From assembly GCA_964397415.1 (NCBI GenBank), contig CAYNIJ010000011.1:19197-83196 (forward strand): 64,000 bases of DNA. Reading direction: 5' to 3'. A model generated the notes under the pieces. The model saw only the letters and a list, made by a program, of their open reading frames with translations, did no database searches and was not told the DNA's origin. Positions 1-64,000 of the stretch are shown one piece after another. A program made the position numbers and the translations under genes. Each line of letters opens with the position of its first letter. Within the stretch, counting starts at the first letter, position 1. This DNA comes from an uncultured Ignavibacteriales bacterium (GTDB lineage: Bacteria > Zixibacteria > MSB-5A5 > GN15 > FEB-12).

Positions 1-1
1 C

Positions 2-322
2 TGTCTGGCCTCGATCAAAAAGCTACGGCAGGTAGATACATTGGGCTTGGTCGAGGCGGTGCCGCTCTCTGACCCGCGACTCCCCCACGGCAAAAACCTT
101 CCGCCGGAACATGAATTGAAAAACGCGGTGCACCTCTTTGATGATGCCGGTCAGATGTACCGAGGGGCGGATGCCGTGGCGAAGGTGATGTCTATTTTTC
201 CCAAGTCCGCCTGGATCGGAAAGATCATGCGGTGGCCAGGAATACGTCAAATCGCGCGGGGGGTGTATGGTCTGGTAGCGAGGAATAGAGTGAAGTTATC
301 GGGAATGATCGGGGGAAAATAG
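2..322 (+). CDS. DCC-family (DUF393-like) thiol-disulfide oxidoreductase, 5' end cut by window edge
   Basis: Frame is open from nt 2 to TAG 320-322. The C-terminal half (..FDDAGQMYRGADAVAKVM..GLVARNR) resembles DCC1-like proteins. Family recalled from memory only. Confidence 0.5.
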   Translation, partial: CLASIKKLRQVDTLGLVEAVPLSDPRLPHGKNLPPEHELKNAVHLFDDAGQMYRGADAVAKVMSIFPKSAWIGKIMRWPGIRQIARGVYGLVARNRVKLSGMIGGK

Positions 323-383
323 CAGTCCCTCATCCGCCCTCCGGGCACCTTCTCCCATAGGGAGAAGGGAAGGAATGAGAACT

Positions 384-1145
384 TTACCCCGTGAAGTGCC
401 TGATGACTTTCTGATGTAGTTTCCCGTTGGTCGCCGCGAAAGTTCGAATGCCCAGCGAAAATGGTCGACCGAGCAGGTCCGAAGTAGAACCGCCGGCTTC
501 TTCGATGATGCAGACAAACGGGGCGACATCAACCGGCTTGATCTGCGCCTCAATCACTATCTCCAACCTTCCCGAAGCCAGCAGATGATATGGCCAGAGG
601 TCTCCGAACGCGCGCTGGCGGGCGGTAGCATGAAGCAACTTCAGAAGATTCGGTTCGCGACGTGACTTGTGGAACGAATTGACAGAGCTGAAGCTGATCA
701 TCGCCTCGCGCATGGCGGACTTGCTGGAGACCTGGACACGGTTCCCATTGAGGAACGCTCCCGCGCCGCGCTCAGCCCAGAGCCGTTCATTGAGAAGCGG
801 AACGTTGGAGATACCTAGCACTACATGATCATCGTGCGCCAGTGCGATGAGGTTCCCCCAAAGCGGAATACCCGCGATGAAGTTTCGGGTACCATCGATC
901 GGGTCGATAATCCAGGTGAACTCCGAATTGGTTTTCCGATATCCAGATTCTTCGCCCAAGATTGCGTGGTTCGGGAATTGTTTACGGATGACCTTTATGG
1001 CGGCCTTCTCTGCGGAAACATCGGCGATCGTGACCGGTGACTTGTCAGCTTTGGTGCGGACTTTTGGTTTCCTATAGTAATATTCAACCGTCACGCGCTC
1101 CATAGCGTTGACCGCTTCCATTGCCACCTGCAAAAACCTGGACAT
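384..1145 (-). CDS. inositol monophosphatase family protein (IMPase / histidinol-phosphatase-like)
   Basis: 253 aa ORF with ATG at 1145. Carries IMPase motifs EES..(GEESG) and WIIDPIDGTRNF, plus the C-terminal WD-like region. Confidence 0.8.
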   Translation of the reverse strand: MSRFLQVAMEAVNAMERVTVEYYYRKPKVRTKADKSPVTIADVSAEKAAIKVIRKQFPNHAILGEESGYRKTNSEFTWIIDPIDGTRNFIAGIPLWGNLIALAHDDHVVLGISNVPLLNERLWAERGAGAFLNGNRVQVSSKSAMREAMISFSSVNSFHKSRREPNLLKLLHATARQRAFGDLWPYHLLASGRLEIVIEAQIKPVDVAPFVCIIEEAGGSTSDLLGRPFSLGIRTFAATNGKLHQKVIRHFTG

Positions 1146-1225
1146 TGCGATTCCTTGTAAAGAGTGATCTATCTTTTCTGACTAGAATCGAGGATAGTCA
1201 ATTGAAAGTCAAGGGGAGTCGGCTA

Positions 1226-2278
1226 TCAAATCGAAATGAGCATTGATTCGGAGCAAAAACCGGGACCGAGGGCGGAGATCAGTCCGTGACCGTTTCCTGC
1301 CAACCTCTGCTGTGCCATGAAGCGCTCAAGAACAAAGAGGACGGAAACGGAAGACATATTTCCGTACTCTCGGAGGATATCCTCAGCTAAAGACAGTTCT
1401 TTACCAGTAAAGCCAAGTGCCTGGCGGTACGCATCGATGACTTTCATGCCGCCGGGATGAAAGAGGAAGGCCCTGATATCCCCCAGGTTCAGATCATGTT
1501 TCTGCAGAAAGTCCGAAAAGTCCTGTTTGGCATTGGCGGCTACAATGTCCGGGATCCGCTGAGCGAAGACTACCTGCAGTCCTTCTGAGACAACATGCCA
1601 CCCCATGACATCGAGCGAGTCAGGATAAAATCGGCTCTGTGTGCCGAGGATGGGGAGACCGGAAAATGGAACATCATCGCCGCAAAGCAAAACCGCCGCG
1701 GCCCCTTCGCCAAAAAGGGCAGTCGCCACCAGATTGCTGCGAGAGAAGTCCTCGGGGATAAATGTCAGACCGCACAATTCGGCGGCAACCAGAAGTACAC
1801 GCTGGTCAGGATGTCCCAGCAGGTGGTGATATGCATGGGAGAGCCCGGCGACGCCTCCGGCACAGCCAAGTCCCCAGATAGGGGTGCGTCGGATGTCTGA
1901 CCGACATCCCAGAAGATTGATCAAGCGAGCGTCAATCGATGGGGTGGCGAGCCCGGTAGTGTTGATATAAATAATGTAATCGATATCTGACGCGGAGAGG
2001 TTGAGGCGTTCGAAGAGACGGCGAGAGGCGTCGAGACAAAGATCAGTGGCCGATTGTATATAGACTTCGTTTTTCTCTGCAAGCGAGTGGGGATGAACAT
2101 GCCACTCGACCGGCCGGCTGAAATAGCGGGTTTGGATGCCGGCATTCTCAAAGACCTGCAACATCCTCTGAAAGTCGCGGTCCTTGCTGCCAAAATGGTG
2201 CCTGGCAAACTGGGCCGCCTCAGATTGCGGTACCCGATATGGTGGGACAGCGGTCGTGACACCGCAGATCTTCGGCAT
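1226..2278 (-). CDS. type III polyketide synthase (chalcone/stilbene synthase family)
   Basis: 350 aa. Catalytic Cys is in GLGCAGGVAGL, His in FHPGG and Asn in GNMSS, so the Cys-His-Asn triad context is intact. Confidence 0.85.
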   Translation of the reverse strand: MPKICGVTTAVPPYRVPQSEAAQFARHHFGSKDRDFQRMLQVFENAGIQTRYFSRPVEWHVHPHSLAEKNEVYIQSATDLCLDASRRLFERLNLSASDIDYIIYINTTGLATPSIDARLINLLGCRSDIRRTPIWGLGCAGGVAGLSHAYHHLLGHPDQRVLLVAAELCGLTFIPEDFSRSNLVATALFGEGAAAVLLCGDDVPFSGLPILGTQSRFYPDSLDVMGWHVVSEGLQVVFAQRIPDIVAANAKQDFSDFLQKHDLNLGDIRAFLFHPGGMKVIDAYRQALGFTGKELSLAEDILREYGNMSSVSVLFVLERFMAQQRLAGNGHGLISALGPGFCSESMLISI

Positions 2279-2314
2279 GCGATCACCCGTCTGGGTTACA
2301 GGTCTGTCGACGGA

Positions 2315-2662
2315 CTAGTACGCGCCGCGGTTCGGCACAATACAGATGAACTCAAACTCTTCGTCGTATGGGTTTTCGAACTGATGCTCAGTATTTGAGG
2401 GGACGAAGGCGAAATCCTTCTCAGTCAGTTCATGGATCTGGTCGCCGATACGGAGCCGTCCGCGCCCTTTCACGACATGGTTGATATGTTCCCAGTCATG
2501 CTGGTGGCGGGGAGTGAAGCCGCCGGGCTGGAGACGAAAGACGCGAAGCGTATGGTCGGTCCAGCCTTCGGTTCCGCCGATGACATTGCACTTGGTCGCT
2601 TTGGAGACGCCGGTCATGTTGATCTCGGTCATCTTCATGTCGCTGTATTTGACGACAGGCAT
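2315..2662 (-). CDS. cupin domain protein
   Basis: Start moved to the internal ATG at 2662, preceded by AGGAGG 7 nt upstream. Cupin metal motifs HQHDWEH and ...H..N present (PRHQHDWEHINHVVKG..NTEHQFEN). Confidence 0.75.
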   Translation of the reverse strand: MPVVKYSDMKMTEINMTGVSKATKCNVIGGTEGWTDHTLRVFRLQPGGFTPRHQHDWEHINHVVKGRGRLRIGDQIHELTEKDFAFVPSNTEHQFENPYDEEFEFICIVPNRGAY

Positions 2663-2707
2663 AGTATCCTCCTGAGGTAGTGCCACAATATATACAATTG
2701 AGGGGAT

Positions 2708-2741
2708 AAAAAAAGACCCGCGTTGGAGCACAAGGCGGGTC
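2708..2741 (-). terminator. rho-independent terminator downstream of the basic-protein gene
   Basis: On the minus strand: GACCCGC-(13 nt loop)-GCGGGTC followed by T7. A second hairpin, GCGGCAC/GTGCCGC, lies just upstream at 2747-2766. Confidence 0.85.
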
Positions 2742-2783
2742 TAACGCGGCACTACCTTGTGCCGCTGAGAGTCGGTAGGACAA

Positions 2784-3146
2784 TTAACGGCCGGAGCGCG
2801 AAGAACGACGGCTGCGGCTGCGGCGGGCGGTCCAACGGGTGGTACGAGCCCAACGAACCTTCGGAGCATTGTTCCGACGGCGATTGTTGACCTTCGTCAC
2901 GCCAGTGTTACCCTTCCAGTTAGAAGGATTGACCTTCTTGATGTTCAGCGAGGACGCTTTGTAGCGAACGCTGTACACGGTGCGGCCAAGCTGACGAGCG
3001 ACCCACGTGGTCTCGTTGACGCGATAGAATTTGCGCATGAAAGCGATGTCTTTCGCGGTCCACGGCTTGCCACCCTGCTTCGCACGGCTGGTGAAACGAG
3101 TGCGAACGGACGCACGGTTGCTGGTACGGGTTCTCTTGAAAGCCAT
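2784..3146 (-). CDS. small highly basic protein with a single Myb/SANT-like repeat and Arg-rich tails
   Basis: 120 aa with AAGGAG 8 nt upstream of the ATG. W29-x18-W48 followed by ARQLGRTxxxxxxRY matches the Myb repeat pattern. N- and C-termini are R/K/S-rich (..RRSRSRRSSRSGR). Confidence 0.6.
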   Translation of the reverse strand: MAFKRTRTSNRASVRTRFTSRAKQGGKPWTAKDIAFMRKFYRVNETTWVARQLGRTVYSVRYKASSLNIKKVNPSNWKGNTGVTKVNNRRRNNAPKVRWARTTRWTARRSRSRRSSRSGR

Positions 3147-3528
3147 TGTGAACTCCTTTAATGAGCGTTAACGATTGCGAACCGTGACATGGCTGAGTCC
3201 ACGTTCGCTCTTTAGTGCAATTTCTATACTTTGTATCGGCAGGCTTTTAAGAGACTTAACCATATGCCGTTAGCTTTTTGTCCGGGTCGGCGACTGTCGA
3301 GCTTGTACCGTTCAGTCAAATGATGGACTAGTTTACTCCAGTGGCAATTTGCGAAACCACTCTGAATTCGTGCGCGAGCAACCCGCCGGGCTATGTGCTC
3401 GGGCAACATATGTCATTGAAAGAAAGAAGGTTATGAGTCAACATCGGAAGACGCAAAGGCTTGGGGAGTAGCGGGATTGGAGTTGCCTGGGGTATTTAAA
3501 CGGCATAGATTAACCTCGAGAGTTCTCC

Positions 3529-4638
3529 ATGACGATGAATCGCCACTCCTTATCCATCGCGCTTTTTTTAGCGGTCGCGGCCGCGATAATCTTTCTTTTC
3601 TATAAATTGCTGGCGCCATTCTTCGCGCCACTCATGTGGGCGACCGTCTTCGCGATTCTTTTCCACCCGCTGTACAAGCGCGTGCTCACACGCGTCAAGC
3701 GACCGGGACTGGCATCACTGATCCTACTAGTACTCATCATTGTGGTTATTATTGGACCGGTCGTATTGCTGTCTGTCTTGTTGGTGGAACAGGCAGCCTC
3801 CACGGTGCAACAGGTGGCGGAGATGCGCCAGAATGGCGAACTGGACAGACTGTGGTCGCGGATCGCGCCATGGTGGAACGATCTGGTAGCCAGGCTGAGC
3901 CCATACGTTGATGTTCAGCAACTGGATCTTCGAGCGATCTCCGAAAATGCCGTCTCCTGGGTCGGTGGATTTTTTGTCCATCAAACGTCATGGATCATCG
4001 CCAACGTTTCCAAGTTCGTATTCTACTTTTTACTGATGCTTTTTACGCTCTACTATCTGTTGAAAGATGGAGTAGCGCTGGTGGAAAGGATTAGCGCGCT
4101 GATGCCGTTGGAGCGGTCACGTACCAACACCATGGTCAAGGAGCTTCACAGCATTATCAACTCAACGATGATTAGCGGTATTATTATCGCGTTGATCCAG
4201 GGGACGCTCGGGGGTATCATGTTCGCGCTGGTCGGGATCGACTCGGCGTTGTTCTGGGGGGCGATTATGGCGTTTCTCTCCGTGATACCATTGATTGGGG
4301 CGTTCATTATCTATATCCCTGCGGGGATAATCCTGATCATCAATGGCAATACGGTCGAGGGATTCATCATCATCGGTGTCGGCTCTCTGATCGTCAGCCA
4401 GATAGACAATTTCCTCCGCCCATACATGGTGGCGGGGGGAACAAAGATGCACCCGCTGATGCTGTTTCTTTCGATGACCGGCGGGATCGCGTTGATGGGA
4501 CTGGAGGGATTGATCGCCGGTCCGCTCATCGCGGCGGCGTTTGTGACGATACTCGAAGTCTTCGAGTTTGAGACCAGTCCATGGAATGGGAAGAATGACT
4601 CGAGTGATGAACGCCCTGCTGTCGACTCCTCGAAATAG
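3529..4638 (+). CDS. AI-2E family transporter (PerM/UPF0118)
   Basis: 369 aa polytopic membrane protein with the typical AI-2E N-terminus and a C-terminal G-rich helix region. Confidence 0.8.
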   Translation: MTMNRHSLSIALFLAVAAAIIFLFYKLLAPFFAPLMWATVFAILFHPLYKRVLTRVKRPGLASLILLVLIIVVIIGPVVLLSVLLVEQAASTVQQVAEMRQNGELDRLWSRIAPWWNDLVARLSPYVDVQQLDLRAISENAVSWVGGFFVHQTSWIIANVSKFVFYFLLMLFTLYYLLKDGVALVERISALMPLERSRTNTMVKELHSIINSTMISGIIIALIQGTLGGIMFALVGIDSALFWGAIMAFLSVIPLIGAFIIYIPAGIILIINGNTVEGFIIIGVGSLIVSQIDNFLRPYMVAGGTKMHPLMLFLSMTGGIALMGLEGLIAGPLIAAAFVTILEVFEFETSPWNGKNDSSDERPAVDSSK

Positions 4639-4655
4639 TCTCCTCATCCAGGGCG

Positions 4656-5012
4656 TTAGAGCCCAGGCGTAAACAACCCCATCAGATTACCGGAGGGATC
4701 CTTGAAGTGGGCATAGTAGCCTGTGCCGGGGATGACTGATTTCGGGACAACCACTTCGCCTCCCGCGGAGATGACTCTTTCGCAGGACGCCTCGATATCA
4801 TCCACATATATATAGAGCACACTGGTTGCGTTGATGCGTGACTTGTCGGTTTTGTAGATACCGCCGCCGATGCCATTGGGGCCCGAGGAAAAGGTGGAAT
4901 AGGAGACCTGGTTCGGGTCAGTGAACTCCCATCCAAAAACAGTCTGATAAAACGCCGCGGCGCGGGGAACATCGACTGCTCCCATCTCAACATACACGAT
5001 CGGCTGTGGCAT
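4656..5012 (-). CDS. VOC family protein (glyoxalase/bleomycin-resistance fold)
   Basis: 118 aa. N-terminal ..VYVEMGAVDVPRAAAFYQTVFGWEF.. and C-terminal ..YYAHFKDPSGNLMGLF.. are typical of VOC proteins. Confidence 0.8.
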   Translation of the reverse strand: MPQPIVYVEMGAVDVPRAAAFYQTVFGWEFTDPNQVSYSTFSSGPNGIGGGIYKTDKSRINATSVLYIYVDDIEASCERVISAGGEVVVPKSVIPGTGYYAHFKDPSGNLMGLFTPGL

Positions 5013-5128
5013 TCGTGGAACTCCCAGGAAGTTTTGATTTTACGGTCAGAAACATAGCTCTTGGAGCGCTCAAGGTCAAATTGGATTCCGTCTTGTCGTT
5101 TCCGGAAATTTGCGTATCTTCTTGTCCT

Positions 5129-6187
5129 ATGAAGAATAAACGAGTATTGGTGACCGGGGGAGCTGGTTTCCTGGGGTATCATCTGGCGCAGAACCTTCCG
5201 CGCCGCGAGATAGCTTTCCTGGCCTGCAACGATATCGCGCCGTTTTTTGCGGATGAGTATCCCAAAGACGCATTGCTGGTGAATGTTGATGTCCGCGACG
5301 CGGACGCGATGTACCGCCTTATCCATGACAACAAGATAGACATCATCGTGCACTGCGCCGCCGCTTTACCGCTCTGGCCGCGCGAAGAGATCATGTCGAC
5401 CAATATCGCCGGTGTCCGCAATACGCTGACCCAGGCGCAGAAGTGCGGCGTCGAGCGCGTCATCTTCATCAGCTCGACCGCGGTCTACGGTGTGCCGGAG
5501 AAACATCCACTGGTTGAGACAGATCCAGTTGAAGGTGTAGGGGCATACGGAGAATCGAAGATTGCCGGAGAAGAAGTTTGTGCGGAGTTCCGCGCCGCCG
5601 GGATGTGTGTGCCGGTCATTCGCCCAAAAACTTTCATTGGCACCGCGCGCCTCGGAGTGTTCCAGATTCTGTATGACTGGGTCGATTCCGGCAAGCGGAT
5701 CCCGATAATCGGAAAGGGAGAGAATCTCTACCAACTGCTCGAAGTCACTGACCTAATAGAGGCTATCTTCCTGGCCGGTTCCGCGCCGCCTGATGTGGCG
5801 AATGATATCTTCAATGTTGGCGCCCAACGCTTTGAGAAAGTAAAGCAGGATGTCGGCGCGCTGTGTGATTTCGCCGGGAATGGCGCGCGTGTCCTGCCCA
5901 CTCCGGCCCCTCTGGTCAAGGGGGCCCTGGCGGTCTTTGAGTTCATGAAAATATCGCCGCTCTACAAGTGGGTGTATGGGACGGCGGACAAGGACTCGTT
6001 CGTTTCAACTGAAAAGATCGAATCAAAGCTTGGCTGGAAATCGAAGTATTCAAATCAGGACGCGCTGATCGGCTCCCACAAGTGGTATCTCGAACATAAA
6101 GATGAACTGAAGTACGCCAAGGCGGGAGTGACGCATCGGGTCGGATGGGATCAGGGGATATTGAAATTCATCAAGCGGTGGATGTAG
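5129..6187 (+). CDS. NAD-dependent epimerase/dehydratase (extended SDR)
   Basis: Start set at ATG 5129 (MKNKRVLVTGGAGFLGYHL, Rossmann GxxGxxG). YxxxK present in YGESKIAGE. The upstream part of the ORF-track ORF overlaps the VOC gene. Confidence 0.8.
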   Translation: MKNKRVLVTGGAGFLGYHLAQNLPRREIAFLACNDIAPFFADEYPKDALLVNVDVRDADAMYRLIHDNKIDIIVHCAAALPLWPREEIMSTNIAGVRNTLTQAQKCGVERVIFISSTAVYGVPEKHPLVETDPVEGVGAYGESKIAGEEVCAEFRAAGMCVPVIRPKTFIGTARLGVFQILYDWVDSGKRIPIIGKGENLYQLLEVTDLIEAIFLAGSAPPDVANDIFNVGAQRFEKVKQDVGALCDFAGNGARVLPTPAPLVKGALAVFEFMKISPLYKWVYGTADKDSFVSTEKIESKLGWKSKYSNQDALIGSHKWYLEHKDELKYAKAGVTHRVGWDQGILKFIKRWM

Positions 6188-6191
6188 CCGC

Positions 6192-7244
6192 TTATTTCCG
6201 AACAATCACAGTTTCAGATTTGCCGGCGCGGGTGATCTGAACTGCGACCGAGCCACGCTCAAGTCCATCGAATAATAGCTCCATTAGTTCTTTGTGGGTG
6301 CGCGGGCGCGTTCCACCTGCGCGTGTGATGATATCACCGGAACGAAGCCCCGCCTTGTAGGCGAGGCGTGCCGGATCGATCTTGTCAATCACCAATTGAT
6401 TACTGTCATTTATCCGAACCGAAAATCCGAGTTGCCCTTTTTGCGGCAGGCCCTCAATTGTCTCCCGGCGCTCCTGTACAGAAATCTGATTGGCTAGAGG
6501 GGTGACCGCATTGACCAGGCGCGAATCGCTTGGCTCCTTGGTGAGCCAGACCAACAGAGGTTTCTCGGGAGTTAGGATCCAGTTTGATTGGAGATATTGC
6601 TCGTAAACCTCGCGGCCGGGAAAACCATCTCTCCAGAACGGCGACTGATAGGCGGCTACCGCGGAATCCGGTTCCAGTACAATGCGAGCAGTTGAATAGG
6701 CGAGGTGAAAAGCGAGCAGGTCGCGGTAGTATGGGCCGGGCTGGGCGAGAGGATGGTTGCGCAGTGAAGACGTCAGATCCGCTCGGGTGGCCTCACCTTC
6801 TTGCAAGAGACGCTGAGCGAGCTGGAAGATGAGGTTGAGTTGAGTCGGAGCACCGGCGGGGACAGCTTCGGTCAATGCTCCATTGCGAATACCGCCGACC
6901 GGAAGGATCAACGGGTCCGCGCATCCGATGGTCGGATAGTAGCGAAGAACCGCGATCTGAATCGTCTGTCTCTCCCACGGGATTCCGGCAAGTTCGGACA
7001 GGATCCAGAGAATTGAATCCCCACGGTTGAGCCAGAAAGTGTCGAGATCCGCTGTATGTGTCTGCACCCAGCGCTGGTCATCGATTGCGGCAACAGTTGC
7101 ATAGTAAGAAGGGTAGAGGCTGGTCTGCAGTTCGACATTCCTTTTGTCGAACAGAACAGAGGGCCGTGACTGTTGATACGAATCTGGCTGTGCAAACAGA
7201 GAACCGGTAAGGCAAATCGCGAATATCAGGACTGTCCGTAACAT
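6192..7244 (-). CDS. secreted protein with C-terminal PDZ domain
   Basis: ATG at 7244 gives the signal peptide MLRTVLIFAICLTGSLFA. C-terminal PDZ-like GFSV..IDKIDPARLAYKAGLRSGDIIT. The N-terminal domain was not recognised. Confidence 0.65.
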   Translation of the reverse strand: MLRTVLIFAICLTGSLFAQPDSYQQSRPSVLFDKRNVELQTSLYPSYYATVAAIDDQRWVQTHTADLDTFWLNRGDSILWILSELAGIPWERQTIQIAVLRYYPTIGCADPLILPVGGIRNGALTEAVPAGAPTQLNLIFQLAQRLLQEGEATRADLTSSLRNHPLAQPGPYYRDLLAFHLAYSTARIVLEPDSAVAAYQSPFWRDGFPGREVYEQYLQSNWILTPEKPLLVWLTKEPSDSRLVNAVTPLANQISVQERRETIEGLPQKGQLGFSVRINDSNQLVIDKIDPARLAYKAGLRSGDIITRAGGTRPRTHKELMELLFDGLERGSVAVQITRAGKSETVIVRK

Positions 7245-7290
7245 GCTTCGATAGTACAAAGCCGAACTCCGTCGTGCAAGCAAAACTCTG

Positions 7291-8169
7291 CTAACCCATG
7301 GTGGGCGCCGGCGGCGCGGAGATGGGCTGTTCGAGCGGAATATCCAGCAACCGGAAATAGAAGAGCGTCACGGCTGAATGGAAAAATGAACCATAGAAGC
7401 CATCCAGCACCAGCAGGAGGACCAATCCTATCGGTATGCCTATCAACAGCGCCGGGATCAATCCGCCATCGGTGGCGACAGCCATCGCGATAAACGGGGC
7501 GGCGACGATAGCAAATATTACAATTATCACCATACTGATGGCGATGGCGATGATGATGAGTATCAGGGCAAACTTGATGCAGGTACTCAGATAGGTACGG
7601 AACAGAAAGTATGATTCGTCGAGTGCGTCACTGATGCCACTGCCACGCACGACCATGGCGCGCTGCGCCAGCCAGTACAGCATGATGATCGTGATGATCC
7701 CGGCGATCAGGAGCGGGACGAGGACGATCAGTCCCAATACTCCGAGCACCCAATGGATGACAAACAGCAGCACCCCGGGAATCGCCAGGACTATAATAAG
7801 CGCAATGACGGCGCCGACCAAAAGCAGCCAGAGACCGAGAAAACGAAAGAAGTTGTCGACCCCCGCCGAGAAGGAACTTCCGAACGTGTAGAAGCCGCCA
7901 CGGGTCAGCTTGTTGATGGCATCGATGTGTGCCGCCGATGAAATGAAGTGCATGATAAAAAAGATGAGTCCGACCACCAGCGAGATCATCAGTAGCGTGA
8001 GGAATGCGGGGCTATTGGTCAGCTCCCGGACAGTCTCGTAGTCATCTTTACTAATGAGGCCATTGAGGCTCCCGATGCTTTCGATGAACAGGCCGAAGAT
8101 CCACAGGGACTTGTACTTCCAGGCGATATCCCAGGACCGCTGCAGGATAGACCCAAACTCCATTGTCAC
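7291..8169 (-). CDS. hypothetical polytopic membrane protein
   Basis: 292 aa with about 6 hydrophobic helices. Lies immediately upstream of the PDZ protein on the same strand. Confidence 0.6.
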   Translation of the reverse strand: MTMEFGSILQRSWDIAWKYKSLWIFGLFIESIGSLNGLISKDDYETVRELTNSPAFLTLLMISLVVGLIFFIMHFISSAAHIDAINKLTRGGFYTFGSSFSAGVDNFFRFLGLWLLLVGAVIALIIVLAIPGVLLFVIHWVLGVLGLIVLVPLLIAGIITIIMLYWLAQRAMVVRGSGISDALDESYFLFRTYLSTCIKFALILIIIAIAISMVIIVIFAIVAAPFIAMAVATDGGLIPALLIGIPIGLVLLLVLDGFYGSFFHSAVTLFYFRLLDIPLEQPISAPPAPTMG

Positions 8170-8308
8170 TCCTCGTGAAAGCTGATGTATTTGTCAATAT
8201 ATCCCGCCCGAAAGTGCGGGGGCAACCAAAAATCGGCCGCCAAAATCAAACTTGATTTGGTCGTCAGTGCCTCTCACCTTGGAGCACTCAAGCAAAAGAG
8301 GTGATGGC

Positions 8309-8707
8309 ATGAAGACTCGTTTTTTTGTGGTCGGTCTGACCATACTACTTTCAATCGGGCTGATTATTCAGGGGTGCGGAACGAAGGAAGAGGACGCGGC
8401 GAAGTCGCCGGCCGAGACTTCCTCAACACCCAACGACCCTGAGAATTCTGGCAGGGACAGTGTGACCGTAACGCTTATGGGCCAGGATTCGGTAACCGTA
8501 TTTCAGTTGCTGCAGATGTCCCATTATGTCGAAGCGCGAGAGACCTCCATGGGGACTTTTGTCACAGGTATCGATTCCGTCCGGGGTGGGTCGGTCGGTT
8601 TCTGGGTCTATTCGGTCAATGACACCGTCCCTAAGATAGCGGCAGACAAGATGTTCACACGGGCCGGGGATACGGTGGTCTGGAAACTGAAGCTTCAGTC
8701 CGAGTGA
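8309..8707 (+). CDS. lipoprotein, DUF4430-like
   Basis: ATG at 8309 with GAGGTG upstream and a lipobox (LIIQGC). The C-terminal region resembles DUF4430 (..WVYSVNDTVPKIAADK..GDTVVWK). Confidence 0.55.
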   Translation: MKTRFFVVGLTILLSIGLIIQGCGTKEEDAAKSPAETSSTPNDPENSGRDSVTVTLMGQDSVTVFQLLQMSHYVEARETSMGTFVTGIDSVRGGSVGFWVYSVNDTVPKIAADKMFTRAGDTVVWKLKLQSE

Positions 8708-8762
8708 ACTGACTGGCAGATATTAGCTTCCCTTTTTCGGCGGGGGATATATATTCCCCGCT

Positions 8763-9560
8763 ATGACGCTGGACAGTATGCGGCGAATTGAGCAGGGGGA
8801 GTTCTTCCTTATCGCGGGGCCATGTGTGGCAGAGTCTCTGGACCTCTGCCTGCGGGTGGCGGAGTCGGTAGCAACGCTTGCCGCCAAACACAATCTCCCC
8901 TACGTATTCAAGACATCGTATATCAAAGCCAACAGGCTATCGGGAGATTCGTACGCGGGTCCGGGATTGGAGAAGGGGCTGGAGATCCTGGCCAAGGTGA
9001 AAGCGAGTTTCGGGCTCCCCGTGCTGACAGATATTCACGAGACCACAGAAATAGCCGCGGTTGCCCAAGTGGTGGATATCATCCAGATCCCGGCGTTTCT
9101 CTGTCGCCAGACAGAATTGGTGGTCCGTGCGGCTGCAACCGGCAAGTGGGTGAATATCAAGAAGGGGCAGTTTCTCGCTCCCGATGATATGGAACAGATT
9201 GCGCGCAAGGCCGGGACAAAGAAGGTGATGTTGACTGAGCGAGGGGCCTCGTTTGGGTATCGCAATCTGGTGGTTGATTTCCGTTCCCTGTTAATAATGA
9301 AGAAGACCGGACTGCCGATCGTATTTGACGCCACTCATTCACTGCAGTTGCCGGGTGGCGCAGGGAGGGAATCATCGGGTCAGCCGGAATTTGCGATCCC
9401 TTTGGCGAGAGCGGCGGCTGCGGTCGGAATAGACGGACTGTTTGTGGAAACCCACACCAATCCATCGGAAGCTAAATCGGATCGTGCGACGCAGTTGCCG
9501 TTGGAATCTATGCCGCAGATGATAGAACAAGTACTCAGGGTACGCGAGGCGGTGAAGTAG
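8763..9560 (+). CDS. kdsA: 3-deoxy-8-phosphooctulonate synthase
   Basis: 265 aa with FLIAGPCVAES..PYVFKTSY.KANR..DIHE..IPAF, all characteristic of KDO8P synthase. Confidence 0.9.
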   Translation: MTLDSMRRIEQGEFFLIAGPCVAESLDLCLRVAESVATLAAKHNLPYVFKTSYIKANRLSGDSYAGPGLEKGLEILAKVKASFGLPVLTDIHETTEIAAVAQVVDIIQIPAFLCRQTELVVRAAATGKWVNIKKGQFLAPDDMEQIARKAGTKKVMLTERGASFGYRNLVVDFRSLLIMKKTGLPIVFDATHSLQLPGGAGRESSGQPEFAIPLARAAAAVGIDGLFVETHTNPSEAKSDRATQLPLESMPQMIEQVLRVREAVK

Positions 9561-10097
9561 ATGGCGAAGGTGCAGTTGTCACGCGAGCAACTTCGCGAAC
9601 GATTCCGGAATATCAGACTCCTCGCGTTGGATGTCGACGGTGTGCTGACCGATGATTCCATCTATTTCGGGCCGGACGGTTTTGAGATGAAGCGCTTCAA
9701 TATCTCCGATGGCTTTTTCATGGTGCTGGCGATGCGAAGCGGCCTCGAGCTGGCCATAGTGTCAGGGAGATACTCTCCGGCAACCGACACGCGGATGAAG
9801 GACCTCGGCCTAAAGCATGTGCTTCAGGGGAAGAAAAACAAAGTTGACTTGATCCAGCCCCTTCTGGACGAGCTGAATCTCTCCTTTGACGAAGTCGCGT
9901 TTGTGGGAAATGAACTTCTGGATATTGGATTGGCGCAACGAGTCGGGCTTCCGATAGGAGTGAAAAACTCCGCTCGGGAGTATCTTGAGGTCGTTGAATT
10001 CGTCACCGAGAAATCCGGGGGAAGTGGCGCGGTGCGCGAAGTGATCGAGATCTATTTTGAGGCGGTCGGCAAGAAACCGATCGACTATGTGATATGA
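9561..10097 (+). CDS. kdsC: 3-deoxy-D-manno-octulosonate 8-phosphate phosphatase (HAD)
   Basis: Start abuts the kdsA stop. HAD motif I is present in LLALDVDGVLTD. Length and context fit KdsC. Confidence 0.85.
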   Translation: MAKVQLSREQLRERFRNIRLLALDVDGVLTDDSIYFGPDGFEMKRFNISDGFFMVLAMRSGLELAIVSGRYSPATDTRMKDLGLKHVLQGKKNKVDLIQPLLDELNLSFDEVAFVGNELLDIGLAQRVGLPIGVKNSAREYLEVVEFVTEKSGGSGAVREVIEIYFEAVGKKPIDYVI

Positions 10098-11065
10098 AGC
10101 CTGAAGATCTGGTCGCCTACGCCCAATCAGTGATCCGTCAGGAAGCTGCCTCGGTGGCTGCCATGGCGGATCGTCTGAATGGCTCGTTTAACGCCGCGGT
10201 CCAGGCGATCATGGAATGCAAGGGGCGCGTGATCGTAGCGGGAATGGGGAAATCTGGCCTTATCGGCCGCAAGATCACCGCGACTTTCAATTCGACCGGC
10301 GTGTCATCGTTCTTTCTGCACCCCGCCGAAGCGGTGCATGGTGATCTGGGCTTGGTACGCTCCGATGATATCATGTTGCTTATCTCCAAATCCGGCCAGA
10401 TCGATGACTTGGCGTATATCATTGCCGCGGCCAAACGGATCGGTGTACCGATCATCGTCCTAAACGGCACGCCGAACTCTCCGCTCGCGCAGAAGGCGGA
10501 CATTGTGCTCGACTGTTCGGTCGAGATGGAAGCGTGCCCGAACAATGTGGTGCCGACATCATCGTCGACCGCCGCGCTGGTGATGGGGGATGCTCTCGCT
10601 CTGGCGCTGGTCAAAGCGCGCAATTTCTCGATGGAAGAACTGGCAAGTTACCATCCGGCCGGGTTTATCGGCAGGCGTTTGCTGAAGCAAGTGTCTGAAG
10701 TACACCACTCGGGCGAGGAACTACCGATCATCGACCCCCATGCCAAGATAACAGAGATGCTTTTGGAGATGACCTCCAAGCGGCTCGGGTGTGTGTTTAC
10801 GATCGACAACGATGGCAAGCCGACCGGGATATTCACCGATGGGGATCTGCGAAGATTACTCGAGCGCGGCAAGGACTTCTTCACTCTGACCGCCGATGAG
10901 GCGATGCACCGAAATCCGAAATCGATCTCTGAATCGGCCATCCTGGATGCGGCGCTGGCCATGATGGAACGATACTCCATCACGCAATTGGGAACAGTGT
11001 CGCCGGACGGACGGTTGGTCGGCGTGATCCATCTGCACGATATTCTGAAATCGAAATTGGTGTAA
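10094..11065 (+). CDS. kdsD: arabinose-5-phosphate isomerase (SIS + tandem CBS)
   Basis: ATGA overlap with kdsC. SIS motif GMGKSG and C-terminal CBS pair. Confidence 0.9.
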   Translation: MKPEDLVAYAQSVIRQEAASVAAMADRLNGSFNAAVQAIMECKGRVIVAGMGKSGLIGRKITATFNSTGVSSFFLHPAEAVHGDLGLVRSDDIMLLISKSGQIDDLAYIIAAAKRIGVPIIVLNGTPNSPLAQKADIVLDCSVEMEACPNNVVPTSSSTAALVMGDALALALVKARNFSMEELASYHPAGFIGRRLLKQVSEVHHSGEELPIIDPHAKITEMLLEMTSKRLGCVFTIDNDGKPTGIFTDGDLRRLLERGKDFFTLTADEAMHRNPKSISESAILDAALAMMERYSITQLGTVSPDGRLVGVIHLHDILKSKLV

Positions 11066-11122
11066 CCGGTTTAGCAGTCAATCCGGGCGTTTCACATACA
11101 CCCTCCTCATTTGGAGCAACGG

Positions 11123-11752
11123 ATGTTTGACCTTTCGCAGCTTGCTATTTTCATGGCGGCGACGCTGGCGCTCAACTTAACTCCCGGACCGGATATGCTC
11201 TACACCGCCACACGTTCTCTGGGTCAGGGGAAACGGGCCGGGGTAGCATCGGCACTCGGGATAGGTGCCGGGACGATAGTACATATAATTGCGGCGACAT
11301 TAGGTTTGTCGGCTGTGCTCTCTTACTCCGCGGTGACATTCATGGCTATCAAGTATCTCGGGGCGGCGTATCTCATCTACCTTGGCATCAAGACCTTTAG
11401 GAACAAAGAGCAGTTACATTTGGGGAAAAATGTCGCGCGCGAAAGCACCCGTCGGATATTCTGGCAGGGGGTAGTGACCAATATCCTCAATCCGAAAGTG
11501 GCGCTGTTCTTCCTGTCGTTTTTGCCGCAGTTTGTCAATCCTGAGCGCGGATCCGTGGGGTTACAACTGGCCACACTCGGGATCATGTTTGATATTTCCG
11601 GTGTGACGGTATTGTTGATCGTTGCGTTCGCGGTGGGGCATGCATCGGGCTGGCTGGAGAGCAAACCGACCTTTTGGAAAGTACAGAAGTGGTTCACCGG
11701 CTCGGTCTTTATTGCGCTGGGCGCGCGCCTCGCGTTAGCCGACCGGAAATAG
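11123..11752 (+). CDS. LysE/RhtB family amino-acid exporter
   Basis: ATG 11123 with GGAG 6 nt upstream. N-terminal ..LTPGPDMLY.. is the LysE-family signature. Confidence 0.8.
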   Translation: MFDLSQLAIFMAATLALNLTPGPDMLYTATRSLGQGKRAGVASALGIGAGTIVHIIAATLGLSAVLSYSAVTFMAIKYLGAAYLIYLGIKTFRNKEQLHLGKNVARESTRRIFWQGVVTNILNPKVALFFLSFLPQFVNPERGSVGLQLATLGIMFDISGVTVLLIVAFAVGHASGWLESKPTFWKVQKWFTGSVFIALGARLALADRK

Positions 11753-11781
11753 GGAATTCTGAAAGAAGTGGCGACAGTCAG

Positions 11782-12696
11782 ATGCCTTCGCGTGTGCTGA
11801 AAAGATCAAAAAACACTCTCATCTACTACCTGACGCGTCTGCTCATCTGGAACTTGAATATTCTCCCACGATCATGGGCTATTCGAATTGGTGCATGGCT
11901 TGGCAAGTTGGCCTGGCGGATGATCGACCGGGACCGCCAGCGAACGCATGACAATCTGCAGATCGCCTATGGCGACAAGCTGTCATACGCGGAGCGCGAA
12001 GAGATCGGCCGGCAGTTCTTCATTAATAGCGGAATGAACCTGGTCGATGTCCTTCGATTCAGGAAGCACTTCCAGTCAGAGATCAGACCTCTGGTGGAGA
12101 TCGAGGGTAGAGAGTATTTCGAGGCCGCGTATCGTCGAGGGAAGGGAATATTCGGAGTCACCGGACATCTCGGTAATTTCGAGCTATTGGCCGCGTATAT
12201 GCAGTCACTCGGGTATGAGTGCGCGGTGATCGGGCGGGAGATGTACGACAAACGGCTTAACGAATTGTTGGTGAAGAACCGTGAATCAACCGGCCTGATG
12301 AATATTGCGACAACTGATTCCCCGAAAAAGATAGTTGGCTGGCTTCGGAAAGGCGGGGTGATCGGGGTATTGATAGATATTGACTCGATGCGGGTGCGAT
12401 CGGCATTTGTGCCTTTCTTCGGAAAGCCGGCGAATACGCCTATCGGTCAGAGTATTATCGCGGTGAAGACCGGGGCGGCCTTGGTACCGATTGCTTGCCT
12501 TCGAATGCCCGGTGACCGGTATAAGGTAGTGATCCGTCCGGAGATAACATTTGAACGGACGGGGGATGTTGAAAAGGACGCAATTACCGCTACCGTGCTC
12601 TGCACCAAGGCGTTAGAGGAATTAATCGATGCCCACCGCAACCAATGGATGTGGATTCATACACGCTGGAATACCCGCCCCGAAAAGATGCCTTGA
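11782..12696 (+). CDS. lipid A biosynthesis (lauroyl/Kdo-dependent) acyltransferase family protein
   Basis: ATG 11782. HtrB/LpxL-like with an HX4E-type motif in GVTGHLGNFELL. Sits between the kds genes and lptC. Confidence 0.75.
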   Translation: MPSRVLKRSKNTLIYYLTRLLIWNLNILPRSWAIRIGAWLGKLAWRMIDRDRQRTHDNLQIAYGDKLSYAEREEIGRQFFINSGMNLVDVLRFRKHFQSEIRPLVEIEGREYFEAAYRRGKGIFGVTGHLGNFELLAAYMQSLGYECAVIGREMYDKRLNELLVKNRESTGLMNIATTDSPKKIVGWLRKGGVIGVLIDIDSMRVRSAFVPFFGKPANTPIGQSIIAVKTGAALVPIACLRMPGDRYKVVIRPEITFERTGDVEKDAITATVLCTKALEELIDAHRNQWMWIHTRWNTRPEKMP

Positions 12697-12732
12697 CTCT
12701 CCCCTGATAATTCCCATGTTGTCTGCCGATAG

Positions 12733-13302
12733 ATGAAGACTGATATGGGAATGTACCGAAAGATCATCCTGACCGGCATTTTGGCCGTGGCGCTTGGCAG
12801 CTGCTCCAATCATGAGAGTGCCACCAAGACCGACATTGTGGTCGACTCGACCCGTCCCGACACCGAAATGCGCGGGGCAACGATCGATCTGCTTGAAGGG
12901 GAACGCGTTACCACGCGTATCAACGCCGATCGGATAATCAAGTTCGACGCCAAAGATTCCACCATGGGGTATAAAGTGCACGCCGAGTTCTTCGATTCTC
13001 TCGGGCATGTCAACTCTATCCTGGATGGCGATTCCGCGCTTATCAGAGAGACCACTAATCATTTGCATGTCTATGGGCACGTGGTGGTTGTATCGGAAGA
13101 GAAATCGATGCTCGAGACCGATTACCTGCACTGGAATCCGGATATTGAGAAGATACAGACGGACGCGTTCGTCAAGGTGACCCGCAAAGGAGATGTGGTA
13201 ACCGGCTGGGGTCTGGAAGCTGACCAGAAGTTGACCCGCATCAAGGTACTTAATCAGGTTTCCGGCACGATCCATAACACCGATGAGATAGATAGCATGT
13301 AA
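12733..13302 (+). CDS. lptC: LPS export system protein LptC-like lipoprotein
   Basis: 189 aa with signal/lipobox ..LAVALGSC. The pattern of beta-jellyroll strands (..HLHVYGHVVVVSEE..LETDYLHWNP..) resembles LptC. The long antisense ORF 12622-13350 was rejected. Confidence 0.6.
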   Translation: MKTDMGMYRKIILTGILAVALGSCSNHESATKTDIVVDSTRPDTEMRGATIDLLEGERVTTRINADRIIKFDAKDSTMGYKVHAEFFDSLGHVNSILDGDSALIRETTNHLHVYGHVVVVSEEKSMLETDYLHWNPDIEKIQTDAFVKVTRKGDVVTGWGLEADQKLTRIKVLNQVSGTIHNTDEIDSM

Positions 13303-13350
13303 TAGACCTGGCAGACGAGGGCATCTGCCGCGCATCGATGAGTTATCCAC

Positions 13351-13376
13351 AACCGGCTTACCAGCCGGTTTTTTTA
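13351..13376 (+). terminator. rho-independent terminator after lptC
   Basis: AACCGGCT-TACC-AGCCGGTT followed by T7. Confidence 0.8.
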
Positions 13377-13523
13377 TGAGATTTCAGCCTACCTCTCGTT
13401 TTTCCTTGCCGAAGTGGGACAGTTTTGGTTTACTGTTATCCCGGAATGAATATCCCACATGAATTTCAATCATCTCGTCTTTCGCATGGAAGGGAGCAGT
13501 CTGTGCAGAATCGATTCAGGGAG

Positions 13524-14045
13524 ATGGATTGCTTTGTCCTCGCCGGGGGGAAAAGCAATCAGGAGAGAGATTTTCAGCCCGATGGTGACCTGACGCGCCT
13601 TGAGCGGGGGTACCGTCGCTACGCAGCGGTCTTTGAGCGTGTGACGCTGGTGCTGAAAAAGGACCAGGCGCGCGAGCGGTATCTCAACTATCCGTATGTA
13701 TGCGACGAATCAACCGAGCATGGCGCGGTGCACGGGATTGAAGAAGCATTACGGCAGTCGGGGTCGGATGCGGTTTTTATCGGTTCGACCGAGATCCGTG
13801 ATTTCCCGCTCGAACTGGTGGTGGAACTGGTCAGGAATTACCAGGGAGAGTCTTTCCTGGGCTACCAGTCGAGTCACCTGGGAGTGGCGCAACCGCTGTT
13901 CGGGATCTACAGCAAGAAGCTGGTGGATTCATTGAACGAGGCGAAAGCACAGGATCTGAACGAGCTGATGCAGTTGTTGGCGCGTGAAGGGAAGTTGCTT
14001 CCGCTGCCGGATCCGACACTGGCTGAACAGCTCAATCTGCGCTAG
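13524..14045 (+). CDS. MobA-like NTP transferase (molybdenum cofactor guanylyltransferase-like)
   Basis: ATG 13524 gives MDCFVLAGGKS.. (LAGGxS motif). ..QPLFGIYSKKL.. resembles MobA. An alternative earlier start at 13446 is possible. Confidence 0.5.
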   Translation: MDCFVLAGGKSNQERDFQPDGDLTRLERGYRRYAAVFERVTLVLKKDQARERYLNYPYVCDESTEHGAVHGIEEALRQSGSDAVFIGSTEIRDFPLELVVELVRNYQGESFLGYQSSHLGVAQPLFGIYSKKLVDSLNEAKAQDLNELMQLLAREGKLLPLPDPTLAEQLNLR

Positions 14046-14063
14046 TTGGTATCATATTCGATA

Positions 14064-14115
14064 CCCCGTCCGCTGAGGATTCTCAGGCGGCATGGGGGGC
14101 TATTTTTCTCTTTTC
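14064..14115 (+). terminator. terminator-like hairpin after the MobA-like gene
   Basis: CCGCTGAG-GATT-CTCAG(G)CGG, extended by CCCC/GGGG, then CTATTTTTCTCTTTT. Confidence 0.6.
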
Positions 14116-14196
14116 CCCTCCCACTCAACTCAATTCCTTATCTGGACATCTTAAGTTCAGCTTTTTTGCTCTTCAATCAATCCGAGCACGCAAGAC

Positions 14197-14225
14197 TTGG
14201 CGAGCGAAGCGCGGCTCCTTATATT
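14197..14225 (+). promoter_or_regulatory. candidate sigma70-type promoter for comEA-like operon
   Basis: TTGGCG-N17-TATATT, 25 nt upstream of ATG 14250. Confidence 0.3.
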
Positions 14226-14249
14226 GCGTACGTATCCTAAGGGAGTCCG

Positions 14250-14624
14250 ATGTCTCGACTTGCGGAATTCTTCGACTATACCCCGACGCAACTCAAGGCG
14301 ATGGGGATACTGACCTTGACAGCACTGTTGCTTACCGGGTATCTACTCGTTCGCTCATATGCGGAGCCTACGGCGCAGGCCGTCTCAATGCCGGTTTTCC
14401 TTTCTGAAGAAGCGAAGTTCACGGGCATATTCCTGGTGGACCCGAATACGTCGCCGGCCGATTCACTTGAACTGCTGCCGGGGATAGGCAGGACACTGGC
14501 TGACAGGATAGTGGAATACCGGCAGCAACACCGGTTCGAGCAGGAAATCGATATCACCGAAGTGAAAGGAATAGGCCCGAAACTATACGAACGGATCAAG
14601 CCATACCTGAGGATAAAACGGTGA
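14250..14624 (+). CDS. ComEA-family helix-hairpin-helix DNA-binding protein
   Basis: N-terminal TM helix. C-terminal HhH pair LELLPGIGRTLADRIVEYR..ITEVKGIGPKLYERIKP. Confidence 0.75.
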   Translation: MSRLAEFFDYTPTQLKAMGILTLTALLLTGYLLVRSYAEPTAQAVSMPVFLSEEAKFTGIFLVDPNTSPADSLELLPGIGRTLADRIVEYRQQHRFEQEIDITEVKGIGPKLYERIKPYLRIKR

Positions 14625-15454
14625 GCGCAGTTCTCGGAATAGACCTCCGCGGGTCGAGTATCTGCACCGCCTCGGTCGGCGAGACCGATGGCCGCACAAC
14701 GATTCTCTGGCTCTCGCAGACACCGTCATCTGAAAAGATCCAGTTTCCGGACAAGGTTACACTGGCGCTTGCTCTACCGGATGATGCGGTGATGGTGAAG
14801 TATTACCTGATGCCATCGGTATCCGGAAGCGACATAGGACTTCGGCTGCAATTCGAAATGGAGCAGTCGTTATTGGATGACGCGAGTCTCTTCAGGTTTG
14901 ACTCGATCAAGTCGGGTCTGACGGATAGGTACCTCGGATTGATCTGCCGCAAAACAGCAATCGCGGAAATGCAGAAGACGGTTGGGATCCCGGAGGATGC
15001 TTCCACATTGGCTCTGTCTCGAGGTGTGGCGCTGGGACGAGGCTTCCGCGCCTTCTGCAAAATGCCCGGCGGCGAACTTGCCGGAGTGATCGATATCGCG
15101 CCACGCACGCTGACTTTCTGCCTGCTCTATCGCGGTGAAGTAACCGCGCTGGGACACCTCAAACTCGATGGGTATGACCTAGCGGATGAGCAGTCAGTCA
15201 AACGAGTGGCTATGGAGATAAAGACGCTGGTAGCTTTCAAGCTGGCATCGCTCGCTGAGATAGGGCTGACGATCCCAATGTCATCATTGTCACTCTCAGG
15301 CGATGTGAACGAGTTGCTGGTCGATCAGTTAGCGAAGTACTTCCCATCCGGACTGCAGAGAGCTGAGGTGACTCGTGCGGCCTTGGGCCCCGGACTCGAC
15401 ACTTCACACCGCCCGGAGCTGTTCCTTCCGGCCCTGGGAATGACGGTCATTTAG
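14621..15454 (+). CDS. hypothetical protein, weak PilM/actin-like ATPase resemblance
   Basis: GTG start in a GTGA overlap with the comEA-like stop. N-terminus LGIDLRGSSICTA resembles the PilM/FtsA phosphate-1 motif. Function uncertain. Confidence 0.4.
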   Translation: MSAVLGIDLRGSSICTASVGETDGRTTILWLSQTPSSEKIQFPDKVTLALALPDDAVMVKYYLMPSVSGSDIGLRLQFEMEQSLLDDASLFRFDSIKSGLTDRYLGLICRKTAIAEMQKTVGIPEDASTLALSRGVALGRGFRAFCKMPGGELAGVIDIAPRTLTFCLLYRGEVTALGHLKLDGYDLADEQSVKRVAMEIKTLVAFKLASLAEIGLTIPMSSLSLSGDVNELLVDQLAKYFPSGLQRAEVTRAALGPGLDTSHRPELFLPALGMTVI

Positions 15455-15518
15455 CTTGCCAGCGACAGAGACGATCGGTATGTTTTTTCAACTGACAGAT
15501 GAAACCTGAGACATTCAT

Positions 15519-16040
15519 ATGGCACTTGCACACAAACGACGCGCGGTTTACCCAGGGTCATTCGACCCGACCACCAATGGACATCTCTCGCTCATCGAAC
15601 GGGGCTCATGGCTCTTCGATGAGTTGATCGTAGCGGTCGCGACCGCTCCGAGCAAGAACCTTCTTTTCACGGCCGAGGAACGTCTCGGGTTCATGAAGCA
15701 GTCAGTAGCGAAACTGCAGAACGCGAAACGGATCAAAGTTGTCGGATTCGATGGCCTATTGGCGGACTTCGTGCAGGAGATCAAGGCGCATGCGATCATC
15801 CGCGGACTCAGAGCGGTATCGGATTTCGAGTATGAATTCCAGATGGCGCTAATGAACCGCAAGCTGGCGCGCGAAGTGGAGACGGTTTTTTTGATGCCGT
15901 CGCTATCGTGGGTGTATCTCTCTTCTTCGATAGTACGCGAGGTCGCCAAGAACGGCGGCGATGTGACAGGTCTGGTCCCGACTCCGGTGAAGCAGGCACT
16001 GGTGAGGAAGTTTAGGAGTAATTCTAAGCGTAACCGTTGA
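15519..16040 (+). CDS. coaD: pantetheine-phosphate adenylyltransferase
   Basis: AVYPGSFDPTTNGHLSLIERG is the canonical PPAT (T/H)xGH motif. Size of 173 aa fits. Confidence 0.9.
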   Translation: MALAHKRRAVYPGSFDPTTNGHLSLIERGSWLFDELIVAVATAPSKNLLFTAEERLGFMKQSVAKLQNAKRIKVVGFDGLLADFVQEIKAHAIIRGLRAVSDFEYEFQMALMNRKLAREVETVFLMPSLSWVYLSSSIVREVAKNGGDVTGLVPTPVKQALVRKFRSNSKRNR

Positions 16041-16066
16041 GCATTGTCTATTCTATGGCACGTCCT

Positions 16067-16621
16067 TCAGTGATGATGGTTGTGCTCCGACTCCCACAAT
16101 TCGCATTCCCCCCTGTTTATCGCATAGCGGTTGCATGGCATCCCGAAGTAGACAGTCCGGGCGGTGAAAGTCATCCCCAATTTCTCCACCACCCGTATTG
16201 AGGCGCGGTTTTCCGGATGAATGATAGCCACCAGTTCTTGCAGGTCCAGATTCTCAAACGCCCAGTGTTGGCTGGCGACAGCCGCTTCGGTGGTCAAACC
16301 CTGGCCCCAACTTGGTTTGGCAAGCAGGTAGCCGATCTCAATTTCATCGGTATCCGGCAGATACTGTAGTCCACACCATCCGACCAATCGTCCATCCGGC
16401 GGAAAGCCGATCACCCACCGTCCGTAGCCAAAGCGTGTCCAATGCTCGATCTGGAAATGAACATCCCGTTCGACCGCCTCCCGGGGCGGCGGGGTAGTGC
16501 GGGGGAAGTAGCGAAGAACGTCACTCTCGGCCTGTATCCGAGTCAACGGATCAACGTCCTCAAGAAAGAACGGGCGTAGCATCACCCGTGGAAGGTGCAG
16601 GGTCGGAGCGACAATGAACAT
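16067..16621 (-). CDS. GNAT family N-acetyltransferase (RimJ/RimL-like)
   Basis: Start set at ATG 16621 (MFIVAPTLHLPRVMLRPF..). GNAT motif A region ..LLAKPSWGQGLTTEA... Confidence 0.75.
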   Translation of the reverse strand: MFIVAPTLHLPRVMLRPFFLEDVDPLTRIQAESDVLRYFPRTTPPPREAVERDVHFQIEHWTRFGYGRWVIGFPPDGRLVGWCGLQYLPDTDEIEIGYLLAKPSWGQGLTTEAAVASQHWAFENLDLQELVAIIHPENRASIRVVEKLGMTFTARTVYFGMPCNRYAINRGECELWESEHNHHH

Positions 16622-16771
16622 GACTTTCCCCAATCGGCTACAGTGTTCGAACCTGGCGAGTGAGGGTCGCAGATAAGATACTCTATGATACGGGAAATGA
16701 AAACAGAGAGTTTCGGTGGGAGGGTGGCGAGGGGGGATCGTTTCCGACCCCACTCCTCGGAGACTCATGTT

Positions 16772-17185
16772 CTACTGCTTCTGGACGCGGAAATTGAGCG
16801 TACCGTAGCAGTTGGCCAGCGAAACACGGATTCGCCAGTTGCCCGCAACGCCCGCCGCAGTCGAAGGAGTCCCGGTTGCCAGGAGATCACTCTGGTAAAC
16901 CTGTGTTCCATCGGCGTCAAAGACGGTTATGACTGTTGTTCCGGAATCGACCGCAGAGGAATGATCGACAGATGCCAGAGTACCGGAATTCGACCAGAAA
17001 TACTGCACGGTGGTTGAGACATTCTCGACTGCGGTTGCCTGGAAAGCGAAGTTGTCGGGGTTATTGACGATCTCGGGCTGGAAAGCGCTCAAGGGAGCAT
17101 TCGGTTTGTCGCTGCCGCATCCGGTAAGCATGACCATGAGACAGATCATGGTGCAGAGAGATGAGATGGAGAAGGTTCTCGACAT
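16772..17185 (-). CDS. hypothetical lipoprotein
   Basis: ATG 17185 with AGGAGA upstream and a lipobox (VMLTGC). No family recognised. Confidence 0.55.
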   Translation of the reverse strand: MSRTFSISSLCTMICLMVMLTGCGSDKPNAPLSAFQPEIVNNPDNFAFQATAVENVSTTVQYFWSNSGTLASVDHSSAVDSGTTVITVFDADGTQVYQSDLLATGTPSTAAGVAGNWRIRVSLANCYGTLNFRVQKQ

Positions 17186-17407
17186 AGGATTCTCCTGCAT
17201 TGAGGTTGGCCATCGAGGACTACATGACTCTTTTATATCTATATATACTGTCGGCAAACCGGGACGGTTTCTTTGGGAGATTCAAAACTGGACCGGACCA
17301 CCTAACGCCCCGAAATTGCACAGCTCCAAACCGCTACTTGGCAACGGGATTGGTTTCCCCTATATTGTTCGCTTCGCGACATTGCGATTGACCAATGGAG
17401 AGATTCG

Positions 17408-18985
17408 ATGAGTGACCACCAGCACAAGCCTGCCCCGGATACTACCGGCGCGGAGAATGAAATACACCTCCCCCTGGCGGACTTGATACGGATCCGTCGA
17501 CAGAAGATCGCCCAGTTCAAACAACAGCAGATCGAGCCGTACCCGTACAAATACGACCGGACGCACAGCATCGCCGAACTGCAGGAGCAGTTTGATACCC
17601 TGGCGGCCAACGAGATAACCGTCCGGCTGGCCGGCCGTATCATGCTGAAGCGAAAAATGGGGAAAGCGATCTTTGCGGATGTACGCGATGTCGCGGCCAA
17701 GCTCCAATTGTATGTCAAGATCGACAATGTCGGACAGGCCGGATTCGATAACTTCGACCTGCTTGATATGGGAGATATAGTCGGCGCCGAGGGTTCACTT
17801 TTTATTACCCGAACCGGCGAACGGACACTCAAGGTCAACTCGTGGGAGCTTCTGTCCAAGTCGCTCCATCCGCTACCGGATAAGCATGCCGGGTTGACCG
17901 ATGTGGAGATCCGCTATCGCCGCCGGTACGCCGACCTGATCATTAATCCGGAAGTTCGCGAAGTTTTCGTCAAGCGGACGAAGATAATACAGATAGTGCG
18001 TGACTTCCTGAATTCACGCGGGTTTCTCGAAGTGGAGACCCCCATCCTACAGCCGCTGTACGGTGGAGCTTCGGCTCGACCATTCAAAACGCATCATAAT
18101 GCGCTGGATATCCCACTCTATATGCGGATCGCCGATGAGCTGTATCTCAAGCGGTTGATCGTCGGCGGCTACGAAAAGGTCTGGGAGTTCTGCAAAGATT
18201 TTCGGAACGAAGGGATGGATAGGAAGCATAACCCCGAGTTCAGCATGATCGAACTGTACTGGGCGTATGCGGACTATCACGACATGGCCGCGTTCTACGA
18301 AGAGATGCTGCGCCACACGGTCCATGCCGTTTTTGGCTCGCACAAGGTGACCTACGACGGCCAGGAGATAGATTTTGGGCCGCAATTCCGCTGGATCAGT
18401 ATGGTTGATTCGATCAAAGAAGCGACCGGGGTTGATTTCACCGATCTCTCGGATGCCGATGCCAAGGCCGCCGCACAGAAGCTCGGCGTACATGAGAAGG
18501 AAAAGCTTATCAATCGCGGGAAGGCGATCGAAGCAGTCTGGGAGCTGAAAGTCGAGCCGAATCTGATCCAGCCGACCTTCATCGCGGATCATCCGGTAGA
18601 GATATCACCGCTGGCGAAGCGTCACCGCAAGGATCCGCGTTTCACCGAACGGTTCGAACTATTCATCGCCGGCCAAGAGATGGGGAACGCATTCTCCGAG
18701 TTGAATGATCCAATGGATCAGCTTGGTCGGTTCCTCCAGCAGGGGAAGGCGATCGAACAAGGGGACGAAGAGGCACAGCCGTTGGATGACGATTTCATTA
18801 CGGCTCTGGCGTACGGCATGCCGCCGACCGCGGGGTTAGGATTTGGCATCGACCGGCTCGTGATGTTGTTGACCGACCAGCAGTCGATTCGCGATGTGTT
18901 ATTCTTCCCGCAGATGAAAGAGACCAAAGAAGGGTCAGTACCGGTTTCAAAGATACTGGCGCAGCTTTTGGAAGAAGAGAAATAG
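17408..18985 (+). CDS. lysS: lysine--tRNA ligase, class II
   Basis: 525 aa with the OB-fold N-domain and class II motifs (..FRNEG.., ..GGLGFGIDRLVM..). Confidence 0.95.
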   Translation: MSDHQHKPAPDTTGAENEIHLPLADLIRIRRQKIAQFKQQQIEPYPYKYDRTHSIAELQEQFDTLAANEITVRLAGRIMLKRKMGKAIFADVRDVAAKLQLYVKIDNVGQAGFDNFDLLDMGDIVGAEGSLFITRTGERTLKVNSWELLSKSLHPLPDKHAGLTDVEIRYRRRYADLIINPEVREVFVKRTKIIQIVRDFLNSRGFLEVETPILQPLYGGASARPFKTHHNALDIPLYMRIADELYLKRLIVGGYEKVWEFCKDFRNEGMDRKHNPEFSMIELYWAYADYHDMAAFYEEMLRHTVHAVFGSHKVTYDGQEIDFGPQFRWISMVDSIKEATGVDFTDLSDADAKAAAQKLGVHEKEKLINRGKAIEAVWELKVEPNLIQPTFIADHPVEISPLAKRHRKDPRFTERFELFIAGQEMGNAFSELNDPMDQLGRFLQQGKAIEQGDEEAQPLDDDFITALAYGMPPTAGLGFGIDRLVMLLTDQQSIRDVLFFPQMKETKEGSVPVSKILAQLLEEEK

Positions 18986-19020
18986 AGCATTCTGTCGGAA
19001 TATCAGTTGATTTGAATGTG

Positions 19021-19050
19021 AACGGGCAGGAGTGAATCCTGCCCGTTTCC
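19021..19050 (+). terminator. terminator-like hairpin after lysS
   Basis: AACGGGCAGG-AGTGAAT-CCTGCCCGTT followed by only a short T tract (TTTCC). Confidence 0.45.
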
Positions 19051-19238
19051 ATGATCACGGGTCAGGATTTCGGGGGCCGCACAGTCCGGGAGATTGTGTT
19101 CCTCGGTTACGCATTGCCCCACAATCGCTTAGTAGGGCCCAACTAATGCCGGTATCTCTTAAAACCAATTGATTTCTCTGTTTATCATCTGGTATGTTTC
19201 CATATAGACTGGATGGAGTGTATAACTCGCAGTAACTA

Positions 19239-20468
19239 ATGACATTCGAAAGCTACATCGCACGCCGTTATTTCCGCTCCGGGCGGTTCTTTATCTCTGT
19301 TTCAACCTGGATGACCATTGCCGGGGTGACCTTGGGGGTTGCCGTGGTCTGCTTTGTGATGTCGATGCATAACGGTTTCGAAGCAGAGATACGCAGTCGC
19401 CTGCTCGGGACCACTTCTCACATCACCGTTTTCAGCATACGTGGCGAATTCATTCCGGACTACGATCAATTGGTGGATAGACTCGAGAAACTCCCCGGTG
19501 TGGTGGCGGCTTCGCCGTTCATTTACTACAAAGCGGCGATAAGTTCGGAGTCGGGGCAGGGGGATGGCGTGGTGGTGCGCGGCATCGAACCCGCCAAAGA
19601 ACAGCAGACAGCGAATATCGCCCGGGATATCAAAGAAGGCTCGTACATTTTTGAGCGGACGCTCATCAATGGTGACTCGCTGCCGGGGATAGTGCTGGGG
19701 AAGAACCTGGCGGATAGACTGGGTGTTTATGTCGGCCAGGAAGTCGCGCTGTATGCCTTGCGCGGAGAAGATCTCAGGCGAAGCATTTCGCCCCGCATCA
19801 TGAAGTTCTATGTAGCCGGGATATTCGAAACAGGATACTACGAATTTGATGGAGAGTTGACCTACATCTCATTGGAGTCGGCACAAAAGCTGTTCATGAT
19901 GGGTGATGTCGCGACGGCGGTTCATCTCAAATTGACTGATATATATCAGGCGGAAAATATGACGCCGGTCATCGATTCCGCGCTGGGAAATGAGTATGAT
20001 GTCGTTCCCTGGAATGTGCTGCACAAAAATCTCTTCTCCTGGATAGCCATTGAGAAACTAGTACTCGGACTCGGTTTCATTCTGATAGTGTTGGTCGCGG
20101 CTTTTTCAATCATCTCCACGCTCGTCATGCTGACCATGGAAAAGCGAGCTGAGATAGGAATACTCAAGACGCTTGGCACTACTCCTGCCGGTATTCGGAA
20201 GATCTTCGTCATGAAGGGGATATTCATCGCGGTGATCGGTGTGGGAGTTGGTTGGACAATAGCATTGATACTTGCCTTTATCCAAAACCAGTACAAGGTA
20301 ATATCATTGCCGGCAGACCTTTATTTCGTGAGTTATGTCCCGATTGAGGTGCATTGGGTTGACTTTGGCCTGGCGGGATTGGTAACGCTGGCCATTTGCT
20401 ATCTGGCCGCGCTGTATCCGGCGAGTCAGGCGGCTCGGATGTCGGTGGTAGAGGTACTCCGCAAGTAG
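19239..20468 (+). CDS. lolC: lipoprotein-releasing ABC transporter permease (LolC/E family)
   Basis: 409 aa with a MacB/FtsX-type topology. The N-terminus MTFESYIARRYFRSGR is typical of LolC/E. Confidence 0.85.
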   Translation: MTFESYIARRYFRSGRFFISVSTWMTIAGVTLGVAVVCFVMSMHNGFEAEIRSRLLGTTSHITVFSIRGEFIPDYDQLVDRLEKLPGVVAASPFIYYKAAISSESGQGDGVVVRGIEPAKEQQTANIARDIKEGSYIFERTLINGDSLPGIVLGKNLADRLGVYVGQEVALYALRGEDLRRSISPRIMKFYVAGIFETGYYEFDGELTYISLESAQKLFMMGDVATAVHLKLTDIYQAENMTPVIDSALGNEYDVVPWNVLHKNLFSWIAIEKLVLGLGFILIVLVAAFSIISTLVMLTMEKRAEIGILKTLGTTPAGIRKIFVMKGIFIAVIGVGVGWTIALILAFIQNQYKVISLPADLYFVSYVPIEVHWVDFGLAGLVTLAICYLAALYPASQAARMSVVEVLRK

Positions 20469-20558
20469 ATGTCGTTGCACTGCTAAAACTTTGAGCAAAA
20501 ATGGCGACAATGAATGTAACGGATAGTCAAATTTCGGGTAGCCGGGTTACCGGTCGAA

Positions 20559-21254
20559 ATGGAGCTGTCCGTGCAGCAGTCTAAGCATATTCTTGAGGCA
20601 ATTGGAGTTCACCGTCAGTTTCAGACGGCGGAGGGGATGCTCCAGGTGCTCAAGGGCGTGGATCTTGCGGTGAAACGCGGCGAGATGGTCGCGATCACCG
20701 GAGTCTCCGGGGTGGGGAAATCGACTTTGCTGCATATTTTAGGTGGGCTAGATCGCCCGAGTGAGGGTCAGGTGAGTCTGGATGGAATGATTTTCAGCTC
20801 GCTGACCGAGGAAGAACGAGCGAAGATACGGAATCAGAAAGTTGGCTTTGTGTTCCAGTTTCATTACCTGCTCGAGGATTTCACCGCACTGGAGAATGTC
20901 ATGATCCCCATGTTGTTAGCTGGGGTTAAGCGGACGGATGCGGCTCGGCAGGGGGAACTGTTATTGACGGAAGTTGGTTTAAGTGGTAGGAAAAGTCACC
21001 GTCCAGACCAGTTGTCGGGCGGGGAACAACAGCGAGTAGCGGTCGCACGCGCTCTGGCCAATGATCCGGGAGTTGTGCTGGCGGATGAGCCATCCGGGAA
21101 TCTCGATTCGGCGACTGGTCGCATGCTCCACGATCTGCTCTTCCGTCTTAACTCCCAGAAGTCGACCACTTTTTTGATCGCAACGCATAACCAGGAGCTG
21201 GCCGAACGATGCACACGTCAGTTGCATATGGCTGACGGCAGGTTGCACGGTTAA
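20559..21254 (+). CDS. lolD: lipoprotein-releasing ABC transporter ATP-binding protein
   Basis: Walker A GVSGVGKST, signature LSGGEQQR and Walker B VVLADEP. Adjacent to lolC. Confidence 0.85.
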   Translation: MELSVQQSKHILEAIGVHRQFQTAEGMLQVLKGVDLAVKRGEMVAITGVSGVGKSTLLHILGGLDRPSEGQVSLDGMIFSSLTEEERAKIRNQKVGFVFQFHYLLEDFTALENVMIPMLLAGVKRTDAARQGELLLTEVGLSGRKSHRPDQLSGGEQQRVAVARALANDPGVVLADEPSGNLDSATGRMLHDLLFRLNSQKSTTFLIATHNQELAERCTRQLHMADGRLHG

Positions 21255-21274
21255 CGGAAGGACACGCGACAAAC

Positions 21275-21805
21275 ATGGTATGCCAGGACTGTAAGAAGCG
21301 GGAAGCGCAGGTCAACCTGACGCAGATCATCAATAACGAAAAGATATCGCTGGCCCTCTGCCGGGAGTGTGCTTCGGCGCGCGGATTCCATTCGCCGCTG
21401 GATAATATGCCATTCCCCTTGGCTGAGATCCTGACCAACCTGGCCAAGAGTCTTGCCCCGGAAGGGGCGGGCACTCCACAGGACGCGCTGGTCTGCCCGA
21501 ACTGTAAGCTGACTTTCGACGAGTTCACTCGCCTTGGGCGGTTTGGGTGCGGCGATTGTTACCGAACGTTTCGTCCACGGCTGGAATCGATCATGCGCAA
21601 GATTCATGGTGCGTCGTTGCACCGTGGCAAATCACCGGAACTTCCCGAAGTGGCCGAGCGGGGCGACGTGCTCCTGCCGATCAAGGAAGAGGAGCGACTG
21701 GAGACCGAACTGCGCAAGGCGATCACCGCGGAGGATTTCGAGCGGGCCGCCGAACTTCGCGATAAACTGAAATCGATCAAACATGCAGTAGGATATAATT
21801 CGTGA
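21275..21805 (+). CDS. mcsA: protein arginine kinase activator McsA (UvrB/C motif protein)
   Basis: N-terminal CxxC zinc-ribbon pairs (CQDCKK..CRECA; CPNC..CGDC) and a C-terminal UVR motif (AITAEDFERAAELRDKLKSI). Confidence 0.8.
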   Translation: MVCQDCKKREAQVNLTQIINNEKISLALCRECASARGFHSPLDNMPFPLAEILTNLAKSLAPEGAGTPQDALVCPNCKLTFDEFTRLGRFGCGDCYRTFRPRLESIMRKIHGASLHRGKSPELPEVAERGDVLLPIKEEERLETELRKAITAEDFERAAELRDKLKSIKHAVGYNS

Positions 21806-22881
21806 GCGCAGCAGAGAGAGTTGTCGAGATGTTTGAGACCATGGCAAAATCGCCGGCGACCTGGTTATCCGGAAAAGGGGATGAGGCGCTGGTGGTGCTG
21901 TCGACGCGAGTCCGTCTGGCCCGGAATGTGGCCGGATGCCGCTTTCCGACCACCGCGGACACCGAGACCAAACGGCGCATAGTCGGATATTTCGATTCCG
22001 CGATAGGGCATTCCTCGATCCTCCATGAAGGAACCTATGTCAAGGCGCAGGAGATATCCGATCTGGATCGGGATTTCCTGGTTGAGCGGCACCTCATATC
22101 ACCGGCCTTCCTGAATGGTGATACTTCGAAAGCACTATTCATCAGTCCGGCCGAACAGGTCTCTATCATGATCAACGAAGAGGATCACTTGCGCATCCAG
22201 TCGTTGACTGCCGGGTTTGATCCGCAAGGAGCGTTTGAGCAGGCGACGCGATATGATCTTGAGGTCGGGAAATTCCTCGAGTTTGATTACGATGCCGACT
22301 TTGGTTACATGACCGCCTGCCCGACCAATGCCGGTACCGGCATGCGGGCTTCGGTCCTGATACATCTTCCCGGTCTCGTTTTAACCCGGGATATCGAGAA
22401 AGTGATTTCGCGCATCACCCACAGCGGGCTGATTGTGCGCGGTTTCTATGGCGAAGGCTCCGATGTGCTGGGGAACCTGTTCCAGGTCTCCAACCAGAAC
22501 ACGCTGGGAGTGTCGGAGTCGGAGATCCTTCAGCAGATCACCCGGGTGGTCCGGGAGATCATCGAGGCGGAGGCGGCGGCGCGGCAGCGTCTGATGGACG
22601 AGGCGGCCGATATGGTTGAAGATAAGATATGGCGGGCATATGGCATTCTGAAGTATGCGCGAGTGTTGACTTCCGAAGAGGTGATGAACCTACTGTCGGC
22701 GGTACGGCTTGGGCATGAGATGAAGATCATCGATTTCTTGAATGTCGCTCTGATCAACGAAGTTTTGCTATTGTCGCAGCCGGCACATTTGCAGAAGTAC
22801 TTTGGCCAGGAGATGGACCCGAATCGTCGTGACTTCGTGCGCGCCCAGTTGGTTCGTGAGAAGTTGCGGAACTCGGACTAG
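21802..22881 (+). CDS. mcsB: protein arginine kinase McsB (ATP:guanido phosphotransferase)
   Basis: GTG start in a GTGA overlap with mcsA. Phosphagen-kinase-like core ..EEDHLRIQ.. and ..TACPTNAGTGMRASV... Confidence 0.85.
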   Translation: MSAAERVVEMFETMAKSPATWLSGKGDEALVVLSTRVRLARNVAGCRFPTTADTETKRRIVGYFDSAIGHSSILHEGTYVKAQEISDLDRDFLVERHLISPAFLNGDTSKALFISPAEQVSIMINEEDHLRIQSLTAGFDPQGAFEQATRYDLEVGKFLEFDYDADFGYMTACPTNAGTGMRASVLIHLPGLVLTRDIEKVISRITHSGLIVRGFYGEGSDVLGNLFQVSNQNTLGVSESEILQQITRVVREIIEAEAAARQRLMDEAADMVEDKIWRAYGILKYARVLTSEEVMNLLSAVRLGHEMKIIDFLNVALINEVLLLSQPAHLQKYFGQEMDPNRRDFVRAQLVREKLRNSD

Positions 22882-22926
22882 CTGGTTTCTGTTCTGAAGT
22901 AGCAACCGTAATGTGACGGTTCATAT

Positions 22927-22938
22927 TGTCACGTGACA
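22927..22938. promoter_or_regulatory. perfect 12-bp palindrome TGTCACGTGACA upstream of clpC
   Basis: Directly visible. Lies immediately 5' of the clpC RBS GGAAGGAAG, 17 nt from ATG 22955. A separate hairpin, AACCGT-N6-ACGGTT, lies at 22904-22921. Confidence 0.3.
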
Positions 22939-22954
22939 GGAAGGAAGACACAGC

Positions 22955-25402
22955 ATGAATGAGATGTTTACCGAAGCGGCCCGACGGGCTATCGAATATG
23001 CCCGGGACGAGGCCGCGCGACTTCGACATGATTACATCGGTACGGAACATCTCCTGTTGGGATTGATTCGTCTCGGGGAAGGCCGGGCGGTCGACATCAT
23101 TGGCAACCTCGGACTGGATATGGACGACCTGAAGGCATCGATCGAAGAGGTCGTGCAGCCGTCAGGCGGGACGATGACCATGGGCCAGCTTCCGCTGACC
23201 GCACGTGCGAAAAAGACGCTCGAGGTCTCCGGTCAGGAAGCGCGGGCGCTTAAATCCAAGGATATCGACACCGAGCATATCCTCCTCGCTTTGTTGAAAG
23301 ATGAAGAGGGGGTGGCTGCCCAAGTGCTGTCGACCTACGAGATCGACTATAAAGAAGCCTACGAAGAACTGAAGAATATCCAGAGCGGCAAGCCGTCTTC
23401 GTTCAAGAAGAAACGGAAAAAATCAAAAACACCGGCGCTGGATCACTTCGGTCGTGACCTGACCGAATTGGCGCGTCGCGGTAAACTTGACCCGATCATC
23501 GGTCGCGAGACCGAGATCGAGCGCGTCTGCCAGGTGTTGTCACGCCGTAAGAAGAACAATCCGGTACTCATCGGTGAGCCGGGAGTCGGCAAAACCGCTA
23601 TCGCCGAGGGACTAGCCCAGAGAATCGTTGAAGGAAATGTCCCGCAAACGCTGGAGAACAAGCGGGTCGTGACGCTGGATATGGCCTCGCTCGTGGCCGG
23701 TACCAAGTACCGCGGCCAGTTCGAAGAGCGCCTCAAAGCGGTGATGACCGAGATCATCAACTCGACCGATGTCATTATCTTCATCGACGAGTTGCATACG
23801 ATCGTCGGCGCGGGTGGCGCGGAAGGCTCGCTGGATGCCTCAAACATCTTCAAGCCGTCGCTGTCGCGCGGTGAATTGCGTTGCATCGGCGCCACGACAC
23901 TGAACGAGTATCGCAAGTATATCGAAAAGGATGGCGCGCTGGAACGCCGCTTCCAAACCGTTATGGTGGAGCCGCCCTCCGAAGAAGATACGATCAAGAT
24001 ATTGAAGGGGCTCCGTCCGAAGTACGAAGAGCACCACAAGCTGCATATTTCGGATGAAGCAATCGTCGCGTCGGTGAAGCTGTCGAATCGCTATATCTCC
24101 GGCAAATATCAGCCGGATAAAGCAATCGATCTTATCGACGAGGCCGGTTCGCGCGCGCATCTGTCGACCTACACGCGCCCGGGATTCTTCTCTGAATCCG
24201 AGACGCGCATCGCCGAATTGATGCACCGCAAAGAAGAGGCCGTCAAAAATCAGGCGTTTGAGACCGCCGCGCAGTTGCGCGACGAGATCAAGGCTGAAAA
24301 AGAGAAACTCGCGGATCAGTCCAAAAGATGGGAAGAGACCCGCGAGAAAGAGCGCGTCACGTTGTCCGCGGATGATGTGGCGATGGTTCTCTCCAAGATG
24401 ACCGGTATCCCTCTCTTCCGCCTTGAAGAAAAGGAATCACAGCGTCTGCTTCGCATGGAAGAAGAGTTGAAGAAGCAGATCGTTGGTCAGGAAGAAGCGA
24501 TCACCACGCTGTCGCGGACGCTACGTCGCGCTCGCGCCGGGCTGGGTGACCCGCGCCGTCCGATCGGCACCTTCCTGTTCCTCGGACCGACCGGCGTCGG
24601 TAAGACGGAGTTGGCTCGCTCACTGGCGGACTTCCTGTTTGATGACCCGGAGGCGTTGATCCGTATCGACATGTCTGAGTATATGGAGAAATTCGCGGTG
24701 TCGCGCCTCATCGGCGCGCCGCCCGGATATGTCGGCTACGAAGAAGGCGGCCAGTTGACGGAGAAGGTCCGTCGCAAACCGTACTCAGTGGTGCTGCTCG
24801 ACGAGATCGAGAAAGCGCATCCGGAAGTCTTTAATATCCTGTTGCAGTTGTTTGATGACGGCGCGCTAACCGATTCGTTCGGTCGCCGCGTTGACTTCAA
24901 GAATACGATCGTCATTATGACCTCCAACGTCGGTACCCGCCAGCTTCGCGAACAGAAGACGGTCGGGTTCGACGGCGCCGACTTCGACGGGTCGTATGAC
25001 GGGATGCGTCACAAGATCATGGACGAGCTGAAAAAGCTGTTCAATCCGGAATTGCTGAACCGTATCGACGAAACGGTGATCTTCCACTCGCTCGACCGAG
25101 AGCATATCAAACAGATCATCGATATTCTCGTGATCGATGTGGCGAAGCGACTGGCCGAGCGCGGTATCAGCTTCAAGCTGACTCCCGAGGCGAAGGAGTT
25201 CCTGGTCGACAAGGGATTCGATCCGGCGTACGGAGCGCGGCCGCTCAAGCGGGCGTTGCAGAAGTATCTCGAGGATCCACTGGCCGAGGAGATCCTGCGC
25301 GGGCAGTATGCTGGCGACCTGGATCTGGTGATCGGCGCGGAGATGGATCGACTCTCGTTCACCTTCAATGCCGCTCAGAAGGAACAGAAGGTCGGTCAGT
25401 AA
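22955..25402 (+). CDS. clpC: ATP-dependent Clp protease ATP-binding subunit ClpC
   Basis: 815 aa. Duplicated Clp_N repeats (GTEHLLLGL / DTEHILLAL), two AAA+ modules ([18 protein letters not shown]) and a UVR-like middle domain. Confidence 0.9.
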
Positions 25403-25429
25403 TTCGACGTGATTTGATTGAATACATCA

Positions 25430-25458
25430 ACCCGCTCGGGCATCCGAGCGGGTTTTTT
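25430..25458 (+). terminator. rho-independent terminator after clpC (possibly bidirectional)
   Basis: ACCCGCTCGG-GCAT-CCGAGCGGGT followed by T5. Located between the convergent clpC and the 25484 gene. Confidence 0.85.
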
Positions 25459-25483
25459 GTTCTAGAATACGAGCTTCAAATCC

Positions 25484-27838
25484 TCAGGGACACGCCGGCA
25501 AAGCAGGCTTCGGAGTCACCGTCAAATAAGCGATCAGGAGTGACAGGTCTGAAATATCTGGGTTGACGCCTGAACCGTTCACGTTTGCTTCCGGGCCACA
25601 AAGCAACGTTGGTTTCGGAGTTGTGGTTAAATAAGCAATCAGAAGCGATAGGTCGGATAGATCCGGTATTTCAGAGACCCCGTCGTTAACATTGCCCGTT
25701 GTTCCGCTACAACAGCCTGCTGGAACTGGTTCCGCGAGAACAAACGGCGAGAAGTGCGTGGTCATACCACACACCATATTGGCGGCAGTGTCGACGGAAG
25801 TAGTGATATCTTGCCACATGAGTGGCTCACCACTCATGTGAAACAGACGCAACTCCTGTTCGGGGCGACTAAGTTGACCTGGATCGTATGCAATGCACAC
25901 TTGGACTGTTCCAGTAAAGACAACATTCGAATTGATCTCATAATATACCGGGTTGCCGATCGGCGCGATCGCATACCCGTTGGGAGGTTGTGGGCCGGTC
26001 GAGCTTCCAGTCGATTGAGTTGATCCTTCGACAGTAACCTGACTGAATGTCAGTGTAACTCCGGCAGATGGACTGACTTCTACATTGCTGCCAGTTGAAG
26101 TTGGCTCAGCGGTGGCCTCACACGCGTCTCCCACACCATTATTATCGCCGTCATCTTGATTGGCGTTTGGTGTCAGTGGGCAGTTGTCGTGGCCATCCGG
26201 AGCGCCATCGCCATCTTGGTCGGTTAACATCGGACCCTGCCCGACACATGCCAGACGAATCCATCGGATATCATTACTCGTGAAGGGGCCCTGCTTCGGC
26301 TCATAACGGGTCTGACCGGGATAGCGATCTGTTACATAGGCAAACTGCAAATATTGTGTGCCTGCATAGTTGCCCGAAGGATCGTATGTAGCGTCTTCGG
26401 GCCAGGATTCTACACCTGGAAACGCCGCATCATCTATCGGATAAAGAGCCAAGCTACCCCAGCGATCATCGGCACAGGTTGCTGAGTCGCAGGCCGGCGT
26501 ATAGCTATTGGATAAGTTGCGCGGCCTGTCCCACGATGTTCCCTGAAGGTCTGAAGAGACAGAAACGTAGTACTCACCGTTGGCGGCACGATCGGCTGGC
26601 GCGGTCGAGACGCAGTCGTCTACGTGACCGGAAAGCTGTGCATCATTGAAGCACGAAAAAGTCGTGTACAGACGACCATCGCATTCGGCAATTGAGAGAT
26701 GACCGACATTCATCACCCGACTACCTCCCCAGCAATCTGCCCGATTGGGATCCCACTCAGCCCAATATACGGTGCTGGTAATCGTAGACCACTGTGACCA
26801 ATGGAATAGTCGACAGGACCGGCTTCCAAAGTTCACGCCGTCGGTCTTGGAGCCATTCCACACTATGTGGAACTTGCTCTGCGTGTCAAACAAACATGCG
26901 ACTTCATACCGGGCCCGATGTCCCGCGCCCGAATAGTTAGAGACATTGGTGCGAGTCCAACTGCCGGATAGGCCAGTCGGGGATTCTGCCATCCAGACAT
27001 CACAATTCAGCGAGTCGCTGCCCGGGCGGATCGGTTTGGTCCAGGCGCAGGCAACTTTGGTTGAACTTGGATCGCAAGCGATATCACCTGTGGCGCTATG
27101 GCTGGTATCAGTGAACACGAGTTGCCAGGAATTATCCGGATTAGCGGAACTCCAACTGCTCTTACGAAACACTTTCAGAGCACCTTCCGGCGATATTATC
27201 TCCCATGCGCACATGTAGAAAACAGTTTGGCCGCCAAACTCGCTGACTGCCATAGTTGGCCAGTACGTTTCACCACCACTTTGGCTGCTCTGATCTCGGA
27301 CCGTTTCAGACATAACCGAGCCATCTGGAGTATTGCCGAAGATTCCAATCATGGGGGCAAAGTCCTTTACAAGGTGCAACTGACTGACAGGGAGAGTAGC
27401 ATCAACCCAATCGTAGCCGCCAAGGTAAGCTGTCCCAGTCGGATCAATATGAATCCTTGGGAAAAACCCGGCCTCAAGAGAAGTCGGTCCGTCAAATTGC
27501 ACCACTACACTGCCGCCGGAGTAAAGCCACTGGTCGAATGCCGCAATCCAGGCGTTGTAGCCCCAGCGTGTATAGGCTGATACTGCGGCAGAGCTCTTTG
27601 ACACATAGGCAAATTGCACACCTGGCTCACCGGAAGAGGGGGGATTGGCAGCTATCGTACGGCCCATGGCGGCCAACGAGTGCAAATCACTCCAAGTATT
27701 AGCAACCAACGCGCCCCTTGAGTTGACCGCCATCGGAACGGTTGCATTAGTACTCTCAGCGCGAAGTAGTGGAGCGGTAAGAACCGTTAATACGCAGCAG
27801 ATAGCGGCTACGGAGTTTCGTGGATAAGCAATACGCAT
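25484..27838 (-). CDS. secreted BNR/sialidase-like protein with thrombospondin type-3 repeat and C-terminal duplicated dockerin-like segment
   Basis: ATG 27838 with AGGAGG upstream. Signal peptide ..VLTVLTAPLLRAES and an Asp-box-like SSDLQGTSW. TSP3-like DQDGDGAPDGHDNCPLTPNANQDDGDNNGVGDACE. C-terminus GNVNDGVSEIPDLSDLSLLIAYL / ANVNGSGVNPDISDLSLLIAYL. Confidence 0.7.
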   Translation of the reverse strand: MRIAYPRNSVAAICCVLTVLTAPLLRAESTNATVPMAVNSRGALVANTWSDLHSLAAMGRTIAANPPSSGEPGVQFAYVSKSSAAVSAYTRWGYNAWIAAFDQWLYSGGSVVVQFDGPTSLEAGFFPRIHIDPTGTAYLGGYDWVDATLPVSQLHLVKDFAPMIGIFGNTPDGSVMSETVRDQSSQSGGETYWPTMAVSEFGGQTVFYMCAWEIISPEGALKVFRKSSWSSANPDNSWQLVFTDTSHSATGDIACDPSSTKVACAWTKPIRPGSDSLNCDVWMAESPTGLSGSWTRTNVSNYSGAGHRARYEVACLFDTQSKFHIVWNGSKTDGVNFGSRSCRLFHWSQWSTITSTVYWAEWDPNRADCWGGSRVMNVGHLSIAECDGRLYTTFSCFNDAQLSGHVDDCVSTAPADRAANGEYYVSVSSDLQGTSWDRPRNLSNSYTPACDSATCADDRWGSLALYPIDDAAFPGVESWPEDATYDPSGNYAGTQYLQFAYVTDRYPGQTRYEPKQGPFTSNDIRWIRLACVGQGPMLTDQDGDGAPDGHDNCPLTPNANQDDGDNNGVGDACEATAEPTSTGSNVEVSPSAGVTLTFSQVTVEGSTQSTGSSTGPQPPNGYAIAPIGNPVYYEINSNVVFTGTVQVCIAYDPGQLSRPEQELRLFHMSGEPLMWQDITTSVDTAANMVCGMTTHFSPFVLAEPVPAGCCSGTTGNVNDGVSEIPDLSDLSLLIAYLTTTPKPTLLCGPEANVNGSGVNPDISDLSLLIAYLTVTPKPALPACP
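25487..25720 (-). other. duplicated dockerin-like C-terminal module of the 25484-27838 protein
   Basis: Two ~35 aa segments share NVN-x-G...D(L/I)SDLSLLIAYLT-x-TPKP-x-L and are flanked by Cys (CCSG.., ..LLCG.., ..PACP). Confidence 0.5.
26117..26221 (-). other. thrombospondin type-3-like Ca-binding repeat region
   Basis: Translates to DQDGDGAPDGHDNCPLTPNANQDDGDNNGVGDACE. Confidence 0.6.
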
Positions 27839-28132
27839 AAAACCTCCTGGTAGACGTAGCAAATGGAGGCTCCGGACTTGGCTACAGCCGCGATTGATGA
27901 GCACTATTAGCGCATAATGGGCTTAATAAGTCCAATATAGCAAGCGTGTGGTGACGTTGCAACTCCTAAGTCAGATTCAGTATCTGCGGGCCGCAACTGC
28001 CGTCTCGGATGGACGACCGTTTAACTGGAAGTTGTCAATTTGCAGAGTTTCTTGACTGGGCTCCTCACGGGATTGGATGACAAATTACTCATCCACGACA
28101 ACGCGTTGAAATACAACACCTTAGAATATTTC

Positions 28133-28160
28133 TTGCCTATTCGCTTGGAACTAGTATATT
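28133..28160 (+). promoter_or_regulatory. candidate sigma70-type promoter for rpmA
   Basis: TTGCCT-N16-TATATT, about 87 nt upstream of ATG 28247. Confidence 0.3.
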
Positions 28161-28246
28161 GCGTCCCCTGTTCCGGCATGGGTAGGGGAGGTATGGCCGG
28201 GGAGGTCGTGATTTGAGAAGAAGAACGTAGTTATAGAGGTATTGAG

Positions 28247-28498
28247 ATGGCTCACAAAAAAGGTGTAGGTTCCTCCAAGAATGGTCGCGATTCAGGCGGT
28301 CAGCGTCGTGGAACCAAAGTCTATTCCGGCCAGGCCGTGACTGCCGGTGCTATCATCGTTCGCCAGTGTGGCACCCCGATACGTGCAGGACATAATGTCG
28401 GCACAGGTCGCGATTACACGCTGTTTGCCAAAGTGACCGGCGTCGTCAAGTATGAGCGCGTCGGCAAAACCGGCAAGCGCGTTTCGGTGTACGAGTAG
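28247..28498 (+). CDS. rpmA: 50S ribosomal protein L27
   Basis: The [16 protein letters not shown].. N-terminus is diagnostic. 83 aa. Confidence 0.95.
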
Positions 28499-28521
28499 AT
28501 CGACAAACGATACTAAGCATG

Positions 28522-28548
28522 AACCCACTGGCAACGGTGGGTTTTTTG
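28522..28548 (+). terminator. rho-independent terminator after rpmA
   Basis: AACCCACTG-GCAA-CGGTGGGTT followed by T-run. Confidence 0.85.
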
Positions 28549-28653
28549 TTGGCTGTTGTCTCGGGCATCGGCATTGACCCGTCAAGGAGTCTTGACTTCG
28601 CTTTGACAATCGGATAATTTGGACTAACTGACCGACGAACCTGAGGTGGGAAT

Positions 28654-30018
28654 ATGTCCAGATCATTCTTCGGGATCCTCATCGCGTTATTGCTGGTGAC
28701 TTCAGTCATCGCGCAAACTTCTCCGGATTCAATTCGACTCGACAGTCTACTCGCGACACCGGCATCAGACAGTACTGTAGTGGCAGGCGTTAGCGATTCT
28801 GCTAGTTTGGCCGGCGGTGATGCGATCGGGAGTCACGCCGGTATCCTGACCAAGGACGGCGTGCCGCTCTATCCTCTGTCACCCGAGCGTCGGGCCCTTC
28901 TGGCCGAGTACGCCGATATGGTCAATCTCTGGAGGTTTGTCGAGCTATTCTCTGGATTGTTGGTTATCGCGGTGATCTTGTTCCTTGGGTTGAGCGCACG
29001 CTTCAGGGATTGGGCGGGAGTAGCGAGGCTGTCCTATCTCAAGATCTGTCTTTATTGCATTCTTCTGTTCGTGGCGATGTCCATACTCAGTTTTCCCTTT
29101 GACTACTACCGCGATTACCACCTCGAAGTTCAATATGGCTTCATGAACCAGTCGTTTGGTGACTGGTTTGGGGAGCAGTTGATATCCCTGGCGGTGATGT
29201 TGATCATAGTGCCGATACCGGTCTTTTTCCTCTACTTCGTGATTCAGCGTTTCAAACGGTGGTGGCTGGCGTTTTCAATCGGCGCGTTTCCTTTTATGGT
29301 GCTTTTCATCGTCATTGCGCCGGTTCTGATTTCGCCGCTTTTCAACAAGTTTGAACCGCTGAAGGACAAGACTCTGGAGCAGGAGATCCTGACGCTGGCC
29401 GGCAAAGCAGGGATTGAGGGATCAGATGTTTTTGAGGTGAACGCGTCGAAGCAATCGTCTAAAGTAAATGCCTATGTCACCGGATTAATGAACACCAAGC
29501 GGATCGTACTCTATGATACGCTTATAAAGGGATTCACCTACAACGAGATCAAGTTCGTGATGGGTCATGAGATGGGGCACTATCTTATGAAACATATCTG
29601 GTGGGGGCTAGGACTATTGGTCTTCTATCTGATCGCGATTCTCTGGCTGATGGAGAAGACCGTACATAAGCTGATCGGTCGGTGGCGGCACGCGTTTAAA
29701 TTCGAACGGTTGGGAGACATGGCCTCGCTGCCTCTCTTGCTGGCGCTCATGACGATCTTCGGCTTCCTTTTGCAGCCGATCCAGAACTACGCGAGCCGGT
29801 ATATGGAACATCAATCTGATGTCTTCGGTATGGATGTGACGGGGATCACCGGCGAAGAGGCCGCCTCGGCGTTTGACAAGCTCTCAGCTTACAATTTGTC
29901 CGACCCCGATCCGAATCCGATCATCGAGTTCTGGTTTTATGATCATCCGGCGTTGAAGGACCGGATGGCGTTTGTGCGGCAGTATCGGGCGGAACACCCG
30001 CTCGCGGTACGAGAATGA
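28654..30018 (+). CDS. M48 family metallopeptidase (Ste24/HtpX-like), membrane-bound
   Basis: GAGGTGGG RBS, several TM helices and HEXXH in VMGHEMGHYLMKH. Confidence 0.8.
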   Translation: MSRSFFGILIALLLVTSVIAQTSPDSIRLDSLLATPASDSTVVAGVSDSASLAGGDAIGSHAGILTKDGVPLYPLSPERRALLAEYADMVNLWRFVELFSGLLVIAVILFLGLSARFRDWAGVARLSYLKICLYCILLFVAMSILSFPFDYYRDYHLEVQYGFMNQSFGDWFGEQLISLAVMLIIVPIPVFFLYFVIQRFKRWWLAFSIGAFPFMVLFIVIAPVLISPLFNKFEPLKDKTLEQEILTLAGKAGIEGSDVFEVNASKQSSKVNAYVTGLMNTKRIVLYDTLIKGFTYNEIKFVMGHEMGHYLMKHIWWGLGLLVFYLIAILWLMEKTVHKLIGRWRHAFKFERLGDMASLPLLLALMTIFGFLLQPIQNYASRYMEHQSDVFGMDVTGITGEEAASAFDKLSAYNLSDPDPNPIIEFWFYDHPALKDRMAFVRQYRAEHPLAVRE

Positions 30019-30055
30019 ACTAAACATCGGGATAATTTTCGGGAGGAGTTCCTCC

Positions 30056-32329
30056 ATGTGTGTCACGCGTTATTCCTGGATAATTGGACCGCTGCTCTGT
30101 TTACTGAGCACGTCCATTTTATCCGCTCCAACCACCCCTCCAAAGTCGCCTATGGAGCGTGCGGCTGATCAGATCCTCGACCTTCCGCTCGATAGTACTC
30201 AGGTATTTAAACTCTCACAGCAGGTGATCGCACGGCAAGATATGCGGCTGTATCTGGAGGCCGGTTACTTCATGCCGTTCCTTCCGCTGGAACTTGATTC
30301 CGGAAAGATCTGGTTTGGTGGGATCTTCATCGGCCGGGGACATCTGGAGTTCCAACCATCGATCTCGATGGAAAAACAGCAACTCCATCGATTCATGAAG
30401 TCCGACAGCCTGAATCGACCGTTTGAGAAAATGTTGCTGATGATGGATTCGAGTGAATATCAGAAATTGATTTCGACTGCAGCAGTGGGCGACAAGCCGA
30501 GTGTCGACTTTGGCGCCGTACGAAAGACCTACCGAGGATACCTTGACGACACGCGTGATCGTGTTTTCCAGTTCAGTGCGCTGCGCAGTCTGGCTGATCC
30601 ACTGGGGACAGAATTCTTTGTGGCGTTGGCCGAGTTGGAGGATGGCGGGGCCGTTTTGTACCATTTTGATCCATACTCCCGTGAACAGGTTGGCTTCTAC
30701 AAGCGCGAAATGCAGGTGCTGTATCGACGGGTTTGGCAGTCCCTCTGTCTGTATCCGGTCGAAGCGGATACGATCGCGCTTGATTTTCGCGGCGTCGACA
30801 AAACATCGCTCCAGTGCACCCACTATGATATGGATCTGCTGTTGAAGCGTGATGGTGAAATGTGGTCGGTCGCCAGCGCTGAGATCATATGGGATACTCT
30901 ACCCGCGCGGGCGTTGTACTTCTTCCTTGGTCTGGAAATGAAAGTTGATTCAGTGAAGGACGCCAGTGGAGCCATGATCCCGTTCAAGCGGTTTAAGGAC
31001 AGCGACTATTACTTTGGACTCTGGCTGCTCTTCGATAAACCGCTGTCTGCCGGCGAAAAGACAAAACTCCAGTTCTTCTATCACGGTGATGTCGCGGAGC
31101 GGGAATTGGGGATCTATATCGTTTTCGCGGGGAGCTCCTGGTATCCGCAGGCCGGTAAATGGTCTCCCGCGACATATGATATCAAAATGCGTTCGCCGTC
31201 GGACTACTCGCTCGTAGCGTCGGGAAAACAGATCGAAAGCCGAAAGGTCAAGGATACCCTCTTCAGCCACTGGCAGGTGACCACTCCCAGTGAGTTTGCC
31301 TCGTTTAACATAGGTATATTCGAGCGACATCAATATGAAGGGAAGAACGGTGTCGCGCTCGACGTGCATTTCTCCGAAGTACTTCACAAGTATTCCGGAA
31401 GTGAACTCAAACAAGTGGTGGGGGATATACAAGGGAGCCTTGAGTTCTATCGCTGGTTATATGGACCACTGAAGGCCGATACCGTCGTCGTGTCGGAGGC
31501 AGTGCAGGGTCACAGTACATCCTACCCATCCTTCATCCTCTTGGGCGTGTTCACCTGGGTGACTGGTGATATGTGGGGGTACGAGCGGCTGCACCGTTCA
31601 CACGAGACCGCGCATCAATGGTTTGGCGCGGGGGTAGGTATCGATACTTACCGCGATACCTGGCTGTCTGAAGGATTCGCCGAGTACAGCTCATACATGT
31701 TTCTGCAGGCGGTGGCCGGCAACGACAAGTTTATGGACCGGCTGAACGAACATCGGAAGGATGTTCTGTTCGAGCGAAAGAACGCGGCCGCGTTGGCGTT
31801 GGGGCCACGGGCCCACAACGTAAAGGACGAGGAGAATTACGACATCGTCATTTACAAGCGCGGGGCGTTCGTCCTGCATATGCTGCGTAACCTGCTGATC
31901 GACCTGCAGACGATGAAAGAGGATCGCTTCTACGCAATGATGCGTGAATTCTATGCCACCTACTACGGTCGTCAGGTCTCGACCTATGACTTCCAGAAAA
32001 TGGTCGAGAAGCATGCGGGTGTGGATATGGGGTGGTTTTTCCGGCAATGGGTTTACAACAATTACATTCCGACCTACGACTTCAGTTATGAGGCCCTACC
32101 GGAGTCGGATGGCTCCTACGTAGCCAAACTCCACGTTGTGCAGCGCGATGTGCCCGATGATTTCGTGATGTACGTGCCCGTGGAAATTGAATTGGAAAGC
32201 GGAGGAAAGGCGTACTTGCGTCTGCTCATTGAGCAACCGGATTCAGTACTTGACTTAAAGCTTCCGGGAAAGCCGAAGAAAATCACCTTTAATCCGTTCC
32301 TTTCGGTTCTGGCGGACGTCAATCAGTAG
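30056..32329 (+). CDS. M1 family (gluzincin) peptidase-like secreted protein
   Basis: ATG 30056 with GGGAGGAG upstream, followed by a signal peptide. HETAHQWFG-x17-WLSEGFAEY is the HEXXH-x18-E gluzincin motif. Confidence 0.8.
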   Translation: MCVTRYSWIIGPLLCLLSTSILSAPTTPPKSPMERAADQILDLPLDSTQVFKLSQQVIARQDMRLYLEAGYFMPFLPLELDSGKIWFGGIFIGRGHLEFQPSISMEKQQLHRFMKSDSLNRPFEKMLLMMDSSEYQKLISTAAVGDKPSVDFGAVRKTYRGYLDDTRDRVFQFSALRSLADPLGTEFFVALAELEDGGAVLYHFDPYSREQVGFYKREMQVLYRRVWQSLCLYPVEADTIALDFRGVDKTSLQCTHYDMDLLLKRDGEMWSVASAEIIWDTLPARALYFFLGLEMKVDSVKDASGAMIPFKRFKDSDYYFGLWLLFDKPLSAGEKTKLQFFYHGDVAERELGIYIVFAGSSWYPQAGKWSPATYDIKMRSPSDYSLVASGKQIESRKVKDTLFSHWQVTTPSEFASFNIGIFERHQYEGKNGVALDVHFSEVLHKYSGSELKQVVGDIQGSLEFYRWLYGPLKADTVVVSEAVQGHSTSYPSFILLGVFTWVTGDMWGYERLHRSHETAHQWFGAGVGIDTYRDTWLSEGFAEYSSYMFLQAVAGNDKFMDRLNEHRKDVLFERKNAAALALGPRAHNVKDEENYDIVIYKRGAFVLHMLRNLLIDLQTMKEDRFYAMMREFYATYYGRQVSTYDFQKMVEKHAGVDMGWFFRQWVYNNYIPTYDFSYEALPESDGSYVAKLHVVQRDVPDDFVMYVPVEIELESGGKAYLRLLIEQPDSVLDLKLPGKPKKITFNPFLSVLADVNQ

Positions 32330-32379
32330 AGCTATGCGATAATCCTGCAATGAGTTAGCTTGCTACACCCTGAGTCAAT

Positions 32380-32415
32380 ACCGGTTCGGTTAGCGCTTGC
32401 ACGCCGAACCGGTTT
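32380..32415 (+). terminator. terminator-like hairpin after the M1 peptidase gene
   Basis: ACCGGTTCGG-(14 nt)-CCGAACCGGT followed by a short TTT. Overlaps the fumC promoter candidate. Confidence 0.5.
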
Positions 32416-32424
32416 GCGTATATT
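32397..32424 (+). promoter_or_regulatory. candidate sigma70-type promoter for fumC
   Basis: TTGCAC-N16-TATATT, about 39 nt upstream of ATG 32463. Confidence 0.3.
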
Positions 32425-32462
32425 CTTAGGCATGTGAAAAACATCACAGCCAAGGAGACGCA

Positions 32463-33863
32463 ATGGATCATCGGATAGAAACTGACTCCATGGGGGAGAT
32501 CAAGGTTCCCTCTGACAAATACTATGGCGCGCAGACCGCTCGCTCGCTCTATCACTTCAGGATCGGCGGAGAACGGATGCCGCGCGAACTGATCCGTGCC
32601 ATGGGTATCCTCAAAAAGGCGGCCGCGCTGGTAAACATGGAGCTGGGACTACTTCCGAAAGACAAGGGAGAGCTGATCGTCAAAGCGGCCGATGAGGTGA
32701 TCTCCGGCAAGCTGGATGATCATTTCCCGCTGGTGATCTGGCAGACCGGTTCCGGTACGCAATCCAACATGAACGCGAACGAAGTCATCTCCAATCGCGC
32801 GATCGAGATGTCCGGCGGCGTAATGGGATCCAAGAAGCCGATCCATCCGAATGATGATGTTAACAAGGCGCAGTCTTCGAACGATACGTTCCCGACCGCC
32901 ATGCATATTGCGGCGGTGGAGGAAATTCATCGCCGCTTGATCCCGATGGTGACGCAGCTTCGGAACACCCTGCAAAAGAAGTCAGAGGAGTTTGCAGATA
33001 TCATCAAGATCGGTCGGACTCACTTGATGGATGCGACACCATTGACACTGGGGCAGGAGTTCTCGGGGTATTCAGCGGCCCTGACGCTCGATTTGGATCG
33101 GATAAATGATTCGATGAAGCGGTTGTATCCGCTGGCGCTTGGTGGTACGGCCGTCGGTACCGGTCTGAATACTCATCCCGAATTCGCGGTCAAATCGGCC
33201 AAGTGCATTGCTGAGTTGACCGGTAAGCCGTTTGTCACCGCGCCGAACAAATATGAAGCGCTGGCGACCCATGACGCACTGGTTGAAATACATGGACAGC
33301 TCAAGACGCTTGCCTGCTCGCTGATGAAGATAGCGAATGATATTCGCTGGTTGGCCTCAGGTCCCCGCTCCGGCATAGCCGAGATAGCGATTCCGGAGAA
33401 TGAACCGGGATCATCGATCATGCCCGGAAAGGTCAACCCAACCCAACCCGAGGCGATGACCATGGTTTGCGCGCAGGTGTTTGGGAACGATGTCTCCGTC
33501 AACTTCGGTGGAGCCTCGGGGAATTTCGAACTCAACGTCTACAAGCCGGTGATAATCTATAATGTGCTGCAGTCGATCCGGCTGCTGGCGGATGCGTGCG
33601 AGATGTTCAACGAGCATTGCGCGGTCGGGATCGAACCGCTGCGCGAGAATATCAAGAAACATCTGCAGAATTCGCTGATGCTGGTGACAGCGCTCAATCC
33701 GCATATCGGATATGACAATGCGGCAAAGGTGGCCAAAAAGGCGCACAAGGAAGGGACCACGCTCAAAGAGGCGGCGGTTTCTTTGGGCCTTCTGACGGCC
33801 GAGGATTTTGACCAGAAGGTTCGACCGGAGCAGATGATCGGCCCGAACATGAAGGCGAAGTAG
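32463..33863 (+). CDS. fumC: class II fumarate hydratase
   Basis: 466 aa with the [11 protein letters not shown] signature loop and AAGGAG RBS. Confidence 0.95.
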
Positions 33864-33890
33864 TTAGCCGCTAATCGCATACGGCTTCTG

Positions 33891-33920
33891 ACCCGGCTCT
33901 CACGAGCCGGGTTATTTTTT
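33891..33920 (+). terminator. rho-independent terminator after fumC
   Basis: ACCCGGCTC-TCAC-GAGCCGGGT followed by TATTTTTT. Confidence 0.8.
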
Positions 33921-33986
33921 GGTCTTGCAGCGACCTGTGAGTCCAGGGTGAAACTTTCCTCCGTCAAATTCGAATAGATAGTGACG

Positions 33987-33998
33987 CACAACGTTGTG
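33987..33998. promoter_or_regulatory. perfect 12-bp palindrome CACAACGTTGTG upstream of the REC-like/Fis regulator gene
   Basis: Directly visible, 17 nt upstream of ATG 34015. Confidence 0.25.
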
Positions 33999-34014
33999 AC
34001 TGGCGAGGGTTTCT

Positions 34015-34623
34015 ATGTCAGTAGCCGAACGAATTGGCCGGGTTTTGATCGTTGATCCAGATGAGTCGTTTCTCAGACCGCTCCGGCCGTATCTGATCCA
34101 GCATTTCGCCGCGGTACACAGTGATGCCAATGTCACTGTCCTCCCCGACCTTCTTACCCGAGAAAAATACGATGTCATCCTGATCCACAGTGTGTTCCTG
34201 CAGTCCAGTTCCAATGGCGACAGTGGGATGTTCTGGATCGAGCGAATCCATGAGTTGGATCCCCTGGTGACGATCCTTGTGCGCTGTCGCGCCCAGGAGA
34301 GCGAACTTGCGTTGCAAGCGATTCGCGAAGGGGCGACCGATTATCTGATTGACCCGTGGCATAAAGAGAAGTTGCTGGCGACTCTGGCAGCATCGGTCCG
34401 GTTGCGGAAATCTCGCGAGGAGACACTGAGGTTGCGCGAACAACAGCACCATGCCGCATTGCTCTCCCAAAGCCTCAACCTGGATGAGATCGAGCAGCAG
34501 GCGATCAACCTGGCGCTACAGAAGCACAGGGGAAATATCAGCCACACCGCGAAGGAACTTGGTCTGACCAGGACCTCACTCTACCGGCGGATCCAGAAAT
34601 ATGGAATTCAGCCGGGTCGCTGA
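34015..34623 (+). CDS. REC-like (apparently phospho-acceptor-less) domain + Fis-type HTH regulator
   Basis: The N-terminal ~120 aa align by eye to a receiver fold, but the acceptor position reads ..YDVILIH.. (His where Asp is expected) and the conserved Lys position reads ..YLIDPW... C-terminus is a Fis HTH (NISHTAKELGLTRTSLYRRIQKYGI). No AAA+ domain. Confidence 0.7.
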   Translation: MSVAERIGRVLIVDPDESFLRPLRPYLIQHFAAVHSDANVTVLPDLLTREKYDVILIHSVFLQSSSNGDSGMFWIERIHELDPLVTILVRCRAQESELALQAIREGATDYLIDPWHKEKLLATLAASVRLRKSREETLRLREQQHHAALLSQSLNLDEIEQQAINLALQKHRGNISHTAKELGLTRTSLYRRIQKYGIQPGR

Positions 34624-34624
34624 T

Positions 34625-35326
34625 TCAGTGACAACAGGAGTGAGTTTCGGTATCCAGTTTGGGGCTGATATACGGGATCCCGAGATTCATCCCGCGCAAG
34701 ACCAGCAATAGTCCCAGCACGACCGCTCCGACCGGCAGAAGTCTGAGAAAGAACTGTCGCACGCGGATATTCAGCAATGAACCGAACAGCGATGTTGCGA
34801 GCAGTGCCGGGACGGTCCCTAAACCAAACCAGAACATATATCCGGCCGCCGAGAGCGCCGAGCCTGTGGTAGCCGCCGCGGCGAGTCCGGCATAAAGGAA
34901 TCCACAGGGGAGCAGGCCATTCAAGAGACCTATCGCCAGCATGGATGGCATGGTGCGTTTCTGGAACAGCGTCCCCCAGGCTTTGCGAATGCGATCGACT
35001 ATCAGATAGTTGAATTTCGCGGGGAAGATCTTTTGAGTGATATCGACTGGCAGCAGCACCGCGAGGATGATCCCGACACCAGCCGCGATTGACAGCCAAC
35101 GTTGGAATCCCGCCAGGACGATCGACTTGCCGATGAGACCGACCGCGGCCCCCATGAGCATATAGGTGATGACTCGGCCGCAGCTGTAGAGCAGTCGACT
35201 GATAAACAGTCTGGTCCGATTGGAAAAGCCAACCGGCAATCCGACTACTATGGGACCACACATCCCGACACAATGGACACTCCCCAATATACCAACGACG
35301 AATCCTGCGTAGATCTCCGGTGTCAT
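34625..35326 (-). CDS. DsbD_2/TauE-like membrane protein (HCxxMCGP motif), last gene of cco maturation cluster
   Basis: 233 aa with about 6 TM helices and N-terminal GSVHCVGMCGP. Its stop lies 1 nt from the stop of the convergent regulator gene. Confidence 0.6.
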   Translation of the reverse strand: MTPEIYAGFVVGILGSVHCVGMCGPIVVGLPVGFSNRTRLFISRLLYSCGRVITYMLMGAAVGLIGKSIVLAGFQRWLSIAAGVGIILAVLLPVDITQKIFPAKFNYLIVDRIRKAWGTLFQKRTMPSMLAIGLLNGLLPCGFLYAGLAAAATTGSALSAAGYMFWFGLGTVPALLATSLFGSLLNIRVRQFFLRLLPVGAVVLGLLLVLRGMNLGIPYISPKLDTETHSCCH

Positions 35327-35330
35327 GATA

Positions 35331-35840
35331 TCACTCTACAATTATGGTTTCTTCACTGTAATACGATTGACCTGAATACTGCCAGTTCAATTTAACTTTC
35401 CAGAGCCCGGTTGGGCGGTCTGACATCGGAAGGAGCATGCTTGCCGACTCATCAAGCTGCAAGGGCATCTGGCGATCGAATTGCGAATTGGATGGCCGGT
35501 ACAACAACACCTGACCGGCGATATCGGATTTTTTGAACGAGACCGGGAAGCTGATCTGAATATCGTTGTCGGCATTCAGCGCAATGTACGGTTTCTCAGG
35601 TAGTGACGCGGTCCGGTCATTTCGATCAATGTTGGTCTGGTAGGTTATCCCGCGCTCGTAGTAGTTGTCCTCGACAAGATCAAACCGCTGCATCGACGCG
35701 AATCCCACACACGCGAGAATGAAAATTACGAAACCAGCATAGAACAGCCAGATACCGACCTCCCAGCCGCGGCCTTTCTTGGATGTATCAGTCACTGTCA
35801 TGCTCCTTCTGTTCGTCGGCTTCTTTGTCATGTTGTTCAC
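35331..35840 (-). CDS. ccoH: FixH/CcoH family protein
   Basis: Single TM helix (WEVGIWLFYAGFVIFILACVGF), then ..DNYYERGITYQ.., typical of FixH. The start is uncertain (GTG 35840, ATG 35831 or ATG 35801); all options overlap the ccoG 3' end. Confidence 0.7.
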   Translation of the reverse strand: MNNMTKKPTNRRSMTVTDTSKKGRGWEVGIWLFYAGFVIFILACVGFASMQRFDLVEDNYYERGITYQTNIDRNDRTASLPEKPYIALNADNDIQISFPVSFKKSDIAGQVLLYRPSNSQFDRQMPLQLDESASMLLPMSDRPTGLWKVKLNWQYSGQSYYSEETIIVE

Positions 35841-37239
35841 GCGGGTCCGGTCCTACAAAAGTGGTGCGAATTTCTTCGACTTTTTCGTCCCCTTCCATCA
35901 CATGGATAATGACCGTCGAGTTCGACGAGAAGAGATGCTTGCGGGGTATCTCTACTGAGACGACGGTCTCATCTTTCCCTTGTGGAGGAACATCTAGCGG
36001 CGGACCAACCACCGTCAGTTTTCCCTCCGGCTGTACCATCCTGAGGGTAAGGGAAAGATCTTTCGAGGTCTTATTGATGACAGAAACGGTATACAGATTA
36101 CGGATGATCCCATGCTCCAATTCCTCATATAACGACCCAGTTGTTCTGAGGATTGTGGTTTCGACCTCGGATCTGCTGATGAGGAAAAAGGCGATGAGGA
36201 TCAGAAGTACCGAAAGAACTCCGGTGTAAATCCACATGCGTGGCGTAAAGCGAAGCGGTCTCCCTTCAGCGATGCGATTGTAGGACGAGTACTTTATGAG
36301 ACCTTTCGGCAGCTTCATCCTTTCCATCACTCGGTCGCAGGCATCGATACAGGCGGTGCAGTTGATGCACTCGAGTTGTGTGCCATTACGAATGTCAATC
36401 CCGGTGGGGCAAACCTTCACGCAGGCATCGCAGGAGATGCAGTGCCCGCGCTGCGAGAAGTCCTGCCCGCGCTGAACTGGCCCGCGTGGTTCACCGCGGC
36501 GGAAGTCGTACGCGATAACGATCGAGTTGGCATCCAGCAGGACTGATTGGAGTCGACCGTATGGGCAGACCAGCGTACAGGCTTGCTCTCTGAACCAGGC
36601 GAAAACGAAATAGAAGACGCCGGAGAATATCACCATGGCGACAAAGCCGGTCAGATGTTCGGCCGGTGAGGACGTGACAATGTCTTTGAGCGCGTCGATT
36701 CCTATGATGTAGGCGAGGAAGGTGTTGCCAATGAGAAATGACAGTCCAAAGAAGATGATATGCTTGGCTGACTTGCGGAAAAACTTGGACACGGACATCG
36801 GCGCTCGGTCGAGGTCCCGTTGACGGGGGCCGTTCCCCTCAAGAAAATACTCTATCTTGCGAAAGACCATTTCCATGAAAATCGTCTGAGGGCAAACCCA
36901 GCCACAGAAAAGGCGCCCGAACGCGGCCGTAAAAAGAATCACGAGCACGACAAAGGCGATGGTCACCAGAACAAACAGAAAGAAGTCCTGCGGCCAAAAG
37001 ATAAGACCGAAGATGAAGAACTTGCGATTCAAGATATCAAATTGGAGGAGCGGGTTGCCACTGATCTTGATAAAAGGAGCTCCAAATAGAAACGCGAGCA
37101 GAAACCAGGAAAGGATAGTGCGGGCGCGATAGAATGAACCGGTCGGTTGGGTCGGATAAACCCACAACCGCCTGCCGCGCTGGTCGATCGTAGCCAGCTT
37201 ATCGCGAAAGTTGTTTCCGGGCTCCTGTATGCTGCTCAT
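35788..37239 (-). CDS. ccoG: cbb3 oxidase accessory protein CcoG/FixG (membrane 4Fe-4S ferredoxin)
   Basis: Start set at ATG 37239, downstream of the ccoP stop. Cys clusters CPYGRLQ and CISCDACVKVCP..CINCTACIDAC. Confidence 0.85.
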   Translation of the reverse strand: MSSIQEPGNNFRDKLATIDQRGRRLWVYPTQPTGSFYRARTILSWFLLAFLFGAPFIKISGNPLLQFDILNRKFFIFGLIFWPQDFFLFVLVTIAFVVLVILFTAAFGRLFCGWVCPQTIFMEMVFRKIEYFLEGNGPRQRDLDRAPMSVSKFFRKSAKHIIFFGLSFLIGNTFLAYIIGIDALKDIVTSSPAEHLTGFVAMVIFSGVFYFVFAWFREQACTLVCPYGRLQSVLLDANSIVIAYDFRRGEPRGPVQRGQDFSQRGHCISCDACVKVCPTGIDIRNGTQLECINCTACIDACDRVMERMKLPKGLIKYSSYNRIAEGRPLRFTPRMWIYTGVLSVLLILIAFFLISRSEVETTILRTTGSLYEELEHGIIRNLYTVSVINKTSKDLSLTLRMVQPEGKLTVVGPPLDVPPQGKDETVVSVEIPRKHLFSSNSTVIIHVMEGDEKVEEIRTTFVGPDPREQHDKEADEQKEHDSD

Positions 37240-37246
37240 AAGATCA

Positions 37247-37915
37247 TCATGGCTGATAGAGATCGCCCTGCGGCGCCTTCGGGTTGGGCGGATTTGTGCC
37301 ATGCAGTGACTTCACGTAACTGGCAACCTCGATTATCTGCTCCGGCTTGAGATCCATCCGCCAGGCGACCATGCCTTTGGTTGGAACGCCGAACTTGACG
37401 GTCTTTACGATTTCGGGAAAGGCACCGCCGTGAAGCCAGTAATCATCGGTAAGGTTCGGGCCGATCCCACCTTCGCCGATCTTTCCATGACAGGTGAAAC
37501 AGAGTCGATCGAAGATAGCCTTTCCTGCCGCGAGCCTGTCAGGCTCGGTGTAGGCAACATAGGTGGTCGTATCTGATTCTCGCTTCTCTTCCTTGTACGC
37601 GAGCACGATGGTCGGCATGCCGGCCGAGAGGCGGGCATCACGTTCCGGAGCCACCAGCGGGGAGCGATAGACCGGCGCAAGCCCAAAGAGTCGTGAACCA
37701 CCAGCCTCAATGCGCACGTACGAAGGGTCGATTTCCTGGCGGTATTCATCCGCGCTGAGATAACCGATCCCCAGCACATGGAAATAGAGCATATACAGGA
37801 CGGCGAAGATAATAGTCAGATAGAAAAGCCAGACCCACCAGCGGGGGAGATCGTTGTCGAGCTCCCGAATGCCATCGTAATCATGGTCGAGCAGTTTTTC
37901 GTTCATATCAGTCAT
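37247..37915 (-). CDS. ccoP: cbb3-type cytochrome c oxidase subunit III, monoheme form
   Basis: FixP_N-like N-terminus (DHDYDGIRELDNDLPRWW) followed by a TM helix. Only one CxxCH motif (CFTCH) in the whole ORF. Start options are 37939, 37915 and 37906. Confidence 0.8.
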   Translation of the reverse strand: MTDMNEKLLDHDYDGIRELDNDLPRWWVWLFYLTIIFAVLYMLYFHVLGIGYLSADEYRQEIDPSYVRIEAGGSRLFGLAPVYRSPLVAPERDARLSAGMPTIVLAYKEEKRESDTTTYVAYTEPDRLAAGKAIFDRLCFTCHGKIGEGGIGPNLTDDYWLHGGAFPEIVKTVKFGVPTKGMVAWRMDLKPEQIIEVASYVKSLHGTNPPNPKAPQGDLYQP

Positions 37916-38099
37916 GGGTGCGAACTCCTTCAGATTCATCGCGACGATCCAGCGGCAGGCGTGACCATCTGTCTACGCTTTTTTTGTCGAGCTTCAGTGA
38001 CCACCAGATCACCAGTACGAAGGCCACGACAAAGATGCACAGAGCCACAGCTGGCCAATATTCAAGACCAGGGATAGACCGGAGCATGTCAGATAACAT
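37908..38099 (-). CDS. ccoQ: CcoQ/FixQ-like small membrane subunit
   Basis: 63 aa with one TM helix (WPAVALCIFVVAFVLVIWW). Positioned between ccoNO and ccoP. Confidence 0.55.
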   Translation of the reverse strand: MLSDMLRSIPGLEYWPAVALCIFVVAFVLVIWWSLKLDKKSVDRWSRLPLDRRDESEGVRTHD

Positions 38100-38113
38100 A
38101 GCCCATTCCTTCC

Positions 38114-40276
38114 TTACTGCCCGGCTGAGGCGGCTGCGGGTGCGTTGATATCGATTGCCTGCGGTTTCCCTTTAAGGTCCGCGCCGAGGCGCTGCAGATA
38201 GGCGATCAAAGCGATTATCTCACGGTCCTCGCGCACATCGATTCCGGCATCCTTCAGCCCTGTGGCAACACTAAACGCCTGAGTACGAAGGTCGGCAAGC
38301 GCGCGGGATTCATATCCCTCCGGATACGGGACACCCAATTTCCTCATCGTGCTGATCTTCGCCTGTGTCGCGCTGACATCAAGCTCATCAGTGATCATCC
38401 ATGGGTAGGATGGCATGATGGAGCCGGGCGACATTGAGGTTGGATCTTTCATATGGTTGTAGTGCCAGGCATCGGGATACTTACCGCCGACACGCAAGAG
38501 ATCCGGACCGGTTCGTTTGGAACCCCAGAGGAATGGATGCTCGTACACATACTCACCGGCTTTCGCGTATTCGCCATAACGCTCGGTTTCAGAGCGGAAA
38601 GGACGGATCATCTGCGAATGGCAATTATTGCACCCCTCACGGATATACAGATCGCGACCCTCCAGTTCAAGAGGCGTGTACGGCTTGATAGCCGCGATAG
38701 TCGGTGTATTCGACTTTACCAGGAAAGTCGGGATCATCTCAATGACTCCGCCGATAAGTATAGCGATGGTCGTCCAGAACAGGAACTGCACCGGCCGGCG
38801 CTCCAGCCAACGGTGCCAGGCTTTGTCATGACCAGTAGCGCTGAAGTTCTTCTCGAGCGCGGGGGCGGAAGTCGCTTCATCGGCGACAAGTTTGCCGGAT
38901 TTGGCAGTCTTCCAAAGATTGAACATCATCATGATAACGCCGATCAGGAAGAGGAAACCGCCTACCGCGCGAATCATATACATCGGAATGATCTGCAACA
39001 CGGTCTCCAGGAAATTTGGATACGCCAGGAAACCGCCTTCGCCGAATTCCTTCCACATTAATCCCTGTGTGATACCGGCGAAGTACATTGGAAGTGCATA
39101 GACCAGGATCCCAAGGAAGCCGATCCAGAAGTGGAGGTTGGCCAATTTCTCGGAATACAATTTGGTGCCGTAGATGCGAGGAATTATCCAGTAGAGAATA
39201 CCGAACGTCAGGAAGCCGTTCCATCCGAGCGCGCCGACATGGACATGCGCGATCGTCCAGTCCGTGAAGTGCGAAAGGGCGTTGACAGATTTCACCGAAA
39301 GAGTGGGGCCTTCAAAGGTCGCCATACCATACGCGGTCACCGCGACGACCATGAATTTGAGGACCGCGCTCTCACGCACTTTGTCCCAGGCGCCGCGCAG
39401 TGTGAGCAGTCCGTTGAGCATACCGCCCCAGGACGGCGCAATAAGCATCACTGAGAAGACCGTACCAAGCGACTGCGCCCAATCGGGGAGTGCGGAATAG
39501 AGTAAATGGTGCGGCCCCGCCCAGATATAGAGAAAGATCAGCGCCCAGAAGTGTATGATCGAGAGTCGATATGAAAAGACCGGTCGGTCGGCCGCTTTCG
39601 GCAGATAATAATACATCATGCCGAGATACGGCGTGGTGAGAAAGAACGCGACCGCGTTATGTCCGTACCACCATTGTACGAGCGCATCCTGGATTCCCGC
39701 GTAGACCGGGTAGCTCTTCATGAAGGTCGCGGGGAGTTCGATCGAATTGACGATATGCAGCACCGCGACCGTCACCCAGGTGGCGATGTAGAACCAGATC
39801 GCGACGTACATGTGTCGCTCGCGACGCTTGAGGATCGTTCCCATCATATTGATGCCGAAGATCACCCAGACGACCGCGATAAGGATATCGATCGGCCACT
39901 CAAGTTCCGCGTACTCTTTGCTCGTGGTGAACCCCATCGGCAAGGAGATCGCCGCGCAGACGATTATGAACTGCCAGCCCCAGAAGTTGAGTTTGCTCAG
40001 GGTGTCGCTGAACATGCGCGACTTGCAGAGCCGCTGCAGCGAATAGTAAATCGCCATAAACATGGCATTCCCGACAAACGCGAAGATCACCGCGTTGGTA
40101 TGCAGCGGGCGAATGCGGGAGAAAGTGAGGTACGGTAGGTTGAAATTGAAGACGGGCGCGAAGAGCTGATGCGCCGCCAGCAATCCGACCAGCATGCCGA
40201 CCGCTCCCCAGACGGCCGTCGCGATGCCGAAATCTCGTACTATCTTGTTGTCGTACGAAAACTGTTCAACCGCCAT
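38114..40276 (-). CDS. ccoNO: fused cbb3-type cytochrome c oxidase subunits I+II (CcoN-CcoO)
   Basis: 720 aa. The N-terminal ~470 aa is a heme-copper oxidase subunit I (..HFWALIF..HHLLY.., ..TIAHVHVGALGW..). The C-terminal ~240 aa is CcoO with CNNCHSQMIRPF. Confidence 0.9.
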   Translation of the reverse strand: MAVEQFSYDNKIVRDFGIATAVWGAVGMLVGLLAAHQLFAPVFNFNLPYLTFSRIRPLHTNAVIFAFVGNAMFMAIYYSLQRLCKSRMFSDTLSKLNFWGWQFIIVCAAISLPMGFTTSKEYAELEWPIDILIAVVWVIFGINMMGTILKRRERHMYVAIWFYIATWVTVAVLHIVNSIELPATFMKSYPVYAGIQDALVQWWYGHNAVAFFLTTPYLGMMYYYLPKAADRPVFSYRLSIIHFWALIFLYIWAGPHHLLYSALPDWAQSLGTVFSVMLIAPSWGGMLNGLLTLRGAWDKVRESAVLKFMVVAVTAYGMATFEGPTLSVKSVNALSHFTDWTIAHVHVGALGWNGFLTFGILYWIIPRIYGTKLYSEKLANLHFWIGFLGILVYALPMYFAGITQGLMWKEFGEGGFLAYPNFLETVLQIIPMYMIRAVGGFLFLIGVIMMMFNLWKTAKSGKLVADEATSAPALEKNFSATGHDKAWHRWLERRPVQFLFWTTIAILIGGVIEMIPTFLVKSNTPTIAAIKPYTPLELEGRDLYIREGCNNCHSQMIRPFRSETERYGEYAKAGEYVYEHPFLWGSKRTGPDLLRVGGKYPDAWHYNHMKDPTSMSPGSIMPSYPWMITDELDVSATQAKISTMRKLGVPYPEGYESRALADLRTQAFSVATGLKDAGIDVREDREIIALIAYLQRLGADLKGKPQAIDINAPAAASAGQ

Positions 40277-40279
40277 GCG

Positions 40280-40468
40280 TTATATCTCCGATGAAGGTTT
40301 CATATTATTCTCTGTATCAGTGGGAACCGACTTATCCTCGAAGAGCATTCGGATAGCCGGTGTATAGGTATCCTCGTACTGGCCGGACCGGACTGCCCAC
40401 CAGAAAGCGAACAGAAATCCGACTGCGACCAGAAGTGAAGCGGCGATAAGTATGATGATCACGTACAT
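40280..40468 (-). CDS. ccoS: cbb3 oxidase maturation protein CcoS
   Basis: Start set at ATG 40468 (MYVIIILIAASLLVAVGFLFAFWWAVRSGQYED), which is typical of CcoS and avoids overlap with the ccoI stop at 40470. Confidence 0.75.
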   Translation of the reverse strand: MYVIIILIAASLLVAVGFLFAFWWAVRSGQYEDTYTPAIRMLFEDKSVPTDTENNMKPSSEI

Positions 40469-40469
40469 T

Positions 40470-42890
40470 TCACCGTACTCCAAGACGTCGGGCCGCCAAC
40501 TGCGTGCCGATGGTCGAAAAAAGTATCACCGACACCGAACTGACCGGCATCAGGATCGCCGAAATCAGCGGCGACAGATTGCCGGTCGCGGCAAAATAGA
40601 GCCCGACCACGTTATAGAATATCGAGATCACAATACTCGCAAGGATCAACTGATGGCTTACCCTGGCCAATCGCACAAAACGATCCAGCCGTGAGAGCTG
40701 GGATGCTTCGAGAATTCCATCACAAGCCGGAGTAAAATTGATGGCATTGTCCGAGACCGCGATGCCAACCGAAGCGGCCCGCAACGCCCCCGCGTCATTG
40801 AGACCGTCTCCTACCATCAACACACGCTTCTTCTGTGAGGTAAGCGACTGAACGGAATTCAACTTGTCGTGAGGCGATTGATTGAAAGTTAGTGAGGATG
40901 ACTCACCAAACAAATGGGCAAGTCGTTCGCGGTCCCTGTCGTTGTCCCCGGACAAAACCGCAAGTTCATGCGTCTGTCGCAGCGACTGAATTGTATCATC
41001 CAACCCGTCGCGGTACCTGCTGGTCATGACGAAATGACCACGCAGGCGACCATCAATGGTCAGCCATGTGATTGTTCCCAATGTATAATTGTTGGGCTTG
41101 ACCAGCGACCTATCCTGATTCAACCAACTAAACCGTCCGAGGCGGAGTGTGTGGCCGTCGACAATCCCCTCAATCCCCTGGCCAGGCTCTTCTCTAAAAT
41201 TCTCTAAGACGAGAGGCTCCGCCGAGTATTCAGCATCGATTCTCCGGCTGACCGGATGGGTCGAGTGGCGAGCGAGCGATTTGACCATGCGGATCTCATC
41301 CTGAGTCAGGGGAGTGTCGCCTATGAATGACATGTCGTCAGGTTCGTTGGAGGTAAGAGTGCCGGTCTTGTCGAAGACGATCGTTTCGGTTGTCGCCATC
41401 TCCTCGACCACTGCCGTATTCTTCAAATAGAACTTATGGCGCCCCATAATGCGAAGGGCGGTTCCGAGGACAAATGGCGAGGAGAGCGCCAGCGCGCAGG
41501 GGCAGGCTACTATCAGTACAGCGGTCACGGCATTGATCGCGATATCCACGTCGCGACGAAGCCAGTAAACCGCGGTCGCTGCGGCTATGACGAGAACCGC
41601 AAGAGTGAAGTATCGACCAAAGGAGTCAGCCACCGATGTTACGGATCGCGATGATTCTTTGGCGAAAGCGGTATTGTTCCACAAACTGGTGAGGTAACTC
41701 TGCGATACCTCTTTAACCACTTCGAGCTCAATCGTGGTACCGGTCTGCCGTCCACCGGCGTAGACACTGTCGCCGCTCATCAGCGCGCGGGGCAGTGATT
41801 CGCCGGTGACAAAGCTATAGTCAATAAGCCCCCTCCCGTTGATCAAGATAGAGTCGGCCGGGATCAGTTCTTGATTGCGAACGATGATGCGATCCCCGAC
41901 TCGAAGATTGGTGACTGGAATAGAGACCTCACTGTCACCGGCCTTGCGCGTAATTGATGCTGGGAAGTAAGCTTTGTAGTCACGCTCAAAAGAGAGCTGT
42001 TCGTAGGTTCGATGCTGGAACAGCTTCCCCAACAGCAGGAAGAAAACAAGCCCGGAAAAGGAGTCGAGAAATCCCGGACCGGCGTTGAGCACAATGTCAT
42101 AGATGCTTCGACCGAACAGCGCGGCCATGCCAATCGCAAGGGGAACATCGATATTGACCATGCGCGAGCGGAGCGCGTACCAGGCGGATGTGAAGTATCC
42201 CCAAGCTGAGTAGAAGAGAACGGGGAGCGCCAGCAGCACCATTGTGACACGAAAGACCAGCGGAAATGCGGTCTGTTCTAATTCCCGCGAGTTTAGATAA
42301 TCCGGAAAACTGAGCAGCATGATATTGGCGAAACAGAATCCCGCGACGCCGATCTTAAGGTGCAGCGAGCGCTTTGGGTCGCGACGTTCTATCTTCTCGA
42401 AATGCTCAAGGCGAATATGCGGCTCGTAGCCAATACGACTAAGCAGTTCAACCAATTGGCGCAAAGAGATAGTCGTCTGGTCAAACTGAATGACCGCCTC
42501 ACGGCGCAGAAAATTGACCTGCGAACGGCTAACACCAGGATGCAGTCGATACAGATTCTCCAGCAGCCAGATACAGGACGCACAGTGAATTTGCGGGATG
42601 ATCAGGTTCACGCGGCTGATACGGCTATCGGAAAAGCTGATGAGTTGCTTCTGCACTTGGGGATCGTCGAGATAGGCGAACCTCGAAGTATCGATATCAG
42701 CCGGCGGCTTGATGCCGGGCGGCGTTTGCTGATTGTAATACGCGCTCAGTTCGGTAGAGTGAAGAAGTTTATATACCGCACGGCAGCCATTGCAGCAGAA
42801 AGTCGCCTCACCGACCGGCACGATCTGTTCGCGACAGGGTGCACCACAATGGGTGCAGGGTATTTCATCGGTTCGGGTCGCGCGCGCCAT
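40470..42890 (-). CDS. ccoI: copper-translocating P1B-type ATPase CcoI/FixI
   Basis: 806 aa. N-terminal Cys-rich metal-binding region (CTHCGAPC, CCNGC), HMA-like CASC, TM CPC motif (VACPCAL), DKTGTLT and GDGLNDAGAL. Confidence 0.9.
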   Translation of the reverse strand: MARATRTDEIPCTHCGAPCREQIVPVGEATFCCNGCRAVYKLLHSTELSAYYNQQTPPGIKPPADIDTSRFAYLDDPQVQKQLISFSDSRISRVNLIIPQIHCASCIWLLENLYRLHPGVSRSQVNFLRREAVIQFDQTTISLRQLVELLSRIGYEPHIRLEHFEKIERRDPKRSLHLKIGVAGFCFANIMLLSFPDYLNSRELEQTAFPLVFRVTMVLLALPVLFYSAWGYFTSAWYALRSRMVNIDVPLAIGMAALFGRSIYDIVLNAGPGFLDSFSGLVFFLLLGKLFQHRTYEQLSFERDYKAYFPASITRKAGDSEVSIPVTNLRVGDRIIVRNQELIPADSILINGRGLIDYSFVTGESLPRALMSGDSVYAGGRQTGTTIELEVVKEVSQSYLTSLWNNTAFAKESSRSVTSVADSFGRYFTLAVLVIAAATAVYWLRRDVDIAINAVTAVLIVACPCALALSSPFVLGTALRIMGRHKFYLKNTAVVEEMATTETIVFDKTGTLTSNEPDDMSFIGDTPLTQDEIRMVKSLARHSTHPVSRRIDAEYSAEPLVLENFREEPGQGIEGIVDGHTLRLGRFSWLNQDRSLVKPNNYTLGTITWLTIDGRLRGHFVMTSRYRDGLDDTIQSLRQTHELAVLSGDNDRDRERLAHLFGESSSLTFNQSPHDKLNSVQSLTSQKKRVLMVGDGLNDAGALRAASVGIAVSDNAINFTPACDGILEASQLSRLDRFVRLARVSHQLILASIVISIFYNVVGLYFAATGNLSPLISAILMPVSSVSVILFSTIGTQLAARRLGVR

Positions 42891-42930
42891 GTTGTCTTTG
42901 CTCGTAACTGCCTGTCATTCCATCAATAGA

Positions 42931-42953
42931 GTGTAAATCTCCCCTCTTTACAC
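42931..42953. promoter_or_regulatory. inverted repeat GTGTAAA-N9-TTTACAC upstream of ccoI
   Basis: Directly visible, 41-63 nt upstream of the ccoI ATG (42890). Confidence 0.3.
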
Positions 42954-43020
42954 CATGTTCGGTCGGAATATATCGGGAGCCTGTGCCAGAGGCAACTATT
43001 TGGAGCGACGGAGGTGATAT

Positions 43021-43033
43021 TTTTGAATCAAAA
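43021..43033. promoter_or_regulatory. palindrome TTTTGA-A-TCAAAA in the ccoI upstream region
   Basis: Directly visible. Contains TTGA/TCAA half-sites like those of FNR/FixK boxes, but with the wrong spacing. Confidence 0.2.
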
Positions 43034-43125
43034 GTAGAGCTAACAAGTGCATTTAAATACCATACAAGATTGTATTTATTGATTGCACCACGAATCCTGT
43101 GTCATAGAAGACCCGGCGTTGGCTG

Positions 43126-43159
43126 CGAGAAAAAGAGGGGTCGGAGATGTCCGACCCCT
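43126..43159 (-). terminator. rho-independent terminator after the porin gene (amt-porin operon end)
   Basis: On the minus strand: AGGGGTCGG-(6 nt)-CCGACCCCT followed by CTTTTTCTC. Confidence 0.75.
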
Positions 43160-43185
43160 TGCCAACAGGAGATCATGCGAGAAAC

Positions 43186-43923
43186 CTATAGTGAGATTGC
43201 GAGAATGAGATAGGTGACCTCTTGCTGGGGATTCAGAATGAAGGCGACAGAAAGAGGCACAGAATGCCCTTCCGACAACGAGAGCACGCGGGTTGCCTTC
43301 ACTCCGAGATTTATCACTTGGAGATCATCCACCGGTCGTTCGGCGGAACCGTAGAAAACCGGATTCTCGGTACTGCCTGTAGTTCCCCCCAACCACAGGG
43401 TCAGATCGAGATCGTCTACCTTGGTAACATAGTCTGCCTGGAAATAAGCGCAGTTTCCGGCTTCGTTGTGAACATTCATATACCCCGAGAGCGTGATCGG
43501 AAACGATGCTGGCCCGGCCCAGGAGAGCCCTAGCTCGATCAAATGCGCCCCGGCCCCATCCGCGTCATCGTAGTCATTGAAATTGAAATATCGCACTCCA
43601 GCCGACGGGAAGTAATAGTCGGTTATCAGGGCGGTAAAACTGCCAGCGTTATCGGTACCGAACGTGTAGCTGGTCCATGTATCAATCTCGTCGATTTCAC
43701 TGGAGTACGAGCCCCAGAATCCTGCTTTCCATCCGCCGGCCTGACACTTGAGAGCAGGTTGAACGGAGAATGCGTTCCCAAAGTCGAGCCCACGCCAGTT
43801 GTAGCGACTCACCAGATCAGCCGAGGCCGATAGCGTCAGGTCGCCTGCTGAAGCACTCCCGACCAGTGCGATACTGGCTGGGATCACTAGCAGAAGTAAA
43901 ATCAAGAAATATCTCTGTCTCAT
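43186..43923 (-). CDS. TorF-family (Gcw_chp) putative outer-membrane porin
   Basis: Signal peptide, then ..SADLVSRYNWRGLDFGNAFSVQPAL..GFWGSYS.., matching my recollection of the TIGR02001 pattern. Aromatic C-terminus. Confidence 0.65.
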   Translation of the reverse strand: MRQRYFLILLLLVIPASIALVGSASAGDLTLSASADLVSRYNWRGLDFGNAFSVQPALKCQAGGWKAGFWGSYSSEIDEIDTWTSYTFGTDNAGSFTALITDYYFPSAGVRYFNFNDYDDADGAGAHLIELGLSWAGPASFPITLSGYMNVHNEAGNCAYFQADYVTKVDDLDLTLWLGGTTGSTENPVFYGSAERPVDDLQVINLGVKATRVLSLSEGHSVPLSVAFILNPQQEVTYLILAISL

Positions 43924-43950
43924 CGGTCTATCTCACTTATGGTTTTCGGT

Positions 43951-45183
43951 TCAAAACTGCCCCGCCGGGGTTTCTTCATATGCCTTTTCACCATGCAGGC
44001 TGGCATCAAGGCCCATTTCTTCCTCATTAGCGGAAGTTCGTACGCGTGTGAACTTGTTGATGATCCAGAGCATCACGTAGGTGAAGACAAACGCGTAGAT
44101 GGAAGAGACTACAACTGTGATCAGTTGTTTGGTGAAGAAAGAAGAATTCCCGCTCAATAGTCCGTCTGCGCCGGCGGCGTTGACGGCCGTACTGGCCATC
44201 AGGCCGAGAAGTATCACACCGATCGCTCCCCCTACGCCATGTACACCCCAGACATCGAGGGCATCATCCCACTTGAGTTTGTTTTTCAATGAAACGGCGA
44301 AGTAGCAGACGACACCAGCGACAATGCCGATGATGGCGGCGCTCGTTGGAGTGACATACCCGGCGCACGGAGTGATAGTAGCCAATCCCGCGACAGCTCC
44401 GGTAAGCAAGCCGAGGAATTTCGGTTTTCTTTCGAATATCCAGGCGAGGAGCATCCAGGTCGGCCCGGCAAAGGAAGCCGCGATGTCGGTATTGAGGAAG
44501 GCGATCCCGGTGATGCCGTCTACCTTGAGCTGGCTTCCGGCGTTGAAGCCGTACCACCCAAACCAGAGCAATCCGGTCCCAAGGGCCACAAGCGGGATGC
44601 TGTGCGGCACTGAGTCGCCGATCTTCCGCTTACCTACGTAAAGCACCGATGCCAGGGCGGCCATTCCCGCGATATTGTGAACGACAATGCCGCCGGCGAA
44701 ATCCAGCACCCCCCATTTGGCCAAGAGGCCATTCCCCCAGACCATGTGCACAAACGGGAAATAGACGAAAGTCAGCCAGAGCACGAGAAAGGCGAGGTAT
44801 GCGCCGAATCGTACTCGATTGGAAAATGCGCCGGTGATCAACGCCGGAGTAATGATGGCGAACATCATCTGGTACGCCATAAATACAAACTCCGGAATAT
44901 TGCCGGTTCCGAACGGGGAAACAGTGTCGAGGGTCACGCCTATCAGGAAGACCTTATCCAGGTTTCCGATGATGCCACCTTCGCCACCACTGAAACAGAG
45001 TGAGTAGCCATAGGCCCACCAGATGATGGTGGTAACACCCATGGAGACAAAGCTCTGGATCATGATGGTCAGCACGTTGCGGCGTCCCACCAATCCCCCA
45101 TAAAAAAACGCCAGCCCTGGGGTCATCAACATGACCAGGCTGGTCGCGACCAGCATAAAGCCGGTATTGCCAGTATCAAACAT
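43951..45183 (-). CDS. amt: ammonium transporter (Amt family)
   Basis: 410 aa with ..LVMLMTPGLAFFYGGLV.. and ..DFAGGIVVHNIAG.., both hallmark Amt motifs. GGAGG RBS. Confidence 0.9.
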   Translation of the reverse strand: MFDTGNTGFMLVATSLVMLMTPGLAFFYGGLVGRRNVLTIMIQSFVSMGVTTIIWWAYGYSLCFSGGEGGIIGNLDKVFLIGVTLDTVSPFGTGNIPEFVFMAYQMMFAIITPALITGAFSNRVRFGAYLAFLVLWLTFVYFPFVHMVWGNGLLAKWGVLDFAGGIVVHNIAGMAALASVLYVGKRKIGDSVPHSIPLVALGTGLLWFGWYGFNAGSQLKVDGITGIAFLNTDIAASFAGPTWMLLAWIFERKPKFLGLLTGAVAGLATITPCAGYVTPTSAAIIGIVAGVVCYFAVSLKNKLKWDDALDVWGVHGVGGAIGVILLGLMASTAVNAAGADGLLSGNSSFFTKQLITVVVSSIYAFVFTYVMLWIINKFTRVRTSANEEEMGLDASLHGEKAYEETPAGQF

Positions 45184-45196
45184 CTCTATCCTCCGA

Positions 45197-45211
45197 GTGA
45201 TCGCGGATCAC
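45197..45211. promoter_or_regulatory. palindrome GTGATC-GCG-GATCAC just upstream of the amt RBS
   Basis: Directly visible, 14-28 nt upstream of the amt ATG (45183). Confidence 0.3.
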
Positions 45212-45231
45212 GGCTGCTTGCCGCGTCACTC

Positions 45232-45250
45232 AGAACATAGAGCATGTTCT
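45232..45250. promoter_or_regulatory. inverted repeat AGAACAT-N5-ATGTTCT between response regulator and amt
   Basis: Directly visible. Lies 74-92 nt downstream of the RR stop and about 50-70 nt upstream of the amt ATG. Confidence 0.2.
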
Positions 45251-45323
45251 CCGTATTGAGCAATGAGGAGAAACCTGATATCGGGGTGCGCCAAACCTTA
45301 CGACCGCACCGGAAAAGGCGATA

Positions 45324-45974
45324 TCATTCGGGCTGGATGATCTTTTCACGAATGGCGAATCTGGTCAATTCGGCCACCGAGTGCAAATCGAGCTTATCCA
45401 TTATCCGCTTGCGGTGGGTCTCAATCGTCTTTACGGAGATATTAAGGCGTCCGGCGACATCTTTGGTGCTATTCCCTTCCGCGATTAGCTGGAGAACCTC
45501 CCGCTCCCGCGAAGTCAACAGATCCGAAGGCCCATTGACCGCCGCCGACAAGTTGACATAGTCATTGACCAGTACCCCGGTTATCCTGCTGCTCAGATAG
45601 ATATCTCCGCGCATGACGGATCTGATTCCGACCACTAATTCCTCGAGCGTAGAGTCCTTTAACAGGTACCCACGCGCGCCAGCCTTTATCGCCTCTGTAA
45701 CATAGTGACGATCTGAGTGCATAGAGAGAATGATGACCCGGGTGGCCACCTGCAGCTCCTGCAGTTTGCGCATTGTCTCGAGGCCATTGAGTCCAGGCAT
45801 TGAGATATCCAGGAGCAGGATATCCGGGCGCAGTCGCTCAACAAGTTGCGCGGCCGCATGACCATCCTCCGCCTCGCCGATTATCTGTAGTTCTCCCTCG
45901 TGTTCCAACATCGAACGTAGACCAGCGCGAAAAAGCAGGTGATCATCAGCCAGCACTAGTGAGATAGTAGACAT
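45324..45974 (-). CDS. NarL/LuxR-family response regulator
   Basis: Start at ATG 45974, in a TAATG overlap with the kinase stop. Canonical REC (LADDH..ILLLDISMPG..LLKD) plus a LuxR HTH (LTSREREVLQLIAEGNSTKDVAGRLNISVKTIETHR). Confidence 0.85.
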   Translation of the reverse strand: MSTISLVLADDHLLFRAGLRSMLEHEGELQIIGEAEDGHAAAQLVERLRPDILLLDISMPGLNGLETMRKLQELQVATRVIILSMHSDRHYVTEAIKAGARGYLLKDSTLEELVVGIRSVMRGDIYLSSRITGVLVNDYVNLSAAVNGPSDLLTSREREVLQLIAEGNSTKDVAGRLNISVKTIETHRKRIMDKLDLHSVAELTRFAIREKIIQPE

Positions 45975-47176
45975 TATACTTTTGCCGCTAGCGGCGCCTC
46001 CAATGTGATAATTGTCCCTGAAGCTTTCGCGGACTGGATCGACATTTCTCCACCCAATAGGCGAATCCGTTCCCGGACTGAGAAGAGACCGTATTTTTTG
46101 CTCACAGTCAGAGTTTGCAGCCACTGACTCGCGTCGAACCCGTGACCATTGTCGGCGATAGTGATCCGAATGCGGTTCTCTGAGCCGGATATGGTAACCG
46201 CGACTTTGCTGGCGCCGCTATGCTTCTGCGCATTGGTCAGCAGTTCCTTGACAGATCTAAAGAGCACGGCCGCATGTTCACCCTTCGCCGCGCCGTGAAA
46301 GCCGCTTCGATCCACAGTCACCCGTAGTGAGTGACTTTGCTGGAATTGCTCGCCAAGCCACTCAATCGCGGCAGGAAGCCCGAATTCGTGCAGGACCGGC
46401 GGACTTATCTGCACGGTCAGATTGCGAGTATAGGCGATCGTGCCATCAAGCAGCGACATGATCCGCGCGATCGAGTCCTCGAATCCGCAGAAGACCGCGT
46501 TACTCTGGAACTGCGACACCTGCATTTTGATGAACGCCAGCGCCTGCCCGATATGGTCGTGAAGCTCCGCGGCGATCTCCCGGCGTTCCCGGATCTCGGC
46601 CAGGGAGAGTTCGAGCGTCAACTGCTGCTGGAGGCGCTGAAACTCCTCGATCTTCCGGTTGGCCTCCTGTAATTCAGCGACCCTGTCGCTGAGAACTCGA
46701 TTGGCCTCCTGCAGTTGGGTCGTACGTTCCCTGACTTGCTGCTCCAGCGACTCGTGAGCCTGGAGGAGCGCATTGTCCGCCAATCTATGCTGAAAGTGCG
46801 AACGGAGCATCTCGGCAAGCGAAGTAATGAGGTCGCGTTCTTCGGACAAGAACGGTCCTTCGATTGCCGCCGGCCGCTCCGCCGTATAGGTGACTTCGAT
46901 CCCGCCAGTCTCCTGGCCTACAACAAAGACGGCCGTCTGCACCCAGAGGGACGACCGGAAGCCGGGAGTGGCAACGCTGAGGTCGCGGAACCAAATGCGG
47001 GCCTCTGTGATCTCCGGGTACTGCCATGCGGGCGGAAGCAGGGCAAGGATTGCGGTGAGGAGTTCGCGGTCCGGTGTCGTAGGGTTCTGAAGCAGACGCG
47101 CCGTACCGTGAAGCGCAGTCAATTCCTTGACGCGCTCCTGCAGATTGTGCAGTAGCAGTTCCGGGGTTTCCGTCAC
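45974..47176 (-). CDS. cytoplasmic sensor histidine kinase (HisKA_3 + HATPase_c) with unassigned N-terminal sensor domain
   Basis: GTG start and no TM helices. Coiled coil, then H-box AAELHDHIGQALAF and an ATPase domain (..NAQKHSGA..DNGHGF..GGEMSI). Confidence 0.8.
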   Translation of the reverse strand: MTETPELLLHNLQERVKELTALHGTARLLQNPTTPDRELLTAILALLPPAWQYPEITEARIWFRDLSVATPGFRSSLWVQTAVFVVGQETGGIEVTYTAERPAAIEGPFLSEERDLITSLAEMLRSHFQHRLADNALLQAHESLEQQVRERTTQLQEANRVLSDRVAELQEANRKIEEFQRLQQQLTLELSLAEIRERREIAAELHDHIGQALAFIKMQVSQFQSNAVFCGFEDSIARIMSLLDGTIAYTRNLTVQISPPVLHEFGLPAAIEWLGEQFQQSHSLRVTVDRSGFHGAAKGEHAAVLFRSVKELLTNAQKHSGASKVAVTISGSENRIRITIADNGHGFDASQWLQTLTVSKKYGLFSVRERIRLLGGEMSIQSAKASGTIITLEAPLAAKV

Positions 47177-47214
47177 GGTCTGCCTTCGAAAAAAGTCACC
47201 ACCAACTGCCTTCG

Positions 47215-47233
47215 GTCATTTCATATAAATGAC
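47215..47233. promoter_or_regulatory. inverted repeat GTCATTT-N5-AAATGAC upstream of the kinase/regulator operon
   Basis: Directly visible, 39-57 nt upstream of the kinase GTG (47176). Confidence 0.25.
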
Positions 47234-47295
47234 AGGATAACCTACTTTTGCGGTTTTGGCAATTGGAGCCTCGGGAAAGTAATGGCGAGTCCCCC

Positions 47296-47346
47296 AAAAA
47301 AAACACGCCCGGCTTCAGGTGTTAGCCTGAGGCCGGGCGGCGTGTG
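47296..47346 (-). terminator. rho-independent terminator after the giant gene
   Basis: On the minus strand: a 16-bp interrupted GC-rich stem (CACG..CCGGGCCTCAGG / CCTGAAGCCGGG..CGTG) followed by T8. Confidence 0.85.
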
Positions 47347-47374
47347 TGCTTAGGAGCAAACTATAATGAGGAAC

Positions 47375-50300
47375 TTACTTCAGGAGTACCATCTTCTTCG
47401 TCGCGGTGAAGTTATCCGCCACCAGACGATAGAAGTAGACACCCGACGCGTACTGCGTGGCATCGAAATCGATCTTCTGGTAACCGGCTTCGGTCCGTTT
47501 GTGCCAGTTGGTGACCTCCTGGCCCAGGACGTTGTAGATGGTCAGCGTCCATTCGCCAGACTTCGGCAACGCGAACTCGATCGTGGTGACCGGGTTGAAC
47601 GGGTTCGGATAGTTCTGCGACAGCGAGTATTCGCTCGGCAGCAGACTGATCTTCGCGTCGACGACATAGCCGTCGTAGCTGCCCAATTCAACCGACTTCA
47701 CGATCTTCGCGCTCTTCAGATACATCACCGGACCGGACTCAATGAAGCCCTTACCAGTTGAGGAGTAGATGAGAACTCGCGTCACTTTGCCGTCATACGC
47801 GGTTTTCAACTCCATCTGAGAAGCGGATTCATGCAGCGTGGGCTCAACCTGACCTTCGAGCACGAGACTCATCGCTCCGATTCGTGCGTCTGTCTTGCCG
47901 ATAGACAGGACACCATCGCTGACCGCGACTTCTGCCTGGTATGCGGCTTGCGGACTCAGCTTCGGTGTCATAGGAATGTCGCCAACCACCGCGCGGATCA
48001 GGTAAACAAGGTCAGCCACGGTTAGCACGAGACCATCGGCGTTGACATCAGTCGCCGCCACTTGACCCGCCTGGTTGACCGTGAAGACGGTTAAACCGCG
48101 AATAAAGTAGTTGGAGAACAGCACTGCGTCAGCGATCTCATAGGCAATTCCATTCAAGTTGACATCGGCACGGGCGTCGATCGAATCGGCGCAGACGATA
48201 TCGACTCCACCATTCTGGAAGTCGATACAACGCTGTGGCCCGGGCTTGCCGGGGCCAGGGCTTTCAAGGCAATAATCCGGAGCGCCCACGTAGCCCGGCA
48301 GGCCAAAGCTGTTATCCTGAATCTGGTTGTGCTCAAAGTCATACACACGACGGGAGATCCAGAGTGTGTCGCCGGCCACCGACGAAAGAGCGTTGTCCGT
48401 ACATTCGATCCAATAGAACTGGATAGGGGCATACATGCACTCCAGAGTGCGATCGTTTGAGACCATAAAGTCGATCTGGGCCATTGAACCGACCAGACCC
48501 TGGAAGAAGCACCCGGGGTGATATGCGCCATTATTGGTCTCGGCCATGCCGACGATACGTATGAGACCGTCAGGACAACCGTCACAATTGCCGCTGGCTC
48601 CATAACGGAAAGTGAAATACTCCCAACCGCACTGCTCAAACAGCGGGCCAGGTTTCACGCCCATTGGCGTAAGCGCGGTCGGATCGTAAGCAATGAGGAA
48701 GTCAAATCCGCCGAGCGGTTTCCCCGAACCATTCATAAAGATGTTGACTGTCTCATGCTGCCCTTGCAGCGCATTGTGAGTCTTCTCGATCTCCACATGC
48801 ATGCACTCATCAACCGTTACTTCGATGCATACTGTATCCACCGTCTGCAGGCCGCAGGCATCGGTCGCTGTTACGTACAGACAATACGTGCCTTTGGCTG
48901 CCACATTGAAACAGACCTGACCGGTTGATGAATTGTAAGTGCCCATCGGCGCCACGTTCACCGAACTCAGATTATTGTCCGGATCGGAGATGGCGATGTC
49001 AAAGCAGAGCGGTCCCACCTGTTCCATGTACGCGGTGAAATTAGGCGGCCCGACAACTACAGGTCGGTTGTTGTAATCAAGAGTTATGACCGTCGTGTCA
49101 TAGTCAACGGCCCCACAGGAATCCGTGGCCTTGATTACGAAGCTATACTGACCGGTCGGCATATCGCCATAGACTGCGTCAAAGCAGATCTTCTTGGTCA
49201 CCGGATTGTAGGTTCCGAGCGGCGACAGCAATTCGACAGACTGCAGATTGAGATCTTCGTCAGCAGCCGCGACATCCCAACAGATGGTCTTGTTGGCACA
49301 GAGGAAGACCGTGCTGTCCGGACCAGAATTGACCACTGGCGGAGCATTGAGCTTGAAGACCACAGTAAAGGAGTCACGACAAGTCGCGCCGCATGCGTCA
49401 GCGCACTCGATGACCACTTTTCTGACTTCGTCAACCGACGGGGTGTACTGCCACTGGCCGCCGCTTATAGAGCCGGGACCGGAAACGATCTGGCAGTTGA
49501 CGAAATTGCCATCAACGTCCGTGGCGGACACCGGCAAGCTGACCTGTGTCGGTGTGCACTGGAAGTATGTAGTGTTAGGCGGAACCTGGCACACGGGCGG
49601 CGAATTGAGCGTCACCTGTATGACCACCGTATCCTGAACTGACACCCCACACTTGTCGACCACCCGCAAAATGAAGGTGTAGGTCCCACTGGTCGCCGGA
49701 GTGAAGCAGATCGTACCGGCACTGTAGGAACCAGTTCCGGACACAACCTTAACGCTGTCGAGATTATTATCCGGATCTGAACCGGATGCCGGCCAGCAGA
49801 TCGGATTCGGAGTACAGACAAAAAGCGTCTGGTCAGGGCCCGCGTTCGCTACTGGCGGGCGGTTCTGATTGACGGTCACGTTGATAGTATCGCGGTCGAC
49901 CGCCCCACAGCCATCGGTCACCTGCACAATGACTGTGTACACGCCAGTTGCTGGAGGAGTGAAGCAGACGGTATTCGCGACCGTGTCAATAGTGCCTCCC
50001 GAGATCACTTGCTCAGCCGTCACATTGTTATTCGGATCAATGACAGTGTACGGCAGACAGATCTGAGTCGACGCGCATTGGAACCGGGTGGTATCATTTC
50101 CAAGTGCTATGATCGGAGCAACGTTCTGCGTCACGTTGTAGGTCATCGCGACCGTATCAGCCGCGCCACATGAGTCGACAACCGCGGCGGTCACCGCATA
50201 AATCCCGGCGGAGTTCGCGGTGAAGCACCAGAGACCACCGGGGGTAACCGTACCGCTACCGCTCAAACGCGACCAGTTCAGGGTGCCACCGTTCACGTCC

Positions 50301-53300
50301 GATGCGGCGAACTGATAACAGATATTAGTTGAAGCACAGATGAAAGTGTCTTTCGGCGATATCGGATCCACAGCTACCGGTCGCGAATTGATGGTCACAT
50401 TCACTGTCACCTGACAGGTGTCACTGCCACAATAATTGCTGGCAATGATCGTCAACGTATACGCTCCGGATGTCGCTGGCGTAAAGCACACATTACCGCC
50501 GCTGTAGGTGCCCGTCGGCGAGACTGTGACAGTCGCGCTACCCGGCGTGACCGTGACCGGCACGCAGATCTGCTGCGACGAGCAGAGGAAGAAGTTCTGA
50601 GTGCCTGGACAGACAACCACCGGAACTTCTCCGATGGTCACTGTCACGTGAATAGTATCCTGGTCGGTCGCACCACAAGCATCGGTGGCTTTCACAATGA
50701 ATGTGTACATACCGGCCGAAGCTGGCGAGAAGCAGACCGTATTGGCGCCTGTATTGATCGTTCCGCTGCCTGACACCAGCTCTTCAAGCGTGACATTGGC
50801 GTTCACGTCGGTAAGCGTATACGGCAGACAGGCCGAACCACCCGGACAGAGCGCGAGTGTCGTATCGTTGCCAAATGCTATGGTCGGCGCCGAGTTAATA
50901 GTCACATTGTAAGTTAGGGTGACAGTATCAGAGGCTCCACACGGATCAGTGACTGCCGCAAGAACCGAATACGCGCCAGTCGCCCCGGCGGTGAAACACC
51001 ACTGGCCGGTCGGCGAGACCGTACCGCTGCCGGTCAACTTACTCCAGGTGAGCGTGCCGCCGTTGATATCGGAGGCCGAGAACTGGTAGCAGATATTAGC
51101 AGAAGCACAAACAAAGGTGTCCTTCGGCGTCGCTGGATTCACCGCGACCGGTCGTGAATTGATCGTCACGTCAGCGACCACCTGGCAGGTGTCCGCGCCA
51201 CAAGTTGTCGCAGCGATGACCGTGAGCACATAATGGCCCGATGTGTCTGCCGGGAATACAATATTCCCTGATGAGTACGAGCCGATGGGTGAGACCGTCA
51301 CAACCGCTCCGGCTCCCATCACGCCAATCGGGACCGAGACATTGCCTGGAGCGCACACGAAGACTGTTTGTGTTCCCGGACAGTTCAACTGGGCTGCCTG
51401 GCCGATTGTGACCAGGAAGCTGATGTTACAGGTGTCCGCTCCACAAGAAGACGACGCTATCACACGAGCCGTATAGGTTCCACTAGTATCGGCATTAAAG
51501 CAGAGCTGTCCGCCGGAATACGTGCCCAGTGTTGTGGTGACAGTCGCCCCTGGAGGCGTTATAGCCAAGGTCTGACAGACTTGGCCGGCACCGCAAAGCG
51601 AGGCGAGAATTGGTCCCGTTGGACATGTGATATCTGCGAAAGTACCGAATGTAATGATCGCGCGAATTGTATCCCGATCACTCAATCCGCATGAATCGGT
51701 GACCGAAACTATGAATTCATACGTCCCGGCAGTGGTCGGTGTGAAACAGACCTTGTTGTTGGCGGAGTCAAGCGTACCGAACCCGGCAGTCAAGACCTCA
51801 GTCAACTTCGCCATACCGTTCGGATCGGATACCGAGTAGCTCATGCACACCTGTTGTGGAGTGCAGAGGAAGAGACTGGTATCCGCGCCAAAGGCGAGTG
51901 ACGGAGCACTGTTCAAAGTAACGGTGATGTTCACCGTGTCCTGATCCGAAGCGCCGCACTGATCGACAGAACGAAGGATGAATGTATACACACCCGAACT
52001 GGCCGGCGTGAAGCAGATGGCGCTGCCATTGTACGTTCCCGGTCCGGAGATCAACTTGCAACTATCGAGATTGCCATTGACATCTGTACACGACACGGGC
52101 CAGCAGATCCAGTCTGGAGTGCACTGGAAGACCGACTGGTCTGGACCGGCGTCGGCAACCGGCGCCGTGTTGATCGTGACGTTAAACGTCAAGTCGCACG
52201 TGTCCGCGCTGCAGGCTGTCGTCGCGATCACTCGGGCATTATAGGTGCCTGATGTCGGAGCGTTGAAACACAACTGGCCACCAGAGTACGTTCCGAGAGT
52301 CGTCGTGACTGTCGCTCCTGCCGGCGCTATCGTCAACGGCTGGCAAACAGTGCCAGGGGCACAGAGGAACTTGGCTAACGGCCCGGTCGGACAGGTAATA
52401 TCCGCAAAAGCTCCGAATGTAATGATCGCTCTGATGGTGTCGCGATCGAACGCGCCACAGGAATCAACGGCGCTGACCACAAAGCTGTACGTGCCCGACG
52501 AAGTCGGCGTAAAGCAGACTTTGTTGTTCGCGGTGTCGATGGTGCCAAAGCCTTCAGTCAGGAACTCCGATATTTTCGCCATGCCATTCGGATCTGAGAC
52601 CGAGTAATTCATGCAGACCTGCGTAGGGGTGCACATAAAGACGCTGGTATCCGCTCCGAGGGCGATCGTGGGAGCACCATTCAAAGTAACGGTGATCTGC
52701 ACGGTATCGACGTTCTGCAAGCCGCAGGCGTCAGTCGCCGTCAGCACGAACGCATATGTACCGGATGAAGCCGGAGTGAAACATATCTGACCACCGGAGT
52801 ACGTACCCGGTCCAGTCATAGTACAACTGCTCAAGTTAGCGTCGGGATCCGAGCATGAGGCTGGCCAGCATATTGATGTAGGCGCGCACTGGAAGATGCT
52901 CTGATTCGGACCCGCGTTGGCAACGGGGGCTGAATTGATCTTCACGTCGACATTGATCGTGTCCATCGCGAAGAGACCGCATTCATCCGTCACCTTGACA
53001 ACGAAAGGATAGATCCCGGTGGCGGTCGGCGTGAAGCACACGCGATTGTTGCCGGTATCCAGAGTGCCGCTGCCAGAGACAAGCGTCACCGTGCGAGGAC
53101 GCGGATCATTGGGGTCAGAGGCTGAGTATGACACGCATATCTGCTGAGGCGAGCAGAGGAAGAACTGGCCGTAGTTTGCAAAGGCGATACTCGGTGCCTG
53201 GTTGATCTTAAACTCAACCGTGAAGTCAGACTGGCACGTCGCACCACAGGCGTCCGTACAGAGAACTGTCACGTTCACGATCTGACTGGCAATAGGCGTA

Positions 53301-56300
53301 TAGCACCAGTTGCCACCTGACAGCGCACCCGGGCCGGAAAGGATCTGACACGAGGTCAGATTGCCATTGACATCCGTCGCACCAACCGGCAAACAGACCT
53401 GCGCCGCGGCGCACTGGAAGATTGTCGTGTCATTGGGTACCTGGCAGATCGGAGCGGAGTTGATCGTGACATTGATGTTCACCGTATCCAGATCAGATGC
53501 TCCACACCCGTCAACAGCCTGGAGGATGAATGTATACAGGCCGGTTCCCGATGGCGTGAAACAGATCTGGCTGCCATTAAAGGACCCCGGTCCGGAGATC
53601 AGCGACGAACTGGCGAGATTTCCGTTTATGTCGGAGGTCGAGGCCGGCCAACAGATCTGTGTCGGCGAACACTGGAACACCGTTTGGTCCGCGCCGGCAT
53701 TGGCGACCGGAGCCGTGTTCAAAGTGTAATAGATAACGACTGTATCGTAACGAATCACTCCACACGCATCCGTCGCCTTCAAAACGAACTCGTAGTTCAA
53801 CGTGCCGGTCGGGGTGAAGCAGATCTGGCTGCCGTTGAAAGTACCCGGGCCAGTTATCATTACAACCGATGCGAGGTTATTGTCGACATCGGTCGCGCCG
53901 GCAGGCCAGCAGATCGGGGCCAGGCCGCACTGGAAGATCGTTTGATCTGGTCCGGCATTCACGACTGGCGCATGATTGATCTGGACAGTGACGTTGATCG
54001 TGTCGAGATCGGTGGCGCCACACGAGTCGGTCACCTGAGCGACAAATGTCAGCATACCGCCTACGCCGGCGGTGAAACAAAGCTGATTCGGATTCAATCC
54101 AATGGTTCCACTGCCCGATACGATGCTCACTCCCTGAACATTATTATTTGGATCACTCACCGCGAATGGCAGGCAAACCGTGGAAGGAGTACAAACGAAG
54201 ATAGTAGTGTCGTTACCCAGGGCGATGGTCGGCGCGGAGTTCATGGCGACATTGTAGGTCATACTGACGGTATCAGCGGCGCTGCATGAGTCCGCGACTT
54301 TCGCCACAATACTGTAAGTACCACTTGAACTCGCGGTGAAGCACCACTGACCGGACGAACTGACTGTTCCCGCACCGGACAGCCTGCTCCACGTCAAAGG
54401 GCCGCCATTGACATCCGAGGCCGTAAACTGGCGACAGATGTTCGCGGTCGAGCAGACAAACGTATCAATGGTGGCCGGTGGATTAGTCGCCACAGGGGCT
54501 GAGTTTATGACCACGTTGACCTGAAGATTACAGGAATCGACTCCGCATGGTGTGGTCGCCTTGACCTTCAGGATATAGGTGCCGGAAGTATCCGCGTTAA
54601 AGCAGACATTTCCTGACGAGTAGGTTCCGATCGGAGTGATCTGCCAGGTGGCACTCATCGCGCCGCCTACCGGTATGCAAATCTGTCCAGGGGCACAGAT
54701 GAATTTCGTCTGAGTACCCGGACAGACCAGGTTAGGATCTGGGGTGATCGTAATGTTGAATGAAATGTCACACGTATCAGCACCGCACGGAGCAGTAGCG
54801 ATAAGCCTTATGACATAGTGCCCGGCGGTGTCGGCTGTAAAGCAGAGATTGCCGCCAGAATATGTTCCATAGGACGCAGTAACCGTCGCCGTCGGTGGCG
54901 TGATCGCTATGGCCTGACAAACCTGACCGCCTGCGCAACCAGTAATGTTGATTGCCGATGGCGGACAGGTGATCGTCGCTACCTGACCGAATGATACGAT
55001 CGCATTGATCGTGTCACGATCCGAGGCGCCGCACGAATCGGTTACCGACGTTATGAACTGGTAAGTGCCGGAAGAAGCCGGGGTAAAGCAGATTCGGTTG
55101 TTGACAGTATCTATAGTGCCATACCCCGAGATCATTGACTCTGTCAATTTCGCCAGTCCCTGCGGATCAGACACGCTATAGCTCAGGCATATCTGCTGCG
55201 GAGTACAAGTGGAGACAGTCGTATCATTGCCGAACGCAATGGTTGGGGCTCCGTTGATAGACACATTGTAAGTCAGAGTAGTCGTATCCGCCGCGCCGCA
55301 GGAATCGGCAACCATGACCACCACTGAATATGCGCCATTGCCGCTTGGGGTGAAACACCAGTTGCCACCGGTCGTGACGGTCCCTGCGCCTGATAGTTTG
55401 GTCCAGGTCAATGGATTGCCATTGGGGTCTGTCGCCGTAAACAAGTAGCAGATCTGGCTGTTTGTGCACAGGAACAGGGCCGCTGGGGTCATCGGATTGA
55501 CAGCAACCGGTGCTCCGTTGAGCCCGATAGTATAGGTGATCGATGTCGTGTCTTTGAGACCGCACGGATCAGTTACTGTTACTGTCGCGGTGTAGTTTCC
55601 GGGAGCAGCGGGCGTGAAGCAGTAGAGTCCGCCCGACGTGATTGACCCGGGACCGGAGAGCATCGCCCAGGTAAGTGTCCCGCCGTTGACATCCGATGCA
55701 GTGAACGTGTAACACTGCTGTGTAAGGCTGCACAAGAACTTGGACTGTGCAGGCGGATTCGTAGCCACAGGCGCACTGTTGATTGTCACTGTAATATTGA
55801 ACGTATCCTGGTCGAATGCGCCGCATGAGTCGGTGGCCCGCACTATGAAAGTGTTCGTCCCCGACATGGTCGGAGTGAAGCAGACCTGGTTTCCAACCAG
55901 GCTCCCCGGACCGGAGATCAGTTGCTTGGTCTGAATATTGTCGTTCGGGTCTGAGAAAGAGATCGTTTTGCAGATCTGACTGGCGACACACTGGAAGACA
56001 CTTGAGTCAGCGCCGGCGTTGACAACCGGCGGCTGATTCATGGTCACGGTTACAAACATTGTGTCGGCGCCGGAGTGGGTGCAATGGTCGCTGGCAAATA
56101 CGATCACGCGATAAGTTCCGGCAGTATCCGCCGGGAAGCAGATGTCAGCGGCTGACGGCGAAGGAGCATATCTGGCGGCCACCGCATCGATGCGGAAGGT
56201 GCCGGTGAGACCCTTGATGTACACTTGATTGAAAAGCACATGGTCGGGCAGGTCCACCGTGATACCGCCCGTTCCGGAACCGCTTGAACTTGCCGCGATC

Positions 56301-57667
56301 GTCAGATTGGTAGTGTAGACCGATATGCCACTTCTCTTCAGGATGATCTGAGCAGTCCCGCCGACACTGGCATCGGTGAAAAGCACCAGATCGACCGATT
56401 GGCCGTTGCAGGTGGTAATGTTCGAGACGAATTGTCCGGTGATAAAGGCGCCAACTGCGAAGTCGACAGAACCATCGCCGTTGTATCCATCCGGTCCGCC
56501 TGCACCTACCAGCGTGTAGGTCATATCTGTCGGCGCGCTCAGCAATTGCCCGCCGTATTGCACATTGCCGGAGCTATTGGAGAAAGTCCCGTAGGAGGCA
56601 ATGGAGTTAAAGAAGTAGAAGTTGGGTAGAGTTACGGAAACGCCCGAGGTCACGCCGACTGGCGGCACGAAGTCTGTCGCAACATACAGTGGCTTGCCGG
56701 GGAAACCTCCGCCGACCTGAGTAACGGTGCCACCGAGTTGACGAACTTTGTTGACCTCGTCAAAATTATATCTGTTTCCACCATACATTCCGATATTGCT
56801 GTAGATCGTGTCAATATCGCAATTCGGGTCAGTCACGGTTACGGGGAGACAGACTGTGTCGGGACCGCATAGAAAGACCGTAGAATCCGCTGGAAGCGAC
56901 ACAAAAGGCGCGAGACCGGCGGTGTTCGCTACGATGACTCCCTGGCAATCAACCGACGAGGAGAGACTGACTCGCTGCGTTGTATCGCAAGCACTGTTTG
57001 GTGGTTGTGCCGGCGCAGGTTGAGACTCTCCATCAAATCTGACTTTCAGTGAATAGTTCCCTGGAGTTACCGGTATCTGGAGAGTCGCGCAGGCTATGCC
57101 GTTGGCGTCGGTGTATGCGGAATCGTCGGCCGAACCATCATTACTGCAGTTGCCTGGATTAAAGTAGAACAACACCTTGCGATTGGGGAGAGGATTATCA
57201 ACCCCGGCCGGACAGCTCTGCGTTAAGAACGCGCAGATATCGACAGTATTGCCTGCGCACAGCGTGTCGTTGGCGGACACGGTCATCTCTATTTTCGAGT
57301 TTGCGTCGGTAAATGTGGTCGTTGCCACAATGCCGGATGTCAGCCCGATGGCGGTCAGGAGGAATGACTGGTCAACGGCTTCATTTGGCACGATCCAGTG
57401 TGTCTCGAAGTTCCCTGAAGCATCGGCCCACACATACCACGGCCCGTCACTGTCTCCCACACCCGGGTTGAGGATGTTGGTTATCTCAACTGAGATCTGT
57501 TCCAGCGGGGCAAATCCGTTCCCCTTGATAATGACGGAGTCGCCGGGAGCATAATCCGACGTGTCGGTTTCCACGATTGTTGCCGACACTGTCGCGGCGA
57601 AAGCCGACGGACTGAACAGGCAGCAACAAACGAGAATGGCGAAACAGAAAAGGATCAGTGACCGCAT
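47375..57667 (-). CDS. giant (3,430 aa) secreted repeat protein: ~29 four-Cys Ig-like modules + cohesin-like + dockerin-like + T9SS C-terminal sorting domain
   Basis: Start set at ATG 57667, giving signal peptide MRSLILFCFAILVCCCLFSPSAFA. Single uninterrupted frame. See the module features and findings below. Confidence 0.85.
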   Translation of the reverse strand: MRSLILFCFAILVCCCLFSPSAFAATVSATIVETDTSDYAPGDSVIIKGNGFAPLEQISVEITNILNPGVGDSDGPWYVWADASGNFETHWIVPNEAVDQSFLLTAIGLTSGIVATTTFTDANSKIEMTVSANDTLCAGNTVDICAFLTQSCPAGVDNPLPNRKVLFYFNPGNCSNDGSADDSAYTDANGIACATLQIPVTPGNYSLKVRFDGESQPAPAQPPNSACDTTQRVSLSSSVDCQGVIVANTAGLAPFVSLPADSTVFLCGPDTVCLPVTVTDPNCDIDTIYSNIGMYGGNRYNFDEVNKVRQLGGTVTQVGGGFPGKPLYVATDFVPPVGVTSGVSVTLPNFYFFNSIASYGTFSNSSGNVQYGGQLLSAPTDMTYTLVGAGGPDGYNGDGSVDFAVGAFITGQFVSNITTCNGQSVDLVLFTDASVGGTAQIILKRSGISVYTTNLTIAASSSGSGTGGITVDLPDHVLFNQVYIKGLTGTFRIDAVAARYAPSPSAADICFPADTAGTYRVIVFASDHCTHSGADTMFVTVTMNQPPVVNAGADSSVFQCVASQICKTISFSDPNDNIQTKQLISGPGSLVGNQVCFTPTMSGTNTFIVRATDSCGAFDQDTFNITVTINSAPVATNPPAQSKFLCSLTQQCYTFTASDVNGGTLTWAMLSGPGSITSGGLYCFTPAAPGNYTATVTVTDPCGLKDTTSITYTIGLNGAPVAVNPMTPAALFLCTNSQICYLFTATDPNGNPLTWTKLSGAGTVTTGGNWCFTPSGNGAYSVVVMVADSCGAADTTTLTYNVSINGAPTIAFGNDTTVSTCTPQQICLSYSVSDPQGLAKLTESMISGYGTIDTVNNRICFTPASSGTYQFITSVTDSCGASDRDTINAIVSFGQVATITCPPSAINITGCAGGQVCQAIAITPPTATVTASYGTYSGGNLCFTADTAGHYVIRLIATAPCGADTCDISFNITITPDPNLVCPGTQTKFICAPGQICIPVGGAMSATWQITPIGTYSSGNVCFNADTSGTYILKVKATTPCGVDSCNLQVNVVINSAPVATNPPATIDTFVCSTANICRQFTASDVNGGPLTWSRLSGAGTVSSSGQWCFTASSSGTYSIVAKVADSCSAADTVSMTYNVAMNSAPTIALGNDTTIFVCTPSTVCLPFAVSDPNNNVQGVSIVSGSGTIGLNPNQLCFTAGVGGMLTFVAQVTDSCGATDLDTINVTVQINHAPVVNAGPDQTIFQCGLAPICWPAGATDVDNNLASVVMITGPGTFNGSQICFTPTGTLNYEFVLKATDACGVIRYDTVVIYYTLNTAPVANAGADQTVFQCSPTQICWPASTSDINGNLASSSLISGPGSFNGSQICFTPSGTGLYTFILQAVDGCGASDLDTVNINVTINSAPICQVPNDTTIFQCAAAQVCLPVGATDVNGNLTSCQILSGPGALSGGNWCYTPIASQIVNVTVLCTDACGATCQSDFTVEFKINQAPSIAFANYGQFFLCSPQQICVSYSASDPNDPRPRTVTLVSGSGTLDTGNNRVCFTPTATGIYPFVVKVTDECGLFAMDTINVDVKINSAPVANAGPNQSIFQCAPTSICWPASCSDPDANLSSCTMTGPGTYSGGQICFTPASSGTYAFVLTATDACGLQNVDTVQITVTLNGAPTIALGADTSVFMCTPTQVCMNYSVSDPNGMAKISEFLTEGFGTIDTANNKVCFTPTSSGTYSFVVSAVDSCGAFDRDTIRAIITFGAFADITCPTGPLAKFLCAPGTVCQPLTIAPAGATVTTTLGTYSGGQLCFNAPTSGTYNARVIATTACSADTCDLTFNVTINTAPVADAGPDQSVFQCTPDWICWPVSCTDVNGNLDSCKLISGPGTYNGSAICFTPASSGVYTFILRSVDQCGASDQDTVNITVTLNSAPSLAFGADTSLFLCTPQQVCMSYSVSDPNGMAKLTEVLTAGFGTLDSANNKVCFTPTTAGTYEFIVSVTDSCGLSDRDTIRAIITFGTFADITCPTGPILASLCGAGQVCQTLAITPPGATVTTTLGTYSGGQLCFNADTSGTYTARVIASSSCGADTCNISFLVTIGQAAQLNCPGTQTVFVCAPGNVSVPIGVMGAGAVVTVSPIGSYSSGNIVFPADTSGHYVLTVIAATTCGADTCQVVADVTINSRPVAVNPATPKDTFVCASANICYQFSASDINGGTLTWSKLTGSGTVSPTGQWCFTAGATGAYSVLAAVTDPCGASDTVTLTYNVTINSAPTIAFGNDTTLALCPGGSACLPYTLTDVNANVTLEELVSGSGTINTGANTVCFSPASAGMYTFIVKATDACGATDQDTIHVTVTIGEVPVVVCPGTQNFFLCSSQQICVPVTVTPGSATVTVSPTGTYSGGNVCFTPATSGAYTLTIIASNYCGSDTCQVTVNVTINSRPVAVDPISPKDTFICASTNICYQFAASDVNGGTLNWSRLSGSGTVTPGGLWCFTANSAGIYAVTAAVVDSCGAADTVAMTYNVTQNVAPIIALGNDTTRFQCASTQICLPYTVIDPNNNVTAEQVISGGTIDTVANTVCFTPPATGVYTVIVQVTDGCGAVDRDTINVTVNQNRPPVANAGPDQTLFVCTPNPICWPASGSDPDNNLDSVKVVSGTGSYSAGTICFTPATSGTYTFILRVVDKCGVSVQDTVVIQVTLNSPPVCQVPPNTTYFQCTPTQVSLPVSATDVDGNFVNCQIVSGPGSISGGQWQYTPSVDEVRKVVIECADACGATCRDSFTVVFKLNAPPVVNSGPDSTVFLCANKTICWDVAAADEDLNLQSVELLSPLGTYNPVTKKICFDAVYGDMPTGQYSFVIKATDSCGAVDYDTTVITLDYNNRPVVVGPPNFTAYMEQVGPLCFDIAISDPDNNLSSVNVAPMGTYNSSTGQVCFNVAAKGTYCLYVTATDACGLQTVDTVCIEVTVDECMHVEIEKTHNALQGQHETVNIFMNGSGKPLGGFDFLIAYDPTALTPMGVKPGPLFEQCGWEYFTFRYGASGNCDGCPDGLIRIVGMAETNNGAYHPGCFFQGLVGSMAQIDFMVSNDRTLECMYAPIQFYWIECTDNALSSVAGDTLWISRRVYDFEHNQIQDNSFGLPGYVGAPDYCLESPGPGKPGPQRCIDFQNGGVDIVCADSIDARADVNLNGIAYEIADAVLFSNYFIRGLTVFTVNQAGQVAATDVNADGLVLTVADLVYLIRAVVGDIPMTPKLSPQAAYQAEVAVSDGVLSIGKTDARIGAMSLVLEGQVEPTLHESASQMELKTAYDGKVTRVLIYSSTGKGFIESGPVMYLKSAKIVKSVELGSYDGYVVDAKISLLPSEYSLSQNYPNPFNPVTTIEFALPKSGEWTLTIYNVLGQEVTNWHKRTEAGYQKIDFDATQYASGVYFYRLVADNFTATKKMVLLK
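47378..47625 (-). other. T9SS type-A C-terminal sorting domain
   Basis: ..LSQNYPNPFNPVTTIEF..LTIYNVLGQEV..ASGVYFYRLVA..KKMVLLK at the extreme C-terminus (TIGR04183-like pattern). Confidence 0.85.
47975..48170 (-). other. dockerin-like module (two EF-hand-like segments)
   Basis: DVNLNGIAYEIADAVLFSNYFI ... DVNADGLVLTVADLVYLIRAVVG. Confidence 0.6.
48390..48810 (-). other. cohesin-like module
   Basis: VEIEKTHNALQGQHETVNIFMNGSGKPLGGFDFLIAYDPTALTPMGVKPG..IRIVGMAE..MAQIDFMV follows the cohesin strand pattern as I recall it. Confidence 0.55.
48815..56150 (-). repeat. tandem array of ~29 coding repeats (~250-280 nt each) with ~768-771-nt three-module super-repeats
   Basis: The motif ..C-F-T-P-x3-G-x-Y.. 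recurs 29 times (with variants). DNA stretches about 75% identical by eye recur at offsets of 768 nt (51842 vs 52610) and 771 nt (50377 vs 51148). Confidence 0.8.
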
Positions 57668-58053
57668 AGCTGAGGTCCTTCTATGGTTTGCAAACGTGTT
57701 TTTCTTTGTGGAAAATGAAGTTCCGGGGTGGTAACCGAGGCGAAGAGAGTGTGAGTTCCGTGACTCAGCGCAGCCTTCGTCGGATCTTGGTGCTGACACA
57801 CCTGTTCGATGTGAGATCGAATCTACGCAATCGTAATAACGCGACAATGTCCCCTCCTGGGGTTCGGCGTCAACTACACCGGTTGTAAGCGTACTGGTGT
57901 GCGCGACGGTGACTACGGATCGTCAGCAATTCGCCGACGCCGTAAATGTCATTCACGCCAATACGGTTTGTCATGAACTTTTGATATAATGGATTGCGAG
58001 ATATAACGCTGAATTGCTGTACCAGTCGACTACGGAATCGAAGTCACTGATTG

Positions 58054-58082
58054 ATTACATGGATTTCCGCACTGGTAGTCAA
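58054..58082 (-). promoter_or_regulatory. candidate promoter for the giant gene (would give ~380-nt 5' UTR)
   Basis: On the minus strand: TTGACT-N17-TGTAAT. This is the only reasonable sigma70-like match I found in the spacer; weak evidence. Confidence 0.2.
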
Positions 58083-58480
58083 TGAGCAAGGTGCAATCGT
58101 TAGTATTACCTCTCGTCAATCACCTAAAATCTTGTTGAGTTAGTAAGGCGGAAGAGGTTCGAAAACTGCGAGCAAAGGATTCTCACGCAGGTCCGCCCCG
58201 AGCACATTATAAGGAAACCCAATTTTGGCGTATTGTCAAGCAATTTTCGCTGTTTGCCCCGAGTATGAATCTGGTACGCGCGGGTCCACGAATACGGGTT
58301 TGCCGAGGGTGCGATCCGAAGCTGGGTTCTTGCGCAGGTCAGCTCGTATTGAGGAATCACCGAGAACCCAAGAAGTGGAGTCCAAGGTTGGCGTCAATCG
58401 GTACTGTCAAGTCTGATAGCCAGGTCTCGTAACTTTAGGTGGTACTTGGTGATGATGCACTTCAAGCAGGGAAATCTGTC

Positions 58481-58603
58481 GGCGCTCAGGTCCAGGGGCC
58501 GGGGCGGGTAAGCTGTGTTCCAAGAGCTTTGAGTAAGGATTATGTGCGGTTCGGCGCGGAGTTCGCAGGCAATACGCCCCGGCCCCTGGCTCCCTGATGC
58601 GCC
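58481..58603. other. 123-nt element closed by a 25-bp GC-rich interrupted stem (candidate structured RNA or palindromic element)
   Basis: 58492-58506 (CCAGGGGCCGGGGCG) is the perfect reverse complement of 58575-58589. The stem is extended by TCAGG/CCTGA and GGCGC/GCGCC. The interior holds two small hairpins (AAGCT..AGCTT and TGCG..CGCA). Confidence 0.3.
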
Positions 58604-58683
58604 GAATGGATTATTACACAATCGAGTGTTCCGTGCGAATCATAATTGATTGGCGGCTATTTTGGGACTGTTCCAGACTCGCA

Positions 58684-58722
58684 TAAAAGAAAAGGGCCCC
58701 TCGGTTACACAACCGAAAGGCC
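58684..58722 (-). terminator. rho-independent terminator after tRNA-Asn
   Basis: On the minus strand: GGCCTTTCGGTT-GTGT-AACCGAGGGGCC (12 bp including two G-U pairs) followed by CTTTTCTTTTAT. Confidence 0.7.
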
Positions 58723-58738
58723 TGATCTACAACTTAAG

Positions 58739-58811
58739 CTCCCCCGGCTGGACTCGAACCAGCGACCCGCTGATTAACAGTCAGCTGCTCTACCGACTGA
58801 GCTACAGGGGA
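58739..58811 (-). tRNA. tRNA-Asn (anticodon GTT)
   Basis: The minus strand reads TCCCCTG-TA-GCTCAGTCGGTAGAGC-A-GCTGA-CTGTTAA-TCAGC-GGGTC-GCTGG-TTCGAGT-CCAGC-CGGGGGA-G. The cloverleaf folds by hand and is close to E. coli tRNA-Asn. CCA is not encoded. Confidence 0.9.
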
Positions 58812-59016
58812 GTGTATGAGCTAATTCTATGTTGTACCATCGGTTTCAGGCACAGCCTGTCCCCGAGAGGAATCGTAGTATATAGTATTTCGGCGACTTG
58901 TCAAATACTTTTAGCCCACCATTTCCCTGCCGGTCACTCCCAGCTAATCACTTGTACGGCATGCGTGTGGGCAACACATGTGGTCAATCTATGCGAAGAG
59001 CCCGGGCTTTTCTGGC

Positions 59017-59046
59017 TTGCCTCAACTTCGCGAGACCCGCTATATT
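59017..59046 (+). promoter_or_regulatory. candidate sigma70-type promoter for hprK
   Basis: TTGCCT-N18-TATATT ending 10 nt before ATG 59056, implying a very short leader or leaderless mRNA. Confidence 0.3.
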
Positions 59047-59055
59047 GAATTGATT

Positions 59056-60027
59056 ATGGCATCTTTAACGGTCGAAAAACTCTATCAGGGTAGAAACCGC
59101 GATCTGGAACTAACCCTCCTGACTTCCTCCGATTCAGGACTTCTGAAGCTCATCAATAACGCCGAGTTGCACCGCCCCGGGCTTGCCCTGGCCGGCTTCT
59201 TCGAGCGTTTTGCCAATAAGCGCATCCAGATTCTCGGTGAGACTGAAATGACTTACATGACTGGACTTCCGGCTCAGCAGCTCGAGGCGGTCACCGAAAA
59301 GATGTTCGGCTATGATTTACCAATGGTAATTATCGCTAAAGGGATCACCCCGCCGATCGCTTTTCTCCGGATGGCGGAACGCCATAATACTGCCGTCTTT
59401 AGCAGCCGCCTGACCACCGCGATTCTCTCAGCGCGACTTGCGGCATTCCTGGATCACGCCTTTGCGCCCTCAACAAACGCGCATGGAACTCTGGTAGACG
59501 TTTACGGCGTAGGACTACTTTATACCGGCAAGTCGGGTATAGGCAAGTCGGAGGTTGCGCTCGATCTGGTCGAGCGCGGACACCGTCTGGTGGCCGATGA
59601 TGTGGTGAAGATCACTCGGGCAGCCCCGGATGTCATTATCGGCTCTGGCTCCGAGCTATTAGGTCACCACATGGAAATCCGGGGGGTCGGAATAATCGAC
59701 ATTGAGGAGCTTTTTGGGATCCGGGCGATCCGGTTGCAGAAGCGCATAGAGGTCGAGGTCCGTCTGACGCTCTGGTCGGAGACCGCCGACTATGAGCGGC
59801 TTGGCATCCAGGAAAGTTACACCACTTTGTTGGGGGTCAATATCCCCCTGATCAATGTGCCGATATCACCCGGCAAAAACATCACCGTGATCTCGGAAGT
59901 CATTGCCATGAACCATATGCTGAAGGTGTATGGCGAAAACTCAGCTCTGGAGTTCACCAAAAAGCTCTCGCAGCGCCTGTCCCGCCAGTCCACGACCAAA
60001 GATTATCTCGAATCGGACTACGAATAG
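59056..60027 (+). CDS. hprK: HPr kinase/phosphorylase
   Basis: Start at ATG 59056 (MASLTVEKLYQ..). P-loop GKSGIGKSEVALDLV.RGHRLVADD and the ..HMEIRGVGIIDI.. signature. Confidence 0.9.
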   Translation: MASLTVEKLYQGRNRDLELTLLTSSDSGLLKLINNAELHRPGLALAGFFERFANKRIQILGETEMTYMTGLPAQQLEAVTEKMFGYDLPMVIIAKGITPPIAFLRMAERHNTAVFSSRLTTAILSARLAAFLDHAFAPSTNAHGTLVDVYGVGLLYTGKSGIGKSEVALDLVERGHRLVADDVVKITRAAPDVIIGSGSELLGHHMEIRGVGIIDIEELFGIRAIRLQKRIEVEVRLTLWSETADYERLGIQESYTTLLGVNIPLINVPISPGKNITVISEVIAMNHMLKVYGENSALEFTKKLSQRLSRQSTTKDYLESDYE

Positions 60028-60063
60028 CCGTTTACGGCTATACGCCTCTTACCCCAAAACTCC

Positions 60064-60092
60064 TTGATATTGCGTCCGTTAGGTAGTATCAT
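60064..60092 (+). promoter_or_regulatory. candidate sigma70-type promoter for the PPIase operon
   Basis: TTGATA-N17-TATCAT, about 85 nt upstream of ATG 60178. Confidence 0.35.
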
Positions 60093-60177
60093 TTCAGCCT
60101 TGTCCGTCGATATTCGGCGGAACTGTTGTCCAGTGGCATAGTACAATGCTTACCGCGTATGGAGGTTAGAGATAGTT

Positions 60178-61923
60178 ATGAGCAGAATCTGGAAGCGTGA
60201 GTTCGTGGTCGTGGCGATGATGCTGGCCGCGCTCATCACCGGTTGCTCGAAATCGAACGACAAAGTGATCGCCGAAGTCGGCTCTTATGATATCACGGTT
60301 GACCAGTTCGAGGAGCTGACAAAAACCCTGCCGCAGAATTTCACCAGCGCCCAGGAAGAATTCGACATGAAGAGCCAGATCCTGGACTCAATGATCGTCC
60401 AGCGGCTGCTCATCCTGGCCGGGTACGAAAAGGGTATCGACAAGCTGGAGGAAGTGGCCCAGGCGGTAGCCGCCAATAAAGACAAGTTCCTGTTGGATAT
60501 TCTTTACAAACGCACGGTGGAGGACAAGGTCACCGCTCCGGATGCCGAAATTCAGGCACTCTGGTCGAAATTGGAGTTCCGTCACAAGGTTAGCCATATC
60601 CTGATAGATTCCAAAGATTCTGCTGACGCGTTGGTTGCCCGGTTGGCGAACGGGGAGAATTTCGAGCAACTGGCATATGACCGCTCTCAGGATCAGACCG
60701 CCAAACGTAATCGCGGCGAACTGGGTTTCCTCCAGTTTGGGGCGATGCCCAGCGCGCAGGAGTTTGAGGAAGCGATGCTGGCGCTGGAGATCGGCGAGAT
60801 CTCCACTCCGGTCAAGACCAGATTTGGATACCATATTATCAAGGTGACAGAGCGGCTGCCCAACGAATCACGTCAGCCCTATGAGGCGATGAAAGAAAAC
60901 CTCGAGCGGATGCTTAAAAATCTCAAGCGGACTCGATTGACCGCTGCGTATATCGACGCGATCAAAGCCAAGTATCCGTTCACGGTCGATCGCTCGACGC
61001 TCGACTATGTCATCCACAAGCGGAACGATCTCTATCCCGCGGAGATCCTGCGAACATTGCCGAAGAACGATTTCGACGACCGCCAACTGGATCGCAATGA
61101 ACGGGAACTGGTGGTCGCTACGTGGGAAGGCGGACAGGTCACTCTGGGAGACTACCTGACACTGGCTCGCTCGCTTCCGCAACAGGCTCGACCCAGTTTT
61201 GAGGCATTCGACTCCATGCCGGCCGCCGTTTTTCAGGCTAAGCTTTCAGATATCCTCATTCTCGAGGCGACCAAAGAGGGATTGGAGAATGACGATGAGT
61301 TCAAGCGCAAACTGACCCTGTTCAAAGATCTGACGATCGCGGACGTAATGCGCAACGACTCCATCATGACCTCCAAGCCGCCGACGGAAGAACAGATGCG
61401 CCAGTATTACGACGCGCACCAGAACGAGTATATGGATGCCGCGCGTGTTCACATTTACGAGATACTTGTCAGCGATGAATTGCTGGCCAATAAGCTGACC
61501 AATCTTCGCTCGCTGGCTGACTTCAAGAAGCGCGCGGTGGAACTGACCGAGCGCCCGGCGCTTAAAACCACCGAGGGCGATCTGGGATATATCACCCGTG
61601 ACCGCTATCCGGAGATCTTCGATGCCGCTTACAAGTCGGCAATCGGCGAGATCGGCGGACCGGTCCAGACGACCGGCGGCAAATACTCTGTGTATTACGT
61701 GGTCGATAAGATCGATGCCCAGATCAGGGATTTCCTGGCGGTGCGACCGATGATTCAACAGAAGTTGGCCGCGGATGACGCCGCTCAGCGATTTAATCAG
61801 TGGGTCAAAGAACGCAAGGACGCGACCACGATCGAGATCAATCATGATGTCCTCTGGTCTACGGTCAACAAGGAGAAATACTCCGCGGTGACGGCCCCCG
61901 CGGGTACACCATCAGGGAATTGA
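60178..61923 (+). CDS. peptidylprolyl isomerase lipoprotein (SurA/PpiD/PrsA family, parvulin domain)
   Basis: Lipobox LITGC and parvulin signature ..TRFGYHIIKV... 581 aa. Confidence 0.8.
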   Translation: MSRIWKREFVVVAMMLAALITGCSKSNDKVIAEVGSYDITVDQFEELTKTLPQNFTSAQEEFDMKSQILDSMIVQRLLILAGYEKGIDKLEEVAQAVAANKDKFLLDILYKRTVEDKVTAPDAEIQALWSKLEFRHKVSHILIDSKDSADALVARLANGENFEQLAYDRSQDQTAKRNRGELGFLQFGAMPSAQEFEEAMLALEIGEISTPVKTRFGYHIIKVTERLPNESRQPYEAMKENLERMLKNLKRTRLTAAYIDAIKAKYPFTVDRSTLDYVIHKRNDLYPAEILRTLPKNDFDDRQLDRNERELVVATWEGGQVTLGDYLTLARSLPQQARPSFEAFDSMPAAVFQAKLSDILILEATKEGLENDDEFKRKLTLFKDLTIADVMRNDSIMTSKPPTEEQMRQYYDAHQNEYMDAARVHIYEILVSDELLANKLTNLRSLADFKKRAVELTERPALKTTEGDLGYITRDRYPEIFDAAYKSAIGEIGGPVQTTGGKYSVYYVVDKIDAQIRDFLAVRPMIQQKLAADDAAQRFNQWVKERKDATTIEINHDVLWSTVNKEKYSAVTAPAGTPSGN

Positions 61924-63224
61924 TGAAAAGACTTATCATCCTCGGCCTGTTGATCCTCGCCTCCGCTGCTGCAGCGCAGGGAGTCGCGCCGGAGCGGCAG
62001 ACCCTCGATCGCATTATCGCGATCGTCGGCAAAGAAGCGATTCTCGCCTCAGAACTGGCCGGCCAGATGCAAATCTACAGCCTCCAGACGGGGCGCAAAC
62101 CAAACTCCGAACAAGAGGTTATCGCGCTTCGTGATCGCTTGCTCGACGAGATGGTCACCGACCTGCTCTTTCTCCAGGAAGCCCGGAAAGATACCAGCAT
62201 CAAAGTCCGCGATGAAGAAATAGATCAGGCAGTCAATGAGTATATCCAGCGCGCCATCCAGCGCATGGGCTCGGAGGAGAAATTCAACGAGGCATTGGCG
62301 GCCGAAAACCTGACCATTCGCGGCCTGGAGAAACGGTATCGCCCCGATATCGAAAAGCAACTGCTCAAGCAGCGGCTGATCCAGAAACGCTTGATGACCA
62401 TCTCAATCTCCAAGCATGAGGTTGAGGAATTCTACGCCAAGTTCAAAGACTCCTTACCGACTCAGCCGGAAGCGGTACGACTGGCGCATATCCTCTTGCG
62501 CATCACTCCTTCACAGCGGGTCGAAGATTCGGTCAAAGCGCTCGCCACAAAACTCCGCCAGCGGATAATCGGCGGCGCGGATTTCGCCACCATCTCCTCC
62601 CAGTACTCGAGTATGGGTGCGGGTGTGAATGGCGGCGACATTGGTTACGTCGCCCGTGAGGATGTCGTTCCCGAATTTGCCCGTGCCGCGTTCGCGCTGG
62701 GTGTCAATGAGATCTCCGGGGTGGTCCGAACCGAGTTCGGCTACCATATCATTCGAAACGAGGGGAAGCAGGAGAATCGGCTGCGCCTCCGGCATGTTCT
62801 CCTTGCGGTCGAACCGTCGGCCGCTGATACGACAGCGGTTTACCAACTGACGGATTCGTTACTTCGCGAAGCACGGGGTGGCGCGAGCTTTGAGGAACTT
62901 GCCAAGACTTTCTCCGACGACAACAACACGCGGGCAACTGGTGGCGAGATTGGCTGGCTGGCGGTCAATGAAATGCCCGCGGCCTTTGCCGATGCCGTAG
63001 CCGGATGGAGCGAAGTGGGAAGCTACAAGGGTCCCGTGACATCGCAAGACGGCATACATATTTTCAAGCTGCTTGAACACACTCCGGCCAAGACGTACAC
63101 CATCGAAAACGACTACGACCAGATCAAGGAACTTGCCCGCCAGGACAAGACTGGACGGTCGGTCGATAAGTGGCTCGCTGATATCAAAAAGAAAAGCTTC
63201 ATCGTCTACCAGCTCGAGGAATAA
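61920..63224 (+). CDS. surA: periplasmic chaperone/peptidylprolyl isomerase SurA-like
   Basis: ATGA overlap with the upstream gene. Signal peptide, SurA_N-like region and two parvulin domains (..FGYHIIRNEG.., ..DGIHIFKLLEH..). 434 aa. Confidence 0.75.
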   Translation: MMKRLIILGLLILASAAAAQGVAPERQTLDRIIAIVGKEAILASELAGQMQIYSLQTGRKPNSEQEVIALRDRLLDEMVTDLLFLQEARKDTSIKVRDEEIDQAVNEYIQRAIQRMGSEEKFNEALAAENLTIRGLEKRYRPDIEKQLLKQRLIQKRLMTISISKHEVEEFYAKFKDSLPTQPEAVRLAHILLRITPSQRVEDSVKALATKLRQRIIGGADFATISSQYSSMGAGVNGGDIGYVAREDVVPEFARAAFALGVNEISGVVRTEFGYHIIRNEGKQENRLRLRHVLLAVEPSAADTTAVYQLTDSLLREARGGASFEELAKTFSDDNNTRATGGEIGWLAVNEMPAAFADAVAGWSEVGSYKGPVTSQDGIHIFKLLEHTPAKTYTIENDYDQIKELARQDKTGRSVDKWLADIKKKSFIVYQLEE

Positions 63225-63466
63225 TGCGGGTTGACGATTACCTGAGCACGGTCGGCCTCATCAAGCGACGGACCGTGGCCAAAGAGATGGCCGACAACGG
63301 GCTGGTCGAAGTGAATGGCCGCAAGGTCAAACCCTCGCATGAAGTGAAGATCAGCGATATCATCGCGATAAAGGGAAGTCGCCCGTTTACGGTCGAAGTG
63401 CTCCAGGTGCCGCATGGTTCGGTCTCCAAAACCGCCCGCACCGACTACTACCGCCCATTGGCATAG
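63224..63466 (+). CDS. S4-domain RNA-binding protein (Hsp15/YlmH-like)
   Basis: TAATG overlap with surA. MRVDDYLSTVGLIKRRTVAKEM..GLVEVNGRKVKPSHEV follows the S4 pattern. Confidence 0.75.
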   Translation: MRVDDYLSTVGLIKRRTVAKEMADNGLVEVNGRKVKPSHEVKISDIIAIKGSRPFTVEVLQVPHGSVSKTARTDYYRPLA

Positions 63467-63582
63467 TCTCGGCTTTTAGCCGTCAGGCGAAATTCCTCTC
63501 CTTTCCCGAACCAACCGGCGCATTTACCTGTTACTCTCATTGAGTTGGACAATACCTCGGCCATTTTGAAGAAGGACATTCC

Positions 63583-64000
63583 GTGACCCCCAATTTACCT
63601 ACGACCCTCGGCGCCCTCAAAAAGTCAGGCTGGAAAAGCCGCTCGGTCAAAGAAGAGATGCGCGAGAACCTGCTGGCACTCCTCAAGTCCGGGGCGAAGA
63701 TATTCCCTGGTATTGTTGGCTACGAAAAGACGGTTATACCGCAGATACAAAATGCGGTGCTCTCCAAACACCATTTCATTCTGTTGGGACTTCGCGGACA
63801 GGCAAAGAGTCGCATCCTTCGCCAGTTACACCTCTTGCTCGATGAGTGGCAGCCGATCGTGGCCGGTAGTTACCTTAACGAGGATCCGCTCCGGCCGATA
63901 TCGCCGAAAGCAAAGCAGATCATCGCGGAGCATGGCGACAACACGCCCATCGAGTGGAAACATCGCGAAGAACGCTATCACGAAAAGCTGGCGACACCGG
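63583..64000 (+). CDS. Mg-chelatase-like (ChlI/COG1239-type) AAA+ ATPase, 3' end cut by window edge
   Basis: Not in the ORF track because it runs off the window. GTG 63583 with GAAGGA upstream. Translation ..FPGIVGYEKTVIPQIQNAVLSKHHFILLGLRGQAKSRILR.. matches my recollection of this family. Confidence 0.55.
   Translation, partial: MTPNLPTTLGALKKSGWKSRSVKEEMRENLLALLKSGAKIFPGIVGYEKTVIPQIQNAVLSKHHFILLGLRGQAKSRILRQLHLLLDEWQPIVAGSYLNEDPLRPISPKAKQIIAEHGDNTPIEWKHREERYHEKLATP

Follow-up and report, generated by a model that had tools for sequence, protein, structure and literature searches.

The locus described here raises the question of what a secreted protein of more than three thousand residues does with both a cohesin-like and a dockerin-like module near its C-terminus. 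As a modular glue of high affinity between proteins, cohesin-dockerin pairing is a textbook case, and it has been studied almost entirely in Gram-positive cellulosomes. The gene was analyzed within a stretch of DNA of 64,000 nucleotides, which is referred to as the window. The original prediction described one uninterrupted 10,293-nt frame on the minus strand, and this frame is present, with a ribosome-binding site and a signal peptide at its start. The features of the gene are as follows.

47375..57667, minus strand: whole coding sequence, 10,293 nt including the stop codon (47375-47377), 3,430 aa
57676..57682, minus strand: Shine-Dalgarno-like AGAAGGA, 8 nt upstream of the ATG at 57667, read from the sequence
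57596..57667, minus strand: Sec signal peptide, aa 1-24 (MRS, hydrophobic core, AFA/A), by inspection
56915..57595, minus strand: N-terminal head, aa 25-251, no Pfam family
56045..56914, minus strand: first Ig module, split into an N-half (aa 252-317) and a C-half (aa 495-541)
56186-56716, minus strand: insert of ~177 aa nested in the first Ig module, aa 318-494, without family assignment
48818..56038, minus strand: 28 tandem Cys-rich Big_9/PKD-type Ig modules, aa 544-2950 (Pfam, module HMM)
48197..48805, minus strand: divergent cohesin-fold module (Coh), aa 2955-3157 (AF2 model and Foldseek)
47951..48196, minus strand: dockerin-fold module (Doc), aa 3158-3239 (AF2 model and Foldseek)
47639..47938, minus strand: X module, aa 3244-3343, all-beta, no family (DSSP of the model)
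47378..47632, minus strand: type-A C-terminal sorting domain (CTD) of a type IX secretion system (T9SS), aa 3346-3430 (PF18962, TIGR04183)

In the ORF reading, the stop-to-stop frame around the coding sequence is 47375..57847 on the minus strand. The ATG at 57667 was preferred over an upstream TTG at 57847, which was dropped, because the ATG has a ribosome-binding site and is followed immediately by the signal peptide. On inspection of the translation, this peptide reads MRSLILFCFAILVCCCLFSPSAFA/A and has a positively charged N-region.

Most of the protein is made up of Ig-type repeats. A module HMM, built iteratively from the protein's own sequence, and an identity matrix gave 28 complete tandem modules of 74-90 aa each, in about five subtypes, which are mutually 22-75% identical with a mean of 38%. 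The halves of the split module match positions 3-55 and 48-84 of this HMM, and the 28 complete modules plus the split one account for the roughly 29 that had been predicted. Their description as four-Cys modules was correct for 18 of the 28 tandem modules, which have exactly four Cys; the remaining 10 have 5-8. The suggestion that the repeat might be undescribed did not survive. Big_9 (PF17963) matched the tandem region above threshold over 16 stretches (211 bits, E 2.4e-63), PKD models also matched (K319L-like_PKD, E 2.4e-28; PKD_4, E 3.6e-22), and the PPVANAGPDQ-type linker of the repeats aligns to the KIAA0319L PKD structure 6nz0_Z. The NCBIfam tandem-95 repeat NF012211 scored 53.5 bits (E 1.8e-14), below its curated cut-off of 90, which indicates a related sequence that is not a member of that family. 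The head shows weak filamin-type Ig similarity at aa ~150-225 (filamin chains at E 0.014-0.2 in a search against PDB sequences), and only three homologues of it were found, at 50-53% identity.

The C-terminal motifs quoted in the original prediction were all found: GKPLGGFDFLIAYDPTAL, DVNLNG.., DVNADG.., a domain of ~100 aa, and NYPNPFNP...GVYFYRL. Pfam and NCBIfam were run on the whole protein and on its C-terminal 474 aa at E<=10, and no model in this search covers the head or the cassette formed by the Coh, Doc and X modules. Cohesin PF00963 scored 21.0 bits (E 4e-4) on the whole protein, below the gathering threshold of 24.1, and 18.3 bits on the C-terminal piece, spanning HMM positions 3-55 of 139; relatives score 19-23 bits. 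Dockerin_1 PF00404 (threshold 22.9 bits) had no match in the window protein even at E<=10, and one relative, P0110, reaches 20.8 bits. The profile searches proposed as a check thus failed for both modules. Because both miss their Pfam thresholds, the assignment of cohesin and dockerin rests on fold and not on Pfam membership.

The AF2 model of the cassette has a pLDDT of 92 and a pTM of 0.65 over four domains. The top ~25 Foldseek matches in the PDB to the Coh module are cohesins (E 1e-8 to 1e-6, probability 1.00, TM (target) 0.62-0.83), of which the best is 6kgd_A (TM 0.83, rmsd 2.9). The model shows the nine-stranded beta-sandwich jelly roll of cohesins and is superposable on solved ones, which bears out the predicted cohesin-like module as a fold. 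A family profile searched against PDB sequences found 12 cohesin or cohesin-like chains, at marginal E-values of 0.04-0.7. The module is ~60 aa longer than solved cohesins, and in the family alignment it contains seven conserved Cys, with an eighth, C3159, where the dockerin begins. In solved cohesins, the sheet that binds dockerin is made up of strands 8-3-6-5. In the Coh module, conservation is 0.77-0.83 in strands 3, 5 and 8, 0.62 in strand 6 and 0.44-0.58 in strands 1, 2, 4 and 7, the strand numbers being provisional and given by chain order without superposition.

The Doc module begins directly after the last residue of Coh (aa 3157 and 3158), with no linker. It consists of two Ca-loop-plus-helix segments (D3168..D3180 and D3207..D3219), and its AF2 model has a pLDDT of 88 and helices at 23-39, 44-49 and 62-73. 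When the segment was searched against 350,542 chains with Foldseek, 17 of the 19 matches were dockerins (rmsd 2.1-3.6, 20-33% identity, probability 0.60-1.00). The TM (target) was 0.67-0.80 for 16 of these and 0.39 for the double-dockerin chain 8x39_B, which has 138 residues. The E-values are merely 0.03-2.5 because the domain is small. The duplicated loop-helix (F-hand) pair and three-helix fold are superposable on solved dockerins, so the dockerin-like pair of the prediction also stands as a fold. Across 90 family members, both loops show 93-100% conservation of the Ca-ligand D/N at positions 1, 3 and 5 and of an Asp in position 13. Positions 1, 3, 5 and 6 of the D-x-[DN]-x-[DN]-G-x5-D pattern are present and 74-100% conserved, and the distal invariant Asp is at position 13, not 12, in both loops. 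The best PDB sequence match (phmmer) is 3ul4_B at E 0.2, and its alignment has a 1-residue gap in both loops. Loops of this form may bind Ca, and recognize a partner, in another way than canonical dockerins do.

The type-A T9SS sorting domain was confirmed at the extreme C-terminus, above the curated cut-offs of both models (PF18962, 43.1 bits against 27; TIGR04183, 42.7 bits against 23; aa 3353-3427 of 3430), and its family profile matches the solved CTDs 8glk_D and 8glj_D. Taken by themselves, the anatomy and fold assignments of this giant protein are held with high confidence.

The Coh-Doc-X-CTD cassette is a large Zixibacteria-centered family of hundreds to thousands of proteins. With the CTD left out of the query, Coh-Doc-X matched at least 587 clusters at 90% identity. 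Among clusters at 50% identity, about 2000 had matches with E<=1e-30, and the best 150 of these ~2000 clusters all have the cassette. A scan of genome contigs found the full cassette at only 8 of 80 loci, with CTD-only matches dominating. Most representatives (112 of 141) have a single Coh and a single Doc. Module HMMs also identified other arrangements: P0125 reads Coh x4-Doc-X-Coh-Doc-X-Doc-X-CTD, P0164 consists of Coh x4-Doc, and (Coh-Doc-X)x3-CTD is found in both P0127 and P0132. In multi-unit relatives an X HMM match recurs after each Doc. In addition, the complete Zixibacteria genome OY760907.1 has an array of four cassette-type genes, of which two encode Doc-X-CTD without a cohesin (6813-7658 and 7669-8559 of locus L008), one encodes Coh-Doc-X without a CTD and one encodes Coh-Doc-X-CTD. 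Since relatives vary in the number and combination of modules, the modules of the cassette are separable, as they are in scaffoldins. Among paralogues, Doc is the best conserved of the modules, with a mean pairwise identity of 66% against 50% in Coh and 35% in X, which fits one shared partner. The partner domains of relatives are all of the binding type (fn3, Big_5, HYR, HYR_4C, SBBP propeller, Laminin_G_3, SdrD_B and He_PIG), and none of 20 sampled cassette proteins has a catalytic domain.

The repeat family (Big_9/PKD), the T9SS CTD and the cohesin and dockerin folds are known; the Coh-Doc-X-CTD cassette is absent from the literature searched. That literature held nothing joining Zixibacteria with dockerin, T9SS or type IX secretion, and nothing joining Latescibacteria with cohesin and dockerin; the top-ranked literature on dockerin and related candidate phyla did not mention dockerin. 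Cassette proteins are currently annotated only as "T9SS type A sorting domain-containing protein".

We favor, with moderate confidence, a reading of the protein as a giant non-catalytic adhesin-type fiber that is exported by the T9SS and docked in trans into a cohesin-dockerin surface network. First, the protein would be exported by Sec to the periplasm and fold there oxidatively, with its 4-8 Cys per module and eight conserved Cys in the cassette. Secondly, by analogy with Bacteroidota, the CTD would direct passage through the T9SS and retention at the cell surface. Third, the dockerin of one cassette protein would bind the cohesin of another in a Ca-dependent manner, so that many T9SS cargo proteins might be docked onto one another and onto the multi-cohesin, scaffoldin-like relatives. 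The result would be a non-covalent surface network in which the Ig rod holds the N-terminal head off the cell. At our estimate of ~4 nm per module, the rod would be roughly 100 nm long. The original prediction of self-association or partner recruitment gains comparative support from the relatives with Coh x4-Doc, (Coh-Doc-X)x3 and cohesin-less Doc-X-CTD. Several observations count against the network. One is that neither module reaches its Pfam gathering score. Another is the displaced distal Asp in both Ca loops. The direct Coh-Doc junction, the way Coh-Doc-X keeps recurring as one unit and the pTM of the model would fit a rigid intramolecular unit as well. In addition, the T9SS core genes (SprA/Sov, PorV, PorU, GldK-N) were not found among the scanned ORFs of the 64-kb window, in which there is also no other cassette ORF. 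Zixibacteria are members of the FCB group. Reviews place the T9SS in the FCB superphylum (PMC12398890, PMC9170169).

More tentatively, and with less than an even chance in our judgment, the cassette could mark a phylum-wide, non-enzymatic cohesin-dockerin assembly system of Zixibacteria that is coupled to type IX secretion and builds a self-assembling outer-membrane mesh. Adhesin-type cargo would polymerize, or would attach to multi-cohesin scaffoldins and to small proteins of the Doc-X-CTD or Coh-Doc-X type. Hundreds to thousands of cargo proteins would each contribute a single Coh and a single Doc, both of a subtype not modelled before and marked by 13-residue Ca loops and a Cys-rich cohesin. 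In a diderm and on the basis of the T9SS, such a mesh would correspond to the cellulosome architecture of Gram-positives, but would serve adhesion and not catalysis.

The cassette matters for several reasons. It represents a divergent cohesin-dockerin subtype, unrecognized by Pfam or NCBIfam, in which a fixed Coh-Doc-X unit is fused to a type IX secretion signal, and an uncultured phylum has it in a very large number of surface proteins that are not catalytic. Coh-Doc-X-CTD is also a concrete cassette for annotators to model. If binding in trans is true, it would explain the surface organization of T9SS cargo outside Bacteroidota, suggest a purpose for many giant "hypothetical" proteins of sediment and groundwater metagenomes, and provide a source of a new orthogonal Coh-Doc pair for protein engineering.

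The main alternative is that Coh, Doc and X are locked in cis as a rigid, Ca-stabilized intramolecular spacer or secretion-competent base, with no docking between proteins. Several observations fit such a rigid unit: the last cohesin strand runs into the first Ca loop without a linker, exactly one Coh and one Doc is the commonest arrangement, P0127 and P0132 repeat Coh-Doc-X as a whole block, and the model's pTM of 0.65 is high if its four domains are taken to be independent. However, P0125 and P0164 have four tandem cohesins followed by a single dockerin, P0125 also has a dockerin preceded by an X module instead of a cohesin, and the two cohesin-less Doc-X-CTD proteins of OY760907.1 are secreted proteins with no cohesin to lock. 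Because such proteins exist, each module of the cassette folds and is kept on its own, and we consider the locked stalk unlikely.

Docking in trans can be compared with known systems. The Clostridia scaffoldins (C. thermocellum CipA, A. cellulolyticus ScaB, R. flavefaciens ScaA/ScaB) likewise combine cohesin and dockerin folds in one secreted polypeptide, have several tandem cohesins, as do relatives here, and have an extra beta-sandwich X module that travels with the dockerin; the structure matches found by Foldseek include 4fl4, 4uyp, 2ccl and 5m2o. In contrast to these scaffoldins, the protein here belongs to a diderm host and would be anchored by a T9SS type-A CTD, not by SLH or sortase. 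One cohesin is fused without a linker to one dockerin, X follows the dockerin instead of preceding it, and each Ca loop exceeds that of 3ul4_B by one residue. There are ~60 additional residues in the cohesin, the cassette has eight conserved Cys, both modules are below Pfam thresholds, and the sampled family members have no enzymes or CBMs.

The closest functional precedent for a protein with one Coh and one Doc is Ruminococcus bromii Amy4, whose dockerin recognizes its own cohesin, leading to autoaggregation (PMC4611034). However, Amy4 is a GH13 amylase of a Gram-positive, whereas the protein here is non-catalytic T9SS cargo, and its paralogues and orthologues with both modules number in the hundreds to thousands. 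The predicted scaffoldin of Ca. Stygibacter (Cloacimonadota), described from MAGs only, is a non-catalytic protein of 3,755 aa with cohesins and a conserved C-terminal surface-attachment domain (PMC8542988). It resembles the window protein in coming from an FCB-group candidate phylum, in its size and lack of catalysis, and in joining cohesin to a C-terminal attachment domain. It differs in having tandem InterPro-recognizable cohesins, CBM2/CBM3 and paired dockerin-bearing enzymes (PMC8542988). In the Zixibacteria protein there is just one cohesin, below the Pfam threshold, together with a dockerin of its own and a rod of Ig repeats, and a CBM is lacking.

Giant T9SS adhesins made of repeats, for example Flavobacterium johnsoniae SprB, and Big_9/PKD adhesins more generally are non-catalytic surface filaments of several thousand Ig-repeat residues that are exported by the T9SS through a C-terminal signal. 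SprB has a type-B CTD and is not known to have a cohesin or a dockerin, unlike the window protein with its type-A CTD and Coh-Doc-X. The non-cellulosomal cohesin of Archaeoglobus fulgidus (2xdh; Foldseek rank 23, E 1.7e-6, TM 0.71, 14% identity) is another cohesin fold outside a cellulosome, but it is archaeal, has no T9SS or Ig rod, and is related in sequence at fold level only.

In a further alternative, the cohesin recruits dockerin-bearing hydrolases, which would make the protein a scaffoldin that anchors enzymes for breaking down polymers. For Ca. Stygibacter, tandem cohesins in a T9SS-CTD scaffoldin, along with dockerin-bearing enzymes, have been proposed from MAGs (PMC8542988), and LS998015.1 (Zixibacteria) encodes a 701-aa protein with a C-terminal Dockerin_1 (E 1.3e-12) and a weak beta-helix match. 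Cellulosome scaffoldins are characterized by several cohesins, a CBM and dockerin-bearing enzymes; the window protein has just one cohesin, no CBM by Pfam and no catalytic domain, and, as noted, sampled cassette proteins lack catalytic domains as well. The canonical dockerin of the 701-aa protein gives no match to the cassette dockerin HMM. Thus, it represents a different specificity class, and the 701-aa protein was rejected as a direct partner. We regard an enzyme scaffold as improbable. The 701-aa gene lies 5 kb from a giant homologue in LS998015.1.

It is about as improbable that the cassette is a surface anchor for a non-protein ligand, with LPS, capsule or exopolysaccharide bound by the cohesin-fold jelly roll, by the X module or by the two together. 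Cargo would in this way stay on the cell once the CTD is removed, and the dockerin would be just a Ca-binding stabilizer. The cassette always adjoins the CTD, at the cell-proximal end, and carbohydrate-binding modules use beta-jelly-roll folds similar to that of cohesin. However, the best structure matches are cohesins specifically and not CBMs, a passive stabilizer is hard to square with the dockerin being the most conserved module, and tandem internal copies exist at a distance from the CTD.

Lastly, giant repetitive genes are readily misassembled and the LS998015.1 homologue is broken into two overlapping frames, but an assembly chimera, or a pseudogene read through as a single frame, is very improbable here, since the independently assembled Logan contig SRR13723394_80980 encodes an identical protein of 3,430 aa, again with that histidine kinase downstream, the architecture is common to relatives (Ig x25-26 plus cassette in P0149 and P0159; a 3,115-aa ORF in L001), and the ribosome-binding site, signal peptide and CTD are each at the expected end. 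Collapse of repeats is unlikely, because the modules have diverged as described above and TRF found no DNA-level tandem repeat in the gene. Chance origin of the frame is excluded by the strong homologues and the Logan protein. A PADLOC run on this DNA had zero matches. The window's LysRS shares 89% identity with a protein from Zixibacteria, and every named top match is from this phylum. Related copies of the cassette also occur in MAGs labelled Ignavibacteria and Calditrichaeota.

The giant protein, encoded at 47375-57667 on the minus strand, ends in a cassette of a cohesin-fold module (Coh), a dockerin-fold module (Doc), an all-beta X module and a type-A T9SS sorting domain (CTD), in that order. 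The giant-protein observation itself is confirmed. The gene lies in a stop-to-stop frame (47375..57847, minus strand) and starts at the ATG at 57667, with AGAAGGA 8 nt upstream, so the predicted frame of 10,293 nt (3,430 aa) was exact. The product opens with the predicted signal peptide, which is of the usual Sec type (MRSLILFCFAILVCCCLFSPSAFA|A). A Logan contig that was assembled independently (run SRR13723394) encodes a protein with exactly this 3,430-aa sequence and, after it, the same histidine kinase. The Ig modules have diverged and TRF found no DNA-level repeat in the gene, so that repeat collapse can be set aside.

A module HMM built iteratively from the giant protein itself identified 28 complete tandem Ig modules of 74-90 aa each (aa 544-2950). 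A 29th module occurs in two pieces, aa 252-317 (HMM positions 3-55) and aa 495-541 (HMM positions 48-84), which accounts for the approximately 29 modules of the original prediction. Of the 28 tandem modules, 18 contain exactly four Cys and the remaining ones have 5-8. Pairwise module identity is 22-75% (mean 38%), with about five subtypes. The suggestion that the repeat is an undescribed family was not upheld, since Pfam Big_9 matches 16 stretches (E 2.4e-63) and the K319L-like_PKD, PKD_4 and Y_Y_Y models are likewise significant; the NCBIfam tandem-95 repeat scored 53.5 bits, under its 90-bit cut-off. By sequence similarity, the repeats are classed as Ig domains of a Cys-rich PKD/Big_9 type, from which giant bacterial adhesins are usually built. 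The N-terminal head (aa 25-251) matched no Pfam family and has weak filamin-type Ig similarity; its three homologues (~50% identity) are in MAGs labelled Zixibacteria and Calditrichaeota. A domain of ~177 aa (aa 318-494, window 56186-56716) is nested inside the first, split Ig module. It had no match to Pfam or PDB sequences, is conserved in three orthologues and may be where the head binds its ligand.

The cohesin-like and dockerin-like modules of the original prediction were recovered by fold but not by sequence tests, while the type-A CTD of that prediction scored above its cut-offs. Cohesin PF00963 reached 21.0 bits, short of its 24.1-bit cut-off, over its first 55 HMM positions only, and Dockerin_1 gave no match to the giant protein even at E<=10. 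A 90-sequence family profile searched against the PDB identified 12 solved cohesin or cohesin-like chains, at E of only 0.04-0.7, and no dockerin. In contrast, the AlphaFold model of aa 2950-3430 (pLDDT 92) had cohesins as its best PDB matches (E 1e-8, probability 1.00, TM up to 0.83 for 6kgd_A, rmsd 2.9), and the A. fulgidus non-cellulosomal cohesin was also among the matches. The cassette cohesin is ~60 residues longer than solved cohesins, and eight Cys of the cassette are nearly invariant. For a separate model of the dockerin segment (pLDDT 88), 17 of 19 PDB matches were dockerins, 16 of them at TM 0.67-0.80 (rmsd 2.1-3.6, identity 20-33%). At ~70 residues the domain is small, which keeps the E-values of these matches modest (0.03-2.5); for this model, the specificity of the match list is taken as decisive over them. 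Both dockerin loops keep their Ca-ligand positions at 93-100% conservation, each with the distal Asp at position 13, not 12. Judged from the models, both are cohesin-fold and dockerin-fold modules of divergent subtype, homologous in fold and motif. Thus, they are named by fold and remain outside the Pfam families by Pfam's own criterion.

Mean pairwise identity in the cassette is highest in the dockerin (66%), followed by the CTD (51%), Coh (50%) and X (35%). Within the cohesin, conservation is clearly higher in provisional strands 3, 5 and 8 than in 1, 2, 4 and 7, and just slightly higher in strand 6. The dockerin-binding sheet of solved cohesins consists of strands 8-3-6-5.

The family was searched with a 395-aa Coh-Doc-X query, leaving out the CTD. 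At least 587 clusters at 90% identity aligned over the whole length at 40-62% identity, and nearly all named ones were Zixibacteria. An exhaustive profile search gave at least about 2000 clusters at 50% identity (E<=1e-30), some of which may lack the cohesin; the best 150 matches all had the cassette. Architectures of 141 representatives were read with local sub-HMMs of the four modules (Coh, Doc, X, CTD). A single Coh with a single Doc occurred in 112 and several in 29, and 35 carried at least two of the giant's Ig modules, including P0149 and P0159 (25-26 modules, about 3,100 aa). Examples with several modules were as follows.

P0127 and P0132: (Coh-Doc-X)x3-CTD
P0125: Coh x4-Doc-X-Coh-Doc-X-Doc-X-CTD
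P0164: signal peptide-Coh x4-Doc
P0131: (Coh-Doc)x3-Doc

In the complete Zixibacteria genome OY760907.1 (locus L008 6813-11416; record range 1324260-1344129), four minimal cassette genes are adjacent on the same strand, with start and stop codons overlapping at 8559/8559 and 9860/9863.

Doc-X-CTD, 281 aa
Doc-X-CTD, 296 aa
Coh-Doc-X without CTD, 434 aa
Coh-Doc-X-CTD, 518 aa

Their signal peptides are near-identical and lipoprotein-like (..LLSCSD..); a lipobox-like signal combined with a T9SS CTD is unusual. At locus L006 (4486-6879), a 798-aa protein adjoining a standard cassette protein begins, by eye, with a canonical-looking cohesin stretch. In the rest, local HMMs found one Ig module, then a cassette cohesin cut down to HMM positions 3-146, followed by a dockerin and a CTD; this mixture suggests module shuffling. 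The varied architectures indicate that the modules can be separated and that their copy numbers are unequal, as is seen in scaffoldin systems. In addition, there are dockerin proteins lacking a cohesin, which need one supplied by a different polypeptide. In a sample of 20 members, the partner domains were binding-type folds throughout (fn3, Big_5, PKD/Big_9, HYR, HYR_4C, SBBP propeller with DUF7948, Laminin_G_3, SdrD_B and He_PIG), with no catalytic domain among them.

Beyond the domain order, folds, CTD and conservation documented here, we propose that the giant protein would be exported by Sec, form its disulfides in the periplasm, and be exported by the T9SS and retained at the surface, by analogy with Bacteroidota. 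Cassette proteins would then dock in trans, Ca-dependently, both to one another and to relatives with several cohesins; the Ig rod would hold out the N-terminal head from the resulting surface network. A direct precedent for such self-association is R. bromii Amy4, whose single cohesin and single dockerin recognize each other (PMC4611034). The main alternative is a cis-locked structural stalk, in which the Coh-Doc-X unit would involve no docking between proteins; the lack of any linker between Coh and Doc, the 1:1 ratio of most proteins and the pTM of 0.65 for the cassette model support it, whereas the unbalanced architectures of the relatives argue against it.

A cellulosome-like, enzyme-recruiting role is less likely: in Zixibacteria LS998015.1 (locus L082), a giant homologue has, at a distance of 5 kb, a 701-aa protein (16166-18271) whose C-terminal domain is a genuine Dockerin_1 (E 1.3e-12), but the dockerin of that 701-aa protein (DANxNGxxNILDVSFLINYLY) is unmatched by the cassette dockerin HMM. 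Thus, Zixibacteria have at least two dockerin classes. The 701-aa protein also has a weak beta-helix match and, by eye, a stretch that looks like a cohesin and a dockerin-like pair at the N-terminus. The giant homologue (1872-11500) is in two overlapping frames, 1872-5564 and 4361-11500, the sign of a frameshift or sequencing error, or else of a true pseudogene; its annotation, TRIP_C80001, covers the last 499 aa only.

Cohesin-dockerin modules outside cellulosomes have already been described. Together with a CTD-bearing multi-cohesin scaffoldin from Cloacimonadota MAGs (PMC8542988), they make this kind of system already known. New here are the divergent, unmodelled cohesin/dockerin subtype, the fixed Coh-Doc-X-CTD arrangement and the very large expansion, within Zixibacteria, on T9SS cargo of a non-catalytic adhesin type, a family-level picture that is coherent, large and directly testable. 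No paper linking Zixibacteria with dockerin or T9SS was found in the literature searched, and the top-ranked literature for dockerin and related candidate phyla made no mention of dockerin.

The window is ordinary chromosome. Its LysRS shares 89% identity with a Zixibacteria protein, all named top matches are Zixibacteria, and other genes include LPS and KDO genes, LptC, M48 and M1 peptidases, fumarase and Amt. Neither T9SS core genes nor a second cassette protein were found within the 64 kb. Upstream of the giant gene are a tRNA-Asn, HPr kinase and two SurA-like chaperones; ~1 kb between the terminator-like hairpin by the tRNA and the giant gene ATG (57668-58694) is apparently non-coding and matched no Rfam family at gathering score.

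45324-46124, same strand as the giant gene, directly downstream with the kinase: LuxR/GerE-type response regulator
45974-47176, same strand, directly downstream: HisKA_3 histidine kinase
47262-47234: promoter-like site
58722-58695: terminator-like hairpin by the tRNA
58738-58811, minus strand: tRNA-Asn (GTT)
58904-58877: near-consensus promoter of the tRNA

Elsewhere, an McsB-like ATP:guanido phosphotransferase lies immediately upstream of a ClpC/ClpB-type chaperone; such an arginine-kinase and ClpC arrangement is better known from Firmicutes. An 806-aa ORF has a thrombospondin type-3 (Ca-binding) repeat at about aa 560-600, its other matches being weak similarity to MtsC and Omp28-related models only. 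A cbb3 oxidase cluster occupies 35788-42890.

21802-22881: McsB-like phosphotransferase
22955-25402: ClpC/ClpB-type AAA+ chaperone with Clp_N and UVR motifs
25484-27904, minus strand: 806-aa ORF
35788-37302: FixG-like ferredoxin
37247-37939: CcoP
38114-40276: fused CcoN and CcoO in one 720-aa ORF (COX1 plus FixO)
40470-42890: Cu-type P-ATPase
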